DNA of 64,000 nucleotides from assembly GCA_964474205.1 (NCBI GenBank), contig CAYYRW010000006.1, forward strand, positions 143,772-207,771, given 5' to 3'. The DNA is from an uncultured Nitrospirales bacterium. GTDB lineage: Bacteria; Hydrogenedentota; Hydrogenedentia; Hydrogenedentales; CAILVY01. Shown here piece after piece: positions 1 through 64,000 of this stretch. Under the pieces are notes generated by a model, which was not told the DNA's origin, ran no database searches, and saw nothing but the letters and a program-made list of their open reading frames with translations. A program made the translations under genes and the position numbers. Every line of letters starts with the position of its first letter. Within the stretch, counting starts at the first letter, position 1.

Positions 1-1342
1 AATCGCGGTTCACATCCAGGCCGAAGCGGGTCTGATAGGCGAGGTCGAGGTTGACGCGTTGTTTGATCAATATGCCCACCCCCATGGTCACGCCAAAGAA
101 GCTATCGGGTTTCCCGGACCCTTTTTGCATGCGGACAGCCTTTTTATTGTTTTTCCCGGTGGCGGGTTCCTGATCATAAAAGAGCCCGCCGCGCACGCTC
201 CAGAGCTGGTCCATGGTTTCCTGCGGTTCTTTCGGCAGAAAGACATATTCGCCGCCGAGCCGTACGGTATACGTGGGCTTGAAATGGGTTCGTTTCCACG
301 GGAGTTCCCTGTTGCTGAAATCCACGAGGGAAAACTTCCGGCCGCGTTCGTCGGTGACGTAAAAACGGTTCCAATCGGTCCGGGTGACGTCCATCGAGAG
401 CATGAACCGGTCATTGAACCGGTAGGCGGTGCCCACGGCGAATGAAGCGGGAAAAGTCACGTGGCGGCGTTCGTGGGCCCGTTTCCGGGCAATTTTCGAA
501 AAACCCGCGTAATCGCTGGAGGGATACATGATTTGATTGGTCACGCTTTTCTTGAAGTAGTTGACGTTTCCTTTGAAGGAGGAATCATAGCGCAGGCCAA
601 TGCTCCATTTGTCGATGGGATTCCATAATGCGCCGAGGGTGACGTTTTCCCCGGAAAAATCCTCGTAGTATTCCTTGGAGCGGGAATAACCATACCCGGC
701 AATGCCGCTGAACATGGAATGGGAACGTTGCTTGGTGGTCTGTTCCCAGCGGTTTTCATTCAGGAAGGTGCTGCGCCAGAGATTCAGCGCCACGCCCACC
801 GAGAGCCGCTGCGTGATCTCGAAGGCGGCGGCGGGTGTGATGGCGCTCAGGCTGCCGCTTTGCCGGAAATCAAAATGTACGCGGTCCGTAAGTTTTTCAT
901 CGAACCGGTGCCAGTTAAAATTCACGGCGCGCGTGAATTCGTATTTTTTCTGGTAGCTCAGCGAGACGCAAACGTTGCGCCCCAACACCAAAAAGGGCAA
1001 CGGATAGGCTGCGCTGAAAAAGTTGATACCCAGGGTGTCGCTGTAATGCCGAGAATCAAATTCACTGTGCCCCTCCGCCTTCAGAATATCCACCACCCCG
1101 CTGTACTCGCCCACCAGCGAAATCTCCGGCTTCTCCAACTGTACCAGCCCCGCCGGATTCCATGACGCGGCCGTCGCATCGTCCGCCACGGCCACAAAGG
1201 CGTCCGCCATGCCCGCCGCGCGCGCACCGGAACCCACGGGCGAAGGGGAAAGCGAAAACTCCGCCTCCTGGCCCGCGGCCCAGGGCGTCATCAGGAGCGT
1301 GAGCAAGGCCCACGCCGCTATGCTCCGGTTATTTGGTGACAA
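1..1342 (-). CDS. FadL/OmpP1/TodX-family outer-membrane channel for hydrophobic compounds (3' end truncated by the window edge)
   Basis: Reverse translation shows a signal peptide (LSPNNRSIAAWALLTLLMTPWAAGQEA), then GARAAGMADAFVAVADDATAASWNPAGL, the classic FadL-family N-terminal motif. Beta-strand-like text such as DKWSIGLRYDSSFKGNVNYF and FFGVTMGVGILIKQRVNLDLAYQTRFGLDVNRD continues to position 1. The start is probably TTG at 1342; the frame opens after an in-frame TAG. It overlaps the stop of the upstream gene by 14 nt. Confidence 0.7.
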   Translation of the reverse strand, partial: MSPNNRSIAAWALLTLLMTPWAAGQEAEFSLSPSPVGSGARAAGMADAFVAVADDATAASWNPAGLVQLEKPEISLVGEYSGVVDILKAEGHSEFDSRHYSDTLGINFFSAAYPLPFLVLGRNVCVSLSYQKKYEFTRAVNFNWHRFDEKLTDRVHFDFRQSGSLSAITPAAAFEITQRLSVGVALNLWRSTFLNENRWEQTTKQRSHSMFSGIAGYGYSRSKEYYEDFSGENVTLGALWNPIDKWSIGLRYDSSFKGNVNYFKKSVTNQIMYPSSDYAGFSKIARKRAHERRHVTFPASFAVGTAYRFNDRFMLSMDVTRTDWNRFYVTDERGRKFSLVDFSNRELPWKRTHFKPTYTVRLGGEYVFLPKEPQETMDQLWSVRGGLFYDQEPATGKNNKKAVRMQKGSGKPDSFFGVTMGVGILIKQRVNLDLAYQTRFGLDVNRD

Positions 1343-3380
1343 CGTACTGCCCCACTTCTATAGGTAGTTCGGCGGGAGGCTGATTTTCCGCCGGTGGCTT
1401 CATTTCGAGCGTGCAAAATTGCGGCCCCACGCCGTTCACCAGCCCCTCACCGATAATGACGGGTTTGTCGCCCAACACAGCGCCGGTGGTTGGGTCTTTT
1501 ACCGCTTCCGTCCGGTACACAAGGCATTTCAGGCTTTCGCGAAGCCCCTGGTTTTCTTTCAAATCACAGGTGACTTCCGGCGCGGCCCATTCCAGCACCT
1601 TGCCGCGCACACGGGGGAATTCTTGCGTCAACCGCACCCCCAGATCCTCGATCAACCGGCCCAGTTCCTTGTACGGTCCCGCCACATCCACACGCGGCGC
1701 GACCCGCACTCCCGTTTCCGTGCTGCTGCCCTCGAGCACGATCTCGATGGAGTCCTGGTCCCTCCGGATGCGCGCGGCCAGCATCACATCGGCGGGCACC
1801 AGCTTGCCCAATTGCAGCTTTCCTTTTTCCGAGGACAGCGCCGAGGAAAGCTCCTGTTCCGCAAGGATGCTTTTGAGCAAATCGCGGTCGACCAAGGTAA
1901 AACGTTTTTGCACCGTGCGAGCACCCGCCAATTCGCTCAAAATATATTCCGTATCCTGCATCGTTCCCGGATTTTTCGTTTCCGTAACATTTCCCAGAAA
2001 CGCCAATGCAAGCTTCCCTTTTGTCATCTCAATTTCCGTCGGGGAACGCAACACGGTTTTGCGCGCCTCGCCCGAGCGGCCGTTGGAATCCGAGGCCGAG
2101 GCCTGTATCGGGTTCTCTCCCTCTTCCAGCCGCACCCGGCGGCTCAGGTGGACATTCGCACGGCCGGGCACAATGGGAATCGCTTCACCGTTCAAACTGA
2201 CCTTATCAACGACGGTGGTGGTGCGCACGTCCATCGCCACGACAATCTCTTCCATGAAATATTGCTGGCCATCCTGGAGATTGTTCAACGCCACCGTGAT
2301 GGCCCCGCTGGAATCCGGCGTCACCCCCAACACCATCGACAGGCCGGATGCGATCATATTGAGCATTCGCGAACCAAAGGGAAACGGGGAAGAAACATTG
2401 CGCTGTGCCGATGCAGGACCTGGAATCTCGCCCCGGGTGATGTTGCCCAATCCGTCTTCACACTCATACATAAGCGGAGTGGTCATTTCCTGCGCTGGGA
2501 TGTCCAGTACAAACGTGGTTACCCCGTTCTCCCGGGTCAAAGCGGCTTCTTTTCCACCCACCCGGAACGCCTTCACACTGGTCCGGTCAACCGCCGCGCC
2601 CCGCAGCACGCCGGGCAAGGTCAACGGCTCATCAAAACTCAACGCGGGGCCTTCCACATCCAGTATCACCGGCACATGGGCCGCAGAAGATTTTCCAAGA
2701 AGGTCCGTGGCGGTGATCTCGATATCATTCTGCCCCGGTTTCAGCGCCACCTGTTGCCGGAACGAAATACTGGGGCCGGAAACTTTAATATCCACCGGTG
2801 CGCCGTTCACGGCAATGCCCGCCACAAAGGTGTCATCCCGGACGGTCCCGGCCACTTCCAGTTCCATGGCCGAAACCGTGTTGGCGGTTTCCTGGATTTC
2901 GATTACCGGCGGCGTGGCATCGGCCCCGCTCTTTTCCAGCAGCCGTTTGCGCGATTCGTTGAGATAATAGGCAGCGCGCGCCGAAAATCGCTGTTTCAAG
3001 CTGAGTTCGAGTTGGGCGGCACCCGCGGAATACTGGTTTTGATGATAGAGCGCGACGCCCAATTCCCGATGCGGGAAATATTCCGGCACGAAATGCAGAC
3101 CATAGGTGCGCGGCCACAGTTGATCCTTGTTCCGGCCTTTGAGCGCGCTTTCCAGATCGCGCTGCGCCTCCGGGTAAAATCCGCCTTCCAGATAGGAACG
3201 TCCGCGTTCATAATAATTCCACCACCGCCCCCGGAAGCGTCCTTCCGTCACGCCATAACGCACCCCGTCCCGCACAAACTTTTTTTCGTCCTGCCGGGAG
3301 AACACGGCGCATCCCGGCACGAAGGTGGTGAGCAGAACCGCCGCAAGACAGCAGAACACGGTATGGCGGTGAAAATTCAT
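1329..3380 (-). CDS. Lipoprotein-like secreted protein with N-terminal TPR-like region, Ig-like middle and C-terminal CsgG/LpoB-like domain
   Basis: 683-aa ORF. The signal peptide has a lipobox-like end (LLTTFVPGC). The C-terminal region reads FLGNVTETKNP...TLVDRDLLKSILAEQELSSALSSEKGKLQLGKLVPADVMLAARIRR, the CsgG/LpoB-type periplasmic module. The ATG overlaps the kinase stop (ATGA at 3377-3380). Confidence 0.75.
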   Translation of the reverse strand: MNFHRHTVFCCLAAVLLTTFVPGCAVFSRQDEKKFVRDGVRYGVTEGRFRGRWWNYYERGRSYLEGGFYPEAQRDLESALKGRNKDQLWPRTYGLHFVPEYFPHRELGVALYHQNQYSAGAAQLELSLKQRFSARAAYYLNESRKRLLEKSGADATPPVIEIQETANTVSAMELEVAGTVRDDTFVAGIAVNGAPVDIKVSGPSISFRQQVALKPGQNDIEITATDLLGKSSAAHVPVILDVEGPALSFDEPLTLPGVLRGAAVDRTSVKAFRVGGKEAALTRENGVTTFVLDIPAQEMTTPLMYECEDGLGNITRGEIPGPASAQRNVSSPFPFGSRMLNMIASGLSMVLGVTPDSSGAITVALNNLQDGQQYFMEEIVVAMDVRTTTVVDKVSLNGEAIPIVPGRANVHLSRRVRLEEGENPIQASASDSNGRSGEARKTVLRSPTEIEMTKGKLALAFLGNVTETKNPGTMQDTEYILSELAGARTVQKRFTLVDRDLLKSILAEQELSSALSSEKGKLQLGKLVPADVMLAARIRRDQDSIEIVLEGSSTETGVRVAPRVDVAGPYKELGRLIEDLGVRLTQEFPRVRGKVLEWAAPEVTCDLKENQGLRESLKCLVYRTEAVKDPTTGAVLGDKPVIIGEGLVNGVGPQFCTLEMKPPAENQPPAELPIEVGQYVVTK

Positions 3381-5830
3381 TGCGATGAACCGTCCTGCGA
3401 TAGCGGTTCCTGCACATACCAGCCGGTATCCGGGGTATTGCCCAGTTTCGCGGCATCAACGCCCGAAAGAATTACTTTCGAGGTGGAGCCGCCTGGCATA
3501 TCCACGGTTGCCAGGGCCTCTTTCATGGGCGGTGCTTCGGGATCGGGCAACACTTCCAGTTTCATTCCGGGAGTGACGCCCTGCTTTGTGCCAATGTTAA
3601 TCTCCGGGCCGTTCGCCCCCTGGTACACACGGCCCCGCACGGGATAGGCCTGTGCGACGGCGCGCCAGATGGCCCTGGCGGCATCGTCCACCACCTGCTG
3701 TGCATTTTCATGCCCGCCCAAATCCAAGGCGGGCACGGCCACCGGCACGGACGTTTCCACATCATCAATCTTAAAGGTGAGTTTCTCCAGGCCATCCACC
3801 TTGGTTATGCGGCACTGGATCACCAGGCGCGCCCCAACGATTTGGCCCAAACGCAACCGGTTGGCGCCTGAACTCAACATGCCGGAAAGCTCTTGCTCGC
3901 CGAGAATCTCATTGATCAATTCACGGTCCACCAGTTTCATGGAGGTTTCCGCGTCCAAGCGTTCGCCCAGCCACTGAGGCAGCAGGTCCAGCAGGCCCGA
4001 TTCCATCGCAAAACGGCTTTGTTTTGCTTCCACGGGCAACACGAAAAAGCTTAGGGCACGGCTGGTCCACGGATCACTTGCATTCTCCGGCGCCGACTGG
4101 CTATCCATCATCTGACGGATATGTTGCACCGATTGCCGCACTTGTTCACGCCGGGAATCATCCAAGCGGCGCGCAAGTTCCGCCGAGTAAGCCTGCGCCA
4201 CGGCGGAACCATCCGGCACCCCGCTGGCCGCAAGCTGCTCGAAGATGGTTTTGGCGTCGCTGAATTTTCCAAGGCGGTAATACGCCTGGCCGAGGGTTTG
4301 CAGTGCCTCGCCATATTGCCATTTGAATTGAAAGGCTTCTTCCTTGAGCCCCTTCAGCAGACTGGCCGTTTGTTCATATTCATTTTTCATGGCGGCGATT
4401 TGGGCGCGCAGTGAATTTAGGTACTGTGAACCGGCATTGCCCATGCCCGAAAGGACGGATTCCGCGGCTACACCGTCCTTTTCAAACGCCACGGCGGCTT
4501 CGCCTTCCGCGCGTAACAGGGGGTCCGCAATGGGCTTCAACACGGCGGCGGCCTCTTCCAGTTTTCCCTCACGCATCAAGGCCATGCCCAAGCCATACGC
4601 CACGGAAGCATCCTTGGGATTCTCCTTAAGCAATTGTTGATATTCACGCTCCGCACACTCGAGATTCTTCTTTTCCAAACAATCCCGTGCCTTCGCCAGG
4701 GCTGCTCCGGAACGTTTTCCGGGTTCCTCGACAATGCTCGCCGCACGAATAACCAACAGGATGGCGGCGGTGATCAGTAACGCGGTCCCCACCAACACCA
4801 GATACCGCCACCGTTTCTTTGCGGGCGGCGCGGGCGGCGCATTGATCGTAATGGGCGGCACCATTCCCTGACGCTCAATCGCCTGCAACGCCAAGCGCAA
4901 CCGGCGCGCAAACTCTCCCATGGTTTGGAACCGGTTTTCAGGTTTGTGGGCAATGGCCTTCTCCACAATATCGAGAAGGCCCTCCGGGAGATCAGGGCGG
5001 CGTTCCCGCAAGGGAACATGGTCACCCACCCGGATTTTCCGCAGGATTTCCCGGACCCCCGGCGCTTCAAAGGGCCGCCGTCCGCAAATCAGTTCATAGA
5101 GCGTTACCCCGAGCGAAAAAATGTCCGAACGCGCATCCAAGGGATCGCCATCGGCCTGTTCGGGAGACATATAGGGCGGAGAACCGCTGATATCGCCTTC
5201 AATGGTGAAATCAGAGCCGGAAGGCAGGCGTGCAAGCCCAAAGTCGGTGATTTTTGCCTTTTTCGTGTTGGGTTCCAACAGGATATTTGCCGGCTTGATG
5301 TCGCGGTGCATGATACCCTGCTGGTGGGCTTCGTACAAGGCTTCCGCGCATTCCGCGGTGATGCGCAAGGCATCCAACAGTGTCAACCCCTCCGGATTTT
5401 CCTCCAGAAGTTGATCCGCGTTGCCCTCGACGTATTCCAGGACGAAATAACACCGGCCTTTATGTTCGCCCCATTGAAAAATGTCCACGATGGAAGGATG
5501 CTTGCTGAGCGCCGCGATGGCTTTCGCTTCGCGCTCGAACATGGCACGGGCCTTCTCGGACATTTCATGGTTCATGAACTTAATGGCCACCTGCCGTTCC
5601 AGGGCTTCATCCCGCGCCTTGTAAACGGTTCCAAAGCCTCCCGCGCCCAGCTTGTGAAGGATGCGATAGTTGCCAATGCATTCGTTCAGCAACGCGTCGG
5701 ATACTTCGCTGATGGAAATGGAAGGCTCCGAGGCGGCCGCGCTCAATCCTTCCGGCGAATCGGAACTTTCCATATGTGAGGTCGGATCATCCGGCCTTTT
5801 CTTTGAAGAATCATTTTCCCTTTGTGACAT
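3377..5830 (-). CDS. Hanks-type Ser/Thr protein kinase: cytoplasmic kinase domain, one TM helix, periplasmic TPR region and C-terminal CsgG/LpoB-like domain
   Basis: Kinase motifs are present: LGAGGFGTVYKA (G-loop), AIK, HRDIKPANILL, DFGLARL, SPEQ. A TM helix (WRYLVLVGTALLITAAILLVI) is followed by TPR-like repeats. The C-terminal segment KLVDRELINEILGEQELSGMLSSGANRLRLGQIVGARLVIQCRI is paralogous to the C-terminus of the downstream gene. Confidence 0.9.
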   Translation of the reverse strand: MSQRENDSSKKRPDDPTSHMESSDSPEGLSAAASEPSISISEVSDALLNECIGNYRILHKLGAGGFGTVYKARDEALERQVAIKFMNHEMSEKARAMFEREAKAIAALSKHPSIVDIFQWGEHKGRCYFVLEYVEGNADQLLEENPEGLTLLDALRITAECAEALYEAHQQGIMHRDIKPANILLEPNTKKAKITDFGLARLPSGSDFTIEGDISGSPPYMSPEQADGDPLDARSDIFSLGVTLYELICGRRPFEAPGVREILRKIRVGDHVPLRERRPDLPEGLLDIVEKAIAHKPENRFQTMGEFARRLRLALQAIERQGMVPPITINAPPAPPAKKRWRYLVLVGTALLITAAILLVIRAASIVEEPGKRSGAALAKARDCLEKKNLECAEREYQQLLKENPKDASVAYGLGMALMREGKLEEAAAVLKPIADPLLRAEGEAAVAFEKDGVAAESVLSGMGNAGSQYLNSLRAQIAAMKNEYEQTASLLKGLKEEAFQFKWQYGEALQTLGQAYYRLGKFSDAKTIFEQLAASGVPDGSAVAQAYSAELARRLDDSRREQVRQSVQHIRQMMDSQSAPENASDPWTSRALSFFVLPVEAKQSRFAMESGLLDLLPQWLGERLDAETSMKLVDRELINEILGEQELSGMLSSGANRLRLGQIVGARLVIQCRITKVDGLEKLTFKIDDVETSVPVAVPALDLGGHENAQQVVDDAARAIWRAVAQAYPVRGRVYQGANGPEINIGTKQGVTPGMKLEVLPDPEAPPMKEALATVDMPGGSTSKVILSGVDAAKLGNTPDTGWYVQEPLSQDGSSQ

Positions 5831-5901
5831 TTACTCGTCTCTCCATAATCGCCACTCACACCACCCCGTATTGCTCCCTGCAAAGACGGTGTGCGTATTA
5901 T

Positions 5902-8900
5902 CTACCGTTTACCCGTATTTTTCCAGCCCAGTAAAATCATTAGACTCAAACAACCGATGAAAAGGTCACCCAGGAGCCGCTGCCAATCCTTCAAGGTGAA
6001 ATCAGTCTCATTGCATTGGCAACTGAAGGGCGGTTGAACTTCACCCTCGGTTTCGCCCTCCAGTGCGCCCTCCTCCGCGCCTTCGATAATGCCTTCGTCA
6101 TCACCTTCCATGATGCCTTCGAGAACATCCCCCTCGGATGAGCCTTCGGTTTGGCCTTCAACGAGCATGCCCTCTTCTTCGCCTTCGCCTTCAGCTTGGC
6201 CTTCAACGAGCATGCCCTCTTCTTCGCCTTCAGATTGGCCTTCAACGAGCATGCCTTCCGCTTCACCTTCGGTTTGGCCTTCAACGAGCATGCCCTCTTC
6301 TTCGCCTTCGCCCTCGGTCACCCCCTCGCCCTCTTCCGCTGAACCTTCGGAGGGCATGCCTTCCACCGAACCACCCGTAACCGTTACGGAGCCGTTGACG
6401 GCCTGTACGGGAATTTGCGTGCCGTTGAGCTCAGGCGCGATCAACTGGAGGGGAGAGGATTTTCCGGCGGCATCGGCGGCGATTTGGAAGTGAAGCACGG
6501 CCAGGGTGCCCGAACCGCTCAGGGCATAGGCGGAAGATGCGGATATCAGCACTTCACCGGCGAAAGTGTTTAGGTTGGGGGCTCCCCACGAGGAGGTGAG
6601 GCTGCCGTTCTCAAAACTCGCATAGGTGAGCACGGTTTCATCAAAGGTAATGTCCAGGAAATACGCGCGCACATCGGTGGCGTCATCGAGTGCCACGGGT
6701 ACCTCGATTTGTGTTCCAGGCTCCCCGGACAGCGCGGGCAGGGTGAGTTGGCGTTCGCCTATATTCAGCGCATTCTTTGCACTACTTTTGCAGTCCGTAT
6801 CCGGGCCGAACTCGTTGCCATCGCAGTCCGCGGGCAATTGCGCCGTAATGCCCACCTTCCATTGGAGGATGTCCGAGCCGTCCAATTCATTCAGGGCGCC
6901 ATCACCGTTCACATCGGCAGCCTCGGGATAGGCCGGCCGGACCACGCCGGGATACGCCGTGAACTCGGTAATGAGACGCACGCGCCACTGGCCAATGGCC
7001 GAGGCATCCAGCGTGCCCACGCGCGCATCGCCGGTCAACTCACCCCAGCGGTAGCTGCCGCCCGAAGAAGGTTCGAGGGCAATGTCGCGTTCCGTGGCGG
7101 CTCCCGCGCTGACCAGCACATATTCGCTGGCGTCCTGATAGCCGTCCTTGGAGGCCATCAGCATGTACGTGCCTTCCGCCACATTTGGCAGGAAGTATTC
7201 GCCTCTCGCGGTGGTACTCATTGAAGTCCCATTCGGGCTAATCGTCACTTCCGCGCCTTCCACCGGCGTACCGGTGGCGAGGTCCTTGATCACGCCGGTA
7301 ATATAGCCGGGGAGGGCGGGATTATGATTGTCCACGATGAAGTGCCGCACCATGGAACCCGTGGGGCTGGCGCCATACACATCCACGGGGATCACACGCC
7401 AATAATAGGTTTGACCGTCTTGCAGGCCGCTCATGGATACCGCCGTTACCGAGATCCCTTCTTTGAACCTTAATCCGGTGCTAAAGGAGTCATCCTCGGC
7501 AATCTCCAGGCGGTAGGTCAACGGATCGCCATCCGGGTCGGTTACGGAAGTCCACGCGAAGAAACTTGTGCTGTACACGCTCATCCCGTCACCGGGATAA
7601 TTCAGCGTGGTGAGGGTGGGCGGACGATTGGTGGCGGATTGCCGGTAGATGGTCGTCATCAGGAAGGAACTGGTTTCCTTGGTAACGCCGTCCTGCACAT
7701 AGTAGAACACATTGTAAGTGCCCGGCGCGTCAAAAGTGGTTCCGAAGGTTTCCCATCGGAAATACCCGGTGTCCAAATTGGAGATGGCGGTCTCATAGTC
7801 GAACGAGGGCAGATCAATGTATTTCTGCGAATCTTCATTCGCCGGGTCCACCGTGGTGGAACCCGCATATTCGGGCGTTTTCACCTCGATCCACGCGGTA
7901 TGGCCCGTCGCCGGGATATCCGTGGCTTTTGCGAACAACTGCCCCACGGGATCCGCCGGACCCAGCATCAGGGTTTGTGTGGAGGTGATCCACCCGACGG
8001 AACCGGTGGCGTTCACGCCATAACCCAGCACCATTTCATGGGCCAGCGAACCATCATTGCCGGAGGCAAACGCCAGGTGTCTCGCTTCGCTTCCTGTGCC
8101 ATCCCCGTTGTCATCCAATAGCGGATGTTGTTTGAACAGGGCGGAAGCTCCATTGCTTTTGGTGGCGGTGTAGGTCAGGGTCTTGTCCGTGGCGCGTTCG
8201 AAGGATTCTTTTAAGGTTTTGCCTTCCCGCGCATTGCGGAAAAATTCGGTGGTGAAGGCTTCGCCGTCCCGCACCAAGCCCAGTTTTTCCAGCACGCCGC
8301 GATGGGACACTTCATTTTTCGAGGTGCTGGTAATCACCACGCGATTCGCCCCAGAGACCGCCTCGACGAAGCTTCCCGAATAACACGAACCCATAACAAG
8401 CGCCACCTTCTGGTTGCGCGACGCCGTGTTCAGGCTGGCTTGCAGGAAGTTCAAATACCCCGCCAATTCCGACGGCGTGATGTACCGGGTCTCATTGTAA
8501 CTGCCGGAATATACATAGAATTTACTCGGGCCGCCATGATCGATCAGCACGATATACAAGGGGGCGGGGGAGGTGTTCATTTGCGTTACGGCCCAATTCT
8601 GTATGGCCCCCGTCACATCCGCCTGGGACGGCGTGCGATCATCCACAAAAATATCCGCCGCCGGTTGCGCCGGGCCTTCGCGGAGGTAGTAAATGTCTTC
8701 GTGGGCAAAACCCCGGTCGCGGAATGCACGATAGACATAATCGCCGGTTTTGCGATGTTCGTCCATTCCTTCGCCGGTGGCGTCCAATTTTCCCACCACA
8801 ACGATGGCGTAGCCGGCCTTGTCTTTGACCGTCAAGCGCACGGATTCGGGCTTGTCGTAACCTTCCGACGTGGTGGCCAGCAGATTTTGACTGCCCTCAA

Positions 8901-11900
8901 ATTCCACCAGGAACTGCCACGTGCCCGGACTGCTAAAAGTGATGCCTGCCGCTGTGAATGCTGAGGCGGGAAACACAACCTTGCCGCCCGCGCCGGTGGT
9001 TCCCGCCACGGGCCCCGCGGAAGAGGCATCGGGTTTCTTCATCCACAAATTCACCGTTTGCCCTGTCACCAAAGTCTGCAATTGTGCAGGAAGCGGCCCG
9101 CTCAATACCGCCTCCGCTTGCAGGTCGGAAAACCCCATCGGGACCGAGGAGGCATTAAGGCTCAGGGTAAGTGTGGGCTGGGCCTTCTTCACGGCAAAGG
9201 GTGCCCAATTGCTTATCGCGTTTTGGTAATACACATCGCCCGGCCAGGACGCCTGAATCAGCCAGGGGGAGCGTCCCTCGGAGGCTTCCGTGGGATAAAA
9301 CAGGCGTGAATATGCGGTTCCGCCGATGGCTACTGCTTCCGGGAAATCGGTGGCATGTACCCCGGAGGGCGAGTTCGTGGTAAAGCTGACAATGGTTCCA
9401 ACGGGGCTTTTTCCCACAATACTGCCCGAAACCGTCAAGGTCTGCCCCAAGGTGATTTCCGAGGCGCTCAGGATACAGGAGATCGAAGAGGGTTCAAGGG
9501 TAATTTCTCCGTCCTGAATAATAGTGCATTCCGGCGAGGTGGCGGGAGTGCCATCATCCGCCCCATCGTTCGGAGTCACTACGCAATACCACAAATCACC
9601 CACGGTAGTGTCGTCCGCGAACACCCGGCTGCGTGTCGTCTGGTTAAACGCGCTGGTGAATGTGCTGTACGACCCGCCCGAAGGCTTGCGCCACCATGCA
9701 AATGCATACGTAACGGGGTCTCCATCCGCATCCTGGCTGGCGGTCTGAATGGAGCATTCCAGGGTGGTGCTGTCATTCAATTGTGCGGGAAATGTGAGTA
9801 CGGGTGCGCCCGGCGGGGTGTTTACAATCGTCACCGAATCCTCGCCCGGATCGGAATAGTCGCCGCCGTAGTATCCTCGCACGATGCAGGTCCAGGTATC
9901 CCCACGGCTCGTTTCAGAGGCATTTAATGTGTCCACAAGACCAGATTGCGGGCCATGTACAATCGGGGTTCCACCATTGCTCCAGGAGAATTCATACTGC
10001 ACGGAATACGGCGCGCTGGGGGTTGTCACTGTACATACAAGATCATCCGAACTTGTCGGAAAATCCGGAGTGATTTCTACCACAGGCGCTGTCATTGGCC
10101 CCGCTTCGGATGAACGGGTAATTCTGAAACCTATGAAGTAACGATGATCGCCAGGTGTTGTGTGGTTTCGAAAAGCGGAACGGCACGAGTCCCAACTACT
10201 AGGCCAACTTCCACCACGCATGGTACGATCTGATCCGAATCCAGGCCCAATGGGATCGATTTGACTGCCTGTTCCATAACTATCATACCAGTCATGACAC
10301 CATTCATTGACGCCTCCACTCATATCGTAACAACCCGCTGGACTGAAACTGTCAACAGTCGTAATACTGCCGTTTGGACTAATATTCACTCCATTAAACC
10401 ACCCCGCCGGGGAAGTATATGGTTCGGATACCATGCCCATGGGATTAACGTGATTTGGATTGGCATCGTAATAGTTACAGCGGGCCTTACCCGTGAGTGT
10501 GTCGCTTTGGAATCCATAAATCCAATGTGTCGATCCCGAGGTATTCCAACCGGCGGCATATTCCCATTCGGCTTCTGTTGGTAATCGATAACCTCCAGAT
10601 GCAACTGAAAGCGCCCATGTGGTTAGGGTGTAGCAAGGGGTTAACCCCTCCATTTCACTCAACCAGTTACAGAAACATACTGCTCCAAACCAAGAAACCC
10701 AGACCACAGGATGATTCACCATCGAGTATCCATCGCGTGTTTTTGGCGCGAATGTGCCATTCACGAATTGTACATCGCTTGTGCTTTCCGACACCGCTGC
10801 AACCAGTTGCAGACTCCCTTCATCGACATATACATCGCCGCTGGTATAGGCCGCGCCCGTTGAATTCTTGAGATACCCCCGCGCATTGGCCCAATTAAGG
10901 ACTGTGGCGAACTGGCCGTTGGTGATCTCGAACTTGCCAATTTTATAGGGACTCAGCGTCACCTCATGACGCGGCAATTCGTCCGCTCCACCATAGGCGC
11001 CATCGTCCCCATCATCCCGCCGGCCCATCGTGAAGGTTCCCCCAGCCACATCCACCATCGGTATGTGAATAGGCGACCGCGCTACGCGGAAACCCGTGTA
11101 ATTATCGCGGTAGTTCTGTGGCAACCCGCCGGGGCGGTAGGCTGTACGGCTATTGCTTTTAGCGTTTCCCCAAGACCCGCCGCGCATTTCCCTTCCTGTA
11201 CCCGAGACCGGCCCTGTGGGGTCCGTCATGGACCCGCCGCTGTAATACGTGTCAAGGTGTTTATCGTGACACCATTCCCACACATTCCCTGACATGTCAT
11301 AACATCCTGCTGGCGAAGGTGAATCCACCGTTGCGATACTTCCATTGGGACTGACATGAACACCATCAAACCAACCAGCGGGGGAGGTGTAGGGGAGTTC
11401 GGTGAGACCAAGAGGATTTACACCCGAAGGACTCCCATCCCCATAACTACAATGGGCTTTGCCTGTTAGGGTATCCGTCATCATCCCGTAGATCCAGTGC
11501 TTACCGGCATCGGAATCCCATGCGGCCGCCCGTTCCCATTCCGCCTCTGTTGGCAACCGGTATCCATCAGGGTAGGGAGTAATGATCTCCCATGTTTTTA
11601 GATCATAACAGGGTGTCAGCCCCTGGGCCTCGCTTAACCAGTTGCAAAACGCCACGGCGCCATGCCAGGTCACCGTAGTGACAGGATGGTGCTCCATGGA
11701 GTAGGTATCGCGGGTTTTCCATCCGAATGCGCCGTTTGTATAGGTGATCGGGCAATAAGCATGAGTTAAAAATAGGATTTGCTGCCGGTCACCTTCATCC
11801 ACATACACATCACCACTGGAATAGTAGCTGCCATCCGAGTTTTTCAAGTACCCGTGCCCTTTGGCCCAGTTCAGCACCGCCGCAAACTGCCCGTTCGTCA

Positions 11901-14295
11901 CTTCAAACTTACCAATGTTATAGGCGCTCAAGGTCACCTCATGCCGTGGCAACTCTGTGGTCTGGCCATAGGTCCCATCATCCCCATCATCCCGCCGCCC
12001 CATCGTGAAGGTGCCGGAGGAGACGGGAACATTAGGCATCAAGTCCAATGTAGTGACGAAAATGTCATAATCTGTACCCGTAATTCCACCAAGGTTTTCA
12101 TTGGCGGAGTAAATCGCAACCCAGTGCCCCCGGGCATCTGAAGCGATGGAAGCGGTACGATACGGTCCCGTTACCGCATCCTGATTGAGAGATTGGGCCA
12201 AGTACCATGTCGTCCCGCCGTCTTCAGAACGCGACCAATGCAGATCGGCATTCTCATGATTCCATACAACGACATAGTTGCCGGCCTCATCATAATCGAT
12301 GGACAAAGGATAATAGTCATCGGTATCTATTGAATCTCTCTGATTAAGCTGTTTAGGAGTACTCCATGTGATCCCATTGTCCAGGGATTGAGCCATAGCC
12401 ACATCAATGTTCGCATTCCAACGTTGGCTACTCGACCATAGGACGAACCAACGGCCATTACCATCGGTCACAATATTTTGCTGGCTGCCAAATCTATCAT
12501 AGGCTATATCCGTTGCGCCATCGGTATTGACATGCCCCGGTGCGGACCACGTTATTCCATTGTCAACTGACCGCGATGACAGGACATCGTAGTCACTTCC
12601 GGCTATTCCCTCTGGACTGTTAGGGGTTGTCCAAACAACAACCCAAGTCCCTTTTCTATCCGTTGTGATACTGGGAGGATCATCCTCCTCGGTATCCGTT
12701 GATGCCCAAGGACAGAGCGCGGCTGGGCTGGACCATGTACTGCCATTGTCATCGGATCGTGAATACGCGATATCCGTATCCGTCCCCCAGCGGCGGCAAT
12801 GAAACACAACAACCCAACGCCCATTGCCATTTGTGGAGATTTGTGCACTTCCATCATACATGCCACCTGTGGTAATCGCTGATTTGGTACTCCATGTCGC
12901 CCCATTGTCAGTCGATCGTGAAAAAATCACGCCATTATTCCCGTCAGGGACTGCTATCCACCCGCTCCAAACAACAATCCATGTTCCTTTTCCATCTGTG
13001 GCAATCTTCGGATCTCTATGATCCCGATAGTCTGTAGGAGTTCCTCCCGCATTGATAAGAACGGGCGTTGACCATGTATTTCCGCCATCGCTCGAACGAG
13101 CCGCTAAAATGTTATGTTGTGTGTAGCCATTACTGTCGTAGAAATCATCAGCACAAGCCCAAACAGCCACCCAGTTGCCGTTGTGGTCGCTTTCAATATC
13201 GACCTCACGGTCCATAATATCTGAAGCGTCCAAAGCCGCGCGCGCATTTAGTGATCTCTGATGCGACCATTCAAGGCTTGACGACGCAAACTCATATGCG
13301 CCCATATCGGGTCCGCCGCCCCACGTGCGGAGCGTGCCTTCGATGTCTGTGAGAGGTGCGCCGGTGGCGGTGCCAGTATCGATACACGGCGACCCGGCGC
13401 ACAAGCGGAGATCTGTCGTGCTCGCAAAACGCGGATTCTCATTTTTGTTGCCCGTGCCGGTGTATCCGCCTTGCACATCGGAGTAGGTGATTGCCGTACT
13501 GCCGCCGGTATCGACGATCTCTGGAGTAAGACTGTTCCAAAGAATACAGTTTGTCGCCGTAGTGTTAGCGGCATTGTGGTTATGTATTGCGCTGCCGTCA
13601 ACGCTACTGTTGCCGTAAAAAGAGCAGTTCATGATTTGAGGCCAGGCGGCAGGCTGATTGTTAAACAACCCGCCGCCTGAATTTGCAGTGTTATTCAGAA
13701 AGACACAGTTCACCAATGCCGGAGAGCAGGCATAGTTATACATGCCACCGCCCACCGCCGCGGCATTACCTTTGAAGCAGCAATTAGTCACGATGCAGGA
13801 GGCAAGATTGTTATATATTCCTCCGCCTCTGTCATTTTCTCCGCCACCGTTCGCGTTCCCGCCGGTGACGGTGAATCCGTCAATACCCGAATCCTCCGCT
13901 CCGAGGACAACGTGGTAGGCGGCGGAACCCGCACGGGCAGTACTGCCGTCGATAATGGTGGTATGGGCACTCAAATCCCGCTCCGAGCGTTGCGTTTCGT
14001 TACCGGCAAATCCGCCATAGAGCGAAACGGTTGATTTAAGTTCAAGTGCGCCGCTCGCATGCGGACGCGTTTCGCTGTAGGTTCCTTCCGCGACCCAGAC
14101 CTCGCCGCCCCCGGCCGCGGAGGCGGCATTGACCGCCGGTTGGATCGTTTTGAAGGCGGTTGCCCACGATGTGCCGTCTTCCGTGCCGGTGTTGTCCTTG
14201 TCCACGTACCAAGTGGCGGCATTGGCATTCACACCGAGAAAAGCCGCCAACAGCAGAATAGCACCCGTGGCTAAATTACGTGCAAGCGTTAACAT
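5902..14295 (-). CDS. Giant secreted mosaic protein with nine modules: beta-helix, BNR propeller, two FGE-sulfatase domains, Ig/FN3, clan-CD peptidase, dockerin, cohesin, acidic repeats and a C-terminal TM anchor
   Basis: The uninterrupted frame runs 5902..14364 (2820 codons). The likely start is ATG at 14295 (MLTLARNLATGAILLLAAFLGVNANA signal peptide, AAGGAT Shine-Dalgarno 7 nt upstream). The six-frame track's 14364 start adds 23 non-signal residues. Modules, in track aa numbering: beta-helix ~50-360 (GGNANGGGENDRGGGIYNN-type turns); BNR/Asp-box propeller ~385-770 (seven SxDxGxTW boxes, e.g. SRSTDNGATWS, SRSDDNGSTWS, SRSVDNGITWS); FGE-sulfatase 1 at 778-1098 and FGE-sulfatase 2 at 1104-1418 (RLPTEAEWE, GNVWEWCHD, RGGSW); clan-CD peptidase ~1850-2080 (LIDHGG...MGSCYSG); carboxypeptidase-regulatory-like domain ~2355-2430; dockerin ~2440-2505 (DVNGDGALNELDGSDILQW); cohesin-like ~2535-2665; acidic EGMLVEGQ repeats 2667-2777; TM anchor LFIGCLSLMILLGWKNTGKR. 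Confidence 0.85.
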   Translation of the reverse strand: MLTLARNLATGAILLLAAFLGVNANAATWYVDKDNTGTEDGTSWATAFKTIQPAVNAASAAGGGEVWVAEGTYSETRPHASGALELKSTVSLYGGFAGNETQRSERDLSAHTTIIDGSTARAGSAAYHVVLGAEDSGIDGFTVTGGNANGGGENDRGGGIYNNLASCIVTNCCFKGNAAAVGGGMYNYACSPALVNCVFLNNTANSGGGLFNNQPAAWPQIMNCSFYGNSSVDGSAIHNHNAANTTATNCILWNSLTPEIVDTGGSTAITYSDVQGGYTGTGNKNENPRFASTTDLRLCAGSPCIDTGTATGAPLTDIEGTLRTWGGGPDMGAYEFASSSLEWSHQRSLNARAALDASDIMDREVDIESDHNGNWVAVWACADDFYDSNGYTQHNILAARSSDGGNTWSTPVLINAGGTPTDYRDHRDPKIATDGKGTWIVVWSGWIAVPDGNNGVIFSRSTDNGATWSTKSAITTGGMYDGSAQISTNGNGRWVVVFHCRRWGTDTDIAYSRSDDNGSTWSSPAALCPWASTDTEEDDPPSITTDRKGTWVVVWTTPNSPEGIAGSDYDVLSSRSVDNGITWSAPGHVNTDGATDIAYDRFGSQQNIVTDGNGRWFVLWSSSQRWNANIDVAMAQSLDNGITWSTPKQLNQRDSIDTDDYYPLSIDYDEAGNYVVVWNHENADLHWSRSEDGGTTWYLAQSLNQDAVTGPYRTASIASDARGHWVAIYSANENLGGITGTDYDIFVTTLDLMPNVPVSSGTFTMGRRDDGDDGTYGQTTELPRHEVTLSAYNIGKFEVTNGQFAAVLNWAKGHGYLKNSDGSYYSSGDVYVDEGDRQQILFLTHAYCPITYTNGAFGWKTRDTYSMEHHPVTTVTWHGAVAFCNWLSEAQGLTPCYDLKTWEIITPYPDGYRLPTEAEWERAAAWDSDAGKHWIYGMMTDTLTGKAHCSYGDGSPSGVNPLGLTELPYTSPAGWFDGVHVSPNGSIATVDSPSPAGCYDMSGNVWEWCHDKHLDTYYSGGSMTDPTGPVSGTGREMRGGSWGNAKSNSRTAYRPGGLPQNYRDNYTGFRVARSPIHIPMVDVAGGTFTMGRRDDGDDGAYGGADELPRHEVTLSPYKIGKFEITNGQFATVLNWANARGYLKNSTGAAYTSGDVYVDEGSLQLVAAVSESTSDVQFVNGTFAPKTRDGYSMVNHPVVWVSWFGAVCFCNWLSEMEGLTPCYTLTTWALSVASGGYRLPTEAEWEYAAGWNTSGSTHWIYGFQSDTLTGKARCNYYDANPNHVNPMGMVSEPYTSPAGWFNGVNISPNGSITTVDSFSPAGCYDMSGGVNEWCHDWYDSYGTGSQIDPIGPGFGSDRTMRGGSWPSSWDSCRSAFRNHTTPGDHRYFIGFRITRSSEAGPMTAPVVEITPDFPTSSDDLVCTVTTPSAPYSVQYEFSWSNGGTPIVHGPQSGLVDTLNASETSRGDTWTCIVRGYYGGDYSDPGEDSVTIVNTPPGAPVLTFPAQLNDSTTLECSIQTASQDADGDPVTYAFAWWRKPSGGSYSTFTSAFNQTTRSRVFADDTTVGDLWYCVVTPNDGADDGTPATSPECTIIQDGEITLEPSSISCILSASEITLGQTLTVSGSIVGKSPVGTIVSFTTNSPSGVHATDFPEAVAIGGTAYSRLFYPTEASEGRSPWLIQASWPGDVYYQNAISNWAPFAVKKAQPTLTLSLNASSVPMGFSDLQAEAVLSGPLPAQLQTLVTGQTVNLWMKKPDASSAGPVAGTTGAGGKVVFPASAFTAAGITFSSPGTWQFLVEFEGSQNLLATTSEGYDKPESVRLTVKDKAGYAIVVVGKLDATGEGMDEHRKTGDYVYRAFRDRGFAHEDIYYLREGPAQPAADIFVDDRTPSQADVTGAIQNWAVTQMNTSPAPLYIVLIDHGGPSKFYVYSGSYNETRYITPSELAGYLNFLQASLNTASRNQKVALVMGSCYSGSFVEAVSGANRVVITSTSKNEVSHRGVLEKLGLVRDGEAFTTEFFRNAREGKTLKESFERATDKTLTYTATKSNGASALFKQHPLLDDNGDGTGSEARHLAFASGNDGSLAHEMVLGYGVNATGSVGWITSTQTLMLGPADPVGQLFAKATDIPATGHTAWIEVKTPEYAGSTTVDPANEDSQKYIDLPSFDYETAISNLDTGYFRWETFGTTFDAPGTYNVFYYVQDGVTKETSSFLMTTIYRQSATNRPPTLTTLNYPGDGMSVYSTSFFAWTSVTDPDGDPLTYRLEIAEDDSFSTGLRFKEGISVTAVSMSGLQDGQTYYWRVIPVDVYGASPTGSMVRHFIVDNHNPALPGYITGVIKDLATGTPVEGAEVTISPNGTSMSTTARGEYFLPNVAEGTYMLMASKDGYQDASEYVLVSAGAATERDIALEPSSGGSYRWGELTGDARVGTLDASAIGQWRVRLITEFTAYPGVVRPAYPEAADVNGDGALNELDGSDILQWKVGITAQLPADCDGNEFGPDTDCKSSAKNALNIGERQLTLPALSGEPGTQIEVPVALDDATDVRAYFLDITFDETVLTYASFENGSLTSSWGAPNLNTFAGEVLISASSAYALSGSGTLAVLHFQIAADAAGKSSPLQLIAPELNGTQIPVQAVNGSVTVTGGSVEGMPSEGSAEEGEGVTEGEGEEEGMLVEGQTEGEAEGMLVEGQSEGEEEGMLVEGQAEGEGEEEGMLVEGQTEGSSEGDVLEGIMEGDDEGIIEGAEEGALEGETEGEVQPPFSCQCNETDFTLKDWQRLLGDLFIGCLSLMILLGWKNTGKR
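6033..6366 (-). repeat. In-frame imperfect tandem DNA repeats (~42-48 nt units) inside the giant CDS, encoding an acidic (E/G-rich) EGMLVEGQxEGExEE tail
   Basis: The unit ggccttcaacgagcatgccctcttcttcgccttc recurs four or more times on the plus strand (6130-6330). Translated on the minus strand it gives GMLVEGQTEGEAEGMLVEGQSEGEEEGMLVEGQAEGEGEEEGMLVEGQTEG. Confidence 0.7.
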
Positions 14296-14356
14296 ACCCT
14301 TATCCTTTAATCGTTGTCGTTGGTTTTGGGCTGCATCCCATAACCAAAGACTACTT

Positions 14357-15346
14357 TTATTCATTGCATACCGTCCTATCGTCTTCCCCCGCCCTCCGAG
14401 CTATGGAGGACAAGTTGCGGGAATGACGGAAATTTCGCAAACTCATGCAAATGAGCAAGACAGCAAGAATGATCCACACGGGCGGTCCCAGCGGCATGGG
14501 ATGTTCCCTGACAATTCGCACCAGCATGGATTCATAGACGACGGGCAACGCGCCGTCATTCAGTTCAGCACTGAAAATTTCGATGTAGGTGGTTTCGTCG
14601 AGAGGCGCGTCCTCGCGCACACGAAATCGCAAATAGATCACGGTGGCCGAGCCGGAAAATGGCTGGGTGCTATATGCGCCGACGGTGATGCGTCCATTGA
14701 TGGCGGCATTGACCGTGGGCGCGCCCCAGCCCGCAGGCAAGGCGCCGGGGGTGGTTCCGAGGAAATCCAGGAGGTTGGGCGCGTAGGAAAGGGAGAACAC
14801 CAATCCGAGCACGCCCCCGGCATCACGTAATTCTATTGGCAGGGTGAATTCATCGCCGGGCAGGAGGTCCAGGGATACCGGCATCCCCAACACCGCAATG
14901 TCCGCCACGGTCACCGTGCCGTTCTGGGCTGTGGCGACGATAGCCCCGTCGTTGAGTTCCACCTTTCGGAAAAATACCGTGGAAACGGCGCCCAACAGTG
15001 CGGTGGATTTTACCCGGAATTGAATCTGTACAAGGCTGCCCGCGCCCGCGATGGGAACGGTACTGTAACTTGCCACGCTGCATCGTCCGGCACTGGAATT
15101 GAGGATCGGGGCGGGCCAACTGGCCGTGAGCAGGCCGTTCTGGGCGTTTATCACCTCAAAATCAGTGGAATACCCCAGTTCAAAGTAATACCCGAGCACC
15201 CCGGATACGGCGGTAACGGTGATGGGCAGGGTAAACGTCTCTCCCGGCGCCGCCACGATGGAATCCGGTACACTCACACTGACGGTTGCTCCGGCCAATG
15301 AAGCAACCACCCACATGCCTAATGCCAACAACCCACTTGCCCGCAC
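14357..15346 (-). CDS. Membrane-anchored protein with two cohesin-like domains (scaffoldin/anchor-like)
   Basis: 329 aa with a signal peptide (MRASGLLALGMWVVASLAGA). Two repeats resemble the cohesin module of the giant protein (VSVPDSIVAAPGETFTLPITVTAVSGVLGYYFELGYS... and MPVSLDLLPGDEFTLPIELRDAGGVLGLVFSLSY...). A C-terminal TM segment (PPVWIILAVLLICMSL) is followed by basic residues. It sits 61 nt upstream of the giant gene. Confidence 0.65.
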   Translation of the reverse strand: MRASGLLALGMWVVASLAGATVSVSVPDSIVAAPGETFTLPITVTAVSGVLGYYFELGYSTDFEVINAQNGLLTASWPAPILNSSAGRCSVASYSTVPIAGAGSLVQIQFRVKSTALLGAVSTVFFRKVELNDGAIVATAQNGTVTVADIAVLGMPVSLDLLPGDEFTLPIELRDAGGVLGLVFSLSYAPNLLDFLGTTPGALPAGWGAPTVNAAINGRITVGAYSTQPFSGSATVIYLRFRVREDAPLDETTYIEIFSAELNDGALPVVYESMLVRIVREHPMPLGPPVWIILAVLLICMSLRNFRHSRNLSSIARRAGEDDRTVCNE

Positions 15347-15717
15347 TACCCAGCCCTTTCATACCCAACTACTGTCTCTACCGTCTGAAGTTCCCTATCT
15401 TTGTCCCGAACGGCAACATACCTGTATTGAGGAAGGATTCTTGCCATTTCTAAGAACCTCCGAAGGCTCCACAACACCTTCCTCACCGGTCAAGACCAAC
15501 TATACACCGAGGGCATGACAAATGCAAATGAACTAGAGGCTGGGGGCTAGAGAGTCGAGGCTAGAGGCCTGAGCGCTGACGGCTGTAGAAAAGACACAAA
15601 TTGCACTGATATGCATGGATTTTCGGAGGCAAACGGAAACACCAAACCACCCGGCGGGCGCGCCGCGCTATCGCATGGGCGAAACTTCCCGCCGGGGCGT
15701 AGGCGTTTATGAAAATA

Positions 15718-15873
15718 TCAGGCCTCTTTATTGGCCTTCGAATTCGCGATGGCAGTCGAAATAGAGGTGATGATGGGCCCGATAGCTTCGAGCAGGGCGG
15801 TAATTATGCTGAGGGTGTCGCCCCCTGTATCAAACCACGATGCGGCCTTTGAGACGGGTTTGATGTGTTTCAT
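15718..15873 (-). CDS. Small (51 aa) amphipathic/hydrophobic peptide, hypothetical
   Basis: MKHIKPVSKAASWFDTGGDTLSIITALLEAIGPIITSISTAIANSKANKEA. A strong Shine-Dalgarno (AAGGAGAACATTCG) lies before the ATG (reverse complement of 15871-15873). It is below the six-frame track's 60-aa cutoff and sits in an otherwise empty 880-bp gap. Confidence 0.4.
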   Translation of the reverse strand: MKHIKPVSKAASWFDTGGDTLSIITALLEAIGPIITSISTAIANSKANKEA

Positions 15874-16054
15874 CGAATGTTCTCCTTGGTTTCCGATGTC
15901 TTCAGGTCGTTATCCATGCCAACCATGTATACCACACCATACCCCACTCGTTACCGTGGAAACAAGTATTTTTCCGCGCCCCACGCCTTCGCGCCCTCAA
16001 TTATCCGCCATTCGAGTATGTCCTGAATGACACGTGCGTTAACAACGAATCCAA

Positions 16055-16210
16055 AACCAAGCGAAAAACCCGGGACTGACGCAAGCGGGACCGCCCCTGT
16101 GCAAAACCTGTATCCGGCAACGTATTTCAAACATGGGCGGGTGAGACGGGGCTGTCCCTGCTTTTTCGCGTACTTCAGTACCACACGCGTATCTACGTGC
16201 CATTCGGGGC
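16055..16210. repeat. Copy A of a ~150-nt intergenic repeated element with long terminal stem (gcgaaaaacccgggac ... gtccctgctttttcgc)
   Basis: About 80% identical to 43352..43500 over roughly 150 nt. The outer arms are inverted repeats with compensatory differences between the two copies. Confidence 0.55.
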
Positions 16211-16229
16211 TGTCCTGGCGTATCGCGTA

Positions 16230-17771
16230 TCAGGACGTGCCGAGCAGTTCCCGTATCACAGGTTCCATGCATTGTTCCGCCACTTGATGCCCAAAGGAGG
16301 TAAGGTGCACGACATCCCAGAAGAGGAAGCCGTCATCCCGGCGTTGATGGAGGCATTCATAGCCGTTGAACAGGGGCACCTTGAGTTCCTGCGCCACCTG
16401 GGTCATGATGGCATAATTGGGCGAGCCGTTGGGCGCGGTCTCGTCGGACAGGGCTTCCAGCACAAAGAGGGTTTTGATGCCCGCTTCCTGATTCAGGGCG
16501 GCGATGCGCCGGAGATTGTCCGCGAAGGTTTCGGGATTTCTGTCGTTGCATCCCAAATTAACCACCACGAGTTCCGGCGCGTAATTTTTCCAGCCCTGTT
16601 CATATCCATACAGCAATTCCGTCGAGGTGGCCCCGGGAATGGCGGCCTTCAGGCATTCAAAATGCTTTCCGCCCGCCGCGGTCTGATTCAACCGGGCTTC
16701 CAGCAGGCTGACGAAGCACTCTTCAGGCTCCTGTGCGCCGCAGCCAAACGTTTGAGACGAGCCGAGAAACAGGATTCTCCGGATACCCTCGGGGTTGCCG
16801 GGGAGATAGGTCTTGCTCAATTCCTGGTTTGTCTGCACCAGCCTTTTTTCCAGGAGGTGTTTCTCTTTTTTCAACAACAGCCCCCGGAGCACCGGATAGC
16901 GGGTGTTGTTGACGTGGGTGATGAAGAAATTCGCGGCAAAAACGCCGGAAATAACACACAGATTCACGGCGATGAGGGAAGACACTACTGCGGACCGATT
17001 TCGATGCCACAGGAACAAGATTCCGAATAGAATCCCTTGGACCAGCAAGGCAAGGAGGGCTGTTTTCACGAAGGAACCTGTGGAAAGGTTGAGATTTCGA
17101 AAGTTTTCCCGGTAATAGCGGCCGGTTTGCTTATCGCGGATCACCACATTGTCAATCCACGCGGTTTGGCTTCCGCCGCGAAATCCTATCCATTGCGAAG
17201 GCTTCAAGGGACAGGAAAAATCGCCGAGGGATGCGCCGTCGAGGGTGACATGGACTCCTTGGGGATTGAAACGCACACAGGCATGATGTTTTACGCCGGA
17301 CGGCACACGCAACGGCTCCGAGGGTTCCTTGGCGAGGAACTTGCCGCCGAGGTCACAAAAGAGAAATGCCCCCGGGCGGCTGGGAGCCGCTGAAAAACGA
17401 ATGCCATGGAAATTGGTATAATCTTTGTTAAAGACAAACACCAGATAGGCCTCTGGCCCAAGGAAAAAATCGAAGGACACCTCCCGCGGCTCAAGCTTGT
17501 TCCGATAGAGCACTTCCTGATACCCATGCCATGCATGGAGATTCAAACGGTTCCCGGCGAGCGCTTGTGTTCCATTAAGATAGGGCATCACGTCCATCAG
17601 TTCAGTGGCGAGTCGCTTTTTCCAGACAATCCAACGGCGGTTGTTCAGCAGGGTATTGTCCTGACAATGCTGGAGGATTTCGATGCCCATCACCGCCACG
17701 AGAAAGGTAAGCATAAAAACGCCCCACCGGAGTCCCGCGGCTCTTGTCGGAAAACGCATCCTGCGGATCAC
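16230..17771 (-). CDS. Membrane-anchored SGNH/GDSL-family hydrolase
   Basis: 513 aa with N-terminal TM segments. The C-terminal domain carries SGNH blocks: ILFLGSSQTFG (block I, GxSxT-type), VVNLGCNDR (block III), DVVHLTSFGHQ (block V, DxxH). Confidence 0.8.
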   Translation of the reverse strand: MIRRMRFPTRAAGLRWGVFMLTFLVAVMGIEILQHCQDNTLLNNRRWIVWKKRLATELMDVMPYLNGTQALAGNRLNLHAWHGYQEVLYRNKLEPREVSFDFFLGPEAYLVFVFNKDYTNFHGIRFSAAPSRPGAFLFCDLGGKFLAKEPSEPLRVPSGVKHHACVRFNPQGVHVTLDGASLGDFSCPLKPSQWIGFRGGSQTAWIDNVVIRDKQTGRYYRENFRNLNLSTGSFVKTALLALLVQGILFGILFLWHRNRSAVVSSLIAVNLCVISGVFAANFFITHVNNTRYPVLRGLLLKKEKHLLEKRLVQTNQELSKTYLPGNPEGIRRILFLGSSQTFGCGAQEPEECFVSLLEARLNQTAAGGKHFECLKAAIPGATSTELLYGYEQGWKNYAPELVVVNLGCNDRNPETFADNLRRIAALNQEAGIKTLFVLEALSDETAPNGSPNYAIMTQVAQELKVPLFNGYECLHQRRDDGFLFWDVVHLTSFGHQVAEQCMEPVIRELLGTS

Positions 17772-17788
17772 GATAAGCCTTTCCGGAC

Positions 17789-20056
17789 TCAGGCGTTGCC
17801 GCGTGTTTTAATGAGATTCAGGGCGCTGCCCGCGCGGTACCACTCGATTTGCGTTTCATTGTAGCTGTGATTCACTGGAAACCGTTCCACGGAACCGTCC
17901 GCATGATGCACTACCAACGTAAGAGGTCTGCCGGGAGTAAAAGTATCCAACCCCGTAATATCCACCACGTCGTCTTCCTGGAGTTTGTCATAATCGGCGG
18001 GATCGGAAAAGGTCAACGCCAGCATGCCCTGTTTTTTAAGGTTGGTTTCGTGAATCCGTGCGAAACTGCGCACCAAAATGGCGCGGACGCCCAGGAAACG
18101 CGGTTCCATGGCGGCATGTTCGCGCGACGAGCCTTCACCGTAGTTTTCATCGCCCACCACAATGGAACCGATGCCGCTGGCTTTATAGGCGCGCTGGACG
18201 GCGGGAACCTCGCCATATTCGCCGGTGAGTTGATTCTTCACCTTGTTGGCTTCGTTATTGAAGGCATTGATGGCGCCGATGAAGCAGTTGTTCGAGATGT
18301 TGTCGAGATGCCCCCGGAAACGCAGCCAAGGGCCCGCCATGGAAATATGGTCCGTGGTGCATTTCCCTTTGGCTTTGAGCAGGAGGCGCAACCCTGTTAA
18401 ATCGCCGCGATTGGGGGTAAACGGGTCCAGTAATTGCAGACGCTGTGAGTCCGGCTTTACCACCACCTGAACGGACGCACTGTCTTTCGCGGGAGCGGCA
18501 TAACCGGGGTTTCCACAGACAAAACCCTGGGAAGGAAGCTCATCGCCCGCTGGCGGATCGAGCCGGACGGCTTTGCCCTCTTCATTCACCAGCGTATCCG
18601 TGAGGGGATTGAAATCGAGCGAACCCGAAAGGGCAAGGGCCGTGACCATTTCAGGCGAGGCGACAAACGCATGCGTCTTGGGATTGCCGTCGTTGCGTTT
18701 GGCAAAATTACGGTTGAACGACGTTACGATGGTGTTGGGTTCGTCATTCGCGCCCGAACGATGCCGCGCCCACTGGCCGATGCAGGGGCCGCAGGCGTTG
18801 GCCAGCACCACGCCGCCCATGGCCTCGAAGTCCTTGAGCAGGCCGTCACGTTCGATAGTCTCGCGCACCTGTTCCGAACCCGGTGTGACGGTGAATTCCG
18901 CCTTGGCCTTGAGGTTTTTCGCGCGGGCCTGCCGCGCAATGGATGCGGCGCGGGCCATGTCTTCATAGGACGAGTTGGTGCACGAGCCGATCAGGCACAC
19001 CTCGATTTTTTTAGGCCAGTTGTTTTTCGCCGCGTCCTCTTTCAGTTGGGAGATGGGCGTGGCGAGGTCGGGCGTGAAGGGACCGTTTAGATGGGGTTCC
19101 AGCGTGGAGAGATCAATTTCGAATACCTGATCGAAGAATTTCTCGGGATGGGTATATACCTCGGGGTCCGGGCGCAAATGTTCCCGGAGGGCCTGGGCGG
19201 CTTCGGCCACTTCTTTTCGTCCCGTAACTTCAAGATACCGCACCATGGAATCATCAAAGGCAAAGATAGAGGTGGTGGCCCCCACTTCCGCGCCCATGTT
19301 ACAGATGGTGCCCTTACCGGTGCAAGAAAGACTGTCCGCGCCCTCGCCGAAATATTCAATGACCGCGCCCGTCCCGCCTTTGACCGTGAGAAGCCCGGCC
19401 ACTTTCAGAATAACGTCTTTGGGGGAGGTCCAGCCGTTCAAGCGGCCTTTCAGGTGAATGCCAATGATTTTGGGGAATTTGAGTTCCCAGGGCATCCCCG
19501 CCATGACATCCACGGCATCCGCGCCGCCCACGCCGATGGCGATCATGCCAAGGCCGCCCGCATTGGGGGTGTGCGAATCGGTGCCGATCATCATGCCGCC
19601 CGGAAACGCATAATTTTCCAATACTACTTGATGAATAATGCCCGCGCCCGGTTTCCAGAAGCCTATCCCGTATTTATTCGAGACCGAAGCAAGGAATTCG
19701 TACACTTCCTGATTGCTGGTCAGTGCAGCCTGCAAATCGGCGGCGGCCCCGGCCTTGGCCTGGATGAGATGATCGCAATGCACCGTCGTGGGGACGGCGG
19801 TGGCGGCCCTGCCCGCCTGCATGAATTGCAACAGCGCCATCTGCGCCGTGGCGTCCTGCATCGCCACGCGGTCCGGCGCGAAATCCACATAATCCCGCCC
19901 CCGTTGGTATACCGGTCCGGCGGCATCCTTCCATACATGGGCATGGAGAATTTTTTCGGTCAAGGTTAACGGGCGGCCCAGCGTTTTTCGCGCGGACTCC
20001 ACGGCGCCCGGAATTTTGGCATAGGTCCGTTGAATCATATCCAAATCGAATATCAT
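17789..20056 (-). CDS. acn: Aconitate hydratase (mitochondrial-type, ~750 aa aconitase)
   Basis: [11 protein letters not shown]..., [16 protein letters not shown] and a CDHLIQA-type motif are present, with full-length aconitase similarity. The start is placed at ATG 20056 (MIFDLDMIQ) because GAGGAG lies 6 nt upstream. The track start at 20092 is less likely. Confidence 0.9.
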
Positions 20057-20338
20057 GAATCTCTCCTCACACGTACCGTGCGTTATGCACATCCTGAATG
20101 TTTACAATACCTAAAAAGCGAAAACATCCGCAAGAGAACGGCCCCGCCAAAGAATTATGGAAAATTCAACGCGAGGGGTATTGGGTGCGCCCATTCTTGC
20201 GGATGTGAATGCGGATGGATTCAGCGAACTGATGGTGCCTGGTTCCGCCGGATTTCTGCATGTTTTTGGAACTTTTCCACAGTAAGTGGTATACTATTCC
20301 TATCGCCGCTCACAGGCAGTACGGAGTTGAGTGTCATC

Positions 20339-21238
20339 ATGGAAGTGCCAAGAACCCCTCTTAAAATCATCGTTCTGGGTCTATGTCTTTTTGCATTGAG
20401 CGCCTGCAATCAAACCCCGCGCATTCTCATCGTGGGGGACAGTTGGGCGTTTCTGATGGGGTATCAGAACTCACTCGGGAAGGCCCTGACGAAGCATGGG
20501 TACGTGCTCTACCGCGACCAATTCACTATGGTGAAGCCCACCGCCTTTCCTGGCACCACCACCGAGGATTTTGTTAAAAACCGCCTGAATCTGATGGAAA
20601 ACACGCTTGCCGCGCTGCGGGAAACGCCCACGCTGGACATCGTGCACCTGAGCTTGGGCGGCAATGATGCTATTAACAAATGGATGCCATGGTTTGGCCT
20701 GCGGCAGGAAGAGGCGTTGTGGGATGAAATCTGTGACAATCTCCGCGTCATTATCGAGCAGATTCTCGCGGTCCGGCCCACTATCCGGGTCGCCGTGTGC
20801 GGGTATGATTACATGGACGCCACCGTACAGGGACGTCCCGCCAACGAGCTGAACCAACTGTGTGTCCGATTCGAAAAACGGGTGTTGGAAATGCTCAGTA
20901 CCATGGACCGGTGTACTTTTATCAACAATTTCGGCCTGATGCAATGCACCTATGGCTATCCCGGACATTTCGACGATATGGGCGAAATATCGGACCAGCC
21001 CTCCATTTATGAACCGGGTGAGTTGCCGTGTCCCGGCAATGCGGACTCGGGTTATGAACCGTTCGCGGGAGGCGATATTGCGTATCCCAGCCCTTCCAGT
21101 TCTCTGGCAACATGGCTGGACACCAACGGCTATATTCACCTGAACGCCGGGGGCTATGATGTGCTGGGCATGCATTGCGTTGATGTGTGCTATGCGGATT
21201 GGCTGGATCATCCTCTTGTGGCGGATGAGTCGCGCTGA
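20339..21238 (+). CDS. Lipoprotein SGNH/GDSL hydrolase
   Basis: The true start is ATG 20339 (MEVPRTPLKIIVLGLCLFALSACNQ: signal peptide plus lipobox LSAC). A GDSL block (ILIVGDSWA) comes immediately after. The track's extension back to 20030 overlaps aconitase and is rejected. A tatact -10-like hexamer lies at ~20291. Confidence 0.75.
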   Translation: MEVPRTPLKIIVLGLCLFALSACNQTPRILIVGDSWAFLMGYQNSLGKALTKHGYVLYRDQFTMVKPTAFPGTTTEDFVKNRLNLMENTLAALRETPTLDIVHLSLGGNDAINKWMPWFGLRQEEALWDEICDNLRVIIEQILAVRPTIRVAVCGYDYMDATVQGRPANELNQLCVRFEKRVLEMLSTMDRCTFINNFGLMQCTYGYPGHFDDMGEISDQPSIYEPGELPCPGNADSGYEPFAGGDIAYPSPSSSLATWLDTNGYIHLNAGGYDVLGMHCVDVCYADWLDHPLVADESR

Positions 21239-21245
21239 GAGACCT

Positions 21246-23456
21246 TCATCCGGCGGAGGCGGCGATAACTTCGGCGGGTTGCGCCGCGCGTTTGGAGATG
21301 CGGCGCAGAAACTGGTGGACGCGTTCAAACACTTCTTCGCGTCCCAGGCCATTGATGATGCCGTGCCGGTTGCGTTCGAGAATGGTGAGTTCTTTGTGGG
21401 CGGACGCGATCTTCTCGAAGATTAATTGTGCGCTGGCCGGATTCACCGTGGGGTCTTTGGAACCTTGAACCACCAACGCGGGGACCCGGACTTCGGGAAG
21501 CCGTTCATCCATGACGTCCATCACGTTGATGAGTTCACTCACTCCGGTGAGCGGATTGCGGATGTAGTTGATGTGCTTGTTTTCCGGGTCGTTTTCCACG
21601 TAGTCCCAGCCTTCGCGGCTGCGCCCGATGCGTTTTAGCAAAGAGTTGAGCGTCACCAGCGTGGGGGCGAGGCGCACGCTGTAATTCTGAAGCTTGAGCG
21701 GCGCGCAAATGGAAAAGACCCCCGAAACATGCCGTCCTTTTTGCGCGGCGGCAACAAGCGCCAGGCATCCGCCGGTCGAGAACCCGCCGATAAAAATGTT
21801 GTCCGTGAGCGTTTTTATTATGGCATACCCGCGGTTCAGCGACTCATACCAGTCTTTCCAGGAGACCTGGGCCAAATCTTCCGGGGAAGTGCCATGGCCG
21901 CGCAACCGCACGGCATACACGGCGAAGCCCTGTTGATAGAGGTATTCGGCCAATGCGCGGACCTCGAGGGGGGCGGCCATGTAGCCATGCGCCAGGACAA
22001 CCCCGGCGCGTATCCGCATGGGCCGCAGCAAGAACGGCCGGCCCACCTCCGGACCTTTGCTCAATTTGGGATCGTAGAATTTCGCGTAGTCTTCCTCAAA
22101 ACACCGGAGGTCTTCTTCAAGGAAGAAATCGCGCACCTGCTTGGCCACGAACAGGTGCGGGGTCCGCGCCACCGTTTTGATCAAATTGTGAAGTTGCGTG
22201 AGCGGTTCTATCTCGTTGGCGATGACGTCCGTCAACTCACGGGCTCGTTTGGTTTGAAAGGACTCGTCGCCGGAACGGGGCCGGGGTATCTTGACATAAT
22301 CCGTTCCATTCCTGCGCAATACGCCCTCCTGGAGACACAAGTTCAGGAAATTATCCAATTTGGGGGCATAATCCTCGTAGACCATTTCCCGGAACGTGTT
22401 CTGCAAGACGGTGTGCGTTCGATATTCGAATTGCTTGAGTTTTCGCGCGCATAAAAAAACCCGGTCCCGGAAGGAGTGTTCCGTGATATTCCGGGCGGGA
22501 TAATGGCGCAACAGGCCGGCAAACAGGTGGTCATAATTCACCGTGGTGTTCTGGTAGATGTCCGTCATGTACCGCAGCATGAGTTTTCGCGCGGCTTCAT
22601 TAAACAGGGACGCGGGGTCCATTTCCAGCGCATGCATGTCATGGAGGCCGCAGGCCATGATCCGGGCGTATTCCGGCGCATTCAAGTACTCAGCCACGTC
22701 TATCGGTTCTCCGCAGACAATATCGATGTCGGTGTCTTCCGAAAGAATGGTCCCTTCAACGGAGAGCTCTTCGAGGGCGCGCTTGCTCAAATCCTGGGCG
22801 AACCGCGTGGCCATGCGCAGGAGAATGTTTTCGTGGGCGCGCATGGGGTAATAGGTAATGTTCACGGGAATAATGACGGTTCGTTTGCCCAGCACTTCTT
22901 CCGCCGCACTCAGGCCAAACATTTCCAGGGCCTGCTGGATACCCTCTTTATCCGGTCGGCCATGGATGCATTGAATTTTATGCCGGTAGAATTCCGTGCG
23001 GAGCGCCAATACGGCCGCGCCTTTGTGCGGGGGGCGCCTTTTCCCATTGTTATACACCTCGAACATCCCCTTGTGATCCAGCACCTTCTTGTCCTTGATC
23101 ATGGCCCCTTCGGGGAAAATAATCCAGGGGTGCAGGCCGCTGAGCAGCGAACGCACAATGATTTTATCGCGGTCGGGGCTCTTCGTGGAGATGGAGCCGG
23201 TGGACTCAAGAAATTTCCCGATGCGTCCGGTAAACAACTCGGCGGCGGCAAGGCTCATGACTTCACGCCCGGTATGCTTATAGATGACGTAGGGCAGCAG
23301 CAGGGTTTCGATGCGGGTGAAATGATTTACGGTGAAAATAACGGCGGTGTTGGTGTCGATAACCGGAACATTATGCACACGTACATCGGCTTTAATAATC
23401 TTCGTGGCGAGATCCATCACCCATTTGGCCAACGATAACGAGGTGGTCGAAGGCAT
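21246..23456 (-). CDS. Bifunctional PlsC-like (lyso)phospholipid acyltransferase / alpha-beta hydrolase (lipase/esterase GXSXG)
   Basis: The N-terminal region has an NHxxxxE-type motif (VNHFTRIE) and an FPEG block, as in 1-acyl-glycerol-3-phosphate acyltransferases. The C-terminal region has a GGFSTGG nucleophile elbow and an alpha/beta-hydrolase pattern. Confidence 0.7.
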   Translation of the reverse strand: MPSTTSLSLAKWVMDLATKIIKADVRVHNVPVIDTNTAVIFTVNHFTRIETLLLPYVIYKHTGREVMSLAAAELFTGRIGKFLESTGSISTKSPDRDKIIVRSLLSGLHPWIIFPEGAMIKDKKVLDHKGMFEVYNNGKRRPPHKGAAVLALRTEFYRHKIQCIHGRPDKEGIQQALEMFGLSAAEEVLGKRTVIIPVNITYYPMRAHENILLRMATRFAQDLSKRALEELSVEGTILSEDTDIDIVCGEPIDVAEYLNAPEYARIMACGLHDMHALEMDPASLFNEAARKLMLRYMTDIYQNTTVNYDHLFAGLLRHYPARNITEHSFRDRVFLCARKLKQFEYRTHTVLQNTFREMVYEDYAPKLDNFLNLCLQEGVLRRNGTDYVKIPRPRSGDESFQTKRARELTDVIANEIEPLTQLHNLIKTVARTPHLFVAKQVRDFFLEEDLRCFEEDYAKFYDPKLSKGPEVGRPFLLRPMRIRAGVVLAHGYMAAPLEVRALAEYLYQQGFAVYAVRLRGHGTSPEDLAQVSWKDWYESLNRGYAIIKTLTDNIFIGGFSTGGCLALVAAAQKGRHVSGVFSICAPLKLQNYSVRLAPTLVTLNSLLKRIGRSREGWDYVENDPENKHINYIRNPLTGVSELINVMDVMDERLPEVRVPALVVQGSKDPTVNPASAQLIFEKIASAHKELTILERNRHGIINGLGREEVFERVHQFLRRISKRAAQPAEVIAASAG

Positions 23457-23483
23457 GACTAACTTCGGGGCCTTTCCATGCGT

Positions 23484-23855
23484 TCATTTCCGGGGACTAT
23501 GGAGTTTATACTCGGTCTTTGCCGTCTTGACCGCATTATACAACACTAGGCGCCGCAGGTGCTCCTCACTCTCGGTATCGATTTTGGTGAACTCGATGGC
23601 CACCCCGTCCTCACAGATGCGGGCCACCAAACCTTCCGTATTTATGCAAAAGACATCGTCGCCCGTTTTAATGGAAAGATGGACGCGCACTTGGTTGCCC
23701 ACCGGCAGGGAACGCCATGTCGAGAACAGCACCCCTTTCATGCTCACGTCTTTGGCGGCCCCTTCCAGTAACACTCCGCTGGGCAAACGGACCTCCATGT
23801 CGGCGGTAACTGGACTTCGTGTGGACTCACGTGCTTCGGTTTTGGTCGTCATAGC
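23484..23855 (-). CDS. PilZ-domain (c-di-GMP binding) protein
   Basis: MTTKTEARESTRSPVTADMEVRLPSGVLLEGAAKDVSMKGVLFST...: small beta-barrel PilZ-like text. The start at 23855 has GGGAGAAG upstream. Confidence 0.55.
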   Translation of the reverse strand, partial: AMTTKTEARESTRSPVTADMEVRLPSGVLLEGAAKDVSMKGVLFSTWRSLPVGNQVRVHLSIKTGDDVFCINTEGLVARICEDGVAIEFTKIDTESEEHLRRLVLYNAVKTAKTEYKLHSPRK

Positions 23856-24057
23856 ATGCTTCTCCCTGCGGGTTGCGCCTTGCCCGTTGACCCGGCACCG
23901 TGCCATTATGTTCCAAAGGCCCGTATGAATAGAATATCATAAATTTCGTCTTTTGACTAGGCCCCAACACGAAATGGCCTGGAGAAGTTGGCGGATACCA
24001 AGAATTGTGCTAGAATGCGCCGTATTCGGAACTCAGGCTGTCGTTAGGAGATACTTA

Positions 24058-24252
24058 ATGCCTACGTATGATTATCACGCTATTCGGGCGGACGCGGACG
24101 CGGAAAAATCCTTCGTGGGTGGTGTGGTGATTGCGCGAGACCGTCATGATGCCAAAGCCAAGCTCAGGGAACACGGCCTAAAAGCCACCATGTTGAAACA
24201 AGCCCATGGGGTAATGGCGGTCATCAAATGGCTGGATGCGGATATCCGCTGA
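24058..24252 (+). CDS. Hypothetical small protein (64 aa)
   Basis: AGGAGA Shine-Dalgarno 7 nt upstream of ATG 24058 (MPTYDYHAIRADADAEKSFVGGVVIARDRHDAKAKLREHGLKATMLKQ...). No recognisable family. Confidence 0.4.
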   Translation: MPTYDYHAIRADADAEKSFVGGVVIARDRHDAKAKLREHGLKATMLKQAHGVMAVIKWLDADIR

Positions 24253-24297
24253 TACCCTTTGGGGACGCAGCAAGGGGGTAAAGTTAAGGAAAAGCCG

Positions 24298-25008
24298 TTA
24301 TAGCTTTGCTTTCAGCAGGATGCACCGCATGCCCTTGAAGGGCGCTCCGCCGTTGTGGAAGGTCATTCCCCCATAGGTGTAATTGCTCATGGGCACATGC
24401 GTGTGGCCGAAATAGACGTGTTTGACGCCGTCGTCATAGCCATGCCCAATATCCTCCAGATAGGCGGATACACGTTTGGCGGTGCGCCGCCGGGGATAGG
24501 CCAGCCGGGATACCGTCACATGCGCGCCCGTTTTCAGGACCGCATCATAAACCCGGTTTCGCAAGGAGCCGCGTTTCTTGTGCCGGAACAGCCTGCGTTC
24601 CCGGTACCGCGCCAATTCCTCCTGGGTCATCTTGCGCATCGCCACATCGCCATGAAGGAAAAGCGTGCTCCCCACCCGCAGGTAGTAGGGGTGCCACGAC
24701 AGATTCGGGGTTTTACGGACCAGTTTTTCCAAGGCATCCACAAACACCTTGGCATGGTCATGATTGCCCAGATTGATATGGAAATGGCATTTGGGACAGC
24801 GTTTGGACAATTCCCGTAAAAACGCAATGGCCCGCTCGACCGTGGTTTCCACGCTGTCGAGCGAGGTCCATTTGAAGTCGAACGTATCGCCGTTGAAGAC
24901 AAACAAATCCGCCGTCTTCGCCACATCATGGATGGTCTCCAGCAACTCGTGCCATTGAGAACGGCGGCAAAACATATGCAGATCGGACACCACGTAGGCC
25001 GATTTCAT
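24298..25008 (-). CDS. Calcineurin-like metallophosphoesterase (LpxH-like)
   Basis: Motifs present: VSDLHM, FNGDTFD, GNHD, GHTH. Confidence 0.8.
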   Translation of the reverse strand: MKSAYVVSDLHMFCRRSQWHELLETIHDVAKTADLFVFNGDTFDFKWTSLDSVETTVERAIAFLRELSKRCPKCHFHINLGNHDHAKVFVDALEKLVRKTPNLSWHPYYLRVGSTLFLHGDVAMRKMTQEELARYRERRLFRHKKRGSLRNRVYDAVLKTGAHVTVSRLAYPRRRTAKRVSAYLEDIGHGYDDGVKHVYFGHTHVPMSNYTYGGMTFHNGGAPFKGMRCILLKAKL

Positions 25009-25366
25009 AGCGGAAAGAACCTTCCTTAAGAAAATAGAGACTTACTCGGATGTATTATAATCATACCACATTTTGAACAGGAAAAGAATCATCTCGTCCT
25101 ATGAGAGCGAAAAATAGCCTTCTTCTCAAACAGGCACCGAACCCCATACTGCAATCTGCCAACTTCCATCATCTCAAAGAAATTCATGCCGCCATCGGTC
25201 TCATTAGTCCCATTCGTCTTTGGGGTGTCTTGCTGAAAGCTGACCGCTGATAGCTGAAAACCCTGATTTCTTTGGTTGCGGCTACGCCGCGCTGGGTCAA
25301 TGGCCGGTATTTCGCCCCGGATATGTTTCGTGCCGCCCGGAGCCGCACTTTTCGCAATTCAAACGC

Positions 25367-25395
25367 TTGACTTAATCAAACATTTGAGTTAAACT
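25367..25395 (+). promoter_or_regulatory. Candidate sigma70-type promoter for the TetR/efflux operon, with near-palindrome TCAAACATTTGA in the spacer
   Basis: TTGACT (25367-25372), a 17-nt spacer, then TAAACT (25390-25395), 24 nt before ATG 25419. The palindrome at 25377-25388 is a possible TetR operator. Confidence 0.3.
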
Positions 25396-25418
25396 ACCGG
25401 AAATGGAAAGGATGAAGC

Positions 25419-26060
25419 ATGGCTTCCGAAAACATGGACACCAAGCAGGCGTTGATTGAGGCGGCGGGGGAGTTATTTGCGGATTATGGGTTTGCCCGGA
25501 CCACGATCCGGGATATCGCGCAGAAAGCCGGGGCGAATATCGCGGCCATTCATTATCATTTTGGCGGCAAAGAGAATTTGTATACGGAGGTATTGCGTCA
25601 TATCCTGTTGCAAAGCGAGGTATGCACCGCCCGTCAGCTTTTGGCGGAGGGAGAATGCTTCAAGACCCCGGAAGGGATGGCGGCGGCGGTCTGCAAGTTG
25701 ATACACGATCATTTCGAGGCCTTTTTCCCCTTGAATGAACCGGAATGGTGGACGCGCTTGGTGATGCGGAGCCTGTTGGAACCCACCCCGCAGTTGGAAG
25801 AGGTGTTACGGCAGGTGTTGTTGCCCGAGCATGCCGCCAAAGTGGAAATACTCCGGCGCTTTAATCCCTCCATGAGCGAAAAAGACGCACAGATGTGGGC
25901 GTTGTCGCTGGACAGCCAGATTGTCATTTATATATTTGCCAAATATCCGATTTTAATGGCGTTGGAAATGGAACAATACAGCCGGGATTTTCTGCTCGAT
26001 GCCGAACAGCAGGCCTGCCGGGTGATGTTGGGGGCTTTGGGGCTGCCCCTGCCGGGCTAA
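25419..26060 (+). CDS. TetR/AcrR-family transcriptional regulator
   Basis: HTH region TIRDIAQKAGANIAAIHYHFGGKENLY. It sits directly upstream of the efflux genes. Confidence 0.9.
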   Translation: MASENMDTKQALIEAAGELFADYGFARTTIRDIAQKAGANIAAIHYHFGGKENLYTEVLRHILLQSEVCTARQLLAEGECFKTPEGMAAAVCKLIHDHFEAFFPLNEPEWWTRLVMRSLLEPTPQLEEVLRQVLLPEHAAKVEILRRFNPSMSEKDAQMWALSLDSQIVIYIFAKYPILMALEMEQYSRDFLLDAEQQACRVMLGALGLPLPG

Positions 26061-26069
26061 GGAGTAGTT

Positions 26070-27473
26070 ATGCGCGCAAACAAGAAATGCATCATGATAT
26101 TGTTGGTGTTGGGGTTGCTGGCGGGGTGCTCGACCGGGAAATGGGAACGCCTGCGCCGGGAACACGCGGAGTCTTTTCAGCGGGATATTGCGGCACTGAC
26201 CGGGAAAGCATTGGCCGGACGTGACACGTTGCATCTTCAAGAGTGCATTGATATCGCGCTGGCCAACAACCTTTCCGTGAAGCAGGCGGAAATCCGGCGG
26301 AAAATGGCCAAGTTGGAACGGCAAGCCGCGTTCGCGAACTTTCTTCCCACGATTCAATTCGATCTCAACTATACCTCCCTGGACCGGGCCCCCAAAAGCG
26401 TGATGTTCGGGTTGTTGGCCGCGCAGGTCCAGGACCGCGAAGTGCTTACCACGGAGTGGAACGCGCAAATGCCGATTTTTATCCCGGCCACGTGGCTCGT
26501 GTATGACATGCGGCGGCGGGGAGTGGAAATCGCGGACCTCGTGCGGGAGTACACCCGCCAGCAGATTGTTTTGCAGATCACGGCGGGCTTTTTCCACTGC
26601 AATGTAATCGAACATTCCCGGGAGGTATTGGAGAGCCAATTGGCCGCCGCAGAGCAATTGTGTGCTGAAACGCGCTCCCTGGCCGGCGAAGGCTTGATCA
26701 TGCCGTGGCAGGCGGAGCAGGCGGAGTTGCTGGCATTGTCCCGGCGCACCTCCCTGAAACAAACGGACCGAGCGCGGGATCAGGCGGTTGCCAATCTGTT
26801 GGTGGCCATGGGGCTTTCACCGTTGGCGGCGATGACGCCTTTCCCGGAAACGCCCCTCGAAGCGCCGGCGGGAACTCCCGAAGAATTGATCGTGCAGGCG
26901 CTGATCAATCATCCGCAGTTGAAAATTTCCGACAGGGTGATTGCCGTTCGCAAAGATCAGGTGTTGATGGCGGTTGCGGAGTTTCTTCCGCGTCTGGCGG
27001 GGTTCGCCGGGCGCAGCCATACCTCGAATAGTTTTATGAAATATCCGGATGTGACCGCATTGGGGCTTGCGGGCATGATGACCATTTTCGACGGGCTTGC
27101 CAATGTGCGTGAATATCAATTGGCCCGTCAGCAACGCAAAGAGGCCTATGTCCAACGGGAAGAAGCCTGTTTTTCCCTCATGTTGTCCGTGTTGCAGGCG
27201 TGGCGCAACCTGGAAGACGCGCGGGCCGCGCTCACCCTGGCCAAAAAGAATCTTGAAGTGGCTTCCGGACGTGTGAAGCAGATTGAGTCGCAATGGCATG
27301 AAGGGCTGGTGCAGGATTCCGCCCGGATGACCCTTGCCGCGGAACGGGACGAAGCGGAGTTCAACGTACTGGCCGCGCAATTCAGCGAACAGGTGCGCAT
27401 TGCGGTGTTGCGCGATCTTATTTCCGCGCCGGGCCTTGTGGAATCAAAACAGCCGGATACCGCCAACCCATAA
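26070..27473 (+). CDS. TolC-like outer-membrane efflux protein (OMF), lipoprotein
   Basis: Lipoprotein signal MRANKKCIMILLVLGLLAGCST, then coiled-coil/beta-barrel repeat text typical of OMF proteins. Confidence 0.85.
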   Translation: MRANKKCIMILLVLGLLAGCSTGKWERLRREHAESFQRDIAALTGKALAGRDTLHLQECIDIALANNLSVKQAEIRRKMAKLERQAAFANFLPTIQFDLNYTSLDRAPKSVMFGLLAAQVQDREVLTTEWNAQMPIFIPATWLVYDMRRRGVEIADLVREYTRQQIVLQITAGFFHCNVIEHSREVLESQLAAAEQLCAETRSLAGEGLIMPWQAEQAELLALSRRTSLKQTDRARDQAVANLLVAMGLSPLAAMTPFPETPLEAPAGTPEELIVQALINHPQLKISDRVIAVRKDQVLMAVAEFLPRLAGFAGRSHTSNSFMKYPDVTALGLAGMMTIFDGLANVREYQLARQQRKEAYVQREEACFSLMLSVLQAWRNLEDARAALTLAKKNLEVASGRVKQIESQWHEGLVQDSARMTLAAERDEAEFNVLAAQFSEQVRIAVLRDLISAPGLVESKQPDTANP

Positions 27474-27541
27474 TTCACACGAACGAGCTTATGCGCCGGA
27501 GGAGCCTGTCGGCCCGGAAGGCGTCAAGGAGGTACGATAGG

Positions 27542-28756
27542 ATGAGCAGACGTCACGGTAGTATCAGCATCGGATACGGGCAATGGTGCATGCAGGTGTT
27601 GCTGCTGGCCCTTCCGTGCCTTGTATTCATGCCTGGCTGCATGAAGGGTGGTGCCGCCACGGGCGAGGGCAAGCAGGCGTTGGCCAAGACCGTGCCGGTC
27701 GTACTGACCCCCGTCCAAAGCCGGACCTTCGAGGATCGGCTGACGGTGCAGGGAAATGTGGAGGCCAAGAACAAGGTGGTCGTTACGCCGCGGATTGGCG
27801 GCCCCATCACCGGGTTCTATGTGGATGAAGGCGATAAGGTGGAGGCGGAAAAGACCAAACTGTTCCAAATAGATTCGCTTCGGGTCGGGAAAGCCCTCGA
27901 GATCAGCAAGCAGGACCTGGCGCTTGCGGAATGCGGCCGCCGTGAAGCCGGCGCCAATCTCGAACGCATGCAGGCGGATTTTGACAAGGCGGAAATTGAC
28001 TATAACCGCTTCAAGCGCCTGCGCGGACAAAACGCGGTCACCCCGGACGCCCTGGAACAGCAGGAATCCCGGTATAAACAAACCGCCGCGGGCCTGAAAT
28101 ATGCCAAGACGATGGAGGACGTGGCCAAGGAGCGCGTCGAGCAGGCGAAGGCCGCGTTGAAAATTGCCGAGCGGAATTTTTCCGATTCTCTGATTTTTGC
28201 TCCGATCAGCGGGGTCATCAGCCACCGCTTCCAGGAACCGGGTGAATCTGTTGACCCCAACAAGCCCATGGTCCGGATTGTGGACCCTTCCCTGCTCGAG
28301 ATTTCCGCGTTCCTGCCGGCCCAGCGGTATGACGCGGTGAAACCGTCTGAAACCCAGGCCCGCATTGTGGTCAACGGGATTGACACGGGCACGCACCCCA
28401 TCGTATACAAAAGCCCCACCATCGAACCCACCCTGCGCACCTTTGAAATCAAATGCGAGATCAACAATCCTCAAGAAGGTGTTGTGCCCGGGGCCATGGC
28501 CGATATCCATGTGTTGCTCGAAACACGTACCGGCCTGGGCGTGCCCACGGCCGCCGTGGTGACCCGCGATAATAAAAAGACTGTGTTCGTGGTGGAGAAC
28601 AACGCCGCGAAAAAAGTGGAGGTGGAGACCGGTCTCGAAACGGAGGGATGGACCGAAATCCGCGCCGGCTTGACGGAAAACACCCCCGTCATCACCATGG
28701 GCCAGCATTTGGTGGATAATGGGACCCCGGTGGTTGAGCAAAAGGAGGGCGCATAA
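27542..28756 (+). CDS. RND efflux periplasmic adaptor (membrane fusion protein, HlyD family)
   Basis: Signal/anchor, then coiled-coil region and FAPISGVISHRF... beta-barrel motif. Start chosen at MSRRHG (27542); the ORF is open from 27491. Confidence 0.85.
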   Translation: MSRRHGSISIGYGQWCMQVLLLALPCLVFMPGCMKGGAATGEGKQALAKTVPVVLTPVQSRTFEDRLTVQGNVEAKNKVVVTPRIGGPITGFYVDEGDKVEAEKTKLFQIDSLRVGKALEISKQDLALAECGRREAGANLERMQADFDKAEIDYNRFKRLRGQNAVTPDALEQQESRYKQTAAGLKYAKTMEDVAKERVEQAKAALKIAERNFSDSLIFAPISGVISHRFQEPGESVDPNKPMVRIVDPSLLEISAFLPAQRYDAVKPSETQARIVVNGIDTGTHPIVYKSPTIEPTLRTFEIKCEINNPQEGVVPGAMADIHVLLETRTGLGVPTAAVVTRDNKKTVFVVENNAAKKVEVETGLETEGWTEIRAGLTENTPVITMGQHLVDNGTPVVEQKEGA

Positions 28757-31700
28757 TGTCTTTGGCCAGTGTATCCGTGCGCCGCCCGGTGGCCATGTGC
28801 TGCCTGATCATCGGGCTCTCCCTTCTGGGCGGCAATGCCTACCGGAAAATGGGGTTGGAAAACTTTCCAAAAATTGACATGCCCTATGTCACCGTTTTAA
28901 CCATTTACCCCGGCGGAAGCCCGCAGGAAATTGAAACGGATATCGCCAAGCGCATCGAAGACGCCGTCTCCACCATTGACGGGCTCAAACATGTCATCTC
29001 CGCGTGCATGGAAAACGCGTGCCAAACCGTCCTCGAATTCCAACTCGACGTGGACGTGGACGTGGCCGCCAACGACGTGCGCGAGAAAATTGATCTCATT
29101 CTCAATGATTTTCCGGAAGGCACGGAAAAGCCCAAGATTCTGAAATTCAACATCAACAGCATTCCCATCGCCAACCTGGCCCTTACCGGCGATGTTCCCC
29201 TGGATGAACTCTATGATTATGCCGATCAGAAGCTTCGGGACCGGTTGACGGTGTTGAAGGGCGTGGCGGACGTCAAGTTGATTGGCGGCGCCAAACGCGA
29301 GGTGCACGTCACGCTTGACCGGCAAAAACTCGCCGCGCGCGGGTTGTCAAGCATGGACGTGGTGCAGACCCTCCAGCGCGAGGTTAAAACCATTCCCTCC
29401 GGACGGGTTCGCGAAGACGCCACGGAATACTCCGTCAAATTTGACGCGGAATACAAAACCATCCCGGAAATCGGAAATCTTGAACTCAAAGGGAAGGACG
29501 GTTCGCGCTGTTACATCCGCGATGTCGGGCGTGTCGGGATGAACACGGAAGAACTCCGTCAGATGTCCTATATTGACGGCAAGCCCGCCGTGGCCATCCA
29601 GGTGGTGAAACGGGCCGAAGCCAACGCCGTGAAAGTGGTGGACAGCATCAAGAGCGCCCTGGACAAGCTTCAGGCCAGCCTGCCCGGCGGGATGCGCCTG
29701 GTCTGGATATCGGACGACGCCATGTTTATCCGTGCGTCCGTGGACAGCACCATCAGCGACATCTGGCAGGGCATCTTGCTTACCGCCCTGATCCTCTTTC
29801 TCTTTTTGTATAACGTGCGCTCCACCCTCATCGTCGCCGTGACCATGCCCGTCACCATTCTTATCGGGCTTTTCTTCATTGGCGCCATGGGCTATACCCT
29901 GAACATATCCACCCTCATGGCCACCGGCCTGTCCGTCGGCATCCTGGTCACCAACGCCATCGTCGTGCTCGAAAACATCATCAAGCGCTTCGAGGAAAGC
30001 GGCGATGCCAAAGCGGCCGCCAATATCGGCGCTTCCGAGGTCTTCGTTGCCGTGGCCGCCAACGCCATGACCAATCTCGTTGTCTTGTTCCCTGTCGCTT
30101 TCATGGGCACTCAGGTCGGCCTCTTTTTTGCCCCTTTTGCCTGGACCATGATCATCATGACCACCGTCTCCCTCTTCATTTCCTTCACCCTGACCCCCAT
30201 CATGGCTTCGGTCATGCTCAAACCCCGCAAGCCAAGTTCACGATCCCCGCTGGTGCTGGCCGAACGCGCCTTCAATTGGTTCTTTGACAAAGTCTCCGCC
30301 GGCTTTGCGCGAAGCCTCCTTTTCTTCGAGCGTCATAAAACCGCCGCCATCCTTATGTTGATCCTCGCGTGTGCCCTGTTCTGGCAATCGCTGACTATCT
30401 CGAAAAAAGTCGGTTTTGACTTTTTCCCCGAAGCGGATCAGTCGCTGATTTTCGTTAAACTCGAATTCCCCACCCGCTACAACCTCAATCAAACCATCGG
30501 GCGGGTCCATGAAGCCGAAGACAAACTGAAAACCCTCCCGGCCATCGAGCATTTCCTGACCACCGTGGGACGCGTTGACGGGCAGATCGGGCGCGTTTCC
30601 GAAGGCGTGTACCTATCGCAAATCCTCATTAAATTCAAGGACAAAACCGAGCGCCCCGAAACGATGAAAGAGTTGTTGGCCGCGGCGCGCGGACGCATGC
30701 ACGGGTTCCCCGATTGCACCGTGTCCGTCAGCCAGCCGTCCGCCGTCGGCGGGCAAAACATCCCCATCGAACTCGAAATCGCCGGGGAAGACCTGAGCAC
30801 CCTCGACCGCCTCGCGCTGCGCGTGCGCGATCTCGCTTTGCAGGTGCCCGGCGTGATGGACCCCGACTCCACAGTGCGCTTGGGCAAGCCCGAATTGCGC
30901 GTGCTGCCCAACCGCGCCATCCTGGCCGACATGGATGTCCCCGCCCTCGGGGTGGGTCTGGCGCTGCGCGCCAACCTCGAAGGCATCGAAGCCGGCATCT
31001 ACAAGGAACAAGGCCGCAATTACGACATTGTCGTCAAACTGGACGAGGAAGAGGGCAAGGCCCAGGTGGAACAATTCCTCCTGCCCGCGGCCCCCGGCCA
31101 CCCCATCACCCTGTCCACCGTCGGCAACGTGGAGGAACATCTGGCGCCGGTTCAAATCCTCCGCAAAGACAAACAGCGCATTTCCAAACTCTATGCGGGA
31201 TTGGAAATTGGAACCCCCATGGGAAAAGCCGTGGATGGAATCAATGCGTCCATACGAAACAATTGCCCCATGCCGCCGGGGTATTCCTACACCTACTATG
31301 GCCAGTATGAACTCATGCAGGAGGCCAACGCCGCCTTCCTGGAAGCCATTGTCGTCGCCATCATCCTCGTCTACCTCGTGCTGGCCGCCATGCTCGAATC
31401 TTTCAAGCAGCCGTTTATCATCCTGGTGACCCTGCCCCTCGGATTGATTGGCATATTGTGGGCGCTGGTGATCACCGGCGAATCCATCTCCATGTTCGTC
31501 ATGCTCGGCATGATCATGCTCATCGGCATCGTCGTGAACAATGCCATCCTCATCATGGACCAGCTCAACCAATACGTCGCCCAGGGCGTGCCCCGCCATC
31601 AGGCCATGGTGCGCGCCGCCTCCGAAAAATTCCGCGCCATCGTCATGATCACCCTTGCCGCCATCCTCGGCATGTGGCCCCTGGCCTCGGCCTCCGGCAT

Positions 31701-31827
31701 TGGCAGCGAAATGCGCACCAGCCTCGGTGCCGCCTCCATCGGCGGCATCGGCATCTCCGCCCTCCTCACCCTCGTCATCATCCCCATCCTCTACGACCTC
31801 TTCACCCGCCGCCAGAAAAAAGGATGA
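28756..31827 (+). CDS. RND-family efflux transporter permease (AcrB/HAE1-like)
   Basis: 1023 aa with 12-TM architecture and two large periplasmic loops. The ATG overlaps the adaptor stop (TAATG). Confidence 0.95.
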   Translation: MSLASVSVRRPVAMCCLIIGLSLLGGNAYRKMGLENFPKIDMPYVTVLTIYPGGSPQEIETDIAKRIEDAVSTIDGLKHVISACMENACQTVLEFQLDVDVDVAANDVREKIDLILNDFPEGTEKPKILKFNINSIPIANLALTGDVPLDELYDYADQKLRDRLTVLKGVADVKLIGGAKREVHVTLDRQKLAARGLSSMDVVQTLQREVKTIPSGRVREDATEYSVKFDAEYKTIPEIGNLELKGKDGSRCYIRDVGRVGMNTEELRQMSYIDGKPAVAIQVVKRAEANAVKVVDSIKSALDKLQASLPGGMRLVWISDDAMFIRASVDSTISDIWQGILLTALILFLFLYNVRSTLIVAVTMPVTILIGLFFIGAMGYTLNISTLMATGLSVGILVTNAIVVLENIIKRFEESGDAKAAANIGASEVFVAVAANAMTNLVVLFPVAFMGTQVGLFFAPFAWTMIIMTTVSLFISFTLTPIMASVMLKPRKPSSRSPLVLAERAFNWFFDKVSAGFARSLLFFERHKTAAILMLILACALFWQSLTISKKVGFDFFPEADQSLIFVKLEFPTRYNLNQTIGRVHEAEDKLKTLPAIEHFLTTVGRVDGQIGRVSEGVYLSQILIKFKDKTERPETMKELLAAARGRMHGFPDCTVSVSQPSAVGGQNIPIELEIAGEDLSTLDRLALRVRDLALQVPGVMDPDSTVRLGKPELRVLPNRAILADMDVPALGVGLALRANLEGIEAGIYKEQGRNYDIVVKLDEEEGKAQVEQFLLPAAPGHPITLSTVGNVEEHLAPVQILRKDKQRISKLYAGLEIGTPMGKAVDGINASIRNNCPMPPGYSYTYYGQYELMQEANAAFLEAIVVAIILVYLVLAAMLESFKQPFIILVTLPLGLIGILWALVITGESISMFVMLGMIMLIGIVVNNAILIMDQLNQYVAQGVPRHQAMVRAASEKFRAIVMITLAAILGMWPLASASGIGSEMRTSLGAASIGGIGISALLTLVIIPILYDLFTRRQKKG

Positions 31828-31974
31828 GGGGGAACAACAGGGGCCGGAGGCTGGAGGGAAGACCGGGTTCCGGGGGCCGGGGGCCGGGAAAGAAACGCGG
31901 AACGCGAAGACGAGACCACGAAATACACGAAAGAAACGAAAGGAAGAGTAAGGTCCGTATTGACCGCGCCACGC

Positions 31975-32140
31975 ATGGATTCCATACGTGTTGGGTGGAT
32001 TACCGGGGAAACCCGTTTGATGTACAGTGGACCCCGAAGAGTCTAATTTGAATAACCATAGGTGGAACCTATGTTCGGTGTCTGTTGAATTACATGGGAA
32101 ACCCATGCGGTGTGCGGTGGACTCCGTAGGGGTCGAATAA
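31975..32140. repeat. Two tandem ~80-nt units in the convergent intergenic region, each with a conserved GAAA-loop hairpin (cgggGAAAcccg / catggGAAAcccatg)
   Basis: The core tacc-ggggaaaccc-gtttgatgtacagtggaccccgaagagtc...aataac is followed by taca-tgggaaaccc-atgcggtgtgcggtggactccgtaggggtc...aataac. Stem changes between the two copies are compensatory. Confidence 0.45.
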
Positions 32141-32182
32141 CGCTGAGATAGGCAACCTGGCGCATCGGGTCGTTCCCCACCG

Positions 32183-33424
32183 TCAATTCTTGGGGCCATT
32201 CGTGGCAAACTTCAGTATTCGCGCGGCATTTCCTGAACTCTTTGGATTCTTTTCTTCCGCCATGCGCAGGGTCAGCACGTGTTTTCCCGGCGGCAGGTCC
32301 TCGGCAAGGATGCGGCACACCGGGCGATGGAACATTTCGCAATAGTGATCGAACAAATCCACCATGGTTGGCTCTTTACCGTCCACGGAACACTCCAGGA
32401 TACCGGCATCCATGCCCGCAATGGCGGAAATGCCGATAATCGTTCCCTCAAAGGGCAGTTCAAGCGCGGCCCCGGTTTTTTCCGCCGCCAAGACATCCAC
32501 CGCCCCGCCATAATTGCACTTTTTTTCAGTCTCCCATCGCGGGACCCGGCTCCAATCCTTGAACACCTTGGCTTGGTCAAGCTCGATAAATCGTCCGTAC
32601 TCATAATTCATGCGGTCCAGCGGTTCGGGCAGGGCATAGGCGTTTGGCGCGGCGTTTGGCGCAACATCTTTGGCCCACGCCGCATCCAGGAACATTCCGA
32701 TGCACTCGGCATAACGCTCGTGTCCGAAGTTGGAAGGGTGGCACGTGTCATGGGAAAATTGTTGCCAGGTGAATTCCCCCGCATCCATCCGGCGCGTCAT
32801 TTCCGTGGCCATGTTGATAATGGGGAGGGCATAGTGCTCCGCCACCTTGTCATGGCGCACAATAATGTCCGGCATGTTCCCTTTTCGTATCTCCTCCACC
32901 TTGTCCGTGTCGGCAAAATACTGCATGAGGATATCAATGGAGGGATTCAACCGCCGGGCATGCCGGATAATGCCCTCGATGGCGCGCGCGCTCCGGTTGT
33001 CCGGGGTTTCCGCGCCGGAATCATTCACCGCAAATTCAAGGAACAGCAAATCCACCCGGCCTTTGCTGAACACGTCCTGCTCCAGCCGCAGCGCGCCCAA
33101 GGTGGAATTGGTCCCGCCTATCCCGGCATTTATGAAATCAAACTGCGTATCGGGAAATCGTTTCTTAAGCATTTCACAGGTCAGATCACGCCAGCCGGGC
33201 TGGGTGGTAATCGAGCCGCCCAGAAACGCCACCCGGCCCGTTTTCTCGCTCACAAAACGCATGCGGCAGTTTTCAAGCCCGCCCCGCAGCATGAAAAAGC
33301 CCTTCGATCGGGATACACCACCCGGTTCGTTCTGTGCGAAGGAGGGCTGTCCGGCGACAAGGCACCCCCATAGCAGGAGTACGGCCAATAACGCATTTTT
33401 CAAAAATACTCGCGCTTTGATCAT
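32183..33424 (-). CDS. Secreted SGNH/GDSL-family hydrolase
   Basis: The true start is ATG 33424 (MIKARVFLKNALLAVLLLWGCLVAGQPSFA signal peptide). The track start at 33793 has no signal. SGNH blocks: AFLGGSITTQPGW, FAVNDSG, DTCHPSNFGHERYA. Confidence 0.8.
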   Translation of the reverse strand: MIKARVFLKNALLAVLLLWGCLVAGQPSFAQNEPGGVSRSKGFFMLRGGLENCRMRFVSEKTGRVAFLGGSITTQPGWRDLTCEMLKKRFPDTQFDFINAGIGGTNSTLGALRLEQDVFSKGRVDLLFLEFAVNDSGAETPDNRSARAIEGIIRHARRLNPSIDILMQYFADTDKVEEIRKGNMPDIIVRHDKVAEHYALPIINMATEMTRRMDAGEFTWQQFSHDTCHPSNFGHERYAECIGMFLDAAWAKDVAPNAAPNAYALPEPLDRMNYEYGRFIELDQAKVFKDWSRVPRWETEKKCNYGGAVDVLAAEKTGAALELPFEGTIIGISAIAGMDAGILECSVDGKEPTMVDLFDHYCEMFHRPVCRILAEDLPPGKHVLTLRMAEEKNPKSSGNAARILKFATNGPKN

Positions 33425-33550
33425 GGTTGTCCTTTCTCTTGACTGGGATAGTGTAAGAACTGCATGGCACATAAAGCAATGCCCGGTGTGAAACATCCCC
33501 ATTTTTGGATATGTTATACTTCGTTTGTTCCGGGAGGAGAACAGACAGTC

Positions 33551-35008
33551 ATGATGGATTGGTTGAAGCGCGGCGATAATGCTCGAACCGGGTGGGCCTT
33601 TCCCGTTATCCTTTTTCTTGTCCTGTTGTATGCCTTCGGCGCGGCCCACTGGCTGGCCGTGTGCGCCAATGAATCCTTTACCGGCCTCGCGCATTTTGAC
33701 ACCGGCGACTGGCGGCTCGCCATGCGGTATCAGGACATTATCCGCGAAGCACTGACTGACCTGAAAATGCCGTACTTCATGAGCCTCCCGCACTACACGG
33801 ACCGCTTTTTCGGCCTGCCGGAAACGCCCCTAATGCCGCAGATGCTTCTCGTGCCCTGGCTGAGCGATCCGGTTTTCAACACGTTTCAACTCCTGTTGCT
33901 GTACTCGTGTTGCTTTGCGGGGTTGCTGGTAATTCGGCGGCAGTATCAACTCGGGTATCTCGCGTTCACTTTTCTCTTCTTGCTCTTCAATTTCAACGGA
34001 TACCTCGTGTCACGCGTGGCCGCAGGACATTTCATGTGGTACGGCTACTTTTTCCTGCCGTGGTTTCTGCTCTTTGTCCTGCGGCTGGCCGAGTGCGAGA
34101 ACAAGATACTCCCGGTGCTGCTGTCCGCGTTGGTTTTGTTTGTTATCCTGCTTCAGGGCTCCTTCCACCTGTATGTCTGGTGCATCATGTTCCTAATACT
34201 TCTGGCTATCATCCAGGTGCGTCTCATCCCGCCGATTATCGCCGTGATTGTGCTGAGCGCTTTCCTGGGCGCATTCCGTCTTCTGCCCGCCGCGGTTTCC
34301 CTGGACCCCGCCGCGCTCGAATTCAAATCCGGATACAACTCCCTCTCCTGTTTTTTAGATGCCTTGACCCGCGCGCAACCCATGAAATGGAAAGACGAAT
34401 TGGGATTTTACGGCGGATTGTACTGGTGGGAGATTGATATTTTTGTTGGGATAAGCGGTGTGGCGCTGCTGGGTTACTTCGGCATTGTCCGAGGGTTTCT
34501 TTCCCGAAAAGAACCTGGATATCCCTCCGGATTTACCGCCATGGGCTTGGCCGGCCTCGTGATGGCCATATTCTCCTTCGGCAACATCACCCGCTTGTTC
34601 ATTTTCCTCCATGTTCCGATGCTGGCGTCCCAGCGGGTGGCCACGCGGTACATGGTGATTCCGTTAACGGTGCTCATAGTGTTGTCGGCCTTGCACATGG
34701 AATCGTTCCTCCGATCCCGAAAATCATTTTCCGCCGCCGCTATGGCGATTGGCCTCCTGCTCTTTACCCTGGCATGGCAATTGGTGGATCATTCCCACCT
34801 CTGGCGCGTCACCATTGCGGATGAACTCTTCAAGCCCTGGAACTGGTACCCGGAAAGCGTCACGATTATTCCTCCGGACTATACCCAGCCCGGTGCGGGC
34901 ATCTATGTGGCCATGGTGTGGCTGGGAATACTCATCTCATTCATCAGCCTGTGCTTGGTGTGTGGAGGCGCATTGCGCTGCGCAAAAAAAACCGGCGGAG
35001 TCTTGTGA
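33551..35008 (+). CDS. Polytopic integral membrane protein (≥10 TM; possibly GT-C-like glycosyl/mannosyltransferase fold), hypothetical
   Basis: Start MMDWLKRGDN with GGAGGAG upstream. Hydrophobic helices run throughout. No diagnostic motif recognised. Confidence 0.6.
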   Translation: MMDWLKRGDNARTGWAFPVILFLVLLYAFGAAHWLAVCANESFTGLAHFDTGDWRLAMRYQDIIREALTDLKMPYFMSLPHYTDRFFGLPETPLMPQMLLVPWLSDPVFNTFQLLLLYSCCFAGLLVIRRQYQLGYLAFTFLFLLFNFNGYLVSRVAAGHFMWYGYFFLPWFLLFVLRLAECENKILPVLLSALVLFVILLQGSFHLYVWCIMFLILLAIIQVRLIPPIIAVIVLSAFLGAFRLLPAAVSLDPAALEFKSGYNSLSCFLDALTRAQPMKWKDELGFYGGLYWWEIDIFVGISGVALLGYFGIVRGFLSRKEPGYPSGFTAMGLAGLVMAIFSFGNITRLFIFLHVPMLASQRVATRYMVIPLTVLIVLSALHMESFLRSRKSFSAAAMAIGLLLFTLAWQLVDHSHLWRVTIADELFKPWNWYPESVTIIPPDYTQPGAGIYVAMVWLGILISFISLCLVCGGALRCAKKTGGVL

Positions 35009-35181
35009 TGGGACCATTTCGTAAAAAATTCCTCGCCGATTCCCCGTAGAACCATGTTGGCCGCCAGTTTGGCGGTGGTAACAAATCTACCCCGACAGGA
35101 TTGAACAATACATATTCAACACAATTCCATCCTTCCCAATCCACCAAGCCCTTCAGGGTAGGCATTCATTCTGACAACGCT

Positions 35182-35529
35182 TCAAACAGCACAATTTGAT
35201 GGATAATCTGCGACACTGACCCGTGCCTGTTTCCGGGATTTCGGCTTGGGCCGGATAACAATTTCAACATCGCGCCCTAGTGCGTTTAGAAAACGCAAAA
35301 GACGATCCGTGGAAAAACCAGAAAGACGCCCGCAAACAAGCGCTGAAACTTTCGCCTGATCAACTCCGAGCAACTTTGCTGCCTGGATTTGGGTAAGACG
35401 CTGTTGTTCAATCGTCTGTTTTATGCGGATGGCAAGATTCGCTTTGGCTAAGGCGACTTCAGGGTCGGGCAACCCAAGGTCGGCATACACATTACCACTC
35501 CCCTCAGTGATGATCATTTGTTTCTTCAT
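35182..35529 (-). CDS. higA: HigA-like XRE-family HTH antitoxin
   Basis: GSGNVYADLGLPDPEVALAKANLAIRIKQTIEQQRLTQIQAAKLLGVDQAKVSALVCGRLSGFSTDRLLRFLNALGRDVEIVIRPK: the canonical addiction-module antidote family. It lies 5 nt downstream of the toxin gene. Confidence 0.85.
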   Translation of the reverse strand: MKKQMIITEGSGNVYADLGLPDPEVALAKANLAIRIKQTIEQQRLTQIQAAKLLGVDQAKVSALVCGRLSGFSTDRLLRFLNALGRDVEIVIRPKPKSRKQARVSVADYPSNCAV

Positions 35530-35534
35530 AGGGT

Positions 35535-35915
35535 TTATTTTCCTTCGCGCCGCTGCCGGGCAGCATAGTCTTCGGTGGCATACTTGAGCCTCGTTTTAAT
35601 GAGGTCCAGGTCGTGTTTGGCAGTCGCAATGCCATGTTTTGATTTTTTCTGAAACGCGTGGAGGACGTACACCGCACCCGAAAACCGAACCGTGTACACT
35701 GCACGGTAAGTTTCGCCATGGTAATCTTCGACCTTTTCAAGGATACCTGCACTCCTGAAACCTTTAAGCGGCTTCGCATGGTCGTGTTTTTGGCCGGAGC
35801 ATGCCAGATATAATGCAAAGGCCACTGTTTCACGGACAGTCTCCGGGAAACGATGTATATCCTTCTCTACACTTCCCACATATCGGATCGGTCTGATTCC
35901 TGATGGATTATGCAT
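35535..35915 (-). CDS. higB: HigB/RelE-like toxin (phage Gp49-like addiction-module killer)
   Basis: IRPIRYVGSVEKDIHRFPETVRETVAFALYLACSGQKHDHAKPLKGFRSAGILE...YRAVYTVRFSGAVYVLHAFQKKS: the Gp49/HigB signature. Confidence 0.8.
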   Translation of the reverse strand: MHNPSGIRPIRYVGSVEKDIHRFPETVRETVAFALYLACSGQKHDHAKPLKGFRSAGILEKVEDYHGETYRAVYTVRFSGAVYVLHAFQKKSKHGIATAKHDLDLIKTRLKYATEDYAARQRREGK

Positions 35916-36116
35916 AGGTCATTATGCCACATTTGGCATAAAGAAGCAACAAGATTCTCCCTGAAACATGAGTGCGATTGTATCCTGAAAGGGTTCCATA
36001 GAGTGTCTCTATAAAAAACCAGCCATTTTTGAAACCTCTCCCACCTCCCACGCTGGTCTAACGCATGACTGGTTCTGGTATAGTATGGGCCAACCCCTGG
36101 AAAGGATTCTAAAACA

Positions 36117-37394
36117 ATGAAACACCTGTTGAAATTCGTCAAACGCGCCCTCTGGGTACTGTTTTTCCTCGTGGTGGCGCTGGTGGCCTTTGGATATTGG
36201 TTTTCCCATCCTGGACGCGGCCCCAAACAATCCGTGAACCCCCAGGAAAAAGGCTATCTTGAACTCGTCGCGGGAACCTGGGTCCTGCACCTGAAAGGTT
36301 CCCCCTACGAGATGGGCTTTCAGCACGGAGCCCTCGCGCGCGATCAGGTGCGCCGCGCCATGGCACGTGTGGACAAACTCCTCCAGGAAGCCCAAGATGA
36401 AGTCGGCCTGCCCCGTTTTTTCTCGGAATTCCTGCTTGGAAGCGAATACCGCCTGTGCCTTCCCTACATCCCCGAACGGTATCAGCGGGAAATGGAAGGA
36501 CTGGCGGACGGCGCGGGCGTGGACCTCAATAAACTTCGCTGGATGCTCGTGGTGTCGGAGTTAACCGAACGCTATTGCAGCGCCTTCGCGGTATTCGGCA
36601 AGGCCACCGGCAATGGGAAACTCTATCACGGACGCAATTTTGATTGGATGATGGAAGCCGGACTGCAAGAAGACGCGGGACTGATCCTCTACGAACCGGA
36701 CGGCCATATCCCCTTCGCCTCCGCCGGATATTTCGGCACGGTCGGCGTCTTGTCCGGCATGAACATGGAAGGCATTTCCATCAGCCAAATCGGCGCGATC
36801 AATACGGATGGTTCCTTCCGGGGCGTGCCGCTGATGGTGATGCTCCGCCGCATTCTGGAAGAGGCCAAGGACCTCGACAAAGCCACGGATATCATCGCAA
36901 ATTCCAAGCGCACCGTCGGCTACAACTACGTCGTGGCGGACGGAAAGGCGATGGCGGCCCGCGCCTATGAAACCTGTGCGCATCATTGCGCCATCTTCAC
37001 CGATAACGACCCGAAGGAAACCGTTGAATACGCCCTCCCCATCGAAAACGCCGTCTTCCGCGCCGACGAAGCCATGGACCCAACCGTCCGCAGCACCCAG
37101 ACCTGTTCCAAAGGATATCCGAACATGCCCTACGGCTCGGAATCCTACGATCACCGCTACAAAGGCATCGCCACCGATATCAAAGCCAATTTCGGCAAGA
37201 TCGATGAAAAAGTGGCGCTGGAAATCCTTAAAAATGCCGCCATGCGCAACACCAACCTGCACAGCGTGCTCTGCAACTCCACTGACCGCGAAATGTGGGT
37301 GGCCCATGCCAAAGGTCAAGAAGACGCTTATAAACAGCCCTACATCCACTACGACCTTAAAAAACTATTCTTGCGTCCGGAGCAACGGAACTGA
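36117..37394 (+). CDS. Peptidase C45-family Ntn-hydrolase (acyl-CoA:6-APA acyltransferase-like), N-terminally membrane anchored
   Basis: TM anchor MKHLLKFVKRALWVLFFLVVALVAFGYWF. A CSAFAV nucleophile Cys motif (RYCSAFAVFG) is present with the C45 fold pattern. Confidence 0.75.
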   Translation: MKHLLKFVKRALWVLFFLVVALVAFGYWFSHPGRGPKQSVNPQEKGYLELVAGTWVLHLKGSPYEMGFQHGALARDQVRRAMARVDKLLQEAQDEVGLPRFFSEFLLGSEYRLCLPYIPERYQREMEGLADGAGVDLNKLRWMLVVSELTERYCSAFAVFGKATGNGKLYHGRNFDWMMEAGLQEDAGLILYEPDGHIPFASAGYFGTVGVLSGMNMEGISISQIGAINTDGSFRGVPLMVMLRRILEEAKDLDKATDIIANSKRTVGYNYVVADGKAMAARAYETCAHHCAIFTDNDPKETVEYALPIENAVFRADEAMDPTVRSTQTCSKGYPNMPYGSESYDHRYKGIATDIKANFGKIDEKVALEILKNAAMRNTNLHSVLCNSTDREMWVAHAKGQEDAYKQPYIHYDLKKLFLRPEQRN

Positions 37395-37652
37395 GACAGC
37401 CTCCCATTCCTTCACAGGCGAACATGTTCCAGGCGGAAGTGCCGCCGAGTGCGCCCTGTTTTGCCTGCCCCGGAATCTCCTCGGTTCCCGGCGCATTCGA
37501 TCACTGCAATTTTCATATTTTGCGCAGTATCGGCGCAAGAACCGAAAACCACTGAAATATATTGCATTCCCGGAAAACTTATGGAAAAATACGGTTGAAC
37601 CGTGTAAAGAGCAAAAAATTGGCAGAAATATCAAACCTTGGGAGTGGTTGCC

Positions 37653-40600
37653 ATGACAATCCAGAAGCAGGTGTTCATTATATTTTTTGCGGTTTCATTG
37701 ATGGCAGGCGGGTTGTCCTGGTCCGCCCCAGTGACCTTTAATGATCCTGCGCTGCTCGCGGCGGTTAAAACGCAATGGGAATCGGCGACGGGAGGGACGC
37801 TCAGCACCCCGCCCCAAGATACCGAACTGGCCAATCCCTTGTTCACCACGTTGACCGCCAATGGGCTGGGGATCACGGACCTGACCGGGTTACAAGCCTG
37901 TACCAGCTTGACGGAACTCAATCTGGGCTGGAACCAGATTACCAGCCTCGCTCCTATCAGTGGGCTCACAAGCCTGCTCCATCTGGACGTGGGGATGGGG
38001 GTCGATCTGATGGACAATGATATCGACCCCATGCAAACCGGCACCAATCTGATCACGGACCTATCGCCCTTGGCCGGACTGGTTAATCTGGAATACTTGA
38101 GCATAATAGGAAACACGGGGATCACGAGCATCGCCGCCATCAGCACCCTGGACAGCCTGTTCTCGCTCTGGCTGGGCTCCAATCCCATCACCAGCTTTAC
38201 CCCCCTGTCAGACGTGGCGGACACGCTGGCGCTGCTGGTGTTTATTGACAATGGCGTGAAGAATTCGGATATCCCCATCATTAACGGCTTGGTCAACCTG
38301 CAAGGACTTGGTCTTCTTGCGGAAGAAAACCTTACGGACATCAGCGGCTTAACCGGAATCAGCCCCAGTTTCATATTCGCCGTGCTAATGGCCCCCATCA
38401 CGGATATCAGCGTTGTTTCCAACTACACCAATCTGCAAATGCTGGAAGCGTCGCAGTGTCAATTAACCGTCCTTCCCGACCTGTCCGGGTTAACCGGTTT
38501 GCGGGAAGCCGGTTTTTTTGAAAATCAGATTACGGATATTTCCGGGTTGACGGGAAATACGAGTATTGAAGAATTGGACCTGGCGAAGAACCAAATTACG
38601 AGTATCAGTGCGCTGCAATCGTGCACAGGCCTGACCCAGATCAGATTGGACGGCAATCAGCTTACGGACATTCAGCCGTTGCTTGATAATGCGAATGCGG
38701 CCAATTTTGAATGGATTAGTTTGAAGGATAATCCGTTTGCAGAAGGGACGCCCTTTTGTGATGAAAACCAACTCGACCAGTTGAAAGCCCTGGCGCCTTA
38801 TGCGGGAATTGAATCCAATGCCGTTTGCGGACCCGCCTTCAATCTCACCCTATCTATAAACGGTACAGGCGAAACGTCTCCGGGACCCGGCGTAACCGCA
38901 GTCGCCCAAAATACCTGGACCTATGTGAATGCCTATCCCATTTCCGGCAGCGGCCAGGCCTTTAGCAGTTGGACCGGCGACCTCACAAGCACGCAAATGT
39001 ACACCCAGTTGTTCATGGACAGCGATAAATCCGTCACGGCAAACTTTGTGCCGGGGAATTGGACACTGACTATTAACGTAACGGGCGGGGGAGACAGCAA
39101 TACGTGGCCCAATGCGGGAACCTACTCCTACTTGAATGGGCAAACCGCCAATATAAGTTCCAACAATAACTCGTCCTCCTATTTTAACGGATGGTCTGGG
39201 GACGCCACCGGGTTTTTGCTCAGCACATCCGTCCTCATGGATGGCAACAAGACGGTGACTGCGGCCTTCGCCAGTTCGGGATATCAATTGACCCTTCATA
39301 CCCAAGGTAATGGAAATATCATGGGATTCTGGGGGAGCGGACCATTTAACTATGCGGCCGGCGCCAGTTTCGATTTACAGGCCATGGCGTACGATTCCAT
39401 ATATCGTTTTGACCACTGGACCGGGAATCTGCCCGCCGGCGCGGACCCCAATACCCCGGTGCTGCCCATCGTGATGGACCAGAACCGGGACATCACCGCC
39501 GTCTTTGTCCAGGATGCAAAAACACTCACGCTTATCATCGAAGGCGGCGGCGTCACTATCCCATCCGGTAGCGCCGCCCCCGGAACACAATATATGTATT
39601 CCACGGGACAAACCGCCTGCCTCAATGCCATGTCCTCCGCAGGCGTGGCCTTTGATCACTGGGAAGGGGATATAGGCAGTGCCAGCCCGAATAACCAAAA
39701 CATTTGTGTAACCATGGACCAGGACCGCACGCTCACCGCTGTTTTTGTGACCGCGAATTGGAATCTTACCCTTCAGGCAAACGGCAACGGCACAACCAAT
39801 CCCGTTCCCGGCGTGTATGGATATGTGAACGGAGCCTATGCGAATTTCAATTATCAACTTCTCTCCGGCGGCGGGGCCTTTTCAGGTTGGACGGGCGATA
39901 TTGATTCGGGACAGGCCCAAAATAACTGGGTCAATGTAATCATGGACCGCAACCGGACCGTCACGGCGAATTTTATCCCGGGAGACTGGTTCTTGACGCT
40001 CAATACCAGCGGTTCGTTCGGGGGCGGGACGAATCCCAACCCGGGAACGTATGCCTATTTGGACGGGCAAACCGCCACTATCAGCGCATGGTCCAATACG
40101 TCCACATATTTTAGTGGATGGACGGGCAGTATCACCGATGACACCCCGAATATCAGCGTTGTCATGGACGGCAATAAAACCGTCACCGCCAATTATGTCA
40201 GCAGCGGATATGCCTTGAACGTGAACACACAGGGTCAGGGCAACATCAATCTGAACGGATGGTATTACCTGGCCAGCGGAACACAGCCGGTGTTGAAAGC
40301 CAATGTGTGGGGCGGATGGGTGTTCAGCGAATGGACGGGAGACCTGCCCGTGGGCGCCGATGCCCACAACCCGGAATTGCCGGTCTTGATGGACCAGGAC
40401 CGCTCGATCATCGGCGTGTTCATTCAAGACTCCAAAACCTTGACCGTCATCATTGACGGTCCGGGAAGCACGAGTCCGGCGGGCAGCGCGGCCCCAGGTA
40501 CTTCCTATGAGTACAATTCCGGTCAAAACGTATGTGTTCAAGCCTTGGGAGTGGCTGAAGGCGCGTTTGAATATTGGTCCGGGGACATTGGCGGTTCCAA

Positions 40601-43256
40601 TCCCACCGGAAATACAGTCTGTGTCAACATGGATCAGGACCGCACCATCACCGCGCATTATACGGCGGCGAACTGGAGCCTGACGCTGGTGGCCTCGGGC
40701 AATGGCAGCACCAATCCAGCCCCAGGCACCTATGGCTATCTGAACGGGACTTGGGCATACTTCAGCGTGAATCTTCTTTCCGGCGGTGACGCCTTTTCTC
40801 ATTGGTCGGGAGACATAGGCGGCACTACTCCCGAGAGTTTCTGGGGTTCAATCACCATGGACCAGAACCGCACCATCACCGCCAACTTCACAGCCGGGGA
40901 GTATACCCTCACGCTCGACAAAACAGGGCCGTCCTCGGGCGGCGTATCGCCTCTCCCCGGAACCTATGCCTATCTCAATGGGCAAACCGCTCATTTGGGC
41001 GCCTCATCGAATTCCTCCGCGTATTTCGCCGGATGGTCGGGCGATGTAGACAGTGACACCCCCAGTCTCGATGTGGTTATGGAGAGCAACAAGGCCGTCA
41101 CCGCCAATTTCGCCGATTCCGGCTACCTGCTTAATGTGGGCACGGACGGCCAGGGGTGGGTCAGCCTTCCAAACACTTCGTATTTTGCCGTGGGCACGGA
41201 GCCGGTGATAAACGCCCATACTCAAAACGGCTGGGAATTCGACCATTGGTCGGGCGATTTGCCCAATGGCGCGGACCCGAATAACGCGGACCTCCCGGTG
41301 CTCATGGACCAAAACCGTACGATTACCGCCCACTTTATTCAAAACCAGCGGACCTTGACCATTATCGTTGTGGGCCAGGGCGCAACCTCTCCCGAAGGCG
41401 GGCCGGAACCGGGGATTCAACATGACTATGCGGAGGGTTCCCAAGCCTGGGTGAGCGCCGAAATGGGCGCGGCCGGCTGGGCGTTCAGCGGCTGGTCGGG
41501 CGATATCGGTTCCGCCAACCCCTCCAACCGGCATCTCTCCTTGATTATGGATCAGGACCGCACCATCATCGCCACGTATCAAGCCGCGGATTGGACGCTC
41601 ACCCTGGACTATACCGGCAATGGAAACACCTATCCCGCCCCAGGCAGCTATGGCTTTATGGATGGCGCGGAAGCCGAGGCGGTGGCCAATATTTACAATG
41701 GCGGTGATGCCTTCAACCACTGGGAAGGATTGCCTGAAGACATGGATTCCGACGAACCCGGCCATCACTTTGCCATCCACGATAATATGACCCTGACCGC
41801 GGTATTCACCCCCGGCGATTACACCCTCACCACTACCGTCGCGGGCGGTGGAACGGCTGAATATCTGTCCCATCCCGCAGGCAGCTACCAATATATGGCG
41901 GGACGGGATGCCCGTCTTGAAGTCCGTCCAGGATCCACGGTCTATTGGGGCGGGTATTCCGGCGATGTGAATACCTATGACTTCGCCTGCGCGCTGCCAA
42001 TGAACGCCAATAAAAACGTTACCATCAACCTGGGAACCTCCGGCTATGAACTGGTGGTGAATCAAATTGGCGGCGGCCTTACGAATCCCTCCGGTACATC
42101 GCGATTTGTGGCGGGCGCCACACCCGCCATTCACGCCATAGACCAGGGTTCAAGCCTCTTTGATCATTGGTCGGGTAACCTGCCGGCGGGAGTAAATCCC
42201 AATGACCGGGATGCGGTGATCCTCATGGACCAAAACCGGACGATCATCGCGAATTTCCTGGAAGCCGATTGGTATCTCTACCTCCAAGTCCAGGGCAATG
42301 GAACCATCGCCCCGGCCCCGGGGTTGTATTGGTATCTGCAGGGCAGCGCCTTTGAAGTGACCGCCACGCCCGGAGCGGACACCATGTTCCTGCGTTGGAC
42401 CGGTAATATCCCGGAGGGACAAGACCCCGCGTCGCTCACGATTTCCGGAACCATGACCCAAAACCGGGAAATCATCGCCGTGTTTGTGCCGCAAACGGTG
42501 GCCGTGCCGGATTTGTCCGGCATGAACCAGGAACAAGCCGAAGCGGTCTTGATGAGTGCGGGTTTGGTGTTGGGCATGGCGACCCAGAACTACAGTTCCA
42601 CCGTGCCCGCCGGCCAGATCATCAGTCAAAATCCCGCAGCGGGAATCTCGGTGGCGTACGGCAGTGCGGTGTCCGTCATAATCTCCCTGGGTTCGTGCTA
42701 CACGTCTATTCCGAATGTGGAGGGGCTTACCCAGGCCGCCGCACTAACCGCCCTCGCCGCCGCCAATCTTTCCGCCGGCGCGATCACCTTTGAAGTGAGT
42801 GAAACGGTTCCGGAAGGCCAGGTGATCAGCCAGAACCCCGTGTCGGGCCTGGTGGTCGAGTGCGGCACCGCGGTGGCGCTGGTGATTTCCGGCGCGGGAC
42901 CGGAGGGCGGCGAAGAAGGCGAGGAGGGCGAAGGCGGAACAGAAGGCGGAACAGAAGGCGAAACCGGCTGCCACACCGCGGACCAGGACTGCAACAATCT
43001 GGTGAACCTGTCGGAACTGCTGCGCGTGATCCAATTCTTCAATTCTGGCGGATATCACTGCGAAGCCGGCACCGAAGACGGCTATGCACCAGGCCCCGGC
43101 GGCCACAACTGTACACCGCATGCCAGCGATTACAATACCCAGGATTGGCTGATCAACCTTTCCGAACTGCTGCGCATCATCCAGTTCTTCAACTCCGGCG
43201 GATATCACTACTGCCCGGGCGAAAACACGGAGGACGGATTCTGCCCCGGTTTGTAA
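37653..43256 (+). CDS. 1,868-aa cell-surface protein: signal peptide, internalin-like LRR, ~13 InlB-B-repeat-type domains, 2 PASTA domains, acidic linker and twin dockerin-like C-terminal motifs
   Basis: ATG 37653 (MTIQKQVFIIFFAVSLMAGGLSWSAP); the track's TTG at 37638 is less likely. LRRs occupy ~37820-38780 (LTELNLGWNQITSLAPISGLTSL). Repeats of ~110-120 aa have the W(S/T)GD...NPxxVxMDQ(D/N)RT(I/V)TA(N/H)F signature from ~38830 to 42480. Two PASTA domains run ~42500-42890 (VPDLSGMNQEQAEAVLMSAGL..., IPNVEGLTQAAALTALAAANL...). A GPEGGEEGEEGEGGTEGGTEGE linker follows, then DCNNLVNLSELLRVIQFFNSGGYHC and WLINLSELLRIIQFFNSGGYHYC. Confidence 0.85.
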   Translation: MTIQKQVFIIFFAVSLMAGGLSWSAPVTFNDPALLAAVKTQWESATGGTLSTPPQDTELANPLFTTLTANGLGITDLTGLQACTSLTELNLGWNQITSLAPISGLTSLLHLDVGMGVDLMDNDIDPMQTGTNLITDLSPLAGLVNLEYLSIIGNTGITSIAAISTLDSLFSLWLGSNPITSFTPLSDVADTLALLVFIDNGVKNSDIPIINGLVNLQGLGLLAEENLTDISGLTGISPSFIFAVLMAPITDISVVSNYTNLQMLEASQCQLTVLPDLSGLTGLREAGFFENQITDISGLTGNTSIEELDLAKNQITSISALQSCTGLTQIRLDGNQLTDIQPLLDNANAANFEWISLKDNPFAEGTPFCDENQLDQLKALAPYAGIESNAVCGPAFNLTLSINGTGETSPGPGVTAVAQNTWTYVNAYPISGSGQAFSSWTGDLTSTQMYTQLFMDSDKSVTANFVPGNWTLTINVTGGGDSNTWPNAGTYSYLNGQTANISSNNNSSSYFNGWSGDATGFLLSTSVLMDGNKTVTAAFASSGYQLTLHTQGNGNIMGFWGSGPFNYAAGASFDLQAMAYDSIYRFDHWTGNLPAGADPNTPVLPIVMDQNRDITAVFVQDAKTLTLIIEGGGVTIPSGSAAPGTQYMYSTGQTACLNAMSSAGVAFDHWEGDIGSASPNNQNICVTMDQDRTLTAVFVTANWNLTLQANGNGTTNPVPGVYGYVNGAYANFNYQLLSGGGAFSGWTGDIDSGQAQNNWVNVIMDRNRTVTANFIPGDWFLTLNTSGSFGGGTNPNPGTYAYLDGQTATISAWSNTSTYFSGWTGSITDDTPNISVVMDGNKTVTANYVSSGYALNVNTQGQGNINLNGWYYLASGTQPVLKANVWGGWVFSEWTGDLPVGADAHNPELPVLMDQDRSIIGVFIQDSKTLTVIIDGPGSTSPAGSAAPGTSYEYNSGQNVCVQALGVAEGAFEYWSGDIGGSNPTGNTVCVNMDQDRTITAHYTAANWSLTLVASGNGSTNPAPGTYGYLNGTWAYFSVNLLSGGDAFSHWSGDIGGTTPESFWGSITMDQNRTITANFTAGEYTLTLDKTGPSSGGVSPLPGTYAYLNGQTAHLGASSNSSAYFAGWSGDVDSDTPSLDVVMESNKAVTANFADSGYLLNVGTDGQGWVSLPNTSYFAVGTEPVINAHTQNGWEFDHWSGDLPNGADPNNADLPVLMDQNRTITAHFIQNQRTLTIIVVGQGATSPEGGPEPGIQHDYAEGSQAWVSAEMGAAGWAFSGWSGDIGSANPSNRHLSLIMDQDRTIIATYQAADWTLTLDYTGNGNTYPAPGSYGFMDGAEAEAVANIYNGGDAFNHWEGLPEDMDSDEPGHHFAIHDNMTLTAVFTPGDYTLTTTVAGGGTAEYLSHPAGSYQYMAGRDARLEVRPGSTVYWGGYSGDVNTYDFACALPMNANKNVTINLGTSGYELVVNQIGGGLTNPSGTSRFVAGATPAIHAIDQGSSLFDHWSGNLPAGVNPNDRDAVILMDQNRTIIANFLEADWYLYLQVQGNGTIAPAPGLYWYLQGSAFEVTATPGADTMFLRWTGNIPEGQDPASLTISGTMTQNREIIAVFVPQTVAVPDLSGMNQEQAEAVLMSAGLVLGMATQNYSSTVPAGQIISQNPAAGISVAYGSAVSVIISLGSCYTSIPNVEGLTQAAALTALAAANLSAGAITFEVSETVPEGQVISQNPVSGLVVECGTAVALVISGAGPEGGEEGEEGEGGTEGGTEGETGCHTADQDCNNLVNLSELLRVIQFFNSGGYHCEAGTEDGYAPGPGGHNCTPHASDYNTQDWLINLSELLRIIQFFNSGGYHYCPGENTEDGFCPGL

Positions 43257-43351
43257 TTAGATGGGGCGGACGGTTATTTTTTATGGCGTCACGTAGAGAC
43301 ATCGGTTCTTAAAAAACGATCCTAATGGCGCCTACGTAACAATGAATATAA

Positions 43352-43500
43352 GACGAAGCGAAAAATGGGGACTGACGCAAGCGAGGCCGCCCAAGGGCCA
43401 ACCCCATGTCCTGCAACGAATCTCAAGGATGGGCGGGCGAGACGTGTCTGTCCCTGTTTTTTCGCGTACCTCAGTGCCGCGCGCTTATCTAAGTGCCATT
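43352..43500. repeat. Copy B of the ~150-nt hairpin-flanked intergenic repeat (see 16055..16210)
   Basis: gcgaaaaatggggactgacgcaagcgaggccgccc...gggcgggcgagacgtgtctgtccctgttttttcgcgtacctcagtgccgcgcgcttatctaagtgccatt aligns base-for-base with copy A. Confidence 0.55.
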
Positions 43501-43526
43501 TACGGCGCCCAGTAATGGAGCGTTGA

Positions 43527-44981
43527 ATGCTGTTTAATTCACTTCATTTCGCCGTCTTCTTCCCGGTGGTGGCGGCCGTTTATTTCGCCTTGCCCTGGCG
43601 CTGGCGGTGGGCGGGGCTGCTGGCCGCCAGCTATTACTTTTACATGGTGTGGGAGCCGGGGTACGTGCTGCTGCTCCTATGCTCCACGCTGACCGTGTAT
43701 GGCACGGCGCTCCTCATGGCGAACACGCCCGGCCAACAAGCCCGCCGGCGCTATTTGCTGCTGAGCCTGGTCATTAACCTTGGTCTGTTGTTTGTCTTCA
43801 AGTATTTCAATTTCTTCACGGACACGATGCGCCCCCTTCTGGCCCTGCTCGGGCTTCCGGAACTACTCCCGCACAGCCGCCTGCTGCTTCCCGTCGGGAT
43901 ATCGTTTTATACCTTTCAAGCCCTGGCCTACAGCATCGAGGTGTACCGGGGCCAGCATCCGCCGGAACGGCATCTGGGCCGTTTCGCGCTGTATGTGGCC
44001 TTCTTCCCCACCGTGCTTTCGGGCCCCATCGAGCGGCCGCAACGATTACTCCCGCAACTGACGGAACATTCTGCGTTCGACTATGTCCGGGTGACGGACG
44101 GCCTGAAACTCATGGTATGGGGCCTGTTTCAAAAGGTGGTGGTGGCGGACCATCTGGCCTCGTTGGTGGATACCGTGTATTCTGACCCCGCGCGCTTTAC
44201 CGGCCCCATGGTGCTGCTGGCCTCCATCCTGTTCGCCTTCCAGCTCTATTGCGATTTCGCGGGCTACAGCGATATCGCCATAGGCGCGGCCCAGGTGTTG
44301 GGAATCCGGGTGATGGACAATTTCCGGCGTCCGTATTTCGCGGCCTCCGTGGCCGAATTCTGGCGGCGCTGGCACATCTCGCTGTCCACATGGTTTCGCG
44401 ATTACCTCTACATTCCGCTGGGCGGGAACCGTGTGCCGCTGCCGCGCTGGAGCCTGAACATCCTGGCGGTGTTCTTGCTGTGCGGCCTTTGGCACGGCGC
44501 GAACTGGACCTTTGTTGTGTGGGGGGGGCTGCATGGAATGTATATCGTTCTTGGGCGGTGGACCGCACCGGGACGCGAACGCCTCACCCGCCATATTCCC
44601 GCATTTCTCCACCAAGGGCTGCGCATCGCCGGCACCTTCACCCTGGTCTGGTTCGCGTGGGTTTTTTTTCGCGCGGAGACCTTGGGCAAGGCATTCACCC
44701 TCTTTGAATGCATGGGCAGGGGCTGGGGCGGCGCACTGTCCGCGCTGGCGGCGGGCAATCCCGGCGGCGCACTGGATTTATGGGGCTGGGAATTGTTTTT
44801 ATCCATGGCGTTGATTGGATTGGTCCTGGCCATCCAAATGGTCCAGGCGCGCATCCCTATCCGTCAACGGCTGCACCTGGCGCCATGGTGGCTCCGTTGG
44901 AGCTTGTATAGCGCCGTGCTTTGGATGATTTTTCTGCTCGGGGCCCTGCGGCAAACCGAGTTTTACTACTTTCAATTCTAG
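43527..44981 (+). CDS. MBOAT-family membrane-bound O-acyltransferase (AlgI/DltB-like)
   Basis: Multi-TM protein with a conserved His block WRRWHISLSTWFRDYLYIPLGGNR. Confidence 0.9.
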   Translation: MLFNSLHFAVFFPVVAAVYFALPWRWRWAGLLAASYYFYMVWEPGYVLLLLCSTLTVYGTALLMANTPGQQARRRYLLLSLVINLGLLFVFKYFNFFTDTMRPLLALLGLPELLPHSRLLLPVGISFYTFQALAYSIEVYRGQHPPERHLGRFALYVAFFPTVLSGPIERPQRLLPQLTEHSAFDYVRVTDGLKLMVWGLFQKVVVADHLASLVDTVYSDPARFTGPMVLLASILFAFQLYCDFAGYSDIAIGAAQVLGIRVMDNFRRPYFAASVAEFWRRWHISLSTWFRDYLYIPLGGNRVPLPRWSLNILAVFLLCGLWHGANWTFVVWGGLHGMYIVLGRWTAPGRERLTRHIPAFLHQGLRIAGTFTLVWFAWVFFRAETLGKAFTLFECMGRGWGGALSALAAGNPGGALDLWGWELFLSMALIGLVLAIQMVQARIPIRQRLHLAPWWLRWSLYSAVLWMIFLLGALRQTEFYYFQF

Positions 44982-45002
44982 ACCAAGGAGAACGATCGCA
45001 TC

Positions 45003-45923
45003 ATGATGCGGCTGGCATGGAAAGCGGCCCTGCTCCTCGCCCTCAACGCGGGAATCGGGCTGGCCGTAGTGGCGATTCATGACGCGCGCCTCCACTACAC
45101 GCGCTGGGAAACGGATTCGCTGTTGCTGACCATGCCGGACCATGCCGCTTTTGACGCGGTATTCCTGGGCAGTTCGCACACGTATCTGTTTTCCCGGTTG
45201 AAACAGCATCATGAGATTACCGAACGGGAATTGGGGATGCACGTTTGGAATCTGGCCTTGCCCTCGGGCGGCGGACTCCGTCCGGCGCGTTTCTTCCTGG
45301 ACTATTTCTGGGAACAAGGCAATACGGCGAAACAGGTGGTGTATTTCCTGGAACCGTTTGTATTTTTCTCCTCCGGAGCGAATGACGCCCATAAATTCAT
45401 TTACACCGAACCCTTGCGGGCGTCTTTTCTCAAAAAACTCGTCCTGGAACGCTACCCCCTCAGAAGCATCTTGACCTATATCCGCTCGAAATTCACCCGG
45501 GCCTGGTTTTTCCAGGCGGCCGAGCCGATGGACGCCCAAACGTATACCTTCAGCCCGGATACCATCACCCCGGAACGGATTGCCTTCCGCATCCAAACGC
45601 TGTATGGCGACGGCCTGCGCAATGACTACTTCCACCGCTATGCCCGCGAATTTGTCCGGATTGCGGAACAGTGCCGCCAGCGGAACGTGCCGCTGACCGT
45701 GATATTCCCTCCGACCTTGCTCGGGCCGGAACCCGGCGCGCCCCGTCTGATGCCATGGCTGAACCAGCAACAGCGCGAATTCGGCTTTGCCGTTCATGAC
45801 TTCACCACGGCCATGCCCGATTACCGGTATTACTACAACCTGGACCATCTCAACACGGACGGCGTGACGGAATTCATGCGCCGTTTTGTCAGACCGGCCC
45901 TGTCGCCGAAAACCGGTCCATGA
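45003..45923 (+). CDS. AlgJ/DltD-like periplasmic partner of the MBOAT acyltransferase (SGNH-like fold)
   Basis: Signal anchor MMRLAWKAALLLALNAGIGLAVVA, then DAVFLGSSHTY (GxSxT-like). It lies 21 nt after the MBOAT gene. Confidence 0.55.
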   Translation: MMRLAWKAALLLALNAGIGLAVVAIHDARLHYTRWETDSLLLTMPDHAAFDAVFLGSSHTYLFSRLKQHHEITERELGMHVWNLALPSGGGLRPARFFLDYFWEQGNTAKQVVYFLEPFVFFSSGANDAHKFIYTEPLRASFLKKLVLERYPLRSILTYIRSKFTRAWFFQAAEPMDAQTYTFSPDTITPERIAFRIQTLYGDGLRNDYFHRYAREFVRIAEQCRQRNVPLTVIFPPTLLGPEPGAPRLMPWLNQQQREFGFAVHDFTTAMPDYRYYYNLDHLNTDGVTEFMRRFVRPALSPKTGP

Positions 45924-45998
45924 CCGGTGCCGGGGACGGGCTAAAGTGGTATCGGGGCGGGTGAATTCTCTATACTTGCCTTTCCATGCGGATGTAAG

Positions 45999-47123
45999 GT
46001 GAATTCATTGAGTCTTGTAACACGCTATATCATGAAGCAGATTTGGGTGCCGGCGCTGATTGCGCTGGTGGTGATCAGCTTTGTTTTGGTGGCGGGCGCC
46101 ATTCAGAATGAGGTGAAAGCCCTGCTGAAAGACGTGCCCATCGCCCAGATTACCATGATCGACATTTCGTGGATTTCGTTTTATTCCCTGCCCACCCTGG
46201 CCGGGTTCCTTTTCCCGGTGACCTTTCTGATGGCCATTATGCTGACCTTCAGCCGGATGGCCCAAAATAACGAAATTACCGCCCTGAAGTCCGCCGGCAT
46301 CCCCCTCAAACGCCTCATTCTGCCGGTGGTCGTGATGGGCATCGTCCTGAGCGGAGTGTGCTTTCTGGCGCTGGACTACGGGAAACCCTGGGCCTATAAA
46401 CAACTCAACAAGCTCGTGCGCAGCGATCTCCCGCTCCGCGTCACCATCGATATGCTCCCAACCGGCATCATGCATGAATATGGGGATTGGCGGATTTATG
46501 TCGGCAAGAAAGAACGGGATGGCACCCTGAAAAACATCGTGGTGCTTCAGCCCTTGCCCGACGGACGCGCCAACGCCTTCTACGCGGAATCCGCACGGCT
46601 CGTCAAGAAAGACGGCGTCTCCTCCCTGGAAATGGAACACGGCCATTATATCCAGGCGAAGAAGAAAGACCTGGTGCCGCGCACCACCTTCGAGTTGGGC
46701 AAGCGCACCGTGCCCCCCCTGAAGCCCCGGGAACTGCAGGGGGAACGCAAGGGCATGAGCATGGAGGAATTGTTCTCGGAGGAACGCGAAACGGAACAAA
46801 AATACCTTGAAACAAAAGCCATCCCCGTCGAACGCGATCTGCGCGCCTTGCGCGTGGAACTCGCCCGCCGTTTCGGATTCCCCTTGATGTGCCTCGCCGT
46901 CTGCATCGTGGGGGCCCCCATCGGAGCGCGTTCTCCCAAGACCGGCCGCTCCTTTAACTTCGCCATTGGGCTGGCCATTCTCACCGTGTATTTTGTGCTC
47001 ACCAAGGCCACCGAGCCGCGCGGGCTCCTGCCCTTCTGGCAGGTGATCCTGATCACCCAGGCCCCCAATCTGCTCCTGGGCGGATTGGGCACCTATCTCA
47101 TCTGGCGGGTGGACCGCGTATGA
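45999..47123 (+). CDS. lptF: LPS export ABC permease LptF/LptG family (YjgP/YjgQ)
   Basis: GTG start. VTRYIMKQIW... is typical of LptF/G N-termini. Six TM segments plus a periplasmic beta-jellyroll region. Confidence 0.8.
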   Translation: MNSLSLVTRYIMKQIWVPALIALVVISFVLVAGAIQNEVKALLKDVPIAQITMIDISWISFYSLPTLAGFLFPVTFLMAIMLTFSRMAQNNEITALKSAGIPLKRLILPVVVMGIVLSGVCFLALDYGKPWAYKQLNKLVRSDLPLRVTIDMLPTGIMHEYGDWRIYVGKKERDGTLKNIVVLQPLPDGRANAFYAESARLVKKDGVSSLEMEHGHYIQAKKKDLVPRTTFELGKRTVPPLKPRELQGERKGMSMEELFSEERETEQKYLETKAIPVERDLRALRVELARRFGFPLMCLAVCIVGAPIGARSPKTGRSFNFAIGLAILTVYFVLTKATEPRGLLPFWQVILITQAPNLLLGGLGTYLIWRVDRV

Positions 47124-48208
47124 CTCTGCTCGACCGATATCTTACCCGCCGCGTCCTGCTCAATCTCCTGCAATTGATGACCGCCATGATCTTCATTTAT
47201 GTGGCCATCGACTTTTTAACGGCCCGGCAGACGAACATTTCAAAATACGACATCCCCTTCTTGATGGTCCTCAAGTTCTATTGTGCACAAATACCCATGG
47301 TCCTCTTCCAATACCAGACGGCGGCCCTGGCGGTCCTGGTGGCCGGGTTGATGGTGCTCGGAAAAGCCGCGCAAGACCAGGAAATCACCGCCGCCCTCGC
47401 CGGCGGGATCAGCCTGCGCCGCATTGTGCGCGCCCCCGTGGCCGCCGCCCTGCTCGTGGCCGTGGCGGCCTTCTTTATCGAGGACACGCTGGGCGTACGC
47501 GCGGCACAGTGGCTGGCGCGCATGGACCGGGAGTATTTTTCCCAGTTTCATAAACCGGACAACCCGGGCATCAGTTGGACCAATCTGGGCGGCGAATGGA
47601 CCTGCCACATTCTCAAATTCAATCATGACGCCCTGACGGGACAGGACGTGTACATCCATTCCATCGCGCGCGATGTGGTGAAGGAGATTCGCGCAAAACG
47701 CATTTATTGGGATGAAACCAAGAGCCAGTGGATGCTCGAAGACGGGCGCTGGTTCACCTTCAACCCCAATCAGGAATGGGAACAGAAAGTGGACCGCATC
47801 ACCCAAATCCCCGCCCCCTTTTCAGAGAGCCCCGCCGAACTGTTCGCCCTCGAAAAACCCCCCACCCAAAAATCCCTGGCCGCCCTCCGGCGCGATTTGC
47901 GCCATGCCGGCGCCATGGGCATGCCCGTAAATGCGCACTGGGTCGATTTCCACGCCAAACTCGCACGGCCCGCTCTGTGCTTCGTCATGATCTGGCTCGC
48001 CATTCCATTCGCCATCCGGCTCCGCCGCGGCGGCATAATGATGGGATTCGGACTCAGCATCGGCATCGGCCTCGCCTACCTCATGCTCTTCTACATCACC
48101 ATGGGCCTCGGCCACCTTGACAAACTCACCCCCGTCATCGCCGCATGGTTCGCCAACGCCGTATTCCTCATCACAGGGCTCATCCTCTTCCGGAAAACAC
48201 CCACCTGA
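47120..48208 (+). CDS. lptG: LPS export ABC permease LptG/LptF family (second paralogue)
   Basis: MTLLDRYLTRRVLLNLLQLMTAMIFIYVAIDFL. It overlaps the previous gene by 4 nt. Confidence 0.8.
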   Translation: MTLLDRYLTRRVLLNLLQLMTAMIFIYVAIDFLTARQTNISKYDIPFLMVLKFYCAQIPMVLFQYQTAALAVLVAGLMVLGKAAQDQEITAALAGGISLRRIVRAPVAAALLVAVAAFFIEDTLGVRAAQWLARMDREYFSQFHKPDNPGISWTNLGGEWTCHILKFNHDALTGQDVYIHSIARDVVKEIRAKRIYWDETKSQWMLEDGRWFTFNPNQEWEQKVDRITQIPAPFSESPAELFALEKPPTQKSLAALRRDLRHAGAMGMPVNAHWVDFHAKLARPALCFVMIWLAIPFAIRLRRGGIMMGFGLSIGIGLAYLMLFYITMGLGHLDKLTPVIAAWFANAVFLITGLILFRKTPT

Positions 48209-48338
48209 GCCATCGCCCGCCCCCATCACACAAACCAACCGCCCTCAGCGGTTCTGCCCCCCTTTCATTTCAATCCACGCGGCCCGGAAAACATATTTTT
48301 CGCATATATTTGCCTGCTTTGTGGCAGATAATAACAAG

Positions 48339-48367
48339 TTGACTCATACGCCGGAAAGTAGTACATT
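48339..48367 (+). promoter_or_regulatory. Candidate promoter of the cas operon
   Basis: TTGACT (48339-48344), 17 nt, TACATT (48362-48367), ~90 nt before cas3. Confidence 0.3.
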
Positions 48368-48454
48368 ACCGTTACCGGATGGGATTATCCACTCTATACT
48401 GATGGTTGTGTTGGTTGTTCGTAAAAATTGTATTTAGGCAAGAAAGGGGACTGA

Positions 48455-51145
48455 ATGGATTTGTGTAGGCCGGATACCAAACGATGGATTCCGGAGCTAT
48501 GGGCCAAGACCGATTGTTCAGGTGATACGTTTTCTTACCATCCCTTATTGTTTCACATGCTTGACGTTGCGGCGGTAGCTGGCTTTGTTTGGGATTATCA
48601 TCTGAATTCCAGATTTCGCAATAGAATAGAGCATATACTTCAAGTTACGGAACCTCGCACGTTTATCATGTTTATTGCGGGTGCTCATGATATAGGCAAG
48701 GCAAACCCAAGTTTTCAAAAACGAATTATTAAAATCGCAGAAGGATCAGGACTTCCGTTCTCCAAAAATGATCAAGAGCGACCTCACGGATTCATCAGTG
48801 CCCATGTTTTGGGTGAGTTTCTTGGCGCGGGCTCGGTTTCAGCCCTATTGGGACAGATTGCAGGCGGGCACCATGGTGTCTTTCCACAGTCAATGTATCT
48901 TCAAATGGGAAGAGACTCGATGGGGAATAACGAATGGAAAAATGCTCGGCAAAATCTATTGAGGGAACTTGCCAAAATAGTAGGTTTTGATCATAATAAG
49001 ATAGCCCAATCCCAAAAAGAAATATCGGACCCGATAGTCATTCCGATGCTTGCTGGATTAATTTCGGTCGTGGATTGGATTGGGTCGAATCAAGAGTTTT
49101 TCCCGTGCGCAGCAAAGCGGGGAGAATCCTATTCACTTTGTGCGGAGGAATACTGGGAGAAAGCGAAAAAACAGGCAAAAGAGGCTCTTGAAACACTTGG
49201 CTGGCTACCCAGCGTCACTTATGCACAAGAGGTCGCATTCAAAGATGTCTTTCATGAGTTTGTGCCAAATGCTTTACAGCATACGGTAATCAAACTTATA
49301 TCAAAACGAGATTCGCCCTATTGCATTATTATAGAAGCTCCCATGGGCCATGGAAAAACAGAAGCGGCGCTTTTCGCGGCGGATCTTGCCCTGTGCCGGG
49401 GATTTGCTCGGGGTATGTATGTTGCCATGCCGACTCAAGCCACAGGTAATGCAATGTTCAAGCGGGTATTGGACGATTACCTAAAACATCGTGGGCATCA
49501 GGGCAAGCTGAATCTACAACTCATTCATGGCGACGCATTACTTGCTCAAATAGCAGAAGTCAAAGAGGGTGAAATTCCAAAGTTCACGCCTAACGATATC
49601 GGCGAGGAAGAAGGCGATGTGGAAGCGCAGGCTTGGTTTACTGCGAAGAAGCGGCCATTGTTAGCGCCATTTGGTGTTGGTACTATCGACCAAAGTCTTC
49701 TGAGTGTTCTTCAGACCAAACACTGGTTCGTGCGACTGTTCGGTTTATCAGGAAAAGTTATCATTTTCGACGAGGTCCATGCCTACGATGCCTACATGAG
49801 CACAATTATTGAGCGCCTCCTACACTGGCTCGCCGAACTGGACTGTACAGTCATTCTTCTGTCGGCAACACTTCCAGAAGCCAAGCGCAAGTCACTCGCA
49901 AAGGCCTATTCTGGCCGCGAGGATGTAGAATACAAACCTTATCCGCGTATTACACTGGCTCACCCACGACATTACCCCGTTGAACAAACGGATGAAAAGA
50001 CAGTCTGCGCGGAAGTTCCGATAAACGATACGCGTCAGGTTAACCTGCTATTCGGAAAAACCGACCTGGAATCCCTGAAAGGAACTCTGGCTGAGAGACT
50101 AGAGTATGGCGGGTGCGCCGCCGTGATCTGCAACACGGTCAGCCGGTCCATAGAGGTCTATAAACACTTACGGGATAATCTACAGAATACGGAGTGTTCG
50201 CTTTTCCATGCCCGCACGCTTCAGATGTGGCGGCGTGAGCGCGAAGAGGAAGTTTTGCTTAAATTTGGCAAGCGAAGTCCAAAGGACAGACCTCAGCGTG
50301 CCGTACTTGTCGCTACGCAGGTGATTGAGCAGAGCCTTGATCTGGATTTTGACTTCATGGTCTCGGAGATCGCCCCCGTAGACTTGTTGCTCCAACGTTC
50401 GGGAAGACTTCACCGCCATAATCGTCAGCGTCCGCTGAAGCTGGAAAAACCACAGTTCCTTGTGCTCTGTGACGCCGAAAAGGCTGGACCTCCGCCCGAG
50501 TCTTTCGGCACAAGTATAGAGTTTGTTTACGACCGCTATATTCTTCTCCGCACTTGGTTGACACTGCGAGAGCGGGACAAAATTGAAGTTCCAACTGAAA
50601 TCGAGGCGTTCGTAGAAGCGGTGTATGGGTTTGAAGTTACCCCCAACAATGGTGATTGGCTTGTGGCTCTGTCTGATTCAAAACACAATATGGAATTCGA
50701 ACGCGCTGAATCTGAAAATTCAGCATTACGATTACTGGTCTCAAAACCCAAAGTTCCATCCGATCTCATCGATCAATTTAATGAGCAGTTGGTAGATGAT
50801 GATGACCCTGAAATCCATAAGACCGTTAGGGCGGCTACACGGGAAGGCGACCCCTCGATCACAGTCGTGATGCTGCCAGCGAACACAGCACTCTTAAGCG
50901 AGCCCAACATTCCCGAAATCAGAAGAATGCTCGACCAATCGGCTAAGATCAGCCATCGTGGCGTATTTCATGGAATATGTACGAAAGGGGTAACACCCAG
51001 GGAATGGGCAAAAAATGCCCATCTGCGTCATGCCCGCCTCTTGCGGCTAGATGAGAAAAATTATGGCCGAGTGGAAAATTACACATTGCTGGCAGATGAG
51101 AAGGTGGGCATAGTGATACTTAAGGAGGGTGAAAATTATGGCTGA
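48455..51145 (+). CDS. cas3: CRISPR-associated helicase/nuclease Cas3 (HD + SF2 helicase), type I-E
   Basis: The HD domain has LLFHMLDVAAV and HDIGKANPSFQ. Helicase motifs: EAPMGHGKTEAAL (Walker A), IFDEVHAYD (DExH), SATLP. Confidence 0.95.
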   Translation: MDLCRPDTKRWIPELWAKTDCSGDTFSYHPLLFHMLDVAAVAGFVWDYHLNSRFRNRIEHILQVTEPRTFIMFIAGAHDIGKANPSFQKRIIKIAEGSGLPFSKNDQERPHGFISAHVLGEFLGAGSVSALLGQIAGGHHGVFPQSMYLQMGRDSMGNNEWKNARQNLLRELAKIVGFDHNKIAQSQKEISDPIVIPMLAGLISVVDWIGSNQEFFPCAAKRGESYSLCAEEYWEKAKKQAKEALETLGWLPSVTYAQEVAFKDVFHEFVPNALQHTVIKLISKRDSPYCIIIEAPMGHGKTEAALFAADLALCRGFARGMYVAMPTQATGNAMFKRVLDDYLKHRGHQGKLNLQLIHGDALLAQIAEVKEGEIPKFTPNDIGEEEGDVEAQAWFTAKKRPLLAPFGVGTIDQSLLSVLQTKHWFVRLFGLSGKVIIFDEVHAYDAYMSTIIERLLHWLAELDCTVILLSATLPEAKRKSLAKAYSGREDVEYKPYPRITLAHPRHYPVEQTDEKTVCAEVPINDTRQVNLLFGKTDLESLKGTLAERLEYGGCAAVICNTVSRSIEVYKHLRDNLQNTECSLFHARTLQMWRREREEEVLLKFGKRSPKDRPQRAVLVATQVIEQSLDLDFDFMVSEIAPVDLLLQRSGRLHRHNRQRPLKLEKPQFLVLCDAEKAGPPPESFGTSIEFVYDRYILLRTWLTLRERDKIEVPTEIEAFVEAVYGFEVTPNNGDWLVALSDSKHNMEFERAESENSALRLLVSKPKVPSDLIDQFNEQLVDDDDPEIHKTVRAATREGDPSITVVMLPANTALLSEPNIPEIRRMLDQSAKISHRGVFHGICTKGVTPREWAKNAHLRHARLLRLDEKNYGRVENYTLLADEKVGIVILKEGENYG

Positions 51146-52772
51146 GTATAATTTGATTGAAGAACCTTGGATTCCGTGCATCGACCTTGAGAATAACCGG
51201 CTCGAATACGGCATACGTGACACACTACTGAAAGCTCATGAGTTGCGTGAGATTTGCGACGATTCGCCGTTGGTCACGGTGGCTATACATAGACTGCTTT
51301 TAGCAGTGCTCTATCGGGGGTTAAATGGGCCCAAAGAATTTTCATCATGGAAGAAACTATACGCAAAAGGCTCATTTATCGAACATACGATTCAAGAGTA
51401 TTTTGATAAGTGGAAGCAACGTTTTGATATCCTGGCGGAAAACCATCCATTTTTCCAGATGGGACAATTTGAGACAAAGAAAGCAACCTCTGTTAATCGT
51501 CTTGCAACGGAATGTGCAAGCGGCAACAACGCGACCCTTTTTGACCATAGTAGTGACGAAGAAGAAGTTTTCTGGCTGCCTGCCAGAACTGCGAAATACT
51601 TGGTTGCCTGTCAGTCATTTGCTCTAGGTTTTGGAAAGAGCGGAAATGCAACGATAAATGGAAAAGACGAGACATTGCCCTATTCTTCTGATGCGATAGC
51701 GTTGCGCGGTATAAATATTTGGCTTCAGGGTTCAAATCTTTTCGAAACCCTGATGGTCAATCTGGTTCCCACCGAAGACGACTCATTGCCACCCTGGGAA
51801 CTGGAAAATTCTAACACGCACCGTGACAGACTTCAGGGTAAGAATAAGAAAGCGGTCACCTCCCTGGGCGTTGTAGATCGTTTAACCTGGCAAAGTCGGC
51901 TCATACGACTTATTCCTACTAATTCGACAATTTCAAAGATGTATTTCACACAGGGTCGTTCTGCGGATAAATCCACAGGAGATCCCATGAAAGTCTATCG
52001 TACATCGAGGGTGGAAGGGGTTTCAGCCTTACCGCTCAATAGCGGTAAGGCAGCATGGCGGGATGCTCATTCAATCCTCACAATTCCAAAAGCAGGCAGC
52101 AATGAGCGAAGGCCTGAATGCTTCAATCTTATAGATCGTGCTCGTTCCGCAGCCGTTATCGGTATTTCAAAGCCATTTATGGCTCAGATCGTTGGTTTAG
52201 CATCAGCACCCGGAAAGTCCGGAAAGTTTCTTCTTTGGCGGCACGAACGGATGCCTGTATCTGCCGCCTTATTAGCCGATGTTGACCTGATCGAACGGCT
52301 CGGAGGTTTGCTCCAGATAGCAGAATACGCTGCGTTTGAACTCAACAGCAGAACGAGGCGGATCGCTACACTCTACCTATCACCCAATAGCGACTCTCAA
52401 GGCGGCCACCATCCCGAAAAAGATAAAAGTGCAAAACTTGTTGAGTCAATCGATCCCTCGCCCGCCTACTGGGCTCGGTTGGAGAAACACTTTTTTAGTC
52501 TATTAGAAAATCTCCCCAACGATTGGGATGAGACCAATGGAGACTGGAGACCGGATAATCAGCAAGAAGCTACCCGAATGTGGCGTATCCATGTGAAGGA
52601 AGAAGCCCAACGAGCACTAGAAGAAAGCATTCGGACGCTTGGCACGACCGCGCGGGCGATTCAGGCCATCGCACGCGTTCGTACCGATTTCAACGATGAT
52701 GACCTCAAGCCCCCCCCGCAGAAAGCGGGCATGGCGAAAGGAAAAGAGAAAGGAGGAAAGAAGAAAAGATGA
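51138..52772 (+). CDS. cse1: Cse1/CasA (Cas8e) Cascade large subunit
   Basis: MAEYNLIEEPWIPCIDLENNR... is the typical Cse1 N-terminus. The start ATG 51138 has TAAGGAGG 9 nt upstream. It sits between cas3 and cse2. Confidence 0.85.
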   Translation: MAEYNLIEEPWIPCIDLENNRLEYGIRDTLLKAHELREICDDSPLVTVAIHRLLLAVLYRGLNGPKEFSSWKKLYAKGSFIEHTIQEYFDKWKQRFDILAENHPFFQMGQFETKKATSVNRLATECASGNNATLFDHSSDEEEVFWLPARTAKYLVACQSFALGFGKSGNATINGKDETLPYSSDAIALRGINIWLQGSNLFETLMVNLVPTEDDSLPPWELENSNTHRDRLQGKNKKAVTSLGVVDRLTWQSRLIRLIPTNSTISKMYFTQGRSADKSTGDPMKVYRTSRVEGVSALPLNSGKAAWRDAHSILTIPKAGSNERRPECFNLIDRARSAAVIGISKPFMAQIVGLASAPGKSGKFLLWRHERMPVSAALLADVDLIERLGGLLQIAEYAAFELNSRTRRIATLYLSPNSDSQGGHHPEKDKSAKLVESIDPSPAYWARLEKHFFSLLENLPNDWDETNGDWRPDNQQEATRMWRIHVKEEAQRALEESIRTLGTTARAIQAIARVRTDFNDDDLKPPPQKAGMAKGKEKGGKKKR

Positions 52773-53314
52773 GCCTCGATGCGAGACAAAAAAACTTCAT
52801 AGGCTACCTGCTGAATCTTGCAAAAGAAGGGCAGGAAGACCGGGGTGCGCTCGCTGACCTGCGGAGCGGCCTGGGAAAGAAACCTGGCGAGATGTCCCAC
52901 GTTCACAAGTATGTTGTGCCCTATTTGCCAGAGGACAAATACAAAGATCGTTGGTATTACCTAATTGCGACACTTTTTGGGCTATACCCAAAGCGTCGCA
53001 AGGGGTATAGCCTGGGAGCGGCATTTTGCCCGCTAAAACAAAACAGTGACAGCATGGAGGCACGTTTTGTTGCCTTGCTTAACGCACACCCAGATGATCT
53101 TGGTGATCATTTACGGCATGTAATTAGTCTTCTTAAAGCAAAGGGGCAACCATTGGATTGGTTCCTGTTGTTTAGTGATTTGCTTCACTGGGACCACCAG
53201 GATGGATATGTCCAATTGGGTTGGGCACGGGATTTTTATAAAGGTTTCGAAAAACCAAGTGAAAACAAAAACAACATAAATGACGAAGACTTACAAAAAC
53301 AGGAGAAGGAATAA
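52769..53314 (+). CDS. cse2: Cse2/CasB (Cas11e) Cascade small subunit
   Basis: 181 aa, basic and alpha-helical. Assigned by position between cse1 and cas7e, with 4-nt overlap. Confidence 0.8.
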   Translation: MSLDARQKNFIGYLLNLAKEGQEDRGALADLRSGLGKKPGEMSHVHKYVVPYLPEDKYKDRWYYLIATLFGLYPKRRKGYSLGAAFCPLKQNSDSMEARFVALLNAHPDDLGDHLRHVISLLKAKGQPLDWFLLFSDLLHWDHQDGYVQLGWARDFYKGFEKPSENKNNINDEDLQKQEKE

Positions 53315-53318
53315 AGCC

Positions 53319-54728
53319 ATGAGTGATTCCGGCATCAAGATTGAAGTACACCTGATTCAGAATTTTGCCCCATCGAATCTTAACCGCGACGATACCGGCC
53401 AACCCAAAAGCGCTACCTTCGGCTACTGTCGGCGGGCGCGTATATCCAGTCAGAGCGGCAAACGTGCAGTACGCATGTGGTGGAAGGAACGGGGAACGAT
53501 CTCCGTTGGAAACCGGACGAAACGGCTTCAAGAGAAACTATTTTTGGAGTTGGGTAGGGATAAGAGCTTCCTTGACAATGATCAAAATGACGAATTTCTA
53601 AAGGAAGGTATTCGGGTGTTTACCGACACCTATTATGCTGCATCTGACAAAAAGGAAGCTGAGCAAACTACTGTACTAATCTTTATTGGCCCTGACGAGA
53701 TCGCGGAATGCGCAAAGGTGATAAAGGAACTGTGGAAAAACCCGCAATCTGGAACGAAGACGGAGGACACGAATTCGGAAAATAATAAAGGAAAAAAGAA
53801 AAGTGCCCCCAAAAAAACAGAACAGGCTGGAATTGCAGCTATTGTCTTGAAACGCCGCGAGCATGATGAAAAGATTGGAAAAACCTCAGAGACGGGCGAA
53901 AATGGAGATATCTCCGAAAAGGACAATGAGGAAGACGAGGCTGAAGGAAGTGCGAGCAAAAAGAAAGATGACAAGGAGATCAAGCTTAAGGCCACGGACG
54001 AGGTAACAAACCGAATCAAGAACGCTCAAATCTCCGCGGACATCGCTCTCTTTGGACGCATGCTTGCCGAGCAGCCGGGCCGCAACACGGATGGTTCTTG
54101 CCAAGTCGCCCACCCCATATCCACTCACAAAGTAGACATGGAGATGGATTTTTTCACTGCTGTAGATGATCTGAATCCAAAGGAGGAAACCGGATCTGCG
54201 ATGATGGGTGTAGTCGGCTTTAACAGCGCTTGCTATTACCGCTACGCGCTCGTCGACCGAGATCAACTGGCCCGTAATATCGCTCGCAAAACGAATCGCA
54301 AGAACGGTTCTTGGGAACAGGACCTTGACGCAAACGATTACGAAGAAGCTGACAAAGTCGCCAAGGCCTTTCTTGAAGCAATGGTTTACGCCATTCCGAC
54401 CGGCAAACAGAACTCCTTTGCCGCGCAAAACCTCCCATCCTTCGGCTTGTTTGTGAGGCGACAAGGAGGAGTTCCCATCTCGCTTGCCAACGCATTCAGC
54501 AAACCCGTACGCCCCACAAAAGACGATGACGATCTTATCGGCCTTTCAATAGCCGCGCTGACACGTCATTGGGATGAACTGAAGAAAGCCTATGGCGACC
54601 AAGGTATAGTAAGCACCTCATGCTTTCATATTGGGCAAAAAGACCGCCTCAATAGCCTCGCCTCTTCCGATGAGGGAAGCGTTGATAATGCAATCAAAAT
54701 GGCCTTGGAGGTCAATAAAAAACCATGA
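53319..54728 (+). CDS. cas7e: Cas7e/CasC Cascade backbone subunit carrying an unusual ~100-aa charged low-complexity insertion
   Basis: IEVHLIQNFAPSNLNRDDTGQPKSATFGYCRRARISSQSGKRAVR is the Cas7e N-terminal signature. The start at 53319 has AGGAGAAGGA upstream. The insertion NSENNKGKKKSAPKK...EKDNEEDEAEGSASKKKDDKEIKLK spans 53760-53990. Confidence 0.9.
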   Translation: MSDSGIKIEVHLIQNFAPSNLNRDDTGQPKSATFGYCRRARISSQSGKRAVRMWWKERGTISVGNRTKRLQEKLFLELGRDKSFLDNDQNDEFLKEGIRVFTDTYYAASDKKEAEQTTVLIFIGPDEIAECAKVIKELWKNPQSGTKTEDTNSENNKGKKKSAPKKTEQAGIAAIVLKRREHDEKIGKTSETGENGDISEKDNEEDEAEGSASKKKDDKEIKLKATDEVTNRIKNAQISADIALFGRMLAEQPGRNTDGSCQVAHPISTHKVDMEMDFFTAVDDLNPKEETGSAMMGVVGFNSACYYRYALVDRDQLARNIARKTNRKNGSWEQDLDANDYEEADKVAKAFLEAMVYAIPTGKQNSFAAQNLPSFGLFVRRQGGVPISLANAFSKPVRPTKDDDDLIGLSIAALTRHWDELKKAYGDQGIVSTSCFHIGQKDRLNSLASSDEGSVDNAIKMALEVNKKP

Positions 54729-55351
54729 GTGAAATCCATACCCTTCTTATACGGCTTGAAGGGCCTATGCAATCATGGGGCTATCGCAGCCGTTTTGACT
54801 GCCGCGACACCGCACTTGAGCCGACCCGTAGCGGAATGATCGGCTTGATCTGTGCCGCCATGGGGATTGCCCGAGGTGAGGATATTTCTCGATTCGATGC
54901 GATTCGCATGGGTGTCCGCGTAGACCAACAAGGTAGGCCCGAATGCGACTACCAAACTGCACTTGACGTAATTAAGGCAGATGGAAAAGGAAAAGACACC
55001 GTCCAGTCTTGGCGTGATTACCTTGCCGACGCTTCATTCACAGTTGGTTTGGAGTCGAGGGATCTTAACCTGTTGTGCGAAATAGCAGGGGCTCTACAGT
55101 CGCCCATTTGGCCGTTATTTCTGGGACGAAAAGCATTCCCGCTTTCGGTTCCTCCTATCTGTGAAAAGGACCCTATCAAGCCCGGCGTTTTAGAGGACCA
55201 TCTTTTGAGCGGAACAACAAATGATCGTGTTGTTTTAGAAGCAAGTGATGGTGAAAGAAGTCAAAATGACTGGCCTTTGTGTTTTGGTGAGCGTCACTTT
55301 AAGCCACGCGCTCTTCACACGGCGTTTGACAAGAAAGGAGACCATGAATGA
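54725..55351 (+). CDS. cas5e: Cas5e/CasD
   Basis: MSEIHTLLIRLEGPMQSWGYRSRFDCRDTALEPTRSGMIGLICAAMG is the Cas5e N-terminal signature (LRLxGPMQSWG). Confidence 0.9.
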   Translation: MSEIHTLLIRLEGPMQSWGYRSRFDCRDTALEPTRSGMIGLICAAMGIARGEDISRFDAIRMGVRVDQQGRPECDYQTALDVIKADGKGKDTVQSWRDYLADASFTVGLESRDLNLLCEIAGALQSPIWPLFLGRKAFPLSVPPICEKDPIKPGVLEDHLLSGTTNDRVVLEASDGERSQNDWPLCFGERHFKPRALHTAFDKKGDHE

Positions 55352-56136
55352 CAGCGTGCAACGATGCCCCGCTTTATCTTTCAAGGCTTTTTTTAAATCC
55401 CGGTTCTCGTCAAATTTGGAAAGAGTTGGCGGAACCTTACGAGATGCACAGGACTTTGATGCATGCTTTTGAACAGCACCCTATTATGAAAGGACAAAAT
55501 GCACGGGAGCTTTTTAACGTTCTTTTTCGGGCTGATACAGAAGAACGCCGAGACTGGGTATCCGTATATGTTCAATCCACAGTGGAACCAGACTGGAGTT
55601 TTCTACATAAACACAGGGACTATCTCGCGTCTGACGCCCCAAGACCAAACCCGGCTTTAAAGAATGTAACAGAGTCCTACAAGATGCTTAAGTGTGGGCA
55701 GCTATTAACCTTTCGATTGCGCGCCAATCCAACCAAACGCATATCAAAGCCAATCAATGGCAACGAGGCATTGAAGGGAAAGCGTGTTGGTTTGTTGCGG
55801 GAAGAAGAACAAATCGCGTGGCTTATCAGAAAAGGGCATGAACGAGAAAAGGGCATTTCCGGCGGTTTTGAAATCCTGGAGAGAAAAGTAAAGGATGATA
55901 ATGGCAACGTCCGGTTAGTTCCCTGTGTTACCGTGAGTCAAGAAGGCAAGCAAGATGGGCGAAAACGCGAAGAGGGCCAACCGCATAAAACAACACATCT
56001 GGCAGTTATTTTTGATGGGATATTGCGTATCACGGATGCTGATGCCTTCCGCAACACTCTTATCTCGGGTATTGGTTCGGGGAAGGCGTTTGGATTTGGG
56101 TTGTTGAGTGTGGCGAGGTGCCGGGGGCAGGGATAA
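55348..56136 (+). CDS. cas6e: Cas6e/CasE pre-crRNA endoribonuclease
   Basis: PLYLSRLFLNPGSRQIWKELAEPYEMHRTLMHAF and a C-terminal G-rich loop GIGSGKAFGFGLL. It is about 60 aa longer than E. coli CasE. Confidence 0.85.
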   Translation: MTACNDAPLYLSRLFLNPGSRQIWKELAEPYEMHRTLMHAFEQHPIMKGQNARELFNVLFRADTEERRDWVSVYVQSTVEPDWSFLHKHRDYLASDAPRPNPALKNVTESYKMLKCGQLLTFRLRANPTKRISKPINGNEALKGKRVGLLREEEQIAWLIRKGHEREKGISGGFEILERKVKDDNGNVRLVPCVTVSQEGKQDGRKREEGQPHKTTHLAVIFDGILRITDADAFRNTLISGIGSGKAFGFGLLSVARCRGQG

Positions 56137-56137
56137 T

Positions 56138-57118
56138 ATGCGCACGCAGGATTTTCATGAGTTGGCGAAGGTAAGCGACCGGTTGACGTATTTGTATGTG
56201 GAACATGCGAAGATCGAGCAGGAAGCGAAGGCGATTGCGGTGCATGACGCGGCGGGGATGACGCCGGTGCCGTGCGCGACATTGGCATTGTTGATGTTGG
56301 GGCCGGGAACCTCGATTACGCACGCGGCGGTGTTGGCGCTGGCGGACAACGGGTGTCTTGTGGTGTGGTGCGGGGAACAGGGGGTTCGATTCTATGCTTC
56401 GGGTCAGGGCATTACGCGGAATGCGCGAAATTTGATGCGTCAGGCGGCATTGAGTTCTCGCAAGAGCACGCGGCTGCAGGTGGTGCGCCGATTGTATGAA
56501 ATGCGGTTTGAGGAAGAACTCGACCCGGAATTGACCTTGGAACAGATTCGCGGGATGGAGGGTGTGCGGGTTCGGGATACCTATGCACGGTTGAGCCGGG
56601 AAACGCAGGTACCTTGGTCGGGGCGAAGTTATAAGCGGGATGATTGGAAGCACGCGGACCCGATTAACCGGGCGCTTTCGACGGCCAACGCATGTTTGTA
56701 CGGGGTGTGTCACGCCGCGATTGTGGCGGCGGGGTATTCGCCGGGGCTGGGTTTCGTTCATATCGGAAAGCAGCTTTCGTTCGTGTATGACGTGGCGGAT
56801 TTATACAAAGTGGAGACCACGGTGCCCGCGGCATTTCACGCGGTGGGGGAGGGGGTGGGCTATCTTGAAACGAACGTGCGCAAACGCTGCCGGGATATGT
56901 TTGCGAATGAACATCTGCTATCGCGGATTGTGGAGGATATCGGGTATGCGTTGAACGTTCCGGAAGCGGTGGACGATGCCGCCGAGGTGGATTTCGACGC
57001 GGATGCGGCGCATCCCGGGGCATTGTGGGACCCCGAACGGGGTGAAACCGCCGGGGGCGTGAGTTACGGGTCAGAGGCTTCAACCGGGGAGATTTCCAAT
57101 GACGGTGATGATTCTTGA
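56138..57118 (+). CDS. cas1: Cas1e integrase with acidic C-terminal tail
   Basis: It is collinear with E. coli YgbT: ...GPGTSITHAAVLALADNGCLVVWCGEQGVRFYASG...VHIGKQLSFVYDVADLYK... A ~45-aa D/E-rich tail is present. The track start at 56108 is less likely than 56138. Confidence 0.95.
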   Translation: MRTQDFHELAKVSDRLTYLYVEHAKIEQEAKAIAVHDAAGMTPVPCATLALLMLGPGTSITHAAVLALADNGCLVVWCGEQGVRFYASGQGITRNARNLMRQAALSSRKSTRLQVVRRLYEMRFEEELDPELTLEQIRGMEGVRVRDTYARLSRETQVPWSGRSYKRDDWKHADPINRALSTANACLYGVCHAAIVAAGYSPGLGFVHIGKQLSFVYDVADLYKVETTVPAAFHAVGEGVGYLETNVRKRCRDMFANEHLLSRIVEDIGYALNVPEAVDDAAEVDFDADAAHPGALWDPERGETAGGVSYGSEASTGEISNDGDDS

Positions 57119-57371
57119 ACGGGTTTCGCCTTCACTGCGGGGGGAACTCACCCGCTGGATGCTGGAACCGAAAGCAGGGGTGTTTGTGGGAACGATTTCC
57201 GCGTTGGTGCGGGAAAAACTGTGGCTTAAAGTATGTAGCAGCGTAGGCGATGGCGCCTGCATGATCCTGTGGCGGACCAATACGGAACAAGGCTTCAAAA
57301 TTGACTTCTGGGGCAATACCTCCCGGCATGTGCATGACTGGGAGGGACTTCAACTCATTACTCGTGTATAA
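57099..57371 (+). CDS. cas2: Cas2e
   Basis: MTVMILERVSPSLRGELTRWMLEPKAGVFVGTISALVREKLW...WRTNTEQGFKIDFWGNT is collinear with E. coli YgbF. It overlaps the cas1 3' end. Confidence 0.9.
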   Translation: MTVMILERVSPSLRGELTRWMLEPKAGVFVGTISALVREKLWLKVCSSVGDGACMILWRTNTEQGFKIDFWGNTSRHVHDWEGLQLITRV

Positions 57372-57390
57372 TTACCAATGAAATCAATGT

Positions 57391-59919
57391 GTTTTCCCCA
57401 CGCGTGTGGGGATGAACCGGTGAAACAGAGGGTTCTGGTGGTGGTGGAATAGTTTTCCCCACGCGTGTGGGGATGAACCGAGAGACAAACGCATACGCCG
57501 CCGCCAGCGGGAGTTTTCCCCACGCGTGTGGGGATGAACCGACGCCACCGCAATTCACAAAAAAAGTCTCCCTGTTTTCCCCACGCGTGTGGGGATGAAC
57601 CGCCGATGAAGAGAACACGGATTGCATAGATTACGTTTTCCCCACGCGTGTGGGGATGAACCGTAATAATCCTCACCCAGGCTGTTTTGTTTCACGTTTT
57701 CCCCACGCGTGTGGGGATGAACCGGCACGGCCACGGCGGGGGACGACGGCACGGCCGTTTTCCCCACGCGTGTGGGGATGAACCGACACCGAAGAACCTC
57801 CCTTCGAGCCTGAGCCAGTTTTCCCCACGCGTGTGGGGATGAACCGAAATACGGAAAGGAAGACACTCGCGGCTATGGGTTTTCCCCACGCGTGTGGGGA
57901 TGAACCGACCGTGATTCCGCGAAAGAGTGGATCATAAACGTTTTCCCCACGCGTGTGGGGATGAACCGCAAACCGCTTTCCGATGCCGTGAACAAGTTCC
58001 GTTTTCCCCACGCGTGTGGGGATGAACCGAAAAAAACCCTTACATTATATATAATTGTGCAGTTTTCCCCACGCGTGTGGGGATGAACCGATGCTGGCGA
58101 TTGAGGCTACCCGGAAGCTGGTGTTTTCCCCACGCGTGTGGGGATGAACCGAACTTCTTTCCCCACAAATGAACCCCGAAACCGTTTTCCCCACGCGTGT
58201 GGGGATGAACCGCATTTTGCGAAAAAACTACAGGAGAGCTAACCGTTTTCCCCACGCGTGTGGGGATGAACCGTAGTACCACGCGCAATATCAAGGGATA
58301 AAGCGTTTTCCCCACGCGTGTGGGGATGAACCGACGTTGATATTTCCGCCGCCTACTATGCCGCCGTTTTCCCCACGCGTGTGGGGATGAACCGACGGCC
58401 CACCGCTGGAATATGTACTCCAGGTAGTTTTCCCCACGCGTGTGGGGATGAACCGACATGTTTACGGCTGCACATCATATACCGCAAGTTTTCCCCACGC
58501 GTGTGGGGATGAACCGGCAATGTGGCATACGGCGCAGGCGATACTTGAGTTTTCCCCACGCGTGTGGGGATGAACCGAAATGGATGGCGGCGCCGGGGCG
58601 GTATCGGGGGTTTTCCCCACGCGTGTGGGGATGAACCGCAACAAGTGCAGTGCAATCATCGCCGCGTTCGGTTTTCCCCACGCGTGTGGGGATGAACCGA
58701 CTACCCCTGTACGGTATACCTCACTCATCACGTTTTCCCCACGCGTGTGGGGATGAACCGGCTAATCCCCGAACTGCTCCGTGAGTGGTGGCGTTTTCCC
58801 CACGCGTGTGGGGATGAACCGACGGCGCGATCTGGAACTGAGTCAGCCGAAGAGTTTTCCCCACGCGTGTGGGGATGAACCGTAAAAATTACCACAGCAT
58901 GCACAATTATATATGTTTTCCCCACGCGTGTGGGGATGAACCGACGCTTACCTGAAAAATGTGCACACATGGGCGGTTTTCCCCACGCGTGTGGGGATGA
59001 ACCGGAACTACATAAGGTTTTAATACCACCACTCCAGTTTTCCCCACGCGTGTGGGGATGAACCGTGTCTTGCGTTTACGCGCGGCGTATTTGTCCAGTT
59101 TTCCCCACGCGTGTGGGGATGAACCGTCCAGCAATGCCGTTGCCCTTGGCGGTGCCGGGTTTTCCCCACGCGTGTGGGGATGAACCGCGCGGCTGTAGCG
59201 GATGCGGAACAAGCCAGTTGTTTTCCCCACGCGTGTGGGGATGAACCGAATCAGTACTGGAACGGTCACTTGCTATGGAGGTTTTCCCCACGCGTGTGGG
59301 GATGAACCGATAAATCCTGTTTATGAGGTAGATACTCCGGAGTTTTCCCCACGCGTGTGGGGATGAACCGTGATGGTTGTGAATGGCGGCGGTGTTCTAT
59401 CCGTTTTCCCCACGCGTGTGGGGATGAACCGGCACCGCAACGGCGGGGAACAGAGGCACCGCAGTTTTCCCCACGCGTGTGGGGATGAACCGTCTACCTG
59501 AAAAGCATAGGGGCCACAACATGAGTTTTCCCCACGCGTGTGGGGATGAACCGGAGCGAGACAATGAGAACGAAATACCAGATGAGTTTTCCCCACGCGT
59601 GTGGGGATGAACCGACTGATTACAGCATATACACAAAAACGACAATGTTTTCCCCACGCGTGTGGGGATGAACCGTGAATAAAATCTCTCATGTCTCACC
59701 TATCGTAGTTTTCCCCACGCGTGTGGGGATGAACCGAAACCGTGCCCGTGGAGCCTTGGGGGATTGTGGTTTTCCCCACGCGTGTGGGGATGAACCGTTG
59801 AGTGATTATTATACTATAATAAGAAGAACGTTTTCCCCACGCGTGTGGGGATGAACCGGAGGACCTTGAGCAGGATGCTCAAGCCACGATGTTTTTCCCG
59901 TACGCGGCAGGGGGAAAGG
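57391..59919 (+). CRISPR. Type I-E CRISPR array: 41 canonical 29-nt repeats GTTTTCCCCACGCGTGTGGGGATGAACCG, 32-nt spacers (one 31-nt), plus one degenerate terminal repeat
   Basis: Repeat starts fall at 57391+61k (k=0..14), then 58305+61k (k=0..25); the last canonical repeat is 59830-59858. The repeat is collinear with the E. coli I-E repeat (GxGTTCCCCGCGCCAGCGGGGATAAACCG) and has the same palindromic core. All spacers are unique. A degenerate repeat lies at 59891-59919 (gtttttcccgtacgcggcagggggaaagg). Confidence 0.97.
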
Positions 59920-60175
59920 ACGGAATTTGCCACAAGAGAGCCCAAAGAGCACAGAGTGTTTACCGTGCCTGGGGGGGGAGAACGGAATTTACCACAAGAG
60001 AGCCCAAAGAGCACAGAGTGTTTGCCGTGCTGGGGAGGAAAGAACGGAGCTTGCCACAAGAGAGCACAAAACGCGCAGAGTGTTTCCCGTGCTGGGGGGG
60101 AAGAACGGAGCTTGCCACAAGAGAGCACAAAGCGCACAGAGTGTTTGCCGTGCCGGGGGAGGGAGGGGGCAGTCC
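59891..60175 (+). repeat. Decayed CRISPR trailer: five ~61-nt units of degenerate repeat plus near-identical pseudo-spacers
   Basis: Units start at 59891, 59958, 60020, 60082 and 60143. The repeat part (gtttgccgtgctgggggggaagaacgg) is a mutated form of the canonical repeat. The spacer parts are pairwise near-identical (aatttgccacaagagagcccaaagagcacagagt x2, agcttgccacaagagagcacaaa(a/g)cgc(g/a)cagagt x2). Confidence 0.7.
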
Positions 60176-60377
60176 ATAATGTAATGTAGGGATTAAGCAG
60201 TGGTACTTGAAAAAGCGGCTGCAAGCGGGCGCAGTCCAAAGTATATGGAGAAGGTGGCTTCTAGGGGCTGCATTTATTACAATGCACAGATTCTTTGACT
60301 TTGTCTTTAATATCAATTATATATAGAATTTATTGAAATTATGCGTGTATGGGTTGGGAATTCCTGGAATAAATTTC

Positions 60378-60426
60378 TTGACTTCTTGTTGTGCGGGTGC
60401 TATTCTTTTTGTGAAATCCTTAACAG
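60378..60426 (+). promoter_or_regulatory. Candidate sigma70 promoter with overlapping Rex operator upstream of rex
   Basis: TTGACT (60378-60383), 17 nt, TATTCT (60401-60406), then TTGTGAAATCCTTAACAG (60409-60426). The Rex box consensus is TTGTGAAnnnnTTCACAA; the left half matches 7/7, the right 5/7. Confidence 0.45.
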
Positions 60427-60448
60427 CGTTAAAAAAGTATCAGTTATT

Positions 60449-61126
60449 ATGCCGGATAAAGTGACACAAAGCCCATCGGAAAAAACCGTAGAACGGTTGA
60501 GTTTGTATCGCTACCTACTGTACGGTATACTGGCGGAAGGTGAGAGAAATGTGTTTTCTCATGCGCTGGCGGGGATGGCGGCGGTGAGCAGTGCTCAAGT
60601 GCGTCAGGACTTGATGGTGCTTGGGTACAGTGGCAGTCCGAATCAGGGTTATGAAGTGGGTAAGTTGATCGCGAGCATTACGGAGTTTTTGGATGATGCG
60701 CATGGGCGCAACATTGCGCTGGTGGGCATTGGTAACTTGGGGCGGGCGATCTTGTCGAATTTTTCGGGCCATCATTCGCGGCTGCAGATCGTGGCGGCGT
60801 TCGATATCAATTGGCAGGTGGTGAACCGGCTGGTGCATGGATGCTGGTGTTATCCGATGGAGAAGCTGGGTTCGGTGATCCGGGAGCAGGACATTTCGCT
60901 GGGGATTGTCACGGTGCCTCCTTCGGCGGCGCAGGTGGTGGCGGATCAGTTGTGCGAACATGGCGTGCGGGGCCTGTTGAATTTCGCCCCGGTGCGCTTG
61001 CGGGTTTCGGAAGATGTGTATGTGAGCAATCTCAACATAACGGTTGCTTTGGAAAAGGTGGCTTATTTTGCCCATCACGCCCCGGTGAGGGTGGAGACGC
61101 CGTCAAGAGAGGAAGCAAAGGTATGA
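60449..61126 (+). CDS. rex: Redox-sensing transcriptional repressor Rex
   Basis: ERLSLYRYLLYGILAEGERNVFSHALAGMAAVSSAQVRQDLMVLGYSGSPNQGYEVGKLI is a winged-helix N-terminus. IALVGIGNLGRAIL is the Rossmann NADH site. The start at 60449 is used; the track's 60341 start contains the promoter/operator. Confidence 0.85.
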   Translation: MPDKVTQSPSEKTVERLSLYRYLLYGILAEGERNVFSHALAGMAAVSSAQVRQDLMVLGYSGSPNQGYEVGKLIASITEFLDDAHGRNIALVGIGNLGRAILSNFSGHHSRLQIVAAFDINWQVVNRLVHGCWCYPMEKLGSVIREQDISLGIVTVPPSAAQVVADQLCEHGVRGLLNFAPVRLRVSEDVYVSNLNITVALEKVAYFAHHAPVRVETPSREEAKV

Positions 61127-61611
61127 CAACGGAAACGATGGTGGAATCGGACATTAACGCAATTCTGGAGAATTATCCGGACGCGAAGCGGGACGCGCTG
61201 ATCCCCCTGCTCCAGGAGGTGCAGGAGAAGGTTGGCTATCTGTCGCGCGAGGCGGTGGTCAAGATCGGGGAACACCTGAACTTGCCCGCCAGCAAGATTT
61301 ACGGGGTGGCGACCTTCTACAACCAGTTCCGGTTTAAGCCCCTGGGCAAGTATCACGTGCAGGTGTGCCGCGGGACCGCGTGCCACGTGAAGGGCTCGAT
61401 TGACGTGCTGTCGGCGGTGAAGCAGGCGCTGAATGTGGAGCCAGGCGACACGACGCGGGACGGCATCTTCAGCCTGGAAGTGGTGGCGTGCCTGGGCGCG
61501 TGCGGTCTGGCGCCGGTGATTACGGTGAATGGCGAATTCTTTGCGGGGATGAGCCCCTCCAAAGTGGAAAAGATTATCCGGGACATCCGAAAAGAGGCAG
61601 GTGTAAAATGA
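61123..61611 (+). CDS. NuoE-like thioredoxin-fold [2Fe-2S] subunit (HndA/HydC-type diaphorase small subunit)
   Basis: Four Cys are arranged as in NuoE/HoxE: CRGTACHVKG...CLGACGLAP. It overlaps the rex stop by 4 nt. Confidence 0.85.
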   Translation: MTTETMVESDINAILENYPDAKRDALIPLLQEVQEKVGYLSREAVVKIGEHLNLPASKIYGVATFYNQFRFKPLGKYHVQVCRGTACHVKGSIDVLSAVKQALNVEPGDTTRDGIFSLEVVACLGACGLAPVITVNGEFFAGMSPSKVEKIIRDIRKEAGVK

Positions 61612-63623
61612 GTACTACAAAAACGACGGCAGGATGTGCATGTGGATGCGGCGCGAACGACGTGTGCGGTGAATTTGTCGCCGCGCTGACCGGGGCCGCG
61701 GCTCCGTCTTTGACGGAAAAACAGGCGGTGTTGCGGCGCGAGGACGTGGCAAAACCCGTCATCTTCATCGGCGCGGGCACCTGCGGCCTGGGCGCGGGCG
61801 CGAAGAAAACCATCGCGGCCATCAAGAAATACCTGGACGAAAAATCGTTCGATGCGGACGTGGTGGAAGTGGGCTGCATCGGCATGTGTTCCGCGGAACC
61901 GCTGATGGACGTGCAGTTGCCGGGCAAGGCCCGCATTTCGTTCCAGCATGTCAGCGGGGACAAAGTGGCGAAGGTGCTGGACGGCGTGCTGGCGGGAAAC
62001 CTGCCGAAGGACATGGTCCTGGGGCAGTTCCGCTCGGCGAAATTACAGATGTGGCCGGACGTGCCGTGCATGGATGAGCATCCCTTCTTTGCGAAGCAGA
62101 CCCGCTGGGTGCTGGCGCAGTGCGGCATCACGGATCCGCTGAGCCTGGCGGAATACCTGGCCTTTGACGGCTACAAGGCCATGGCGAACGTGCTTAAAAT
62201 GAATCCGGACGGGGTCTGCGATGAAATGGAGAAAAGCGGTCTCCGGGGCCGTGGGGGCGGCGGGTTCCCGACCGGCAAGAAGTGGAAATTCGCCCGCGCC
62301 CAGCAGAATGAGCAGAAATACCTGATCTGCAACGCGGACGAAGGCGATCCCGGCGCGTTCATGGACCGGGCGGTCATCGAGAGCGTGCCCTACCGCCTGC
62401 TCGAAGGCATGGTCATCGCGGCATACGCCATTGGCGCATCGAAAGCCTATGTGTACATCCGCGCGGAATACCCGCTGGCGATTGAACGGCTCAAAGTGGC
62501 CATCGCCGAAGCCACCCAATACGGCCTGCTGGGCGACAATATCCTGGGCTCCGGTTTCAGCCTCAAGATCATCATCAAGATGGGCGCCGGCGCGTTTGTG
62601 TGCGGCGAAGAAACGGCCCTCATCCATAGCATCGAAGGCCGGCGCGGAATGCCCCGGCCCCGTCCGCCGTTCCCCGCCGTCAAGGGCCTGTTCGGCAAGC
62701 CCACTATCATTAACAACGTGGAAACACTGGCGAATGTGCCGCCCATCATGCTGGCGGGCGCGGACAAATACGCGGCCCTCGGCACCAAGGGCAGCAAGGG
62801 CACCAAGGTGTTCGCGCTCTCCGGGAAAGTGAACCGCACGGGCCTGGTCGAAGTGGCCATGGGCATGCCCATCAGCACCATCATCTACGACATCGGCGGC
62901 GGCATCCCGAACGGCAAGGAATTCAAGGCCGTTCAGATGGGCGGGCCGTCCGGCGGCTGCATCCCCTTGCAGCATGTCGATATCGAAGTGGATTATGAAT
63001 CGCTGAAGACGGTCGGCGCGATCATGGGCTCCGGCGGCATGGTGGTCATGGACGAAGACAACTGCATGGTGGACGTGGCCAAGTTCTTCATGGACTTCAT
63101 CCAGCGGGAAAGCTGCGGAAAATGCATCCCCTGCCGGGAAGGCACGCGCCGCATGCTGGAAATCTTGCAGCGCGCCACCCGCGGCCGCCGCAATGAGAGC
63201 GGCAACGATGCCCTCGAACGCTTCCGCGGCATGGTGTATCTCGAACGCCTGGCCACGGTCATCAAAGACACCAGCCTGTGCGGTCTGGGCCAGACCGCGC
63301 CCAATCCGGTGCTCAGCACCCTGCGCTGGTTCCGGGATGAATACGAAGCGCACATCTATGAACGGCGCTGCCCGGCGGGCGTGTGCCAGGAGTTGCGCAC
63401 CTTCGAGATTAACCAGGAATTCTGCAAGGGCTGCGGCCTGTGCCTGAAACGGTGCCCGGCCGGCGCCATCGTGGGCGAACTCAAGAAGGCCCACTATATC
63501 ATCGCGGACAAGTGCATTGGCTGCGGCTCGTGCGTGGATGTATGCAAATCCGGCGCGGTCCAGCTCGTGGAAATGGCAGAAGAAATGAACACGGCGGATG
63601 CCGCCGCACAACCCGTGTCCTAA
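61608..63623 (+). CDS. NuoF-like NAD(P)H-binding FMN/[4Fe-4S] flavoprotein subunit with N-terminal 2Fe-2S and C-terminal 2x[4Fe-4S] ferredoxin domains (HndC/HydB-type)
   Basis: GRGGGGFPTGKKW (FMN/NADH site), ESCGKCIPCREG (N3 cluster) and C-terminal CKGCGLCLKRCP...CIGCGSCVDVC are present. The start at 61608 overlaps the NuoE-like stop. Confidence 0.9.
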   Translation: MSTTKTTAGCACGCGANDVCGEFVAALTGAAAPSLTEKQAVLRREDVAKPVIFIGAGTCGLGAGAKKTIAAIKKYLDEKSFDADVVEVGCIGMCSAEPLMDVQLPGKARISFQHVSGDKVAKVLDGVLAGNLPKDMVLGQFRSAKLQMWPDVPCMDEHPFFAKQTRWVLAQCGITDPLSLAEYLAFDGYKAMANVLKMNPDGVCDEMEKSGLRGRGGGGFPTGKKWKFARAQQNEQKYLICNADEGDPGAFMDRAVIESVPYRLLEGMVIAAYAIGASKAYVYIRAEYPLAIERLKVAIAEATQYGLLGDNILGSGFSLKIIIKMGAGAFVCGEETALIHSIEGRRGMPRPRPPFPAVKGLFGKPTIINNVETLANVPPIMLAGADKYAALGTKGSKGTKVFALSGKVNRTGLVEVAMGMPISTIIYDIGGGIPNGKEFKAVQMGGPSGGCIPLQHVDIEVDYESLKTVGAIMGSGGMVVMDEDNCMVDVAKFFMDFIQRESCGKCIPCREGTRRMLEILQRATRGRRNESGNDALERFRGMVYLERLATVIKDTSLCGLGQTAPNPVLSTLRWFRDEYEAHIYERRCPAGVCQELRTFEINQEFCKGCGLCLKRCPAGAIVGELKKAHYIIADKCIGCGSCVDVCKSGAVQLVEMAEEMNTADAAAQPVS

Positions 63624-63642
63624 GGTTGAGGAGAACATCGTC

Positions 63643-64000
63643 ATGCTGAACATTGAAATTAACGGAAAACCCTTCGAAGCGAAAGAGGGCGAGACGATTC
63701 TCGAAGCCGTGCGCCGCGCGGGAGTGGAAGTGCCGACACTGTGCTATCTCGAAGGTCTCGCACCCACCGGCGCCTGCCGCATCTGCGTCGTCGAGGTCGA
63801 GGGCATGCCCAGCCTCGTCCCGAGCTGCTCGTATCCGGTGGGCAACAACATGAAAATCCACACCCATTCCCCGCGCGCCATCCGCGCCCGGAAAACCATT
63901 GTGGAATTGCTGCTCGCGGACCATCCCGATGACTGCCTGTACTGCGTGCGCAACGGCCAATGCGACCTCCAGTCGCTCGCGGCCAATCTCGGCATCCGCG
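63643..64000 (+). CDS. N-terminus of hydrogenase/NuoG-like catalytic or Fe-S subunit (2Fe-2S ferredoxin domain; HydA/HndD-type), truncated by the window edge
   Basis: MLNIEINGKPFEAKEGETILEAVRRAGVEVPTLCYLEGLAPTGACRICVVEVEG...HPDDCLYCVRNGQCDLQ. GAGGAG lies 8 nt upstream. Confidence 0.75.
   Translation, partial: MLNIEINGKPFEAKEGETILEAVRRAGVEVPTLCYLEGLAPTGACRICVVEVEGMPSLVPSCSYPVGNNMKIHTHSPRAIRARKTIVELLLADHPDDCLYCVRNGQCDLQSLAANLGIR

Follow-up and report, generated by a model that had tools for sequence, protein, structure and literature searches.

Organization of the locus

At one end of the window (the whole 64,000-nucleotide stretch of DNA analysed here), the ORF list places three genes, all on the minus strand. 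They encode a receptor-type Hanks Ser/Thr kinase of 817 aa (3377..5830, including the stop), a lipoprotein of 683 aa (1329..3380, including the stop) and 447 codons of a FadL-family outer-membrane barrel (1..1342), a gene that runs past the left end of the window with about 25 C-terminal residues beyond it. These ORFs confirmed the positions given in a first-pass annotation of the same DNA, and the three peptide strings quoted there are all present in the translations. The kinase stop and the lipoprotein start overlap by 4 nt in an ATGA at 3377-3380, which is read straight from the sequence. A further overlap of 14 nt between the lipoprotein and barrel genes (1329-1342), also reported, depends on a TTG at 1342 being the start codon of the barrel gene. 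This start yields a good signal peptide (MSPNNRSIAAWALLTLLMTPWAAG) and agrees with overlapping gene calls in two related loci, L002 and L004; in a third, L001, the gene caller picked a later start. In all three loci the gene order is identical and the spacing is near zero.

The cassette is flanked in the window by housekeeping genes and by a gene for a giant cohesin/dockerin-bearing surface protein, which lies upstream of the kinase here and in L001. The gap between them, previously given as 72 nt, measures 71 nt (5831-5901). The region upstream of the kinase (5831..5925, minus strand), made up of this gap and the end of the giant gene, contains a sigma-70-like site, TGGAAA-17-GATAAT at 5925-5897, recognized by consensus match, together with a Shine-Dalgarno-like GGAG; a hairpin within the gap lacks a T-run (z=-1.8). 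The earlier suggestion that the kinase regulates the giant gene found no support, as beyond close relatives such as L001 the giant gene no longer accompanies the cassette (it is not the neighbour in L002 and L004); the promoter-like site inside the gap also counts against it.

The kinase

The kinase catalytic domain (residues 55-302; 4925..5668, minus strand) matches Pfam Pkinase (PF00069) at E=2.9e-49 over profile positions 1-253 of 263, with 168.3 bits against a gathering threshold of 31.7, and the motifs GAGGFG, VAIK, HRDIKPAN and DFG are all intact in the translation. A hydropathy scan places a single transmembrane helix at residues 343-361 (4748..4804; mean Kyte-Doolittle 2.69), and the preceding KKRWR follows the positive-inside pattern of a cytoplasmic N-terminus. 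Beyond the membrane lie a periplasmic TPR solenoid (residues ~370-577; 4100..4723), which is matched by Pfam TPR_16 and TPR_19 and is all-helical with pLDDT >90 in the AF2 model, and a FlgT-like module (residues 590-807; 3410..4063), detected by hhalign, Foldseek and a sub-threshold Pfam CsgG match. The extracytoplasmic part may act as the sensor of the protein. Approximately 95 full-length orthologues were found, assigned to Hydrogenedentes wherever the source names a host.

This layout of cytoplasmic kinase, single transmembrane helix and extracytoplasmic sensor is that of the PASTA kinases PknB and Stk1, and the kinase domain aligns to the PknB_PASTA_kin model over 264 residues, scoring 256.7 against an equivalog cut-off of 450. 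In contrast to those proteins, TPR repeats and a FlgT-like module stand in place of the PASTA sensor, and the kinase comes from a diderm and has a proposed outer-membrane partner.

The lipoprotein and the barrel

The second protein begins with a signal peptide (residues 1-24; 3309..3380, minus strand; hydrophobic segment 8-26) that ends in a lipobox, ...FVPGC, as expected of a bacterial lipoprotein. It belongs to a family of at least 299 proteins with 455 genomic relatives. Of the two descriptions offered earlier, "soluble" or "lipoprotein", the second stands and the first does not, since the lipobox residue Cys24 is nearly invariant (at least 90% of the 61 aligned relatives have it). The most conserved part of the lipoprotein (residues 35-151; 2928..3278), delimited from this alignment and the modelled secondary structure, consists of beta hairpins and TPR-like helices in the model, and W53, W54, Y57, R83, D86, R91, Y93, G94, H96, F102, P103, R105 and E106 are invariant; it may be where the lipoprotein touches the barrel or the TPR repeats of the kinase. 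It is followed by an Ig-like beta-sandwich region (residues 159-445; 2046..2906), all-beta in the model and matched by Glucodextran_B (E=1.1e-12), as are 57 of the 61 family members, and by a second FlgT-like module (residues 454-681; 1338..2021), which is paralogous to the kinase module.

The first-pass annotation had assigned the third gene to the FadL/TodX type, and this is borne out by a Toluene_X (PF03349) match of 63.8 bits against a threshold of 29.7 (E=1.4e-17), which covers profile positions 23-380 of 421 in a gene cut by the window edge. The N-terminal hatch motif GARAAGMADAFVAVADDATAASWNPAGL is present, and the protein is 85% identical to its 461-aa orthologue in L001. At sequence level, the closest solved relative is the transporter-type FadL 3dwo (E=1.5e-10), not PorV or BamG. 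Among NCBIfam models the best match is BamG (NF053685, E=2.5e-18), and the N-terminus is PorV-like; we rejected both identities, because the scores fall far below the cut-offs for BamG (66.3 bits against 250) and for PorV (NF033709 and NF033710; PorV_fam, 46.7 against 90; T9SS_OM_PorV, 18.8 against 250).

A module shared by the kinase and the lipoprotein

The C-terminal segments of the kinase and the lipoprotein had been proposed to share a CsgG/LpoB-type pattern. They proved homologous under proper statistics (BLASTP aligned 149 aa at 32% identity, with E=1e-11), and in a comparison of family alignments hhalign joined kinase residues 590-807 to lipoprotein residues 454-681 with a probability of 98.4% (E=4.4e-15, 208 columns). 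In confident models of the two segments (pLDDT 84.6 and 90.7), each consists of an alpha/beta domain and, after it, a beta domain. The models support a CsgG/LpoB/TolB-N-type alpha/beta domain with a small C-terminal beta domain; the fold named earlier was thus retained, and its extent was revised to a two-domain FlgT-like module of ~220 aa that reaches beyond the original motif.

In Foldseek searches the Vibrio flagellar H-ring protein FlgT was the leading solved-structure match of both modules, with 3w1e ranked first for the kinase region (E=3.8e-8; 8z5n, 1.3e-7; next TolB, E=4e-4) and second for the lipoprotein (E=3.9e-10; 8z5n chain, 1.2e-9). The low TM-scores of these matches, 0.25-0.30, are attributable to multi-domain orientation. 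As in FlgT, one or more TolB-N-like alpha/beta domains precede a C-terminal beta domain, and in lipoprotein variants of ~850 aa the alpha/beta domain is present twice, resembling the doubled domain of FlgT N+M. The module profile found no match to FlgT among PDB sequences, FlgT_C was matched by only 3 of the 61 lipoprotein relatives, and no flagellar genes occur in the window or the related loci, so that we did not assign the module to the FlgT family. It also differs from FlgT in its fusion partners, which are either transmembrane proteins with a kinase, cyclase or CHAT output or lipoproteins with TPR and Ig-like regions.

With the CsgG/LpoB/FlgO/TolB-N superfamily the modules have in common the alpha/beta fold and a helix motif, h-V-x-R-x-x-L-x-x-x-L-x-E-Q-x-L-S. 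The window proteins fall below the gathering threshold for CsgG (PF03783; kinase 13.8 and lipoprotein 16.3 bits against 20.8), whereas 33 of the 61 lipoproteins match at E<=0.01 (best 3.4e-15) and membrane partners in other phyla exceed the threshold with 31-36 bits. Because the CsgG model is matched only in part (positions 44-101 and 52-98 of 210, or ~40-105 for the cassette modules), neither protein is likely to be a CsgG channel; the models are compact, without the long membrane-spanning hairpins of the curli channel, which has 36 strands in the CsgG nonamer. LpoB (PF13036), the activator of PBP1B, gave no match in the window proteins; matches were seen in several partners and in 6 of the 61 relatives, the best at 1.8e-7, and FlgO matches occur among the lipoprotein relatives. 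Unlike CsgG and LpoB, the cassette has no curli or PBP1B context. The lipoprotein family profile also matched the T4aP secretin-associated protein TsaP (3jc8, E=0.0017), in the beta domain only. TsaP combines LysM and FlgT-like domains and is encoded with a secretin; TsaP identity was rejected, as no LysM match was found in the window proteins or their relatives and no secretin lies nearby.

Conservation of the cassette and exchange of its output domain

In 42 related loci the flanks extend for 4 kb or more on each side; 40 of these loci contain a membrane partner bearing the module and 37 a FadL gene. Synteny extends across at least four phylum-level groups at protein identities of 28-52%, with overlapping genes. 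Across 80 loci the partner could be classified in 55, as kinase (23), cyclase plus CHAT (22), CHAT (9) or cyclase alone (1), which makes CHAT the commonest output (31/55). Hydrogenedentota have a kinase as the partner; cyclase-CHAT, CHAT or cyclase is mounted on the same chassis of transmembrane helix, TPR repeats and module in Desulfobacterota, Nitrospirota and others. The hydropathy scan of 14 non-kinase partners placed a single transmembrane helix between the output and the TPR/module region, with none detected in L054 and L053. In the cyclase partners the module should be periplasmic, because the cyclase requires cytoplasmic ATP or GTP. All 21 kinase modules compared were nearest to the modules of cyclase/CHAT partners (~52 bits, against ~20 bits for lipoprotein modules); this indicates that the kinase domain took the place of a different output on a receptor that already existed.

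The neighbouring genes vary with the output. An FHA-CHAT gene is divergent from the kinase in seven loci, an FHA-sigma54 activator lies upstream of the kinase in two independent loci, and among the loci surveyed FHA is restricted to those of the kinase type; in the window's own lineage, no FHA reader is encoded near the cassette. Genes combining Pkinase and cNMP-binding domains adjoin the system in L037, L040, L045 and L080, of which only L080 has a complete cyclase-CHAT partner (a contig end cuts those of L037 and L040, and that of L045 was not seen). The adjacency of readers matched to the output points to a trans-envelope signalling device.

Discussion

What might such a cassette do? On balance, we lean towards the view that the products of the three genes form a single complex that signals across the envelope. 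In its favour are the overlapping genes, their conserved order, the exchange of outputs on one chassis, the matched readers, the precedents for the fold and for the barrel-lipoprotein pairing, and the intact catalytic motifs of the kinase. The kinase would be a single-pass inner-membrane receptor with a cytoplasmic catalytic domain, its TPR arm and FlgT-like module spanning the periplasm, and the lipoprotein, probably anchored in the outer membrane, would present the paralogous module, co-produced with the FadL-family barrel. The two modules may bind or co-assemble beneath the outer membrane, on the pattern of the rings formed by the same fold in FlgT and CsgG. A change at the outer membrane, either a hydrophobic ligand passing through the barrel or a perturbation of the complex between barrel and lipoprotein, could then alter receptor clustering and switch on autophosphorylation of the kinase. 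The resulting phosphothreonine would be read by FHA-domain proteins, which in relatives are putatively the FHA-CHAT caspase-like protease or the FHA-sigma54 activator; FHA-domain readers also accompany many bacterial Hanks kinases.

In RcsF-IgaA, NlpE-CpxA and LpoB-PBP1B, as in the proposed complex, an outer-membrane lipoprotein is paired with an inner-membrane protein reaching across the periplasm, and LpoB has the fold of the cassette modules. The cassette differs from all three in that both partners carry a paralogous module, a gene for a dedicated FadL barrel accompanies them, and the output is provided by a Hanks kinase, a class III cyclase or a CHAT protease instead of a phosphorelay or a synthase. 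FlgT assembles as a 26-mer ring beneath the outer membrane, where it binds the tails of the outer-membrane lipoproteins FlgH and FlgP (10.64898/2025.12.04.692373); a comparable ring here is conjectural. In BamG-BamH of the Bacteroidota BAM complex, a FadL-type barrel holds the N-terminal region of a lipoprotein, and BamG and PorV are FadL-family 14-strand barrels that partner lipoproteins or cargo rather than acting as simple transporters (PMC12611786). Unlike those systems, the cassette has no BAM or T9SS genes adjacent to it.

A special case of this model, with the stimulus defined, is that the barrel imports a hydrophobic compound (a fatty acid, hydrocarbon or lipid-like signal), the lipoprotein receives or chaperones it in the periplasm, and the kinase responds to the lipoprotein in its loaded state to tune uptake or catabolism. 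The true FadL-family membership of the barrel, its kinship to a transporter and its retention in most loci are consistent with this. However, the flanks of the cassette vary between loci and include no conserved genes for fatty-acid or hydrocarbon catabolism; Pfam scans of the window protein and 61 relatives recognized no lipid-binding domain in the lipoprotein; and a caspase-like CHAT protease would be an odd output, so that we consider this version rather unlikely.

The prominence of CHAT, retained as FHA-CHAT beside the kinases, suggests another possibility, that the lipoprotein-barrel pair senses envelope damage or phage insult and drives the cell to arrest or death through the protease, directly or via cNMP or phosphothreonine. 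Several cassettes can occur in one genome (L013 and L028, L008 and L019, L031 and L074, each pair from one MAG), and output shuffling is typical of conflict systems. Against this, comparison with the catalogued anti-phage systems of PADLOC-DB 2.0 returned for the window only kinase-domain matches (PD-T4-6 and mad6, residues ~50-325) and, overall, nothing beyond generic kinase-domain matches and weak matches to CHAT (BovA) and cyclase (PycC); the lipoprotein, the barrel and the CHAT-module partner were unmatched. No obvious defence island surrounds the window cassette, and the lipoprotein family is widespread and well conserved rather than patchy. We judge a defence role to be improbable.

Still less probable is a structural role, in which the modules would ring an outer-membrane secretion or display apparatus, for example for the giant neighbour, and the kinase would only tune it. 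The best fold matches, FlgT and TsaP, are indeed ring-forming scaffold proteins, and the giant gene lies close by here and in L001. That gene is not conserved past close relatives, however, none of the surveyed loci has a secretin, flagellar or pilus gene next to the cassette, and the swapping of cytoplasmic enzymes favours signalling over structure. Chance adjacency of three envelope genes that acquired a common fold by domain shuffling is scarcely credible, being contradicted by the synteny, the sequence identities and the gene overlaps.

We found no published description of the three-gene cassette in the literature, and as a trans-envelope signalling complex it looks like an undescribed route by which signals at the outer membrane could reach the inside of the cell. 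More tentatively, and with a good deal less confidence than in the complex itself, we speculate that it is one variant, specific to its lineage, within a widespread class of trans-envelope receptors that has not been described before. Such a receptor would combine a lipoprotein-FadL pair, paired FlgT-like modules and an inner-membrane protein, and its ancestral job might have been to switch on a cytoplasmic CHAT protease directly, via a cyclic nucleotide or, as here, via phosphothreonine read by FHA-CHAT. If this is true, Hydrogenedentota, Desulfobacterota, Nitrospirota and others would possess a bacterial "outside-in" pathway that links the surface of the cell to an effector of the caspase type.

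Results

Three closely packed genes on the minus strand at the left end of the window encode a Hanks kinase of 817 aa (3377-5830), a lipoprotein of 683 aa (1329-3380) and a FadL-family barrel whose ORF is cut by the window edge (1-1342, 447 codons). The first-pass annotation had described overlaps at both junctions. The ATGA stop/start overlap is indeed present between the kinase and lipoprotein genes, and the reported 14-nt overlap of the lipoprotein and barrel genes holds if the barrel starts at TTG 1342; in relative L001 another gene caller chose a later start. The TTG start gives the barrel a proper signal peptide, and overlapping lipoprotein/barrel gene calls in two relatives agree with it. 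All of the peptide strings cited in that annotation were recovered from the window translations, and the gap of 72 nt that it gave between the kinase gene and the giant gene upstream was measured as 71 nt.

The kinase contains a Pkinase domain (E=2.9e-49) in which the catalytic motifs are intact, a single transmembrane (TM) helix (residues 343-361), TPR repeats and a C-terminal FlgT-like module. The lipoprotein has a signal peptide with a terminal lipobox, whose cysteine is nearly invariant across the family. Behind it lie an N-terminal region that is TPR-like and very strongly conserved, Ig-like sandwiches (Glucodextran_B) and the same module. The third gene had been assigned to the FadL family, with which its Toluene_X score agrees (63.8 bits versus a cut-off of 29.7); the nearest solved sequence is 3dwo (E=1.5e-10), and BamG and PorV were ruled out as identities because the scores fell far below the curated cut-offs for both. 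The folds of all of the cassette proteins are already known.

BLASTP bears out the likeness proposed for the C-terminal segments of the kinase and the lipoprotein (E=1e-11 over 149 aa), and aligning the two families profile to profile gave a probability of 98.4% (E=4.4e-15, 208 columns). Because the match spans kinase residues 590-807 and lipoprotein residues 454-681, extending to the C-terminus in both, the shared unit is a module of ~220 aa (a CsgG/LpoB/TolB-N-type alpha/beta domain plus a small beta domain) and not a motif alone. Against PDB sequences, neither the lipoprotein nor the module gave a match as a single sequence, the lipoprotein family profile found just TsaP (E=0.0017) and CsgG (E=1.3), and the module profile found nothing relevant; the relation to FlgT is therefore visible only at the level of the fold. 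A search of a word-indexed database with the C-terminal 259 aa of the kinase returned a single, uninformative match. The module family comprises 17,744 representative clusters at E<=1e-3, 2,688 at <=1e-10 and 278 at <=1e-30, and Pfam recognises the combination of Pkinase and a CsgG-type domain in some relatives (e.g., protein P0316). A lipoprotein subfamily of ~850 aa (P0006, P0038, P0051, P0057; L004:10001-12568) has two tandem copies of the alpha/beta domain, with two matched stretches per sequence, and resembles FlgT itself in its N+M+C arrangement.

Searches for the lipoprotein family gave at least 299 matches in the protein database, and species-representative genomes yielded 455 relatives, which carry the labels Hydrogenedentota, Desulfobacterota, Nitrospirota, Schekmanbacteria and others; the nearest relatives of the window cassette are in Hydrogenedentota MAGs. 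A kinase identical to that of the window (P0122) occurs in a Logan assembly, and one of the related loci, L082, belongs to a Geobacteraceae MAG. We used phmmer and Pfam to classify 80 loci and took conservation counts from the 42 with at least 4 kb on each flank. A second, membrane-anchored protein bearing the module was present in 40 of these 42 loci, and a FadL-like barrel gene in 37. Among the 80 loci, those of Hydrogenedentota have a kinase as the membrane partner (23 loci), and the partner in other groups is a class III cyclase with CHAT (22), CHAT alone (9) or a cyclase alone (1). The non-kinase partners have CsgG and LpoB matches above the Pfam thresholds, and in 12 of the 14 scanned a single TM helix separates the output domain(s) from the TPR/module part; in those of loci L054 and L053 no such helix was detected. 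A nucleotide cyclase has to reside in the cytoplasm, so the module must face the periplasm. For each of the 21 kinase modules, the most similar modules were those of cyclase/CHAT partners (~52 bits) and not those of lipoproteins (~20 bits), and on this ground we rejected the idea that the kinase had recently gained its module as a copy from the lipoprotein. The duplication behind the partner and lipoprotein modules is therefore old, with the kinase domain taking the place of another output on this receptor at a later time. Two separate cassettes of kinase, lipoprotein and FadL genes, each on its own contig, occur in at least three Hydrogenedentota MAGs (L013 and L028, L008 and L019, L031 and L074), so the system is multi-copy within genomes.

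Candidate downstream readers were found beside these loci. First, a divergent FHA-CHAT gene lies directly upstream of the kinase in seven kinase-type loci. Second, an FHA-sigma54 activator precedes the kinase in two more independent loci; among the loci surveyed, FHA was seen solely in those of the kinase type. Third, in locus L080 a complete cyclase-CHAT partner is followed by a gene combining PilZ, cNMP-binding and Pkinase domains, and in L037, L040 and L045 the lipoprotein gene precedes a similar gene with Pkinase and cNMP-binding domains; the partner at these three loci is truncated at the end of the contig or was not observed. None of the three reader types occurs within the 64-kb window.

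The giant mosaic protein encoded upstream (2820 aa by its ORF; region 5902-15346, including an overlapping two-cohesin gene at 14357-15346) contains, by Pfam, BNR/sialidase-like repeats, two FGE-sulfatase domains, a C13-like peptidase domain, CarboxypepD_reg, and dockerin-like and cohesin domains. Its acidic 13-aa repeats correspond to a 39-nt repeat in the DNA (6142-6310), and its C-terminus forms a hydrophobic anchor; the cohesin-dockerin pair lies in a host outside the usual cellulosome hosts. Regulation of this gene by the kinase, as had been suggested, is unsupported, though it might still hold in this lineage, because the neighbour is kept only in close relatives (L001), with alaS lying upstream of the kinase in L002 and FHA-sigma54 in L004, and because a sigma-70-like site (5925-5897) lies in the intervening gap. 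FGE-sulfatase is also fused to Pkinase beside the lipoprotein in two Desulfobacterota loci (L029:15101-17542, L038:12669-15905) and to five CsgG/LpoB repeats in P0303; its recurrence around the system may reflect a shared ligand or partner.

Elsewhere in the window, an RND efflux operon (OEP, HlyD-type adaptor, AcrB-type pump; 26070-31827) and an lptF-lptG pair (45999-48208) confirm that the host is a diderm with LPS. At 48455-54728 and 58062-58823, type I-E CRISPR-Cas genes (cas3, cse1, cas7-like CT1975) in a low-GC block (0.48 versus ~0.57 elsewhere) are followed by an array (repeat GTTTTCCCCACGCGTGTGGGGATGAACCG, 61-nt period), and the block is probably a horizontally acquired island. Just downstream of the array is a 62-nt tandem repeat (59910-60159; ~4 copies, 87% matches) that is unrelated to the CRISPR repeat. 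A protein of 1872 aa (37638-43256) combines LRR repeats, six Flg_new_2 (InlB B-repeat-like) domains and two PASTA domains, which are unusual outside a kinase or PBP context.

Discussion

How might such a cassette work? The best-supported reading, which we favour with moderate confidence, is a trans-envelope signalling complex. The periplasmic TPR-module arm of the kinase would touch the paralogous module of the outer-membrane lipoprotein, which would work together with the FadL-type barrel; a putative change at the outer membrane would alter receptor clustering and thereby kinase autophosphorylation. Precedents exist in FlgT, which assembles into a ring and binds lipoprotein tails (10.64898/2025.12.04.692373), and in the BamG-BamH pairing of a barrel with a lipoprotein (PMC12611786).

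A more specific version of this model, in which hydrophobic ligands are sensed via FadL, seems to us rather unlikely. Less likely still is a system against envelope damage or phages with CHAT as its effector; a PADLOC comparison shows no membership of a known defence system. It is improbable that the modules build a structural ring of a machine for secretion or display tied to the giant neighbour, and that neighbour is not conserved beyond close relatives. Chance adjacency of the three genes can practically be dismissed.

Within the trans-envelope signalling model, the readers supply complementary candidate wirings for a single pathway: a receptor that acts on CHAT directly; a receptor-cyclase whose cNMP reaches a kinase; and a receptor-kinase whose pThr is passed on to FHA-CHAT or to an FHA-transcription factor. 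We rate the cassette as belonging with receptor-kinase and trans-envelope lipoprotein signalling systems; that it stands for a separate and widespread class of pathway leading from the surface to a caspase-like protease is a tentative suggestion. In the literature searched, which covered a minority of subscription journals, we found no description of the kinase sensor or its paralogous lipoprotein, nor of the cassette or its exchange of outputs, in line with the first-pass view of an undescribed architecture.

To our knowledge, neither the stimulus nor its route to the kinase is known for most bacterial Hanks kinases. Here, comparative genomics yields a complete candidate pathway with named parts for one of them: an outer-membrane barrel and lipoprotein, a paralogous receptor module, and FHA-CHAT, FHA-sigma54 activator and cNMP-binding kinase readers. 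Since the sources are all uncultured MAGs, its present value is as a hypothesis generator; because kinase, cyclase and caspase-like protease have been exchanged on one periplasmic chassis, the pathway is directly testable. It also offers a first functional handle on a large uncharacterised lipoprotein family and, if true, would extend the FlgT/CsgG/LpoB fold beyond scaffolding and secretion into signalling.

Follow-up and report, generated by a model that had tools for sequence, protein, structure and literature searches.

Tandem FGE-sulfatase-fold domains in a giant mosaic protein are probably ligand-binding modules and not formylglycine-generating enzymes

The analysed stretch of DNA, a window of 64 kb from a likely Hydrogenedentota bacterium, carries on its minus strand a giant ORF of 2820 aa (positions 5902..14364), taken from the ORF list and its translation. 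From the N-terminus, the encoded protein is composed of a probable signal peptide, an N-terminal region of about 400 aa, a BNR propeller and two FGE-like domains, followed by an Ig-like region, a peptidase C13-like domain, a CarboxypepD_reg domain, a weak dockerin, a cohesin, Glu/Gly-rich repeats and a C-terminal hydrophobic anchor. Pfam matches were obtained for BNR_2 (aa 410-549), Peptidase_C13 (aa 1936-2065, 27.8 bits), CarboxypepD_reg (aa 2355-2431) and Cohesin (aa 2539-2662), while Dockerin_1 stayed below threshold (17.7 bits versus a cut-off of 22.9). No Pfam family matched aa 1-400, for which the sole profile match was NCBIfam choice_anch_Q (aa 316-359); by eye only, this region has a beta-helix-like appearance. 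The C13-like peptidase region, searched by sequence against the PDB, gave no match. The signal-peptide-like N-terminus and the types of domain present suggest that the protein is extracellular or exposed on the surface.

The gene upstream on the same strand (14357..15346; Pfam Cohesin, E 1.1e-21, two stretches) encodes a two-cohesin protein and shares 8 nt with the start of the giant ORF. The two genes are probably co-transcribed, and the two-cohesin protein is a possible assembly partner of the giant protein. The downstream gene, also on the minus strand (3377..5830), encodes a Ser/Thr protein kinase with TPR repeats (Pfam Pkinase, E 2.9e-49, and TPR families). An Rfam scan of the 64-kb window gave no match. 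The giant protein, searched by exact look-up, is not on record in public assemblies, and the scan of a genome collection returned neither a relative nor an orthologue. Synteny was evaluated on 80 loci of the nearest genomes, selected by aconitase (75-80% identity) and mostly belonging to Candidatus Hydrogenedentes/Hydrogenedentota MAGs; no syntenic copy of the giant, cohesin, GDSL and kinase proteins was found in them by tblastn.

The first-pass annotation had reported, within the giant protein, two consecutive segments with the same ordered motifs, and had assigned them to the FGE-sulfatase domain. All the motifs are found in the translation, and the coordinates were right within one base (10111-12033, minus strand). 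Copy A (aa 778-1098, 11071..12033) and copy B (aa 1104-1418, 10111..11055), both on the minus strand, are separated by a linker of five residues, IHIPM (aa 1099-1103, 11056..11070, minus strand). The domain assignment is confirmed by PF03781, which matches copy A with an E-value of 1.2e-43 (150.1 bits, model positions 6-255 of 255) and copy B with an E-value of 8.4e-43 (147.3 bits, positions 8-254 of 255); both scores are far above the gathering score of 23.3, and nearly the full model is covered in each case.

End-to-end alignment of the two copies gives 192 identical residues out of 317 (61%; BLASTP E 1e-130), a similarity far beyond chance. The proposed diverged tandem duplication of about 960 bp is thus well visible in the protein and needs to be qualified for the DNA, where overall nucleotide identity is 58% and the repeat search detects only two patches, of 164 nt at 73% and of 50 nt at 90%. 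Codon third positions are identical in 34% of the cases. The dN/dS between the copies, proposed at first pass as a measure, is not computable, since the proportion of synonymous differences (pS 0.88, saturated) exceeds the Jukes-Cantor limit; the values obtained are a pN of 0.29, a pN/pS of about 0.33 and a dN of 0.36. The duplication is ancient. Both copies are under purifying selection and both have been maintained, as follows from the low pN relative to pS and from the family-conserved positions, of which copy A keeps 76 out of 77 and copy B 74 out of 77. By this sequence comparison, A and B belong to a subfamily of their own and are conserved in it to an equal degree. An origin of the pair from collapsed reads or another assembly artefact, which had been considered earlier, is excluded by the 58% DNA identity and the saturated synonymous sites; the two copies also lie in one continuous reading frame, each under purifying selection, and we regard such an artefact as extremely improbable.

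The residues of the FGE active site were located by HMMER alignments and by unrestricted MAFFT alignment. In copy A, the segment RGGSWGNAKSNSRTAYRPGGLPQNYRDNYTGFR (11086..11184, minus strand; aligned by HMMER to the FGEs of T. curvata and human) is the equivalent of the FGE active-site loop and of the variable region of TvpA (Treponema denticola variable protein 1, PDB 2Y3C), and Asn and Ser replace both catalytic cysteines. In copy B, the corresponding segment RGGSWPSSWDSCRSAFRNHTTPGDHRYFIGFR (10123..10218, minus strand; aligned by HMMER to TvpA and to the FGEs of T. curvata and S. coelicolor, and by MAFFT) has Ser for the first catalytic Cys and retains one Cys, as in TvpA. By both methods, copy A has Asn and copy B has Ser in place of the first catalytic Cys (C269 in T. 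curvata, C336 in human FGE); at the second (C274 and C341, respectively), B has Cys and A either Ser or a gap. Human His337 is replaced by Ala in A and by Ser in B, and Tyr340 by Asn in A and by Ser in B. Human Trp299 corresponds to Trp in A (GNVWEW) and to Asn in B (GGVNEW), while Ser333, the serine of RGGS, is kept in both. According to MAFFT, the loop of both copies has a 3-residue deletion relative to FGEs.

In FGE both cysteines are required as Cu(I) ligands (PMC6676471), and mutations of C336, C341, S333, H337 and Y340 alter its activity (PMC4505483). Judged by these residues, neither copy is a formylglycine-generating enzyme, because the catalytic Cu(I) Cys pair is missing. That one or both copies might be an active copper-dependent FGE, responsible for the extracellular maturation of sulfatases or of other CxPxR substrates, could be proposed from the significant PF03781 match and from the residues that remain, namely the GGS serine, shared by the two copies, the tryptophan of GNVWEW, present only in A, and the second Cys, present only in B. 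This is highly improbable, given a Cys pair absent in A and incomplete in B, the loss of the His337 and Tyr340 equivalents, the shortened loop and a closer similarity of both sequences to the non-enzymatic TvpA than to FGEs; in addition, no sulfatase gene was found by Pfam among the larger, apparently real ORFs scanned in the 64-kb window. The catalytic reading of the first-pass annotation thus gives way, with most active-site residues lost and the lectin-fold TvpA as the nearest solved relative, which is in essence the outcome that this annotation had named as its own refutation. Its suggestion that one copy is catalytically dead does not hold either, since both are non-FGE and the Cys pair is complete in neither, so that they do not form a pair of a live and a dead enzyme.

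The similarity to aerobic Cu-dependent FGEs (human SUMF1 and the enzymes of S. coelicolor and T. curvata) concerns the Pfam family, the fold and the core motifs HPV, RLPTEAEWE, GNVWEW and RGGS; A and B differ from them by long insertions and by being tandem modules embedded in a mosaic protein. The Asp/Asn-Gly-x-x-x-Glu pattern around GNVWEW, which in human FGE we take to be a structural Ca2+ site, is also kept in the MAFFT alignment.

The AF2 model of the A and B pair has a mean pLDDT of 93.2 and a pTM of 0.84, with pLDDT values of about 90-98 for copy A, and the predicted structure shows the FGE-sulfatase fold for both copies. Comparison with the PDB by Foldseek placed TvpA first (E 1.1e-17), followed by FGEs, CalU17, PvdO, CarF, PorK, EgtB and pFGE; the probability was 1.00 for TvpA, FGEs and PvdO, with target-normalised TM values of 0.62-0.71. 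TvpA is also the best PDB sequence match of both copies (E 4e-17 and 4.5e-19), although identity is only about 25%. It shares with them the 3-residue deletion relative to FGEs and the C-terminal order of RGGSW, a 6-residue loop, a single Cys, kept in B and not in A, and GFR. TvpA is without FGE activity, and is thought to bind its ligand through a C-terminal variable region of 45 residues (PMC5758913; PMC6328139). A and B differ from TvpA in being internal modules of a 2820-aa protein, with subfamily-specific insertions of roughly 60 aa. The FGE fold without catalytic cysteines is also found in pFGE/SUMF2 (PDB 1Y4J; fold match E 8.5e-13), an ER protein of eukaryotes with a single domain, which is a weaker match than TvpA or FGEs and offers no evidence of a shared function.

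Relatives of A and B were found to form a very large TvpA-like subfamily of PF03781, with 1,635 clusters at 50% identity for E≤1e-30 and 42,265 for E≤1e-10, occurring mostly in mosaic extracellular proteins of Sumerlaeota and Hydrogenedentota. These 'SUMF1/EgtB/PvdO family' proteins (e.g. P0001, P0004, P0024, P0121-P0129) share the same motifs and 45-66% identity over the full domain, and are the actual family of copies A and B. As in the giant protein, the domain is frequently repeated in tandem, often in 2-4 copies within large extracellular mosaic proteins, and fused to dockerin, PASTA, InlB B-repeat, PKD, CARDB, LamG, TIG, Ig-like, C25 and C39-like peptidase domains. A portable extracellular module fits this pattern. 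The context, described as unusual in the first place, is thus a routine one for the family; none of the Sumerlaeota and Hydrogenedentota relatives has the whole architecture of the giant protein, and the exact combination of BNR propeller, C13 peptidase and FGE-like domains was not found in other homologues.

Conservation within the family is distributed unevenly. It reaches 90% or more in 77 columns, among which are acidic and His motifs, and the strongly conserved polar motifs of the subfamily are GRRDDGDD, ELPxH, HWIYG and SDTLTG. The loop could be parsed in 104 family domains; a Cys stands at the first catalytic position in only 2 of them, and the single later Cys, missing from copy A, is kept in 84. 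Column entropy, calculated on 137 family domains, is highest over the six positions that follow RGGSW and over the segment leading up to GFR, which together are the equivalent of the FGE active-site loop and of the TvpA variable region; the core of the fold is nearly invariant. [quoted passage not shown]

Taken with the fold and the loss of the catalytic residues, this pattern makes it probable that A and B are non-catalytic ligand-binding modules of the TvpA-like subfamily. The surface corresponding to the FGE active-site groove and to the binding face of DGR proteins would be the putative hypervariable surface of both copies, each of which probably binds a different ligand, either a glycan or a protein; the pair would help the giant mosaic protein, secreted or cell-anchored, to attach to a substrate or partner. 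We infer the binding function from the analogy to TvpA and further proteins of the lectin fold; the difference in specificity is likewise an inference. The idea of a binding module, limited at first pass to one dead copy, would in this way extend to both as their most likely role.

The same conservation data may be read differently. Relatives carry in public databases the label 'SUMF1/EgtB/PvdO family nonheme iron enzyme', and the conserved polar motifs and single Cys of the subfamily might make up a site for catalysis or for a metal that has nothing to do with FGE chemistry. In that case A and B would be enzymes of a different chemistry, using the subfamily's own conserved residues, in the manner of PvdO, CalU17 and ToxD, which have the FGE fold and act in biosynthetic pathways. 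The 77 conserved columns, the frequency of the Cys and the presence of FGE-fold proteins with non-FGE roles among the structural matches speak for this possibility; nevertheless we consider it unlikely. The most variable positions fall in what would be the active site, which is unusual for a family of enzymes with a fixed reaction, the conserved Cys is missing from copy A, and fusion, in several tandem copies, to domains of the adhesion type is a usual trait of binding modules. A DinB-type iron-binding domain is absent from the Pfam and NCBIfam matches of the giant protein, in which the BNR propeller precedes the FGE-like pair, and the NCBIfam equivalog scores are all far under their cut-offs: calculated on the whole protein, SenA gives 110 bits versus 420, EgtB 100 versus 360 and OvoA 62 versus 400, and PvdO gives 74 versus 500.

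The top NCBIfam match is GldK, at 126.5 bits for the whole protein versus a cut-off of 350, with GldJ at 54 versus 458. PorK/GldK and GldJ are FGE-fold lipoproteins of the T9SS and of gliding, and illustrate a non-enzymatic use of the fold; PorK is a significant match of A and B by sequence, and its structures are significant matches by fold. Together with the pTM of the pair, which suggests a fixed arrangement of A and B, these matches raise the possibility that the two copies are structural scaffold or spacer units without a ligand of their own, like the PorK/GldK proteins of the T9SS ring. The low GldK score, the absence in the giant protein of a lipoprotein signal and of a T9SS context, and the combination of 77 near-invariant positions with variation in the canonical binding loops of the lectin fold, unexpected of a passive spacer, make this role unlikely.

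[quoted passage not shown] With these precedents, and with hypervariable family columns that coincide with the TvpA variable region, the C-terminal loops of A and B might be variable regions of a DGR located elsewhere in the genome. We hold this to be very unlikely. A sliding comparison of either 135-nt C-terminal segment with both strands of the 64-kb window gave a best non-self match of 44% identity, and the repeat search of the window found only the A and B pair, so that nothing resembling a template repeat is present in it. No reverse transcriptase of the RVT families was detected by Pfam among the larger, apparently real ORFs scanned in the window, and the gene is also absent from two homologue loci that were inspected. 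The two candidate variable regions, moreover, diverge too far for a single template repeat to have served both. A and B have the C-terminal RGGSW...C...GFR segment that marks the FGE subtype of the lectin fold, as seen in the alignment to 2Y3C and in the top fold match, while the template repeat and DGR reverse transcriptase that would mark a DGR variable protein were not found within the 64-kb window.

Most likely, the pair is an ordinary addition to a very common kind of module. A bolder proposal, to which we give little credence, is that the subfamily, expanded in Hydrogenedentota and Sumerlaeota, consists of undescribed surface recognition modules, with a binding face diversified through duplication of domains and genes or, in certain genomes, through remote DGRs. 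If so, A and B would give the peptidase and propeller protein two target specificities, and would be the hard-wired counterpart of DGR variable proteins in a cohesin-dockerin surface assembly. The subfamily is an extensive and so far unstudied reservoir of lectin-fold modules, presumably carried on the cell surface by members of little-known phyla, and its putative variable face coincides in position with the DGR variable region.

PF03781 matches are routinely taken as FGE in estimates of the sulfatase-maturation potential of MAGs, including those of Hydrogenedentes (e.g. PMC9723792). The very abundant branch of PF03781 described here is without the catalytic Cys pair, and its members should not be counted as FGE.

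The domain pair is carried by a single ORF of 2820 aa (5902-14364, minus strand), encoding a giant predicted surface protein. Positions 10110-12033 of the window correspond to aa 778-1418 of this ORF, where two full-length matches to the Pfam FGE-sulfatase profile (PF03781) were found: copy A, aa 778-1098 (nt 11071-12033, minus strand; E 1.2e-43), and copy B, aa 1104-1418 (nt 10111-11055, minus strand; E 8.4e-43), separated by a linker of 5 residues. The copies align end to end by BLASTP, with 61% amino acid identity (E 1e-130). These matches confirm the tandem domains proposed in the first-pass annotation; a codon-level comparison, giving 58% nucleotide identity overall, also bears out their origin by a diverged duplication.

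Identity between A and B is 67%, 73% and 34% at the first, second and third codon positions, respectively. The dN/dS test suggested earlier could be completed only in part: pN (0.29) and dN (0.36) were obtained, while dS and a formal dN/dS are not computable because pS, at 0.88, is saturated. Merely two short patches of the duplication are still detectable by a DNA repeat search. The duplication is therefore ancient, purifying selection has acted on both copies, and an assembly artefact, which had been considered as a possible source, is excluded. Each copy resembles single-domain homologues of other organisms (up to 66% identity) about as closely as it does its partner (62%).

FGE catalysis relies on Cu(I) held by two cysteines, C269/C274 in T. 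curvata and C336/C341 in human FGE (PMC6676471), and mutations of the human enzyme at C336, C341, S333, H337 and Y340 alter its activity (PMC4505483). The corresponding residues were mapped by using HMMER alignments to the T. curvata, S. coelicolor and human FGEs, together with a MAFFT alignment. S333 is Ser in both copies; C336, H337 and Y340 correspond to Asn, Ala and Asn in copy A, and to Ser at all three positions in copy B; W299 is Trp in copy A (GNVWEW) and Asn in copy B (GGVNEW). At C341, copy A has Ser (or a gap) and copy B its single Cys, an equivalence which depends on the alignment, because, relative to FGEs, both copies lack three residues of the active-site loop. Both catalytic cysteines are thus missing in A, while B lacks the first and keeps one. 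Among the 104 homologous domains whose loop could be parsed, the first catalytic position is occupied by Cys in 2 and a single later Cys is present in 84; the pattern belongs to the subfamily.

Judged by these residues, copies A and B are predicted not to be FGEs; with the Cu(I)-ligating pair missing in one and incomplete in the other, a true FGE is extremely improbable. The idea of one live and one dead copy had to be abandoned, as neither has the pair and, of 77 columns conserved at ≥90% in 135 homologous domains, copy A retains 76 and copy B 74; neither copy is a degenerate remnant. None of the NCBIfam equivalog cut-offs is approached by the giant protein (scores versus cut-offs: GldK, 126 vs 350; SenA, 110 vs 420; EgtB, 100 vs 360; PvdO, 74 vs 500; OvoA, 62 vs 400), no DinB-type iron domain is present among its Pfam/NCBIfam matches, and no sulfatase gene turned up in the 64-kb window when its larger, seemingly genuine ORFs were scanned with Pfam.

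The closest PDB sequence for both copies is TvpA, the variable protein of a diversity-generating retroelement (DGR) in Treponema denticola (2Y3C; E 4e-17 and 4.5e-19), ranking ahead of FGEs, PorK, PvdO and EgtB. A confident AlphaFold2 model of the A-B pair (mean pLDDT 93.2, pTM 0.84), compared with the PDB by using Foldseek, also gave TvpA as the top match (E 1.1e-17), closely followed by FGEs, CalU17, PvdO, CarF, PorK, EgtB and pFGE, with identities of about 17-27% throughout. The copies share with TvpA the layout RGGSW, six-residue loop, Cys and GFR, and, in the MAFFT alignment, the same three-residue deletion relative to FGEs. TvpA itself shows no FGE activity; it is thought to bind ligands via a C-terminal 45-residue variable region (PMC5758913; PMC6328139).

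Because of this likeness, a DGR was sought. A repeat search of the window revealed no DNA repeats over the domain region besides the A/B pair; when either C-terminal 135-nt segment was matched against the window, the best hit other than itself had 44% identity, which is noise; and the larger ORFs of the window that look genuine, scanned with Pfam, gave no RVT-family reverse transcriptase. That the copies are targets of a remote DGR, beyond the 64 kb, is very unlikely: nothing supports it, the two candidate variable regions are too unlike to have a common template, and the reverse transcriptase gene is missing from both homologue loci inspected.

In 137 domains, column entropy has its minima in the fold core (FTMG, ELPxH, HPV, FCNWLSE, GYRLPTEAEWE, HWIYG, YTSPVGWF, YDMSGNVxEWC, RGG) and its maxima at two sites, the six residues after RGGSW and the stretch of about 12 that separates the conserved R-x-A-x-R from GFR. 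The peaks fall on the loop that forms the active site in FGEs and on the counterpart of the TvpA variable region, and A and B diverge most in the same segment (33-40% identity, versus 77-87% elsewhere). Such a pattern would fit a binding module with paralogue-dependent specificity, and would not fit an enzyme family performing one fixed reaction. An enzymatic activity of some other, non-FGE chemistry is unlikely, as the entropy maxima fall at its would-be active site; a role as structural scaffold is likewise doubtful. Non-catalytic ligand recognition is probably the function of both copies, and caution is advisable in scoring PF03781 matches as FGEs in metagenome studies.

In a word-index search, 7,878 of the 8,000 scored candidate proteins reached E≤1e-5. 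The few named homologues, mainly from Candidatus Sumerlaeota and some from Hydrogenedentes/Hydrogenedentota, are labelled 'SUMF1/EgtB/PvdO family nonheme iron enzyme' or 'formylglycine-generating enzyme family protein'. An exhaustive search of 50%-identity representatives yielded 115,402 proteins at E≤1e-3, 42,265 at E≤1e-10 and 1,635 at E≤1e-30. At least two full domains are present in 16 of the best 120 proteins, and some top-ranking representatives, 1,300-2,600 aa long, carry 3-4. Fusion partners include Dockerin_1, Flg_new_2 (InlB B-repeat), PASTA, PKD, CARDB, TIG, Laminin_G_3, FG-GAP, Peptidase_C25 and C39-like peptidases, and a DGR survey lists a target in which three FGE-sulfatase domains stand in tandem (PMC5758913). 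For the subfamily, occurrence as tandem copies within large extracellular mosaic proteins is therefore normal, and A and B are ordinary members of this very large, TvpA-like, Cys-pair-less lectin-fold group. Of the unusual context claimed at first, only the combination of BNR propeller, C13-like peptidase and cohesin proved specific; no orthologue of the whole giant protein was found by public-assembly look-up, a genome-collection scan and tblastn against 80 loci.

The giant protein starts with a signal-peptide-like N-terminus, followed by a region where a choice-of-anchor-Q domain is the sole profile match; BNR propeller, C13-like, CarboxypepD_reg and cohesin modules are also present, along with a sub-threshold dockerin. 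The C13-like (legumain-like, clan CD) region (aa ~1880-2140; 7945-8727, minus strand) is a weak match (27.8 bits) with no sequence relative in PDB; the dyad motifs, His-Gly (IDHGG) and Cys (GSCYSGS), can still be made out by eye, so this may be an active peptidase. The C-terminus (5902-6320, minus strand) contains Glu/Gly-rich degenerate repeats (EGMLVEGQxEGExE), which are also DNA repeats; a segment containing Cys comes next, then a hydrophobic helix and a basic tail. This end of the protein looks like a membrane anchor or sorting signal. Similar EGE-rich linkers separate the FGE-like domains of two homologues, P0008 and P0009. Upstream, a two-cohesin protein gene (14357-15346, minus strand) overlaps the giant ORF start by 8 nt, which, with the protein's own cohesin and sub-threshold dockerin, is a hint that a non-Firmicute may have a cellulosome-like surface assembly. 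A Ser/Thr kinase with TPR repeats is encoded downstream in the same orientation. The nearest matches of the window's aconitase gene, 75-80% identical, are mostly Candidatus Hydrogenedentes/Hydrogenedentota MAGs, pointing to this phylum as the likely source.

A second giant surface-protein ORF (37638-43256, plus strand; 1872 aa) contains LRRs, nine InlB-type B-repeats (Flg_new_2), two PASTA domains and internal DNA repeats of about 915 nt; in other genomes, homologues carry these same accessory domains fused to the FGE-like domain. A complete type I-E CRISPR-Cas locus occupies 48455-59900, with cas3 (48455-51145), cse1 (51129-52772), cas7 (53280-54728), cas5 (54725-55351), cas6e (55348-56136) and cas1 (56108-57118); after these genes comes an array in which GTTTTCCCCACGCGTGTGGGGATGAACCG is repeated about 40 times at 61-nt spacing. 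The GC content of the cas block, about 0.48 versus 0.55-0.59 in the flanks, suggests horizontal acquisition. Directly after the array, a ~62-nt unit (GGGGGAAAGGACGGAATTTGCCACAAGAGAGCCCAAAGAGCACAGAGTGTTT.CCGTGCC) is repeated four times in tandem (59910-60165; copies 79-87% identical); it bears no relation to the CRISPR repeat. Finally, two same-strand copies of a ~165-nt intergenic sequence without Rfam match, with an identity of about 80-87%, lie at 16040-16205, between the cohesin and GDSL-lipase genes, and at 43336-43500, where the neighbours are the second giant surface gene and an MBOAT gene; candidate identities are small RNA, regulatory element or miniature mobile element.

Follow-up and report, generated by a model that had tools for sequence, protein, structure and literature searches.

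We consider it probable that the giant LRR/PASTA protein encoded in the 64,000-nucleotide stretch of Hydrogenedentota DNA analysed here (the window) is a Sec-exported modular binding protein whose tail is a phylum-wide C-terminal docking tag with a dockerin-like role. In the mechanism that we propose, the LRR domain would be the probable ligand-binding head, sixteen Flg_new_2 β-domains would form a long stalk, and two PASTA domains together with an acidic Glu/Gly spacer would connect this stalk to the tail, in which two predicted EF-hand-type calcium loops, each leading into a helix and then a short β-hairpin, are held together by Cys pairs. The same module appears to tag the C-termini of thousands of extracytoplasmic proteins that are otherwise unrelated; it would fold extracellularly or in the oxidising periplasm, bind calcium and dock its cargo to a common cell-envelope receptor, as dockerins do in cellulosome-type systems. 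To our knowledge, how large exoproteomes are sorted and retained in uncultured diderm phyla such as Hydrogenedentota is essentially unknown, and here one 95-aa module occurs on more than 3,000 protein clusters that include proteases, sulfatase-maturase-like enzymes, β-helix proteins and giant LRR binders. Coordinates of all features are collected in the table.

Table. Features of the LRR/PASTA gene and of the cohesin genes in the window (positions count from the first letter of the window).
Feature	Position	Strand	Basis or remark
2,820-aa giant protein with cohesin	5902..14364	-	Pfam; shares 8 nt with the double-cohesin gene
329-aa protein, two cohesin domains, C-terminal TM helix and basic tail	14357..15346	-	Pfam Cohesin
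Shine-Dalgarno-like GGGAG	37640..37644	+	8 nt 5' of ATG 37653; read directly from sequence
Putative Sec-type signal peptide MTIQKQVFIIFFAVSLMAGGLSWS / APVTF, aa 1-24	37653..37724	+	sequence; presumed cleavage site at /
Conserved N-terminal cap and LRR domain, about aa 25-370	37725..38762	+	Pfam LRR_4, LRR_8
Stalk, 16 Flg_new_2 (divergent InlB B-repeat) domains, about aa 395-1612	38835..42488	+	Pfam PF18998; self-built HMM
PASTA domain 1, aa 1616-1680	42498..42692	+	PF03793 best stretch aa 1616-1678, profile 1-63/64
PASTA domain 2, aa 1684-1748	42702..42896	+	second PF03793 stretch; boundaries read from sequence
Acidic Glu/Gly-rich linker GPEGGEEGEEGEGGTEGGTEGETG, aa 1749-1772	42897..42968	+	sequence
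C-terminal 95-aa twin loop-helix (F-hand) module, aa 1773-1867	42969..43253	+	AF2, family conservation
F-hand 1: 12-residue EF-hand-type loop DQDCNNLVNLSE and helix LLRVIQFFN, aa 1777-1797	42981..43043	+	
F-hand 2: 13-residue variant loop DYNTQDWLINLSE and helix LLRIIQFFN, aa 1826-1847	43128..43193	+	
Stop codon of the LRR/PASTA ORF	43254-43256	+	
Terminator-like hairpin and T-run	43431..43463	+	consensus scan; 3' of the stop codon, ahead of the MBOAT gene

The LRR/PASTA protein (1,867 residues, roughly 190 kDa) is encoded by a single unbroken ORF on the forward strand (37638/37653..43256). Its downstream neighbour is an MBOAT gene starting at 43527; since terminator-like sites in the region are not above those of shuffled sequences, the hairpin between the two genes is suggestive by its position alone. 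A protein identical to the window ORF (P0266) is found in public Hydrogenedentes MAGs, and about 22 full-length orthologs, auto-named “PASTA domain-containing protein”, are present in Hydrogenedentota MAGs. Judged from the genes for LptF/G, AcrB, HlyD and an OEP/TolC-like protein in the window, the source cell is a diderm.

Pfam matches and the sequence itself give the domain order put forward in the original prediction, i.e., LRR, InlB-B-type stalk, two PASTA domains, acidic linker and a duplicated Cys-containing Ca-loop-plus-helix tail. The accompanying remark that this order reads like an adhesin also holds, as the architecture fits a secreted binding protein of the adhesin type. All orthologs begin with a hydrophobic stretch, after which comes a conserved (A/V)PVTFND motif. 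The LRR domain is built of 22-residue repeats of the LxxLxLxxNxIxxI type (repeat starts located by regex), detected by Pfam as LRR_4 (seven stretches, 86.7 bits) and LRR_8 (38.8 bits). Similar to the Listeria internalins InlA, InlB and InlH, N-terminal 22-residue LRRs are followed by B-repeat-type (Flg_new_2) domains; however, the LRR/PASTA protein has no Internalin_N cap match, LPXTG motif or GW module, differs in its 16 B-type repeats, its PASTA domains and its anchor, and comes from a diderm environmental phylum. NCBIfam internalin models match in part, with 61–111 bits versus cut-offs of 1,050–1,600 bits; the class 1 internalin models NF033188 and NF033189 reach 111 and 88 bits versus cut-offs of 1,050 and 1,600, respectively, with the LRRs alone aligning. 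With scores this far under the cut-offs, a true internalin was rejected.

The stalk is matched by Flg_new_2 (PF18998) with an E-value of 9.7e-83 and 272.6 bits (cut-off 23.6) in 14 tandem stretches, and a self-built HMM resolves 16 domains between aa 404 and 1612, spaced by 71–81 aa with a period of about 76 aa. The InlB B-repeat-type character proposed earlier is thus retained, whereas the proposed count of about 13 repeats of about 115 aa is replaced by 16 repeats of about 76 aa. The stalk is a 4×4 super-repeat, with a mean identity of 48% at lag 4 versus 34–38% at lags 1–3 and 5–7. Both PASTA domains fit PF03793 well (94.3 bits in two stretches, cut-off 23.2), as do those of PknB/Stk1 kinases and class B PBPs, yet they are placed between the stalk and the anchoring module of a secreted diderm protein. 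A NCBIfam PknB_PASTA_kin match spans aa 1609–1747, and a Stk1-family model scores 90.8 bits (cut-off 450) with the PASTA region alone matched; no transpeptidase or Ser/Thr kinase domain was detected in the protein by Pfam. The occurrence of PASTA outside a PBP or a kinase is therefore real in the window protein, but the architecture recurs in the approximately 22 orthologs and in other LRR proteins. The LRR, Flg_new_2 and PASTA portions are ordinary in kind and auto-annotated already.

The tail contains two copies of the motif ...NLSELLR[VI]IQFFNSGGYH(Y)C, 50 aa apart, with no third copy in any of the six reading frames of the window. A chance motif was rejected, as the tail is conserved family-wide. 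AF2 predicts the structure of the window module with high confidence (pLDDT 95.3 and pTM 0.85, 86-sequence alignment) and describes an autonomous, confidently folding domain with the secondary structure (loop-helix-β hairpin) × 2, the loop-helix units spanning aa 9–29 and 58–79 of a 99-aa tail and the second helix residues 68–79. The module contains four family-conserved and two lineage-specific cysteines, and the model and the conservation suggest that the two conserved Cys pairs probably form disulfides, presumably Cys35–Cys52 and Cys86–Cys96 of the 99-aa tail. Among 86 family members, loop 1 follows the consensus D-x-N/D-x-D/N-x-x-I/V-x-L-x-E, its positions 1, 3, 5, 8 and 12 being 90–100% conserved (D 100%, N/D 90%, D/N 94%, I/V 99% and E 100%); loop 1 of the window protein, D-Q-D-C-N-N-L-V-N-L-S-E, is a 12-residue EF-hand-type loop. 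In loop 2, D58 (100%), D63 (84%, plus N in 13%), W64 (98%) and E70 (99%) are conserved in the same 86 members. From these loops and the predicted fold, we infer that the module binds calcium. No helix precedes either loop in the AF2 secondary structure, and the helix-loop-helix arrangement of an EF-hand is therefore missing.

Sequence searches gave no significant Pfam, NCBIfam or PDB match for the window module. Its loop 1 corresponds to the canonical 12-residue DxNxDGxIxxxE loop of EF-hands (calmodulin/troponin C; Pfam EF-hand_1/5/6/7), and with the family profile the best PDB sequence matches are the calmodulin and troponin C loops, at an E-value of about 1e-3; however, apart from the missing entering helix, the matches are marginal and cover one loop, and the module is extracytoplasmic, Cys-containing and fused to giant surface proteins. 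With dockerins (PF00404), the module shares a duplicated loop of the Ca-binding type that leads into a helix and lacks an entering one (F-hand), a mostly C-terminal location in many unrelated secreted proteins per genome, a preceding flexible linker and the existence of cohesins in the same lineage. The two deviate in several respects. Compared with the 60–70 aa of dockerins, the module has about 95 aa, two β-hairpins and four near-invariant cysteines; its loop-helix units are spaced by 50 aa, and a β-hairpin with a TEDG(Y/F) motif comes after each of them; its second loop has 13 residues (DYNPQDWxIxLSE); and at position 12, where the canonical dockerins compared here have Asp, it has Glu, as EF-hands do.

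Profile and structure comparisons also show a distant resemblance. The window module does not match Dockerin_1 (PF00404) even at E ≤ 10, while at E ≤ 1 Dockerin_1 matches 14 and EF-hand_6 matches 65 of 86 family members, and one relative, P0047, passes the Dockerin_1 gathering score (27.2 versus 22.9 bits) over both loops. With an ad hoc collection of canonical dockerins, hhalign aligned a single loop-helix unit of the module (23 columns at 53% probability). A Foldseek search of the PDB returned 26 weak matches, none at E ≤ 0.001 (best E-value 1.2, TM 0.35–0.56), and 18 of these are dockerin chains. The EF-hand-like dockerin fold anticipated for the C-terminal motifs is thus compatible with the confident AF2 model and with the dockerins prevailing among its weak structural neighbours. 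The resemblance is distant and weak, and membership of the dockerin family is not supported.

The tail recurs at 55–85% identity in 155 database proteins, and the module family comprises 3,027 representative clusters at E ≤ 1e-3 (1,525 of them at E ≤ 1e-30), as well as 511 tblastn-confirmed module stretches in GTDB genomes; one MAG alone contains at least 59 distinct module-bearing ORFs in 598 kb. The cargo is very diverse and always has a signal peptide. It ranges from repeat and binding domains (Flg_new_2, β-helix, LRR, CHRD, PASTA, P_proprotein, Ig, BACON, PKD and cadherin-like) to enzymes (M14, C1 and M4 peptidases and FGE-sulfatase), and the module-bearing proteins are mostly without a TM helix. 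In 104 of 112 module ORFs (93%), the module forms the very C-terminus and is preceded by an EG-rich linker (median E+G fraction of 0.49 in the 50 aa upstream of the module, 100 ORFs), and C-terminal modules stop 1–5 residues past a conserved C-P-G. We interpret the module as a tag, spread across the phylum and dockerin-like in design, that would dock or anchor its cargo, and a surface location of the proteins that bear it appears plausible, although the 190-kDa protein might also be periplasmic. In the literature searched on Hydrogenedentes/Hydrogenedentota and Kiritimatiell*, including one Hydrogenedentota genome paper, the module is undescribed. As it has no Pfam or NCBIfam model, defining it would better annotate thousands of hypothetical proteins, and it is a potential marker of the secreted or surface proteome in these bacteria. 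Being small, predicted to be highly stable and probably Ca-dependent, it could also serve as an orthogonal docking tag.

The strong preference for the extreme C-terminus also fits a secretion or sorting signal. The module might accordingly be a C-terminal secretion or sorting domain like the T9SS CTD, recognised by an outer-membrane machine for export or attachment and perhaps removed afterwards, a reading suggested by the terminal position of 93% of its copies just past C-P-G and by the diversity of its invariably signal peptide-bearing cargo. Moreover, homologous Flg_new_2/LRR cargo of other phyla ends at the same position in Por_Secre_tail or Dockerin_1, and T9SS CTDs (Por_Secre_tail PF18962; Ignavibacteriales, Bacteroidota) likewise occur in many copies per genome. 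We nevertheless consider a sorting domain unlikely, because N-terminal (P0134, P0199 and L086), internal, tandem and pre-TM copies exist that a terminal signal would not tolerate, and because the conserved Ca-ligand positions indicate a binding or structural domain. The window tail matches no Por_Secre_tail, T9SS or CTERM model in Pfam or NCBIfam and contains no hydrophobic helix, TM or sortase-type motif; in addition, the module is predicted to adopt a helix-plus-hairpin Ca-loop fold rather than the β-sandwich of T9SS CTDs. With no model match and no tie to one position, a T9SS CTD or a CTERM signal was rejected.

If the tail is a docking tag, as we favour, finding its receptor would uncover either a new class of dockerin or a new principle of anchoring. 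One option is a non-cohesin target, i.e., a Ca2+-bridged carbohydrate or LPS/EPS, or homotypic binding to TM-anchored tandem-module proteins. Candidates for the latter exist: P0128 and P0131 consist of a signal peptide, two to three tandem modules, a C-terminal TM helix and nothing else, the soluble P0125 and P0127 carry two to three tandem modules, and these proteins could act as receptors or cross-linkers; cohesins also appear far rarer than modules. However, no lectin-like or known carbohydrate-binding fold is among the Foldseek PDB matches, and we regard a non-cohesin target as quite improbable.

The other option is a cohesin, which we treat as one possible, if doubtful, receptor of the module. 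The cohesin proteins that the original prediction placed at 5902–15346 are genuine, as both ORFs score above the PF00963 gathering score of 24.1 bits. The 329-aa protein does so in two stretches (78 bits), and its homologs form 13 clusters, all with a double cohesin. The 2,820-aa giant contains BNR, two FGE-sulfatase domains, a C13 peptidase, CarboxypepD_reg, a near-threshold dockerin and a cohesin (45.4 bits), and ends in an EG-rich linker followed by a Cys-motif/TM/basic tail; the near-threshold dockerin is the segment just upstream of the cohesin (Dockerin_1, 21.7 bits, cut-off 22.9). The overlapping gene pair is kept in the loci L079 and L086, and cohesin-bearing proteins of the lineage end in an EG linker and a TM helix.

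It was further predicted that the tail is a true dockerin plugging into these very cohesins to build a cohesin–dockerin surface scaffold. Several observations are consistent with it: real cohesins lie in the same window, the tail has paired loop-helix units whose nearest solved folds are dockerins, with P0047 passing Dockerin_1, and the anchors are complementary, the cohesin proteins being TM-anchored and the module proteins not. Furthermore, in about 1 Mb of module loci, a sample biased to module genes, a regex search returned no paired dockerin loops of the canonical kind, which leaves the module as the abundant dockerin-like element there. One protein, P0221, also carries both the module and a cohesin that is significant in Pfam, reminiscent of an adaptor scaffoldin. 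The genomic arrangement, however, argues against this pairing. About 22 kb of unrelated housekeeping genes (aconitase, RND efflux pump and lipases) separate the cohesin and LRR/PASTA loci, and the conserved cassette brings its own near-canonical dockerin, an obvious cognate. The families also differ greatly in size, with 13 double-cohesin homolog clusters versus 3,027 module clusters, and in a diderm a C-terminal TM helix would, without further sorting, keep the cohesins at the inner membrane. The neighbourhoods of 112 module ORFs (950 kb) contained no cohesin, and those of 14 cohesin loci (175 kb) had one module ORF, which is not above the background of one module gene per 50–100 kb, itself our own estimate. 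Module genes are thus not enriched near cohesin genes, a null result with which pairing in trans is still compatible. Given the intervening genes, the resident dockerin and the lack of neighbourhood enrichment, the proposed link between the tail and the 5902–15346 cohesins is not supported, and we judge it improbable.

A broader form of the idea, in which the module is a new, expanded dockerin class binding membrane-anchored cohesins of Hydrogenedentota and some Kiritimatiellia, is tentative and leans towards unlikely. If true, dozens of exoproteins per cell, including the LRR/PASTA giant, would be shown on a non-cellulosomal cohesin scaffold, and cohesin–dockerin-type surface display would be general in a diderm phylum, outside Firmicutes.

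The LRR gene is one unbroken open reading frame with two candidate starts, and the spacing of a GGGAG motif favours the ATG, from which a protein of 1,867 aa is translated; frame and start both agree with the original prediction. Flanked on either side by ~260 bp of intergenic DNA, and with a terminator-like hairpin between its stop codon and the gene that follows, it looks like a single-gene unit. Pfam bears out the domain types and order first proposed from the sequence, with LRR_4 (seven stretches, 86.7 bits), Flg_new_2 (PF18998, E 9.7e-83) and PASTA (PF03793, two stretches, 94.3 bits). In NCBIfam, internalin models align the LRRs partially only and far under their cut-offs, and residues 1609-1747 align to the PASTA region of a Stk1-family kinase model. 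However, where ~13 repeats of ~115 aa had been predicted, a self-built HMM resolves 16 Flg_new_2 domains (residues 404-1612) spaced 71-81 aa apart. Mean identity between these domains is 48% at lag 4 and 42% at lag 8 versus 34-38% at lags 1-3 and 5-7, arguing that the stalk is a 4 x 4 super-repeat. An acidic linker, GPEGGEEGEEGEGGTEGGTEGETG, directly follows the second PASTA domain, and the tail carries NLSELLR(V/I)IQFFNSGGYH(Y)C twice, 50 aa apart, a sequence found nowhere else in the window when all six frames are translated.

The identical 1,867-aa protein (P0266) is present in NCBI and JGI data, and Candidatus Hydrogenedentes/Hydrogenedentota MAGs contribute ~22 full-length orthologs at 51-68% identity, which bear the automatic NCBI name "PASTA domain-containing protein"; the giant protein as such is of known kinds and already auto-annotated. 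Every complete ortholog opens with a signal peptide and then (A/V)PVTFND and closes with the same tail, the sole exception being annotated partial, and remoter paralogs keep LRR, Flg_new_2 stalk and tail and lack PASTA. The best-supported reading is a Sec-exported modular binder with an LRR head, a long Flg_new_2 stalk, a PASTA pair and an acidic spacer. Among the other housekeeping genes of the window, LptF/LptG and an AcrB/HlyD/OEP efflux pump indicate a diderm organism. A surface-exposed protein of a diderm has no access to its own peptidoglycan; the PASTA pair may serve as spacers or bind cell-wall material of foreign origin, or else the protein may reside in the periplasm. Directly 3' of the gene, ahead of LptF/LptG, lie an MBOAT membrane O-acyltransferase and a protein weakly matching DUF1574, a pair that presumably resembles AlgI/AlgJ-type or PatA/PatB-type polysaccharide/peptidoglycan O-acylation pairs and could be relevant given the adjacent PASTA domains. 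The 5' neighbour encodes a 425-aa protein that has a hydrophobic stretch at its N-terminus and weakly matches (38.4 bits) the acyl-CoA:6-aminopenicillanic acid acyltransferase (AAT) family.

The tail belongs to a large domain family that has no curated model. The last 121 aa of the protein match nothing above curated cut-offs in Pfam, NCBIfam or PDB sequences, and no description of the family was found in the literature searched. The last 99 aa, used as a database query, retrieve 155 proteins at 55-85% identity, in some cases several per MAG and many cut at contig ends; where a source is named, it is mostly a Hydrogenedentes MAG, with two from Kiritimatiellae/Kiritimatiellia. A profile built from 86 members and searched against 1.84 billion representatives matches 3,027 clusters at E <= 1e-3, 1,525 of them also at E <= 1e-30. 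The proteins matched range from 97 to 2,552 aa, and in almost every case the match stops one residue short of the protein end. GTDB species genomes contain at least 511 confirmed matching stretches, and a single MAG, JAKQOG01, supplies 39 of the 80 best module loci and has at least 59 distinct module-bearing ORFs within the 598 kb sampled. Diverse, typically extracytoplasmic proteins carry the module, including ones with Flg_new_2, beta-helix, LRR, CHRD, PASTA, P_proprotein, Ig, BACON, PKD, cadherin-like, FG-GAP, NHL and FGE-sulfatase domains and M14/C1/M4 peptidases, and Glu and Gly make up about half of the 50 aa preceding the module.

In 104 of the 112 module ORFs of the fetched loci, the module lies at the very C-terminus, as a terminal secretion signal would be placed. 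Yet it directly follows the signal peptide in proteins P0134 and P0199 and in one ORF of locus L086, occurs as two or three tandem copies in the small secreted proteins P0125 and P0127, and in P0128 and P0131 stands in tandem before a C-terminal TM helix. Its placement is thus independent of the C-terminus, making a terminal secretion signal unlikely.

AlphaFold2, given the 86-sequence alignment, predicts the module with high confidence (pLDDT 95.3, pTM 0.85) as a twofold repeat of loop, helix and beta-hairpin, with helices at 18-29 and 68-79 and strands at 33-35/43-45 and 83-85/95-97. Across the 86 members, loop 1 has the canonical 12-residue EF-hand form (D9 100%, N/D11 90%, D/N13 94%, I/V16 99%, E20 100%), and loop 2 is a 13-residue variant (D58 100%, Y59, N60, P61, D63 84% plus N 13%, W64 98%, E70 99%). 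TEDG(Y/F) is conserved in two copies, and so, at 99-100%, are Cys35, Cys52, Cys86 and Cys96; to these the window copy adds two lineage-specific cysteines, Cys5 and Cys12. At E <= 1, EF-hand_6 matches 65 of the 86 members and Dockerin_1 matches 14; one protein, P0047, exceeds the Dockerin_1 gathering score (27.2 versus 22.9 bits) with both loops covered. Calmodulin and troponin C loops are the best matches of the family profile among PDB sequences (E ~1e-3). Foldseek finds no PDB structure at E <= 0.001 (best E 1.2), yet dockerin chains account for 18 of the 26 hits listed (TM 0.35-0.41 per query, up to 0.56 per target). Run against 17 canonical dockerins taken from the hit list and aligned ad hoc, hhalign aligns one loop-helix unit (23 columns, 53% probability, P 1.3e-4). 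Like dockerins, the module is a duplicated F-hand whose entering helix is absent, whereas it is larger, forms a distinct family and has conserved cysteines. We rate the family as a variety of dockerin/EF-hand-type docking modules; the tail is best read as a phylum-wide, autonomous module, dockerin-like in design, that docks or anchors its cargo and probably binds calcium and is disulfide-bonded.

The predicted cohesins of the window are real. The smaller of the two proteins (329 aa) combines a pair of cohesin domains with a C-terminal TM helix and a basic tail, and its gene overlaps by 8 nt that of a 2,820-aa protein bearing BNR, two FGE-sulfatase domains, one C13 peptidase domain and, in its C-terminal part, CarboxypepD_reg, a dockerin-like segment (...DVNGDGALNELDGSDILQWKVG...), a cohesin, an EG-rich linker and a Cys-motif/TM/basic tail. 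The dockerin-like segment scores 21.7 bits on Dockerin_1, slightly below the cut-off of 22.9. The gene pair, a ~320-aa double cohesin with C-terminal TM helix plus a giant of 2,200-3,100 aa, is kept in other metagenomes (L079, L086 and others), and the L086 giant repeats the dockerin-like-then-cohesin order and the PFSCQCN...TM tail; for the double cohesin itself, only 13 homolog clusters were found. Because the dockerin-like segment is conserved, the cassette holds its own plausible cognate dockerin and may be a self-contained cohesin-dockerin pair. This, and the ~22 kb of other genes (aconitase, lipases, acyltransferase/hydrolase, TetR regulator, RND pump) between cassette and LRR gene, makes the originally proposed pairing of the tail with these particular cohesins quite unlikely. 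In most cohesin-bearing proteins examined, a short Cys motif (such as PFSCQCN, GGCCGG or PPICG) precedes the hydrophobic helix, which a basic tail (KNTGKR, RRKRIRT or HRRRKTKP) follows. By sequence this pattern resembles an uncharacterised CTERM-type signal for sorting or lipidation; the two small double-cohesin proteins have helix and basic tail only.

Cohesins in general are a possible but not a probable receptor of the module. Consistent with this, no canonical paired dockerin loops are seen in ~1 Mb of module loci (a biased sample), cohesin-bearing proteins are TM-anchored whereas module-bearing ones usually lack a TM anchor, and P0221 unites a signal peptide, a Pfam-significant cohesin (42.3 bits), an EG linker and the module, resembling an adaptor scaffoldin. 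In similarly biased samples, an HMM from the window cohesins and their homologs detects none in the 950 kb that surround 112 module ORFs, and 175 kb around 14 cohesin loci contain one module ORF, no more than the roughly one module gene per 50-100 kb that we ourselves estimate as background. An improbable alternative is that the module binds a non-protein envelope component or, homotypically, TM-anchored tandem-module proteins. The sole module-cohesin adjacency seen is in L086, where an ORF for a signal peptide directly followed by the module, then a long linker rich in E and G and a domain of ~600 aa, lies ~400 bp upstream of the double-cohesin gene; the frame is broken within the EG repeat, suggesting an assembly or frameshift problem.

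Coordinates of features in the window and in two fetched genomic loci (L079, L086)
Feature	Location	Strand	Remarks
LRR gene	window 37638 (TTG) or 37653 (ATG) to 43256	+	
GGGAG motif	window 37640-37644		8 nt 5' of ATG 37653
Terminator-like hairpin	window 43431-43453		
AAT-like 5' neighbour	window 36117-37394	+	
MBOAT/DUF1574 pair	window 43527-45923	+	
Cohesin cassette	window 5902-15346	-	
Cohesin-protein C-terminal pattern	window 5905-6030, 14360-14500	-	also giant ORFs of L079, L086; proteins P0376, P0341
Cohesin gene pair	L079 6404-16694		
Cohesin gene pair	L086 9965-17511		
Module ORF near double cohesin	L086 7031-9553	+	
Type I-E CRISPR-Cas locus	window 48455-57118		Cas3, Cse1, Cas7/CT1975, Cas5, Cas1
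CRISPR array	window ~58062-58823		29-nt repeat GTTTTCCCCACGCGTGTGGGGATGAACCG, 61-bp period
62-bp tandem repeat	window 59910-60159		4.1 copies, 87% matches

In public MAGs, many module-bearing proteins are annotated partial and end at contig edges (the 155 query matches; loci L001-L078). At dozens of copies per genome, the highly conserved module DNA is a probable cause of breaks in short-read assemblies, so the giant surface proteins of these MAGs may be systematically truncated. The module-rich genomes CAYXPO01, CAYMLC01 and CAZLII01 are deposited as "uncultured Nitrospirales bacterium", and modules of genomes so titled are 72-92% identical to those of Hydrogenedentota, so the deposited label may be wrong. 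The window also holds a type I-E CRISPR-Cas locus with its array and, downstream of the array, a separate tandem repeat.
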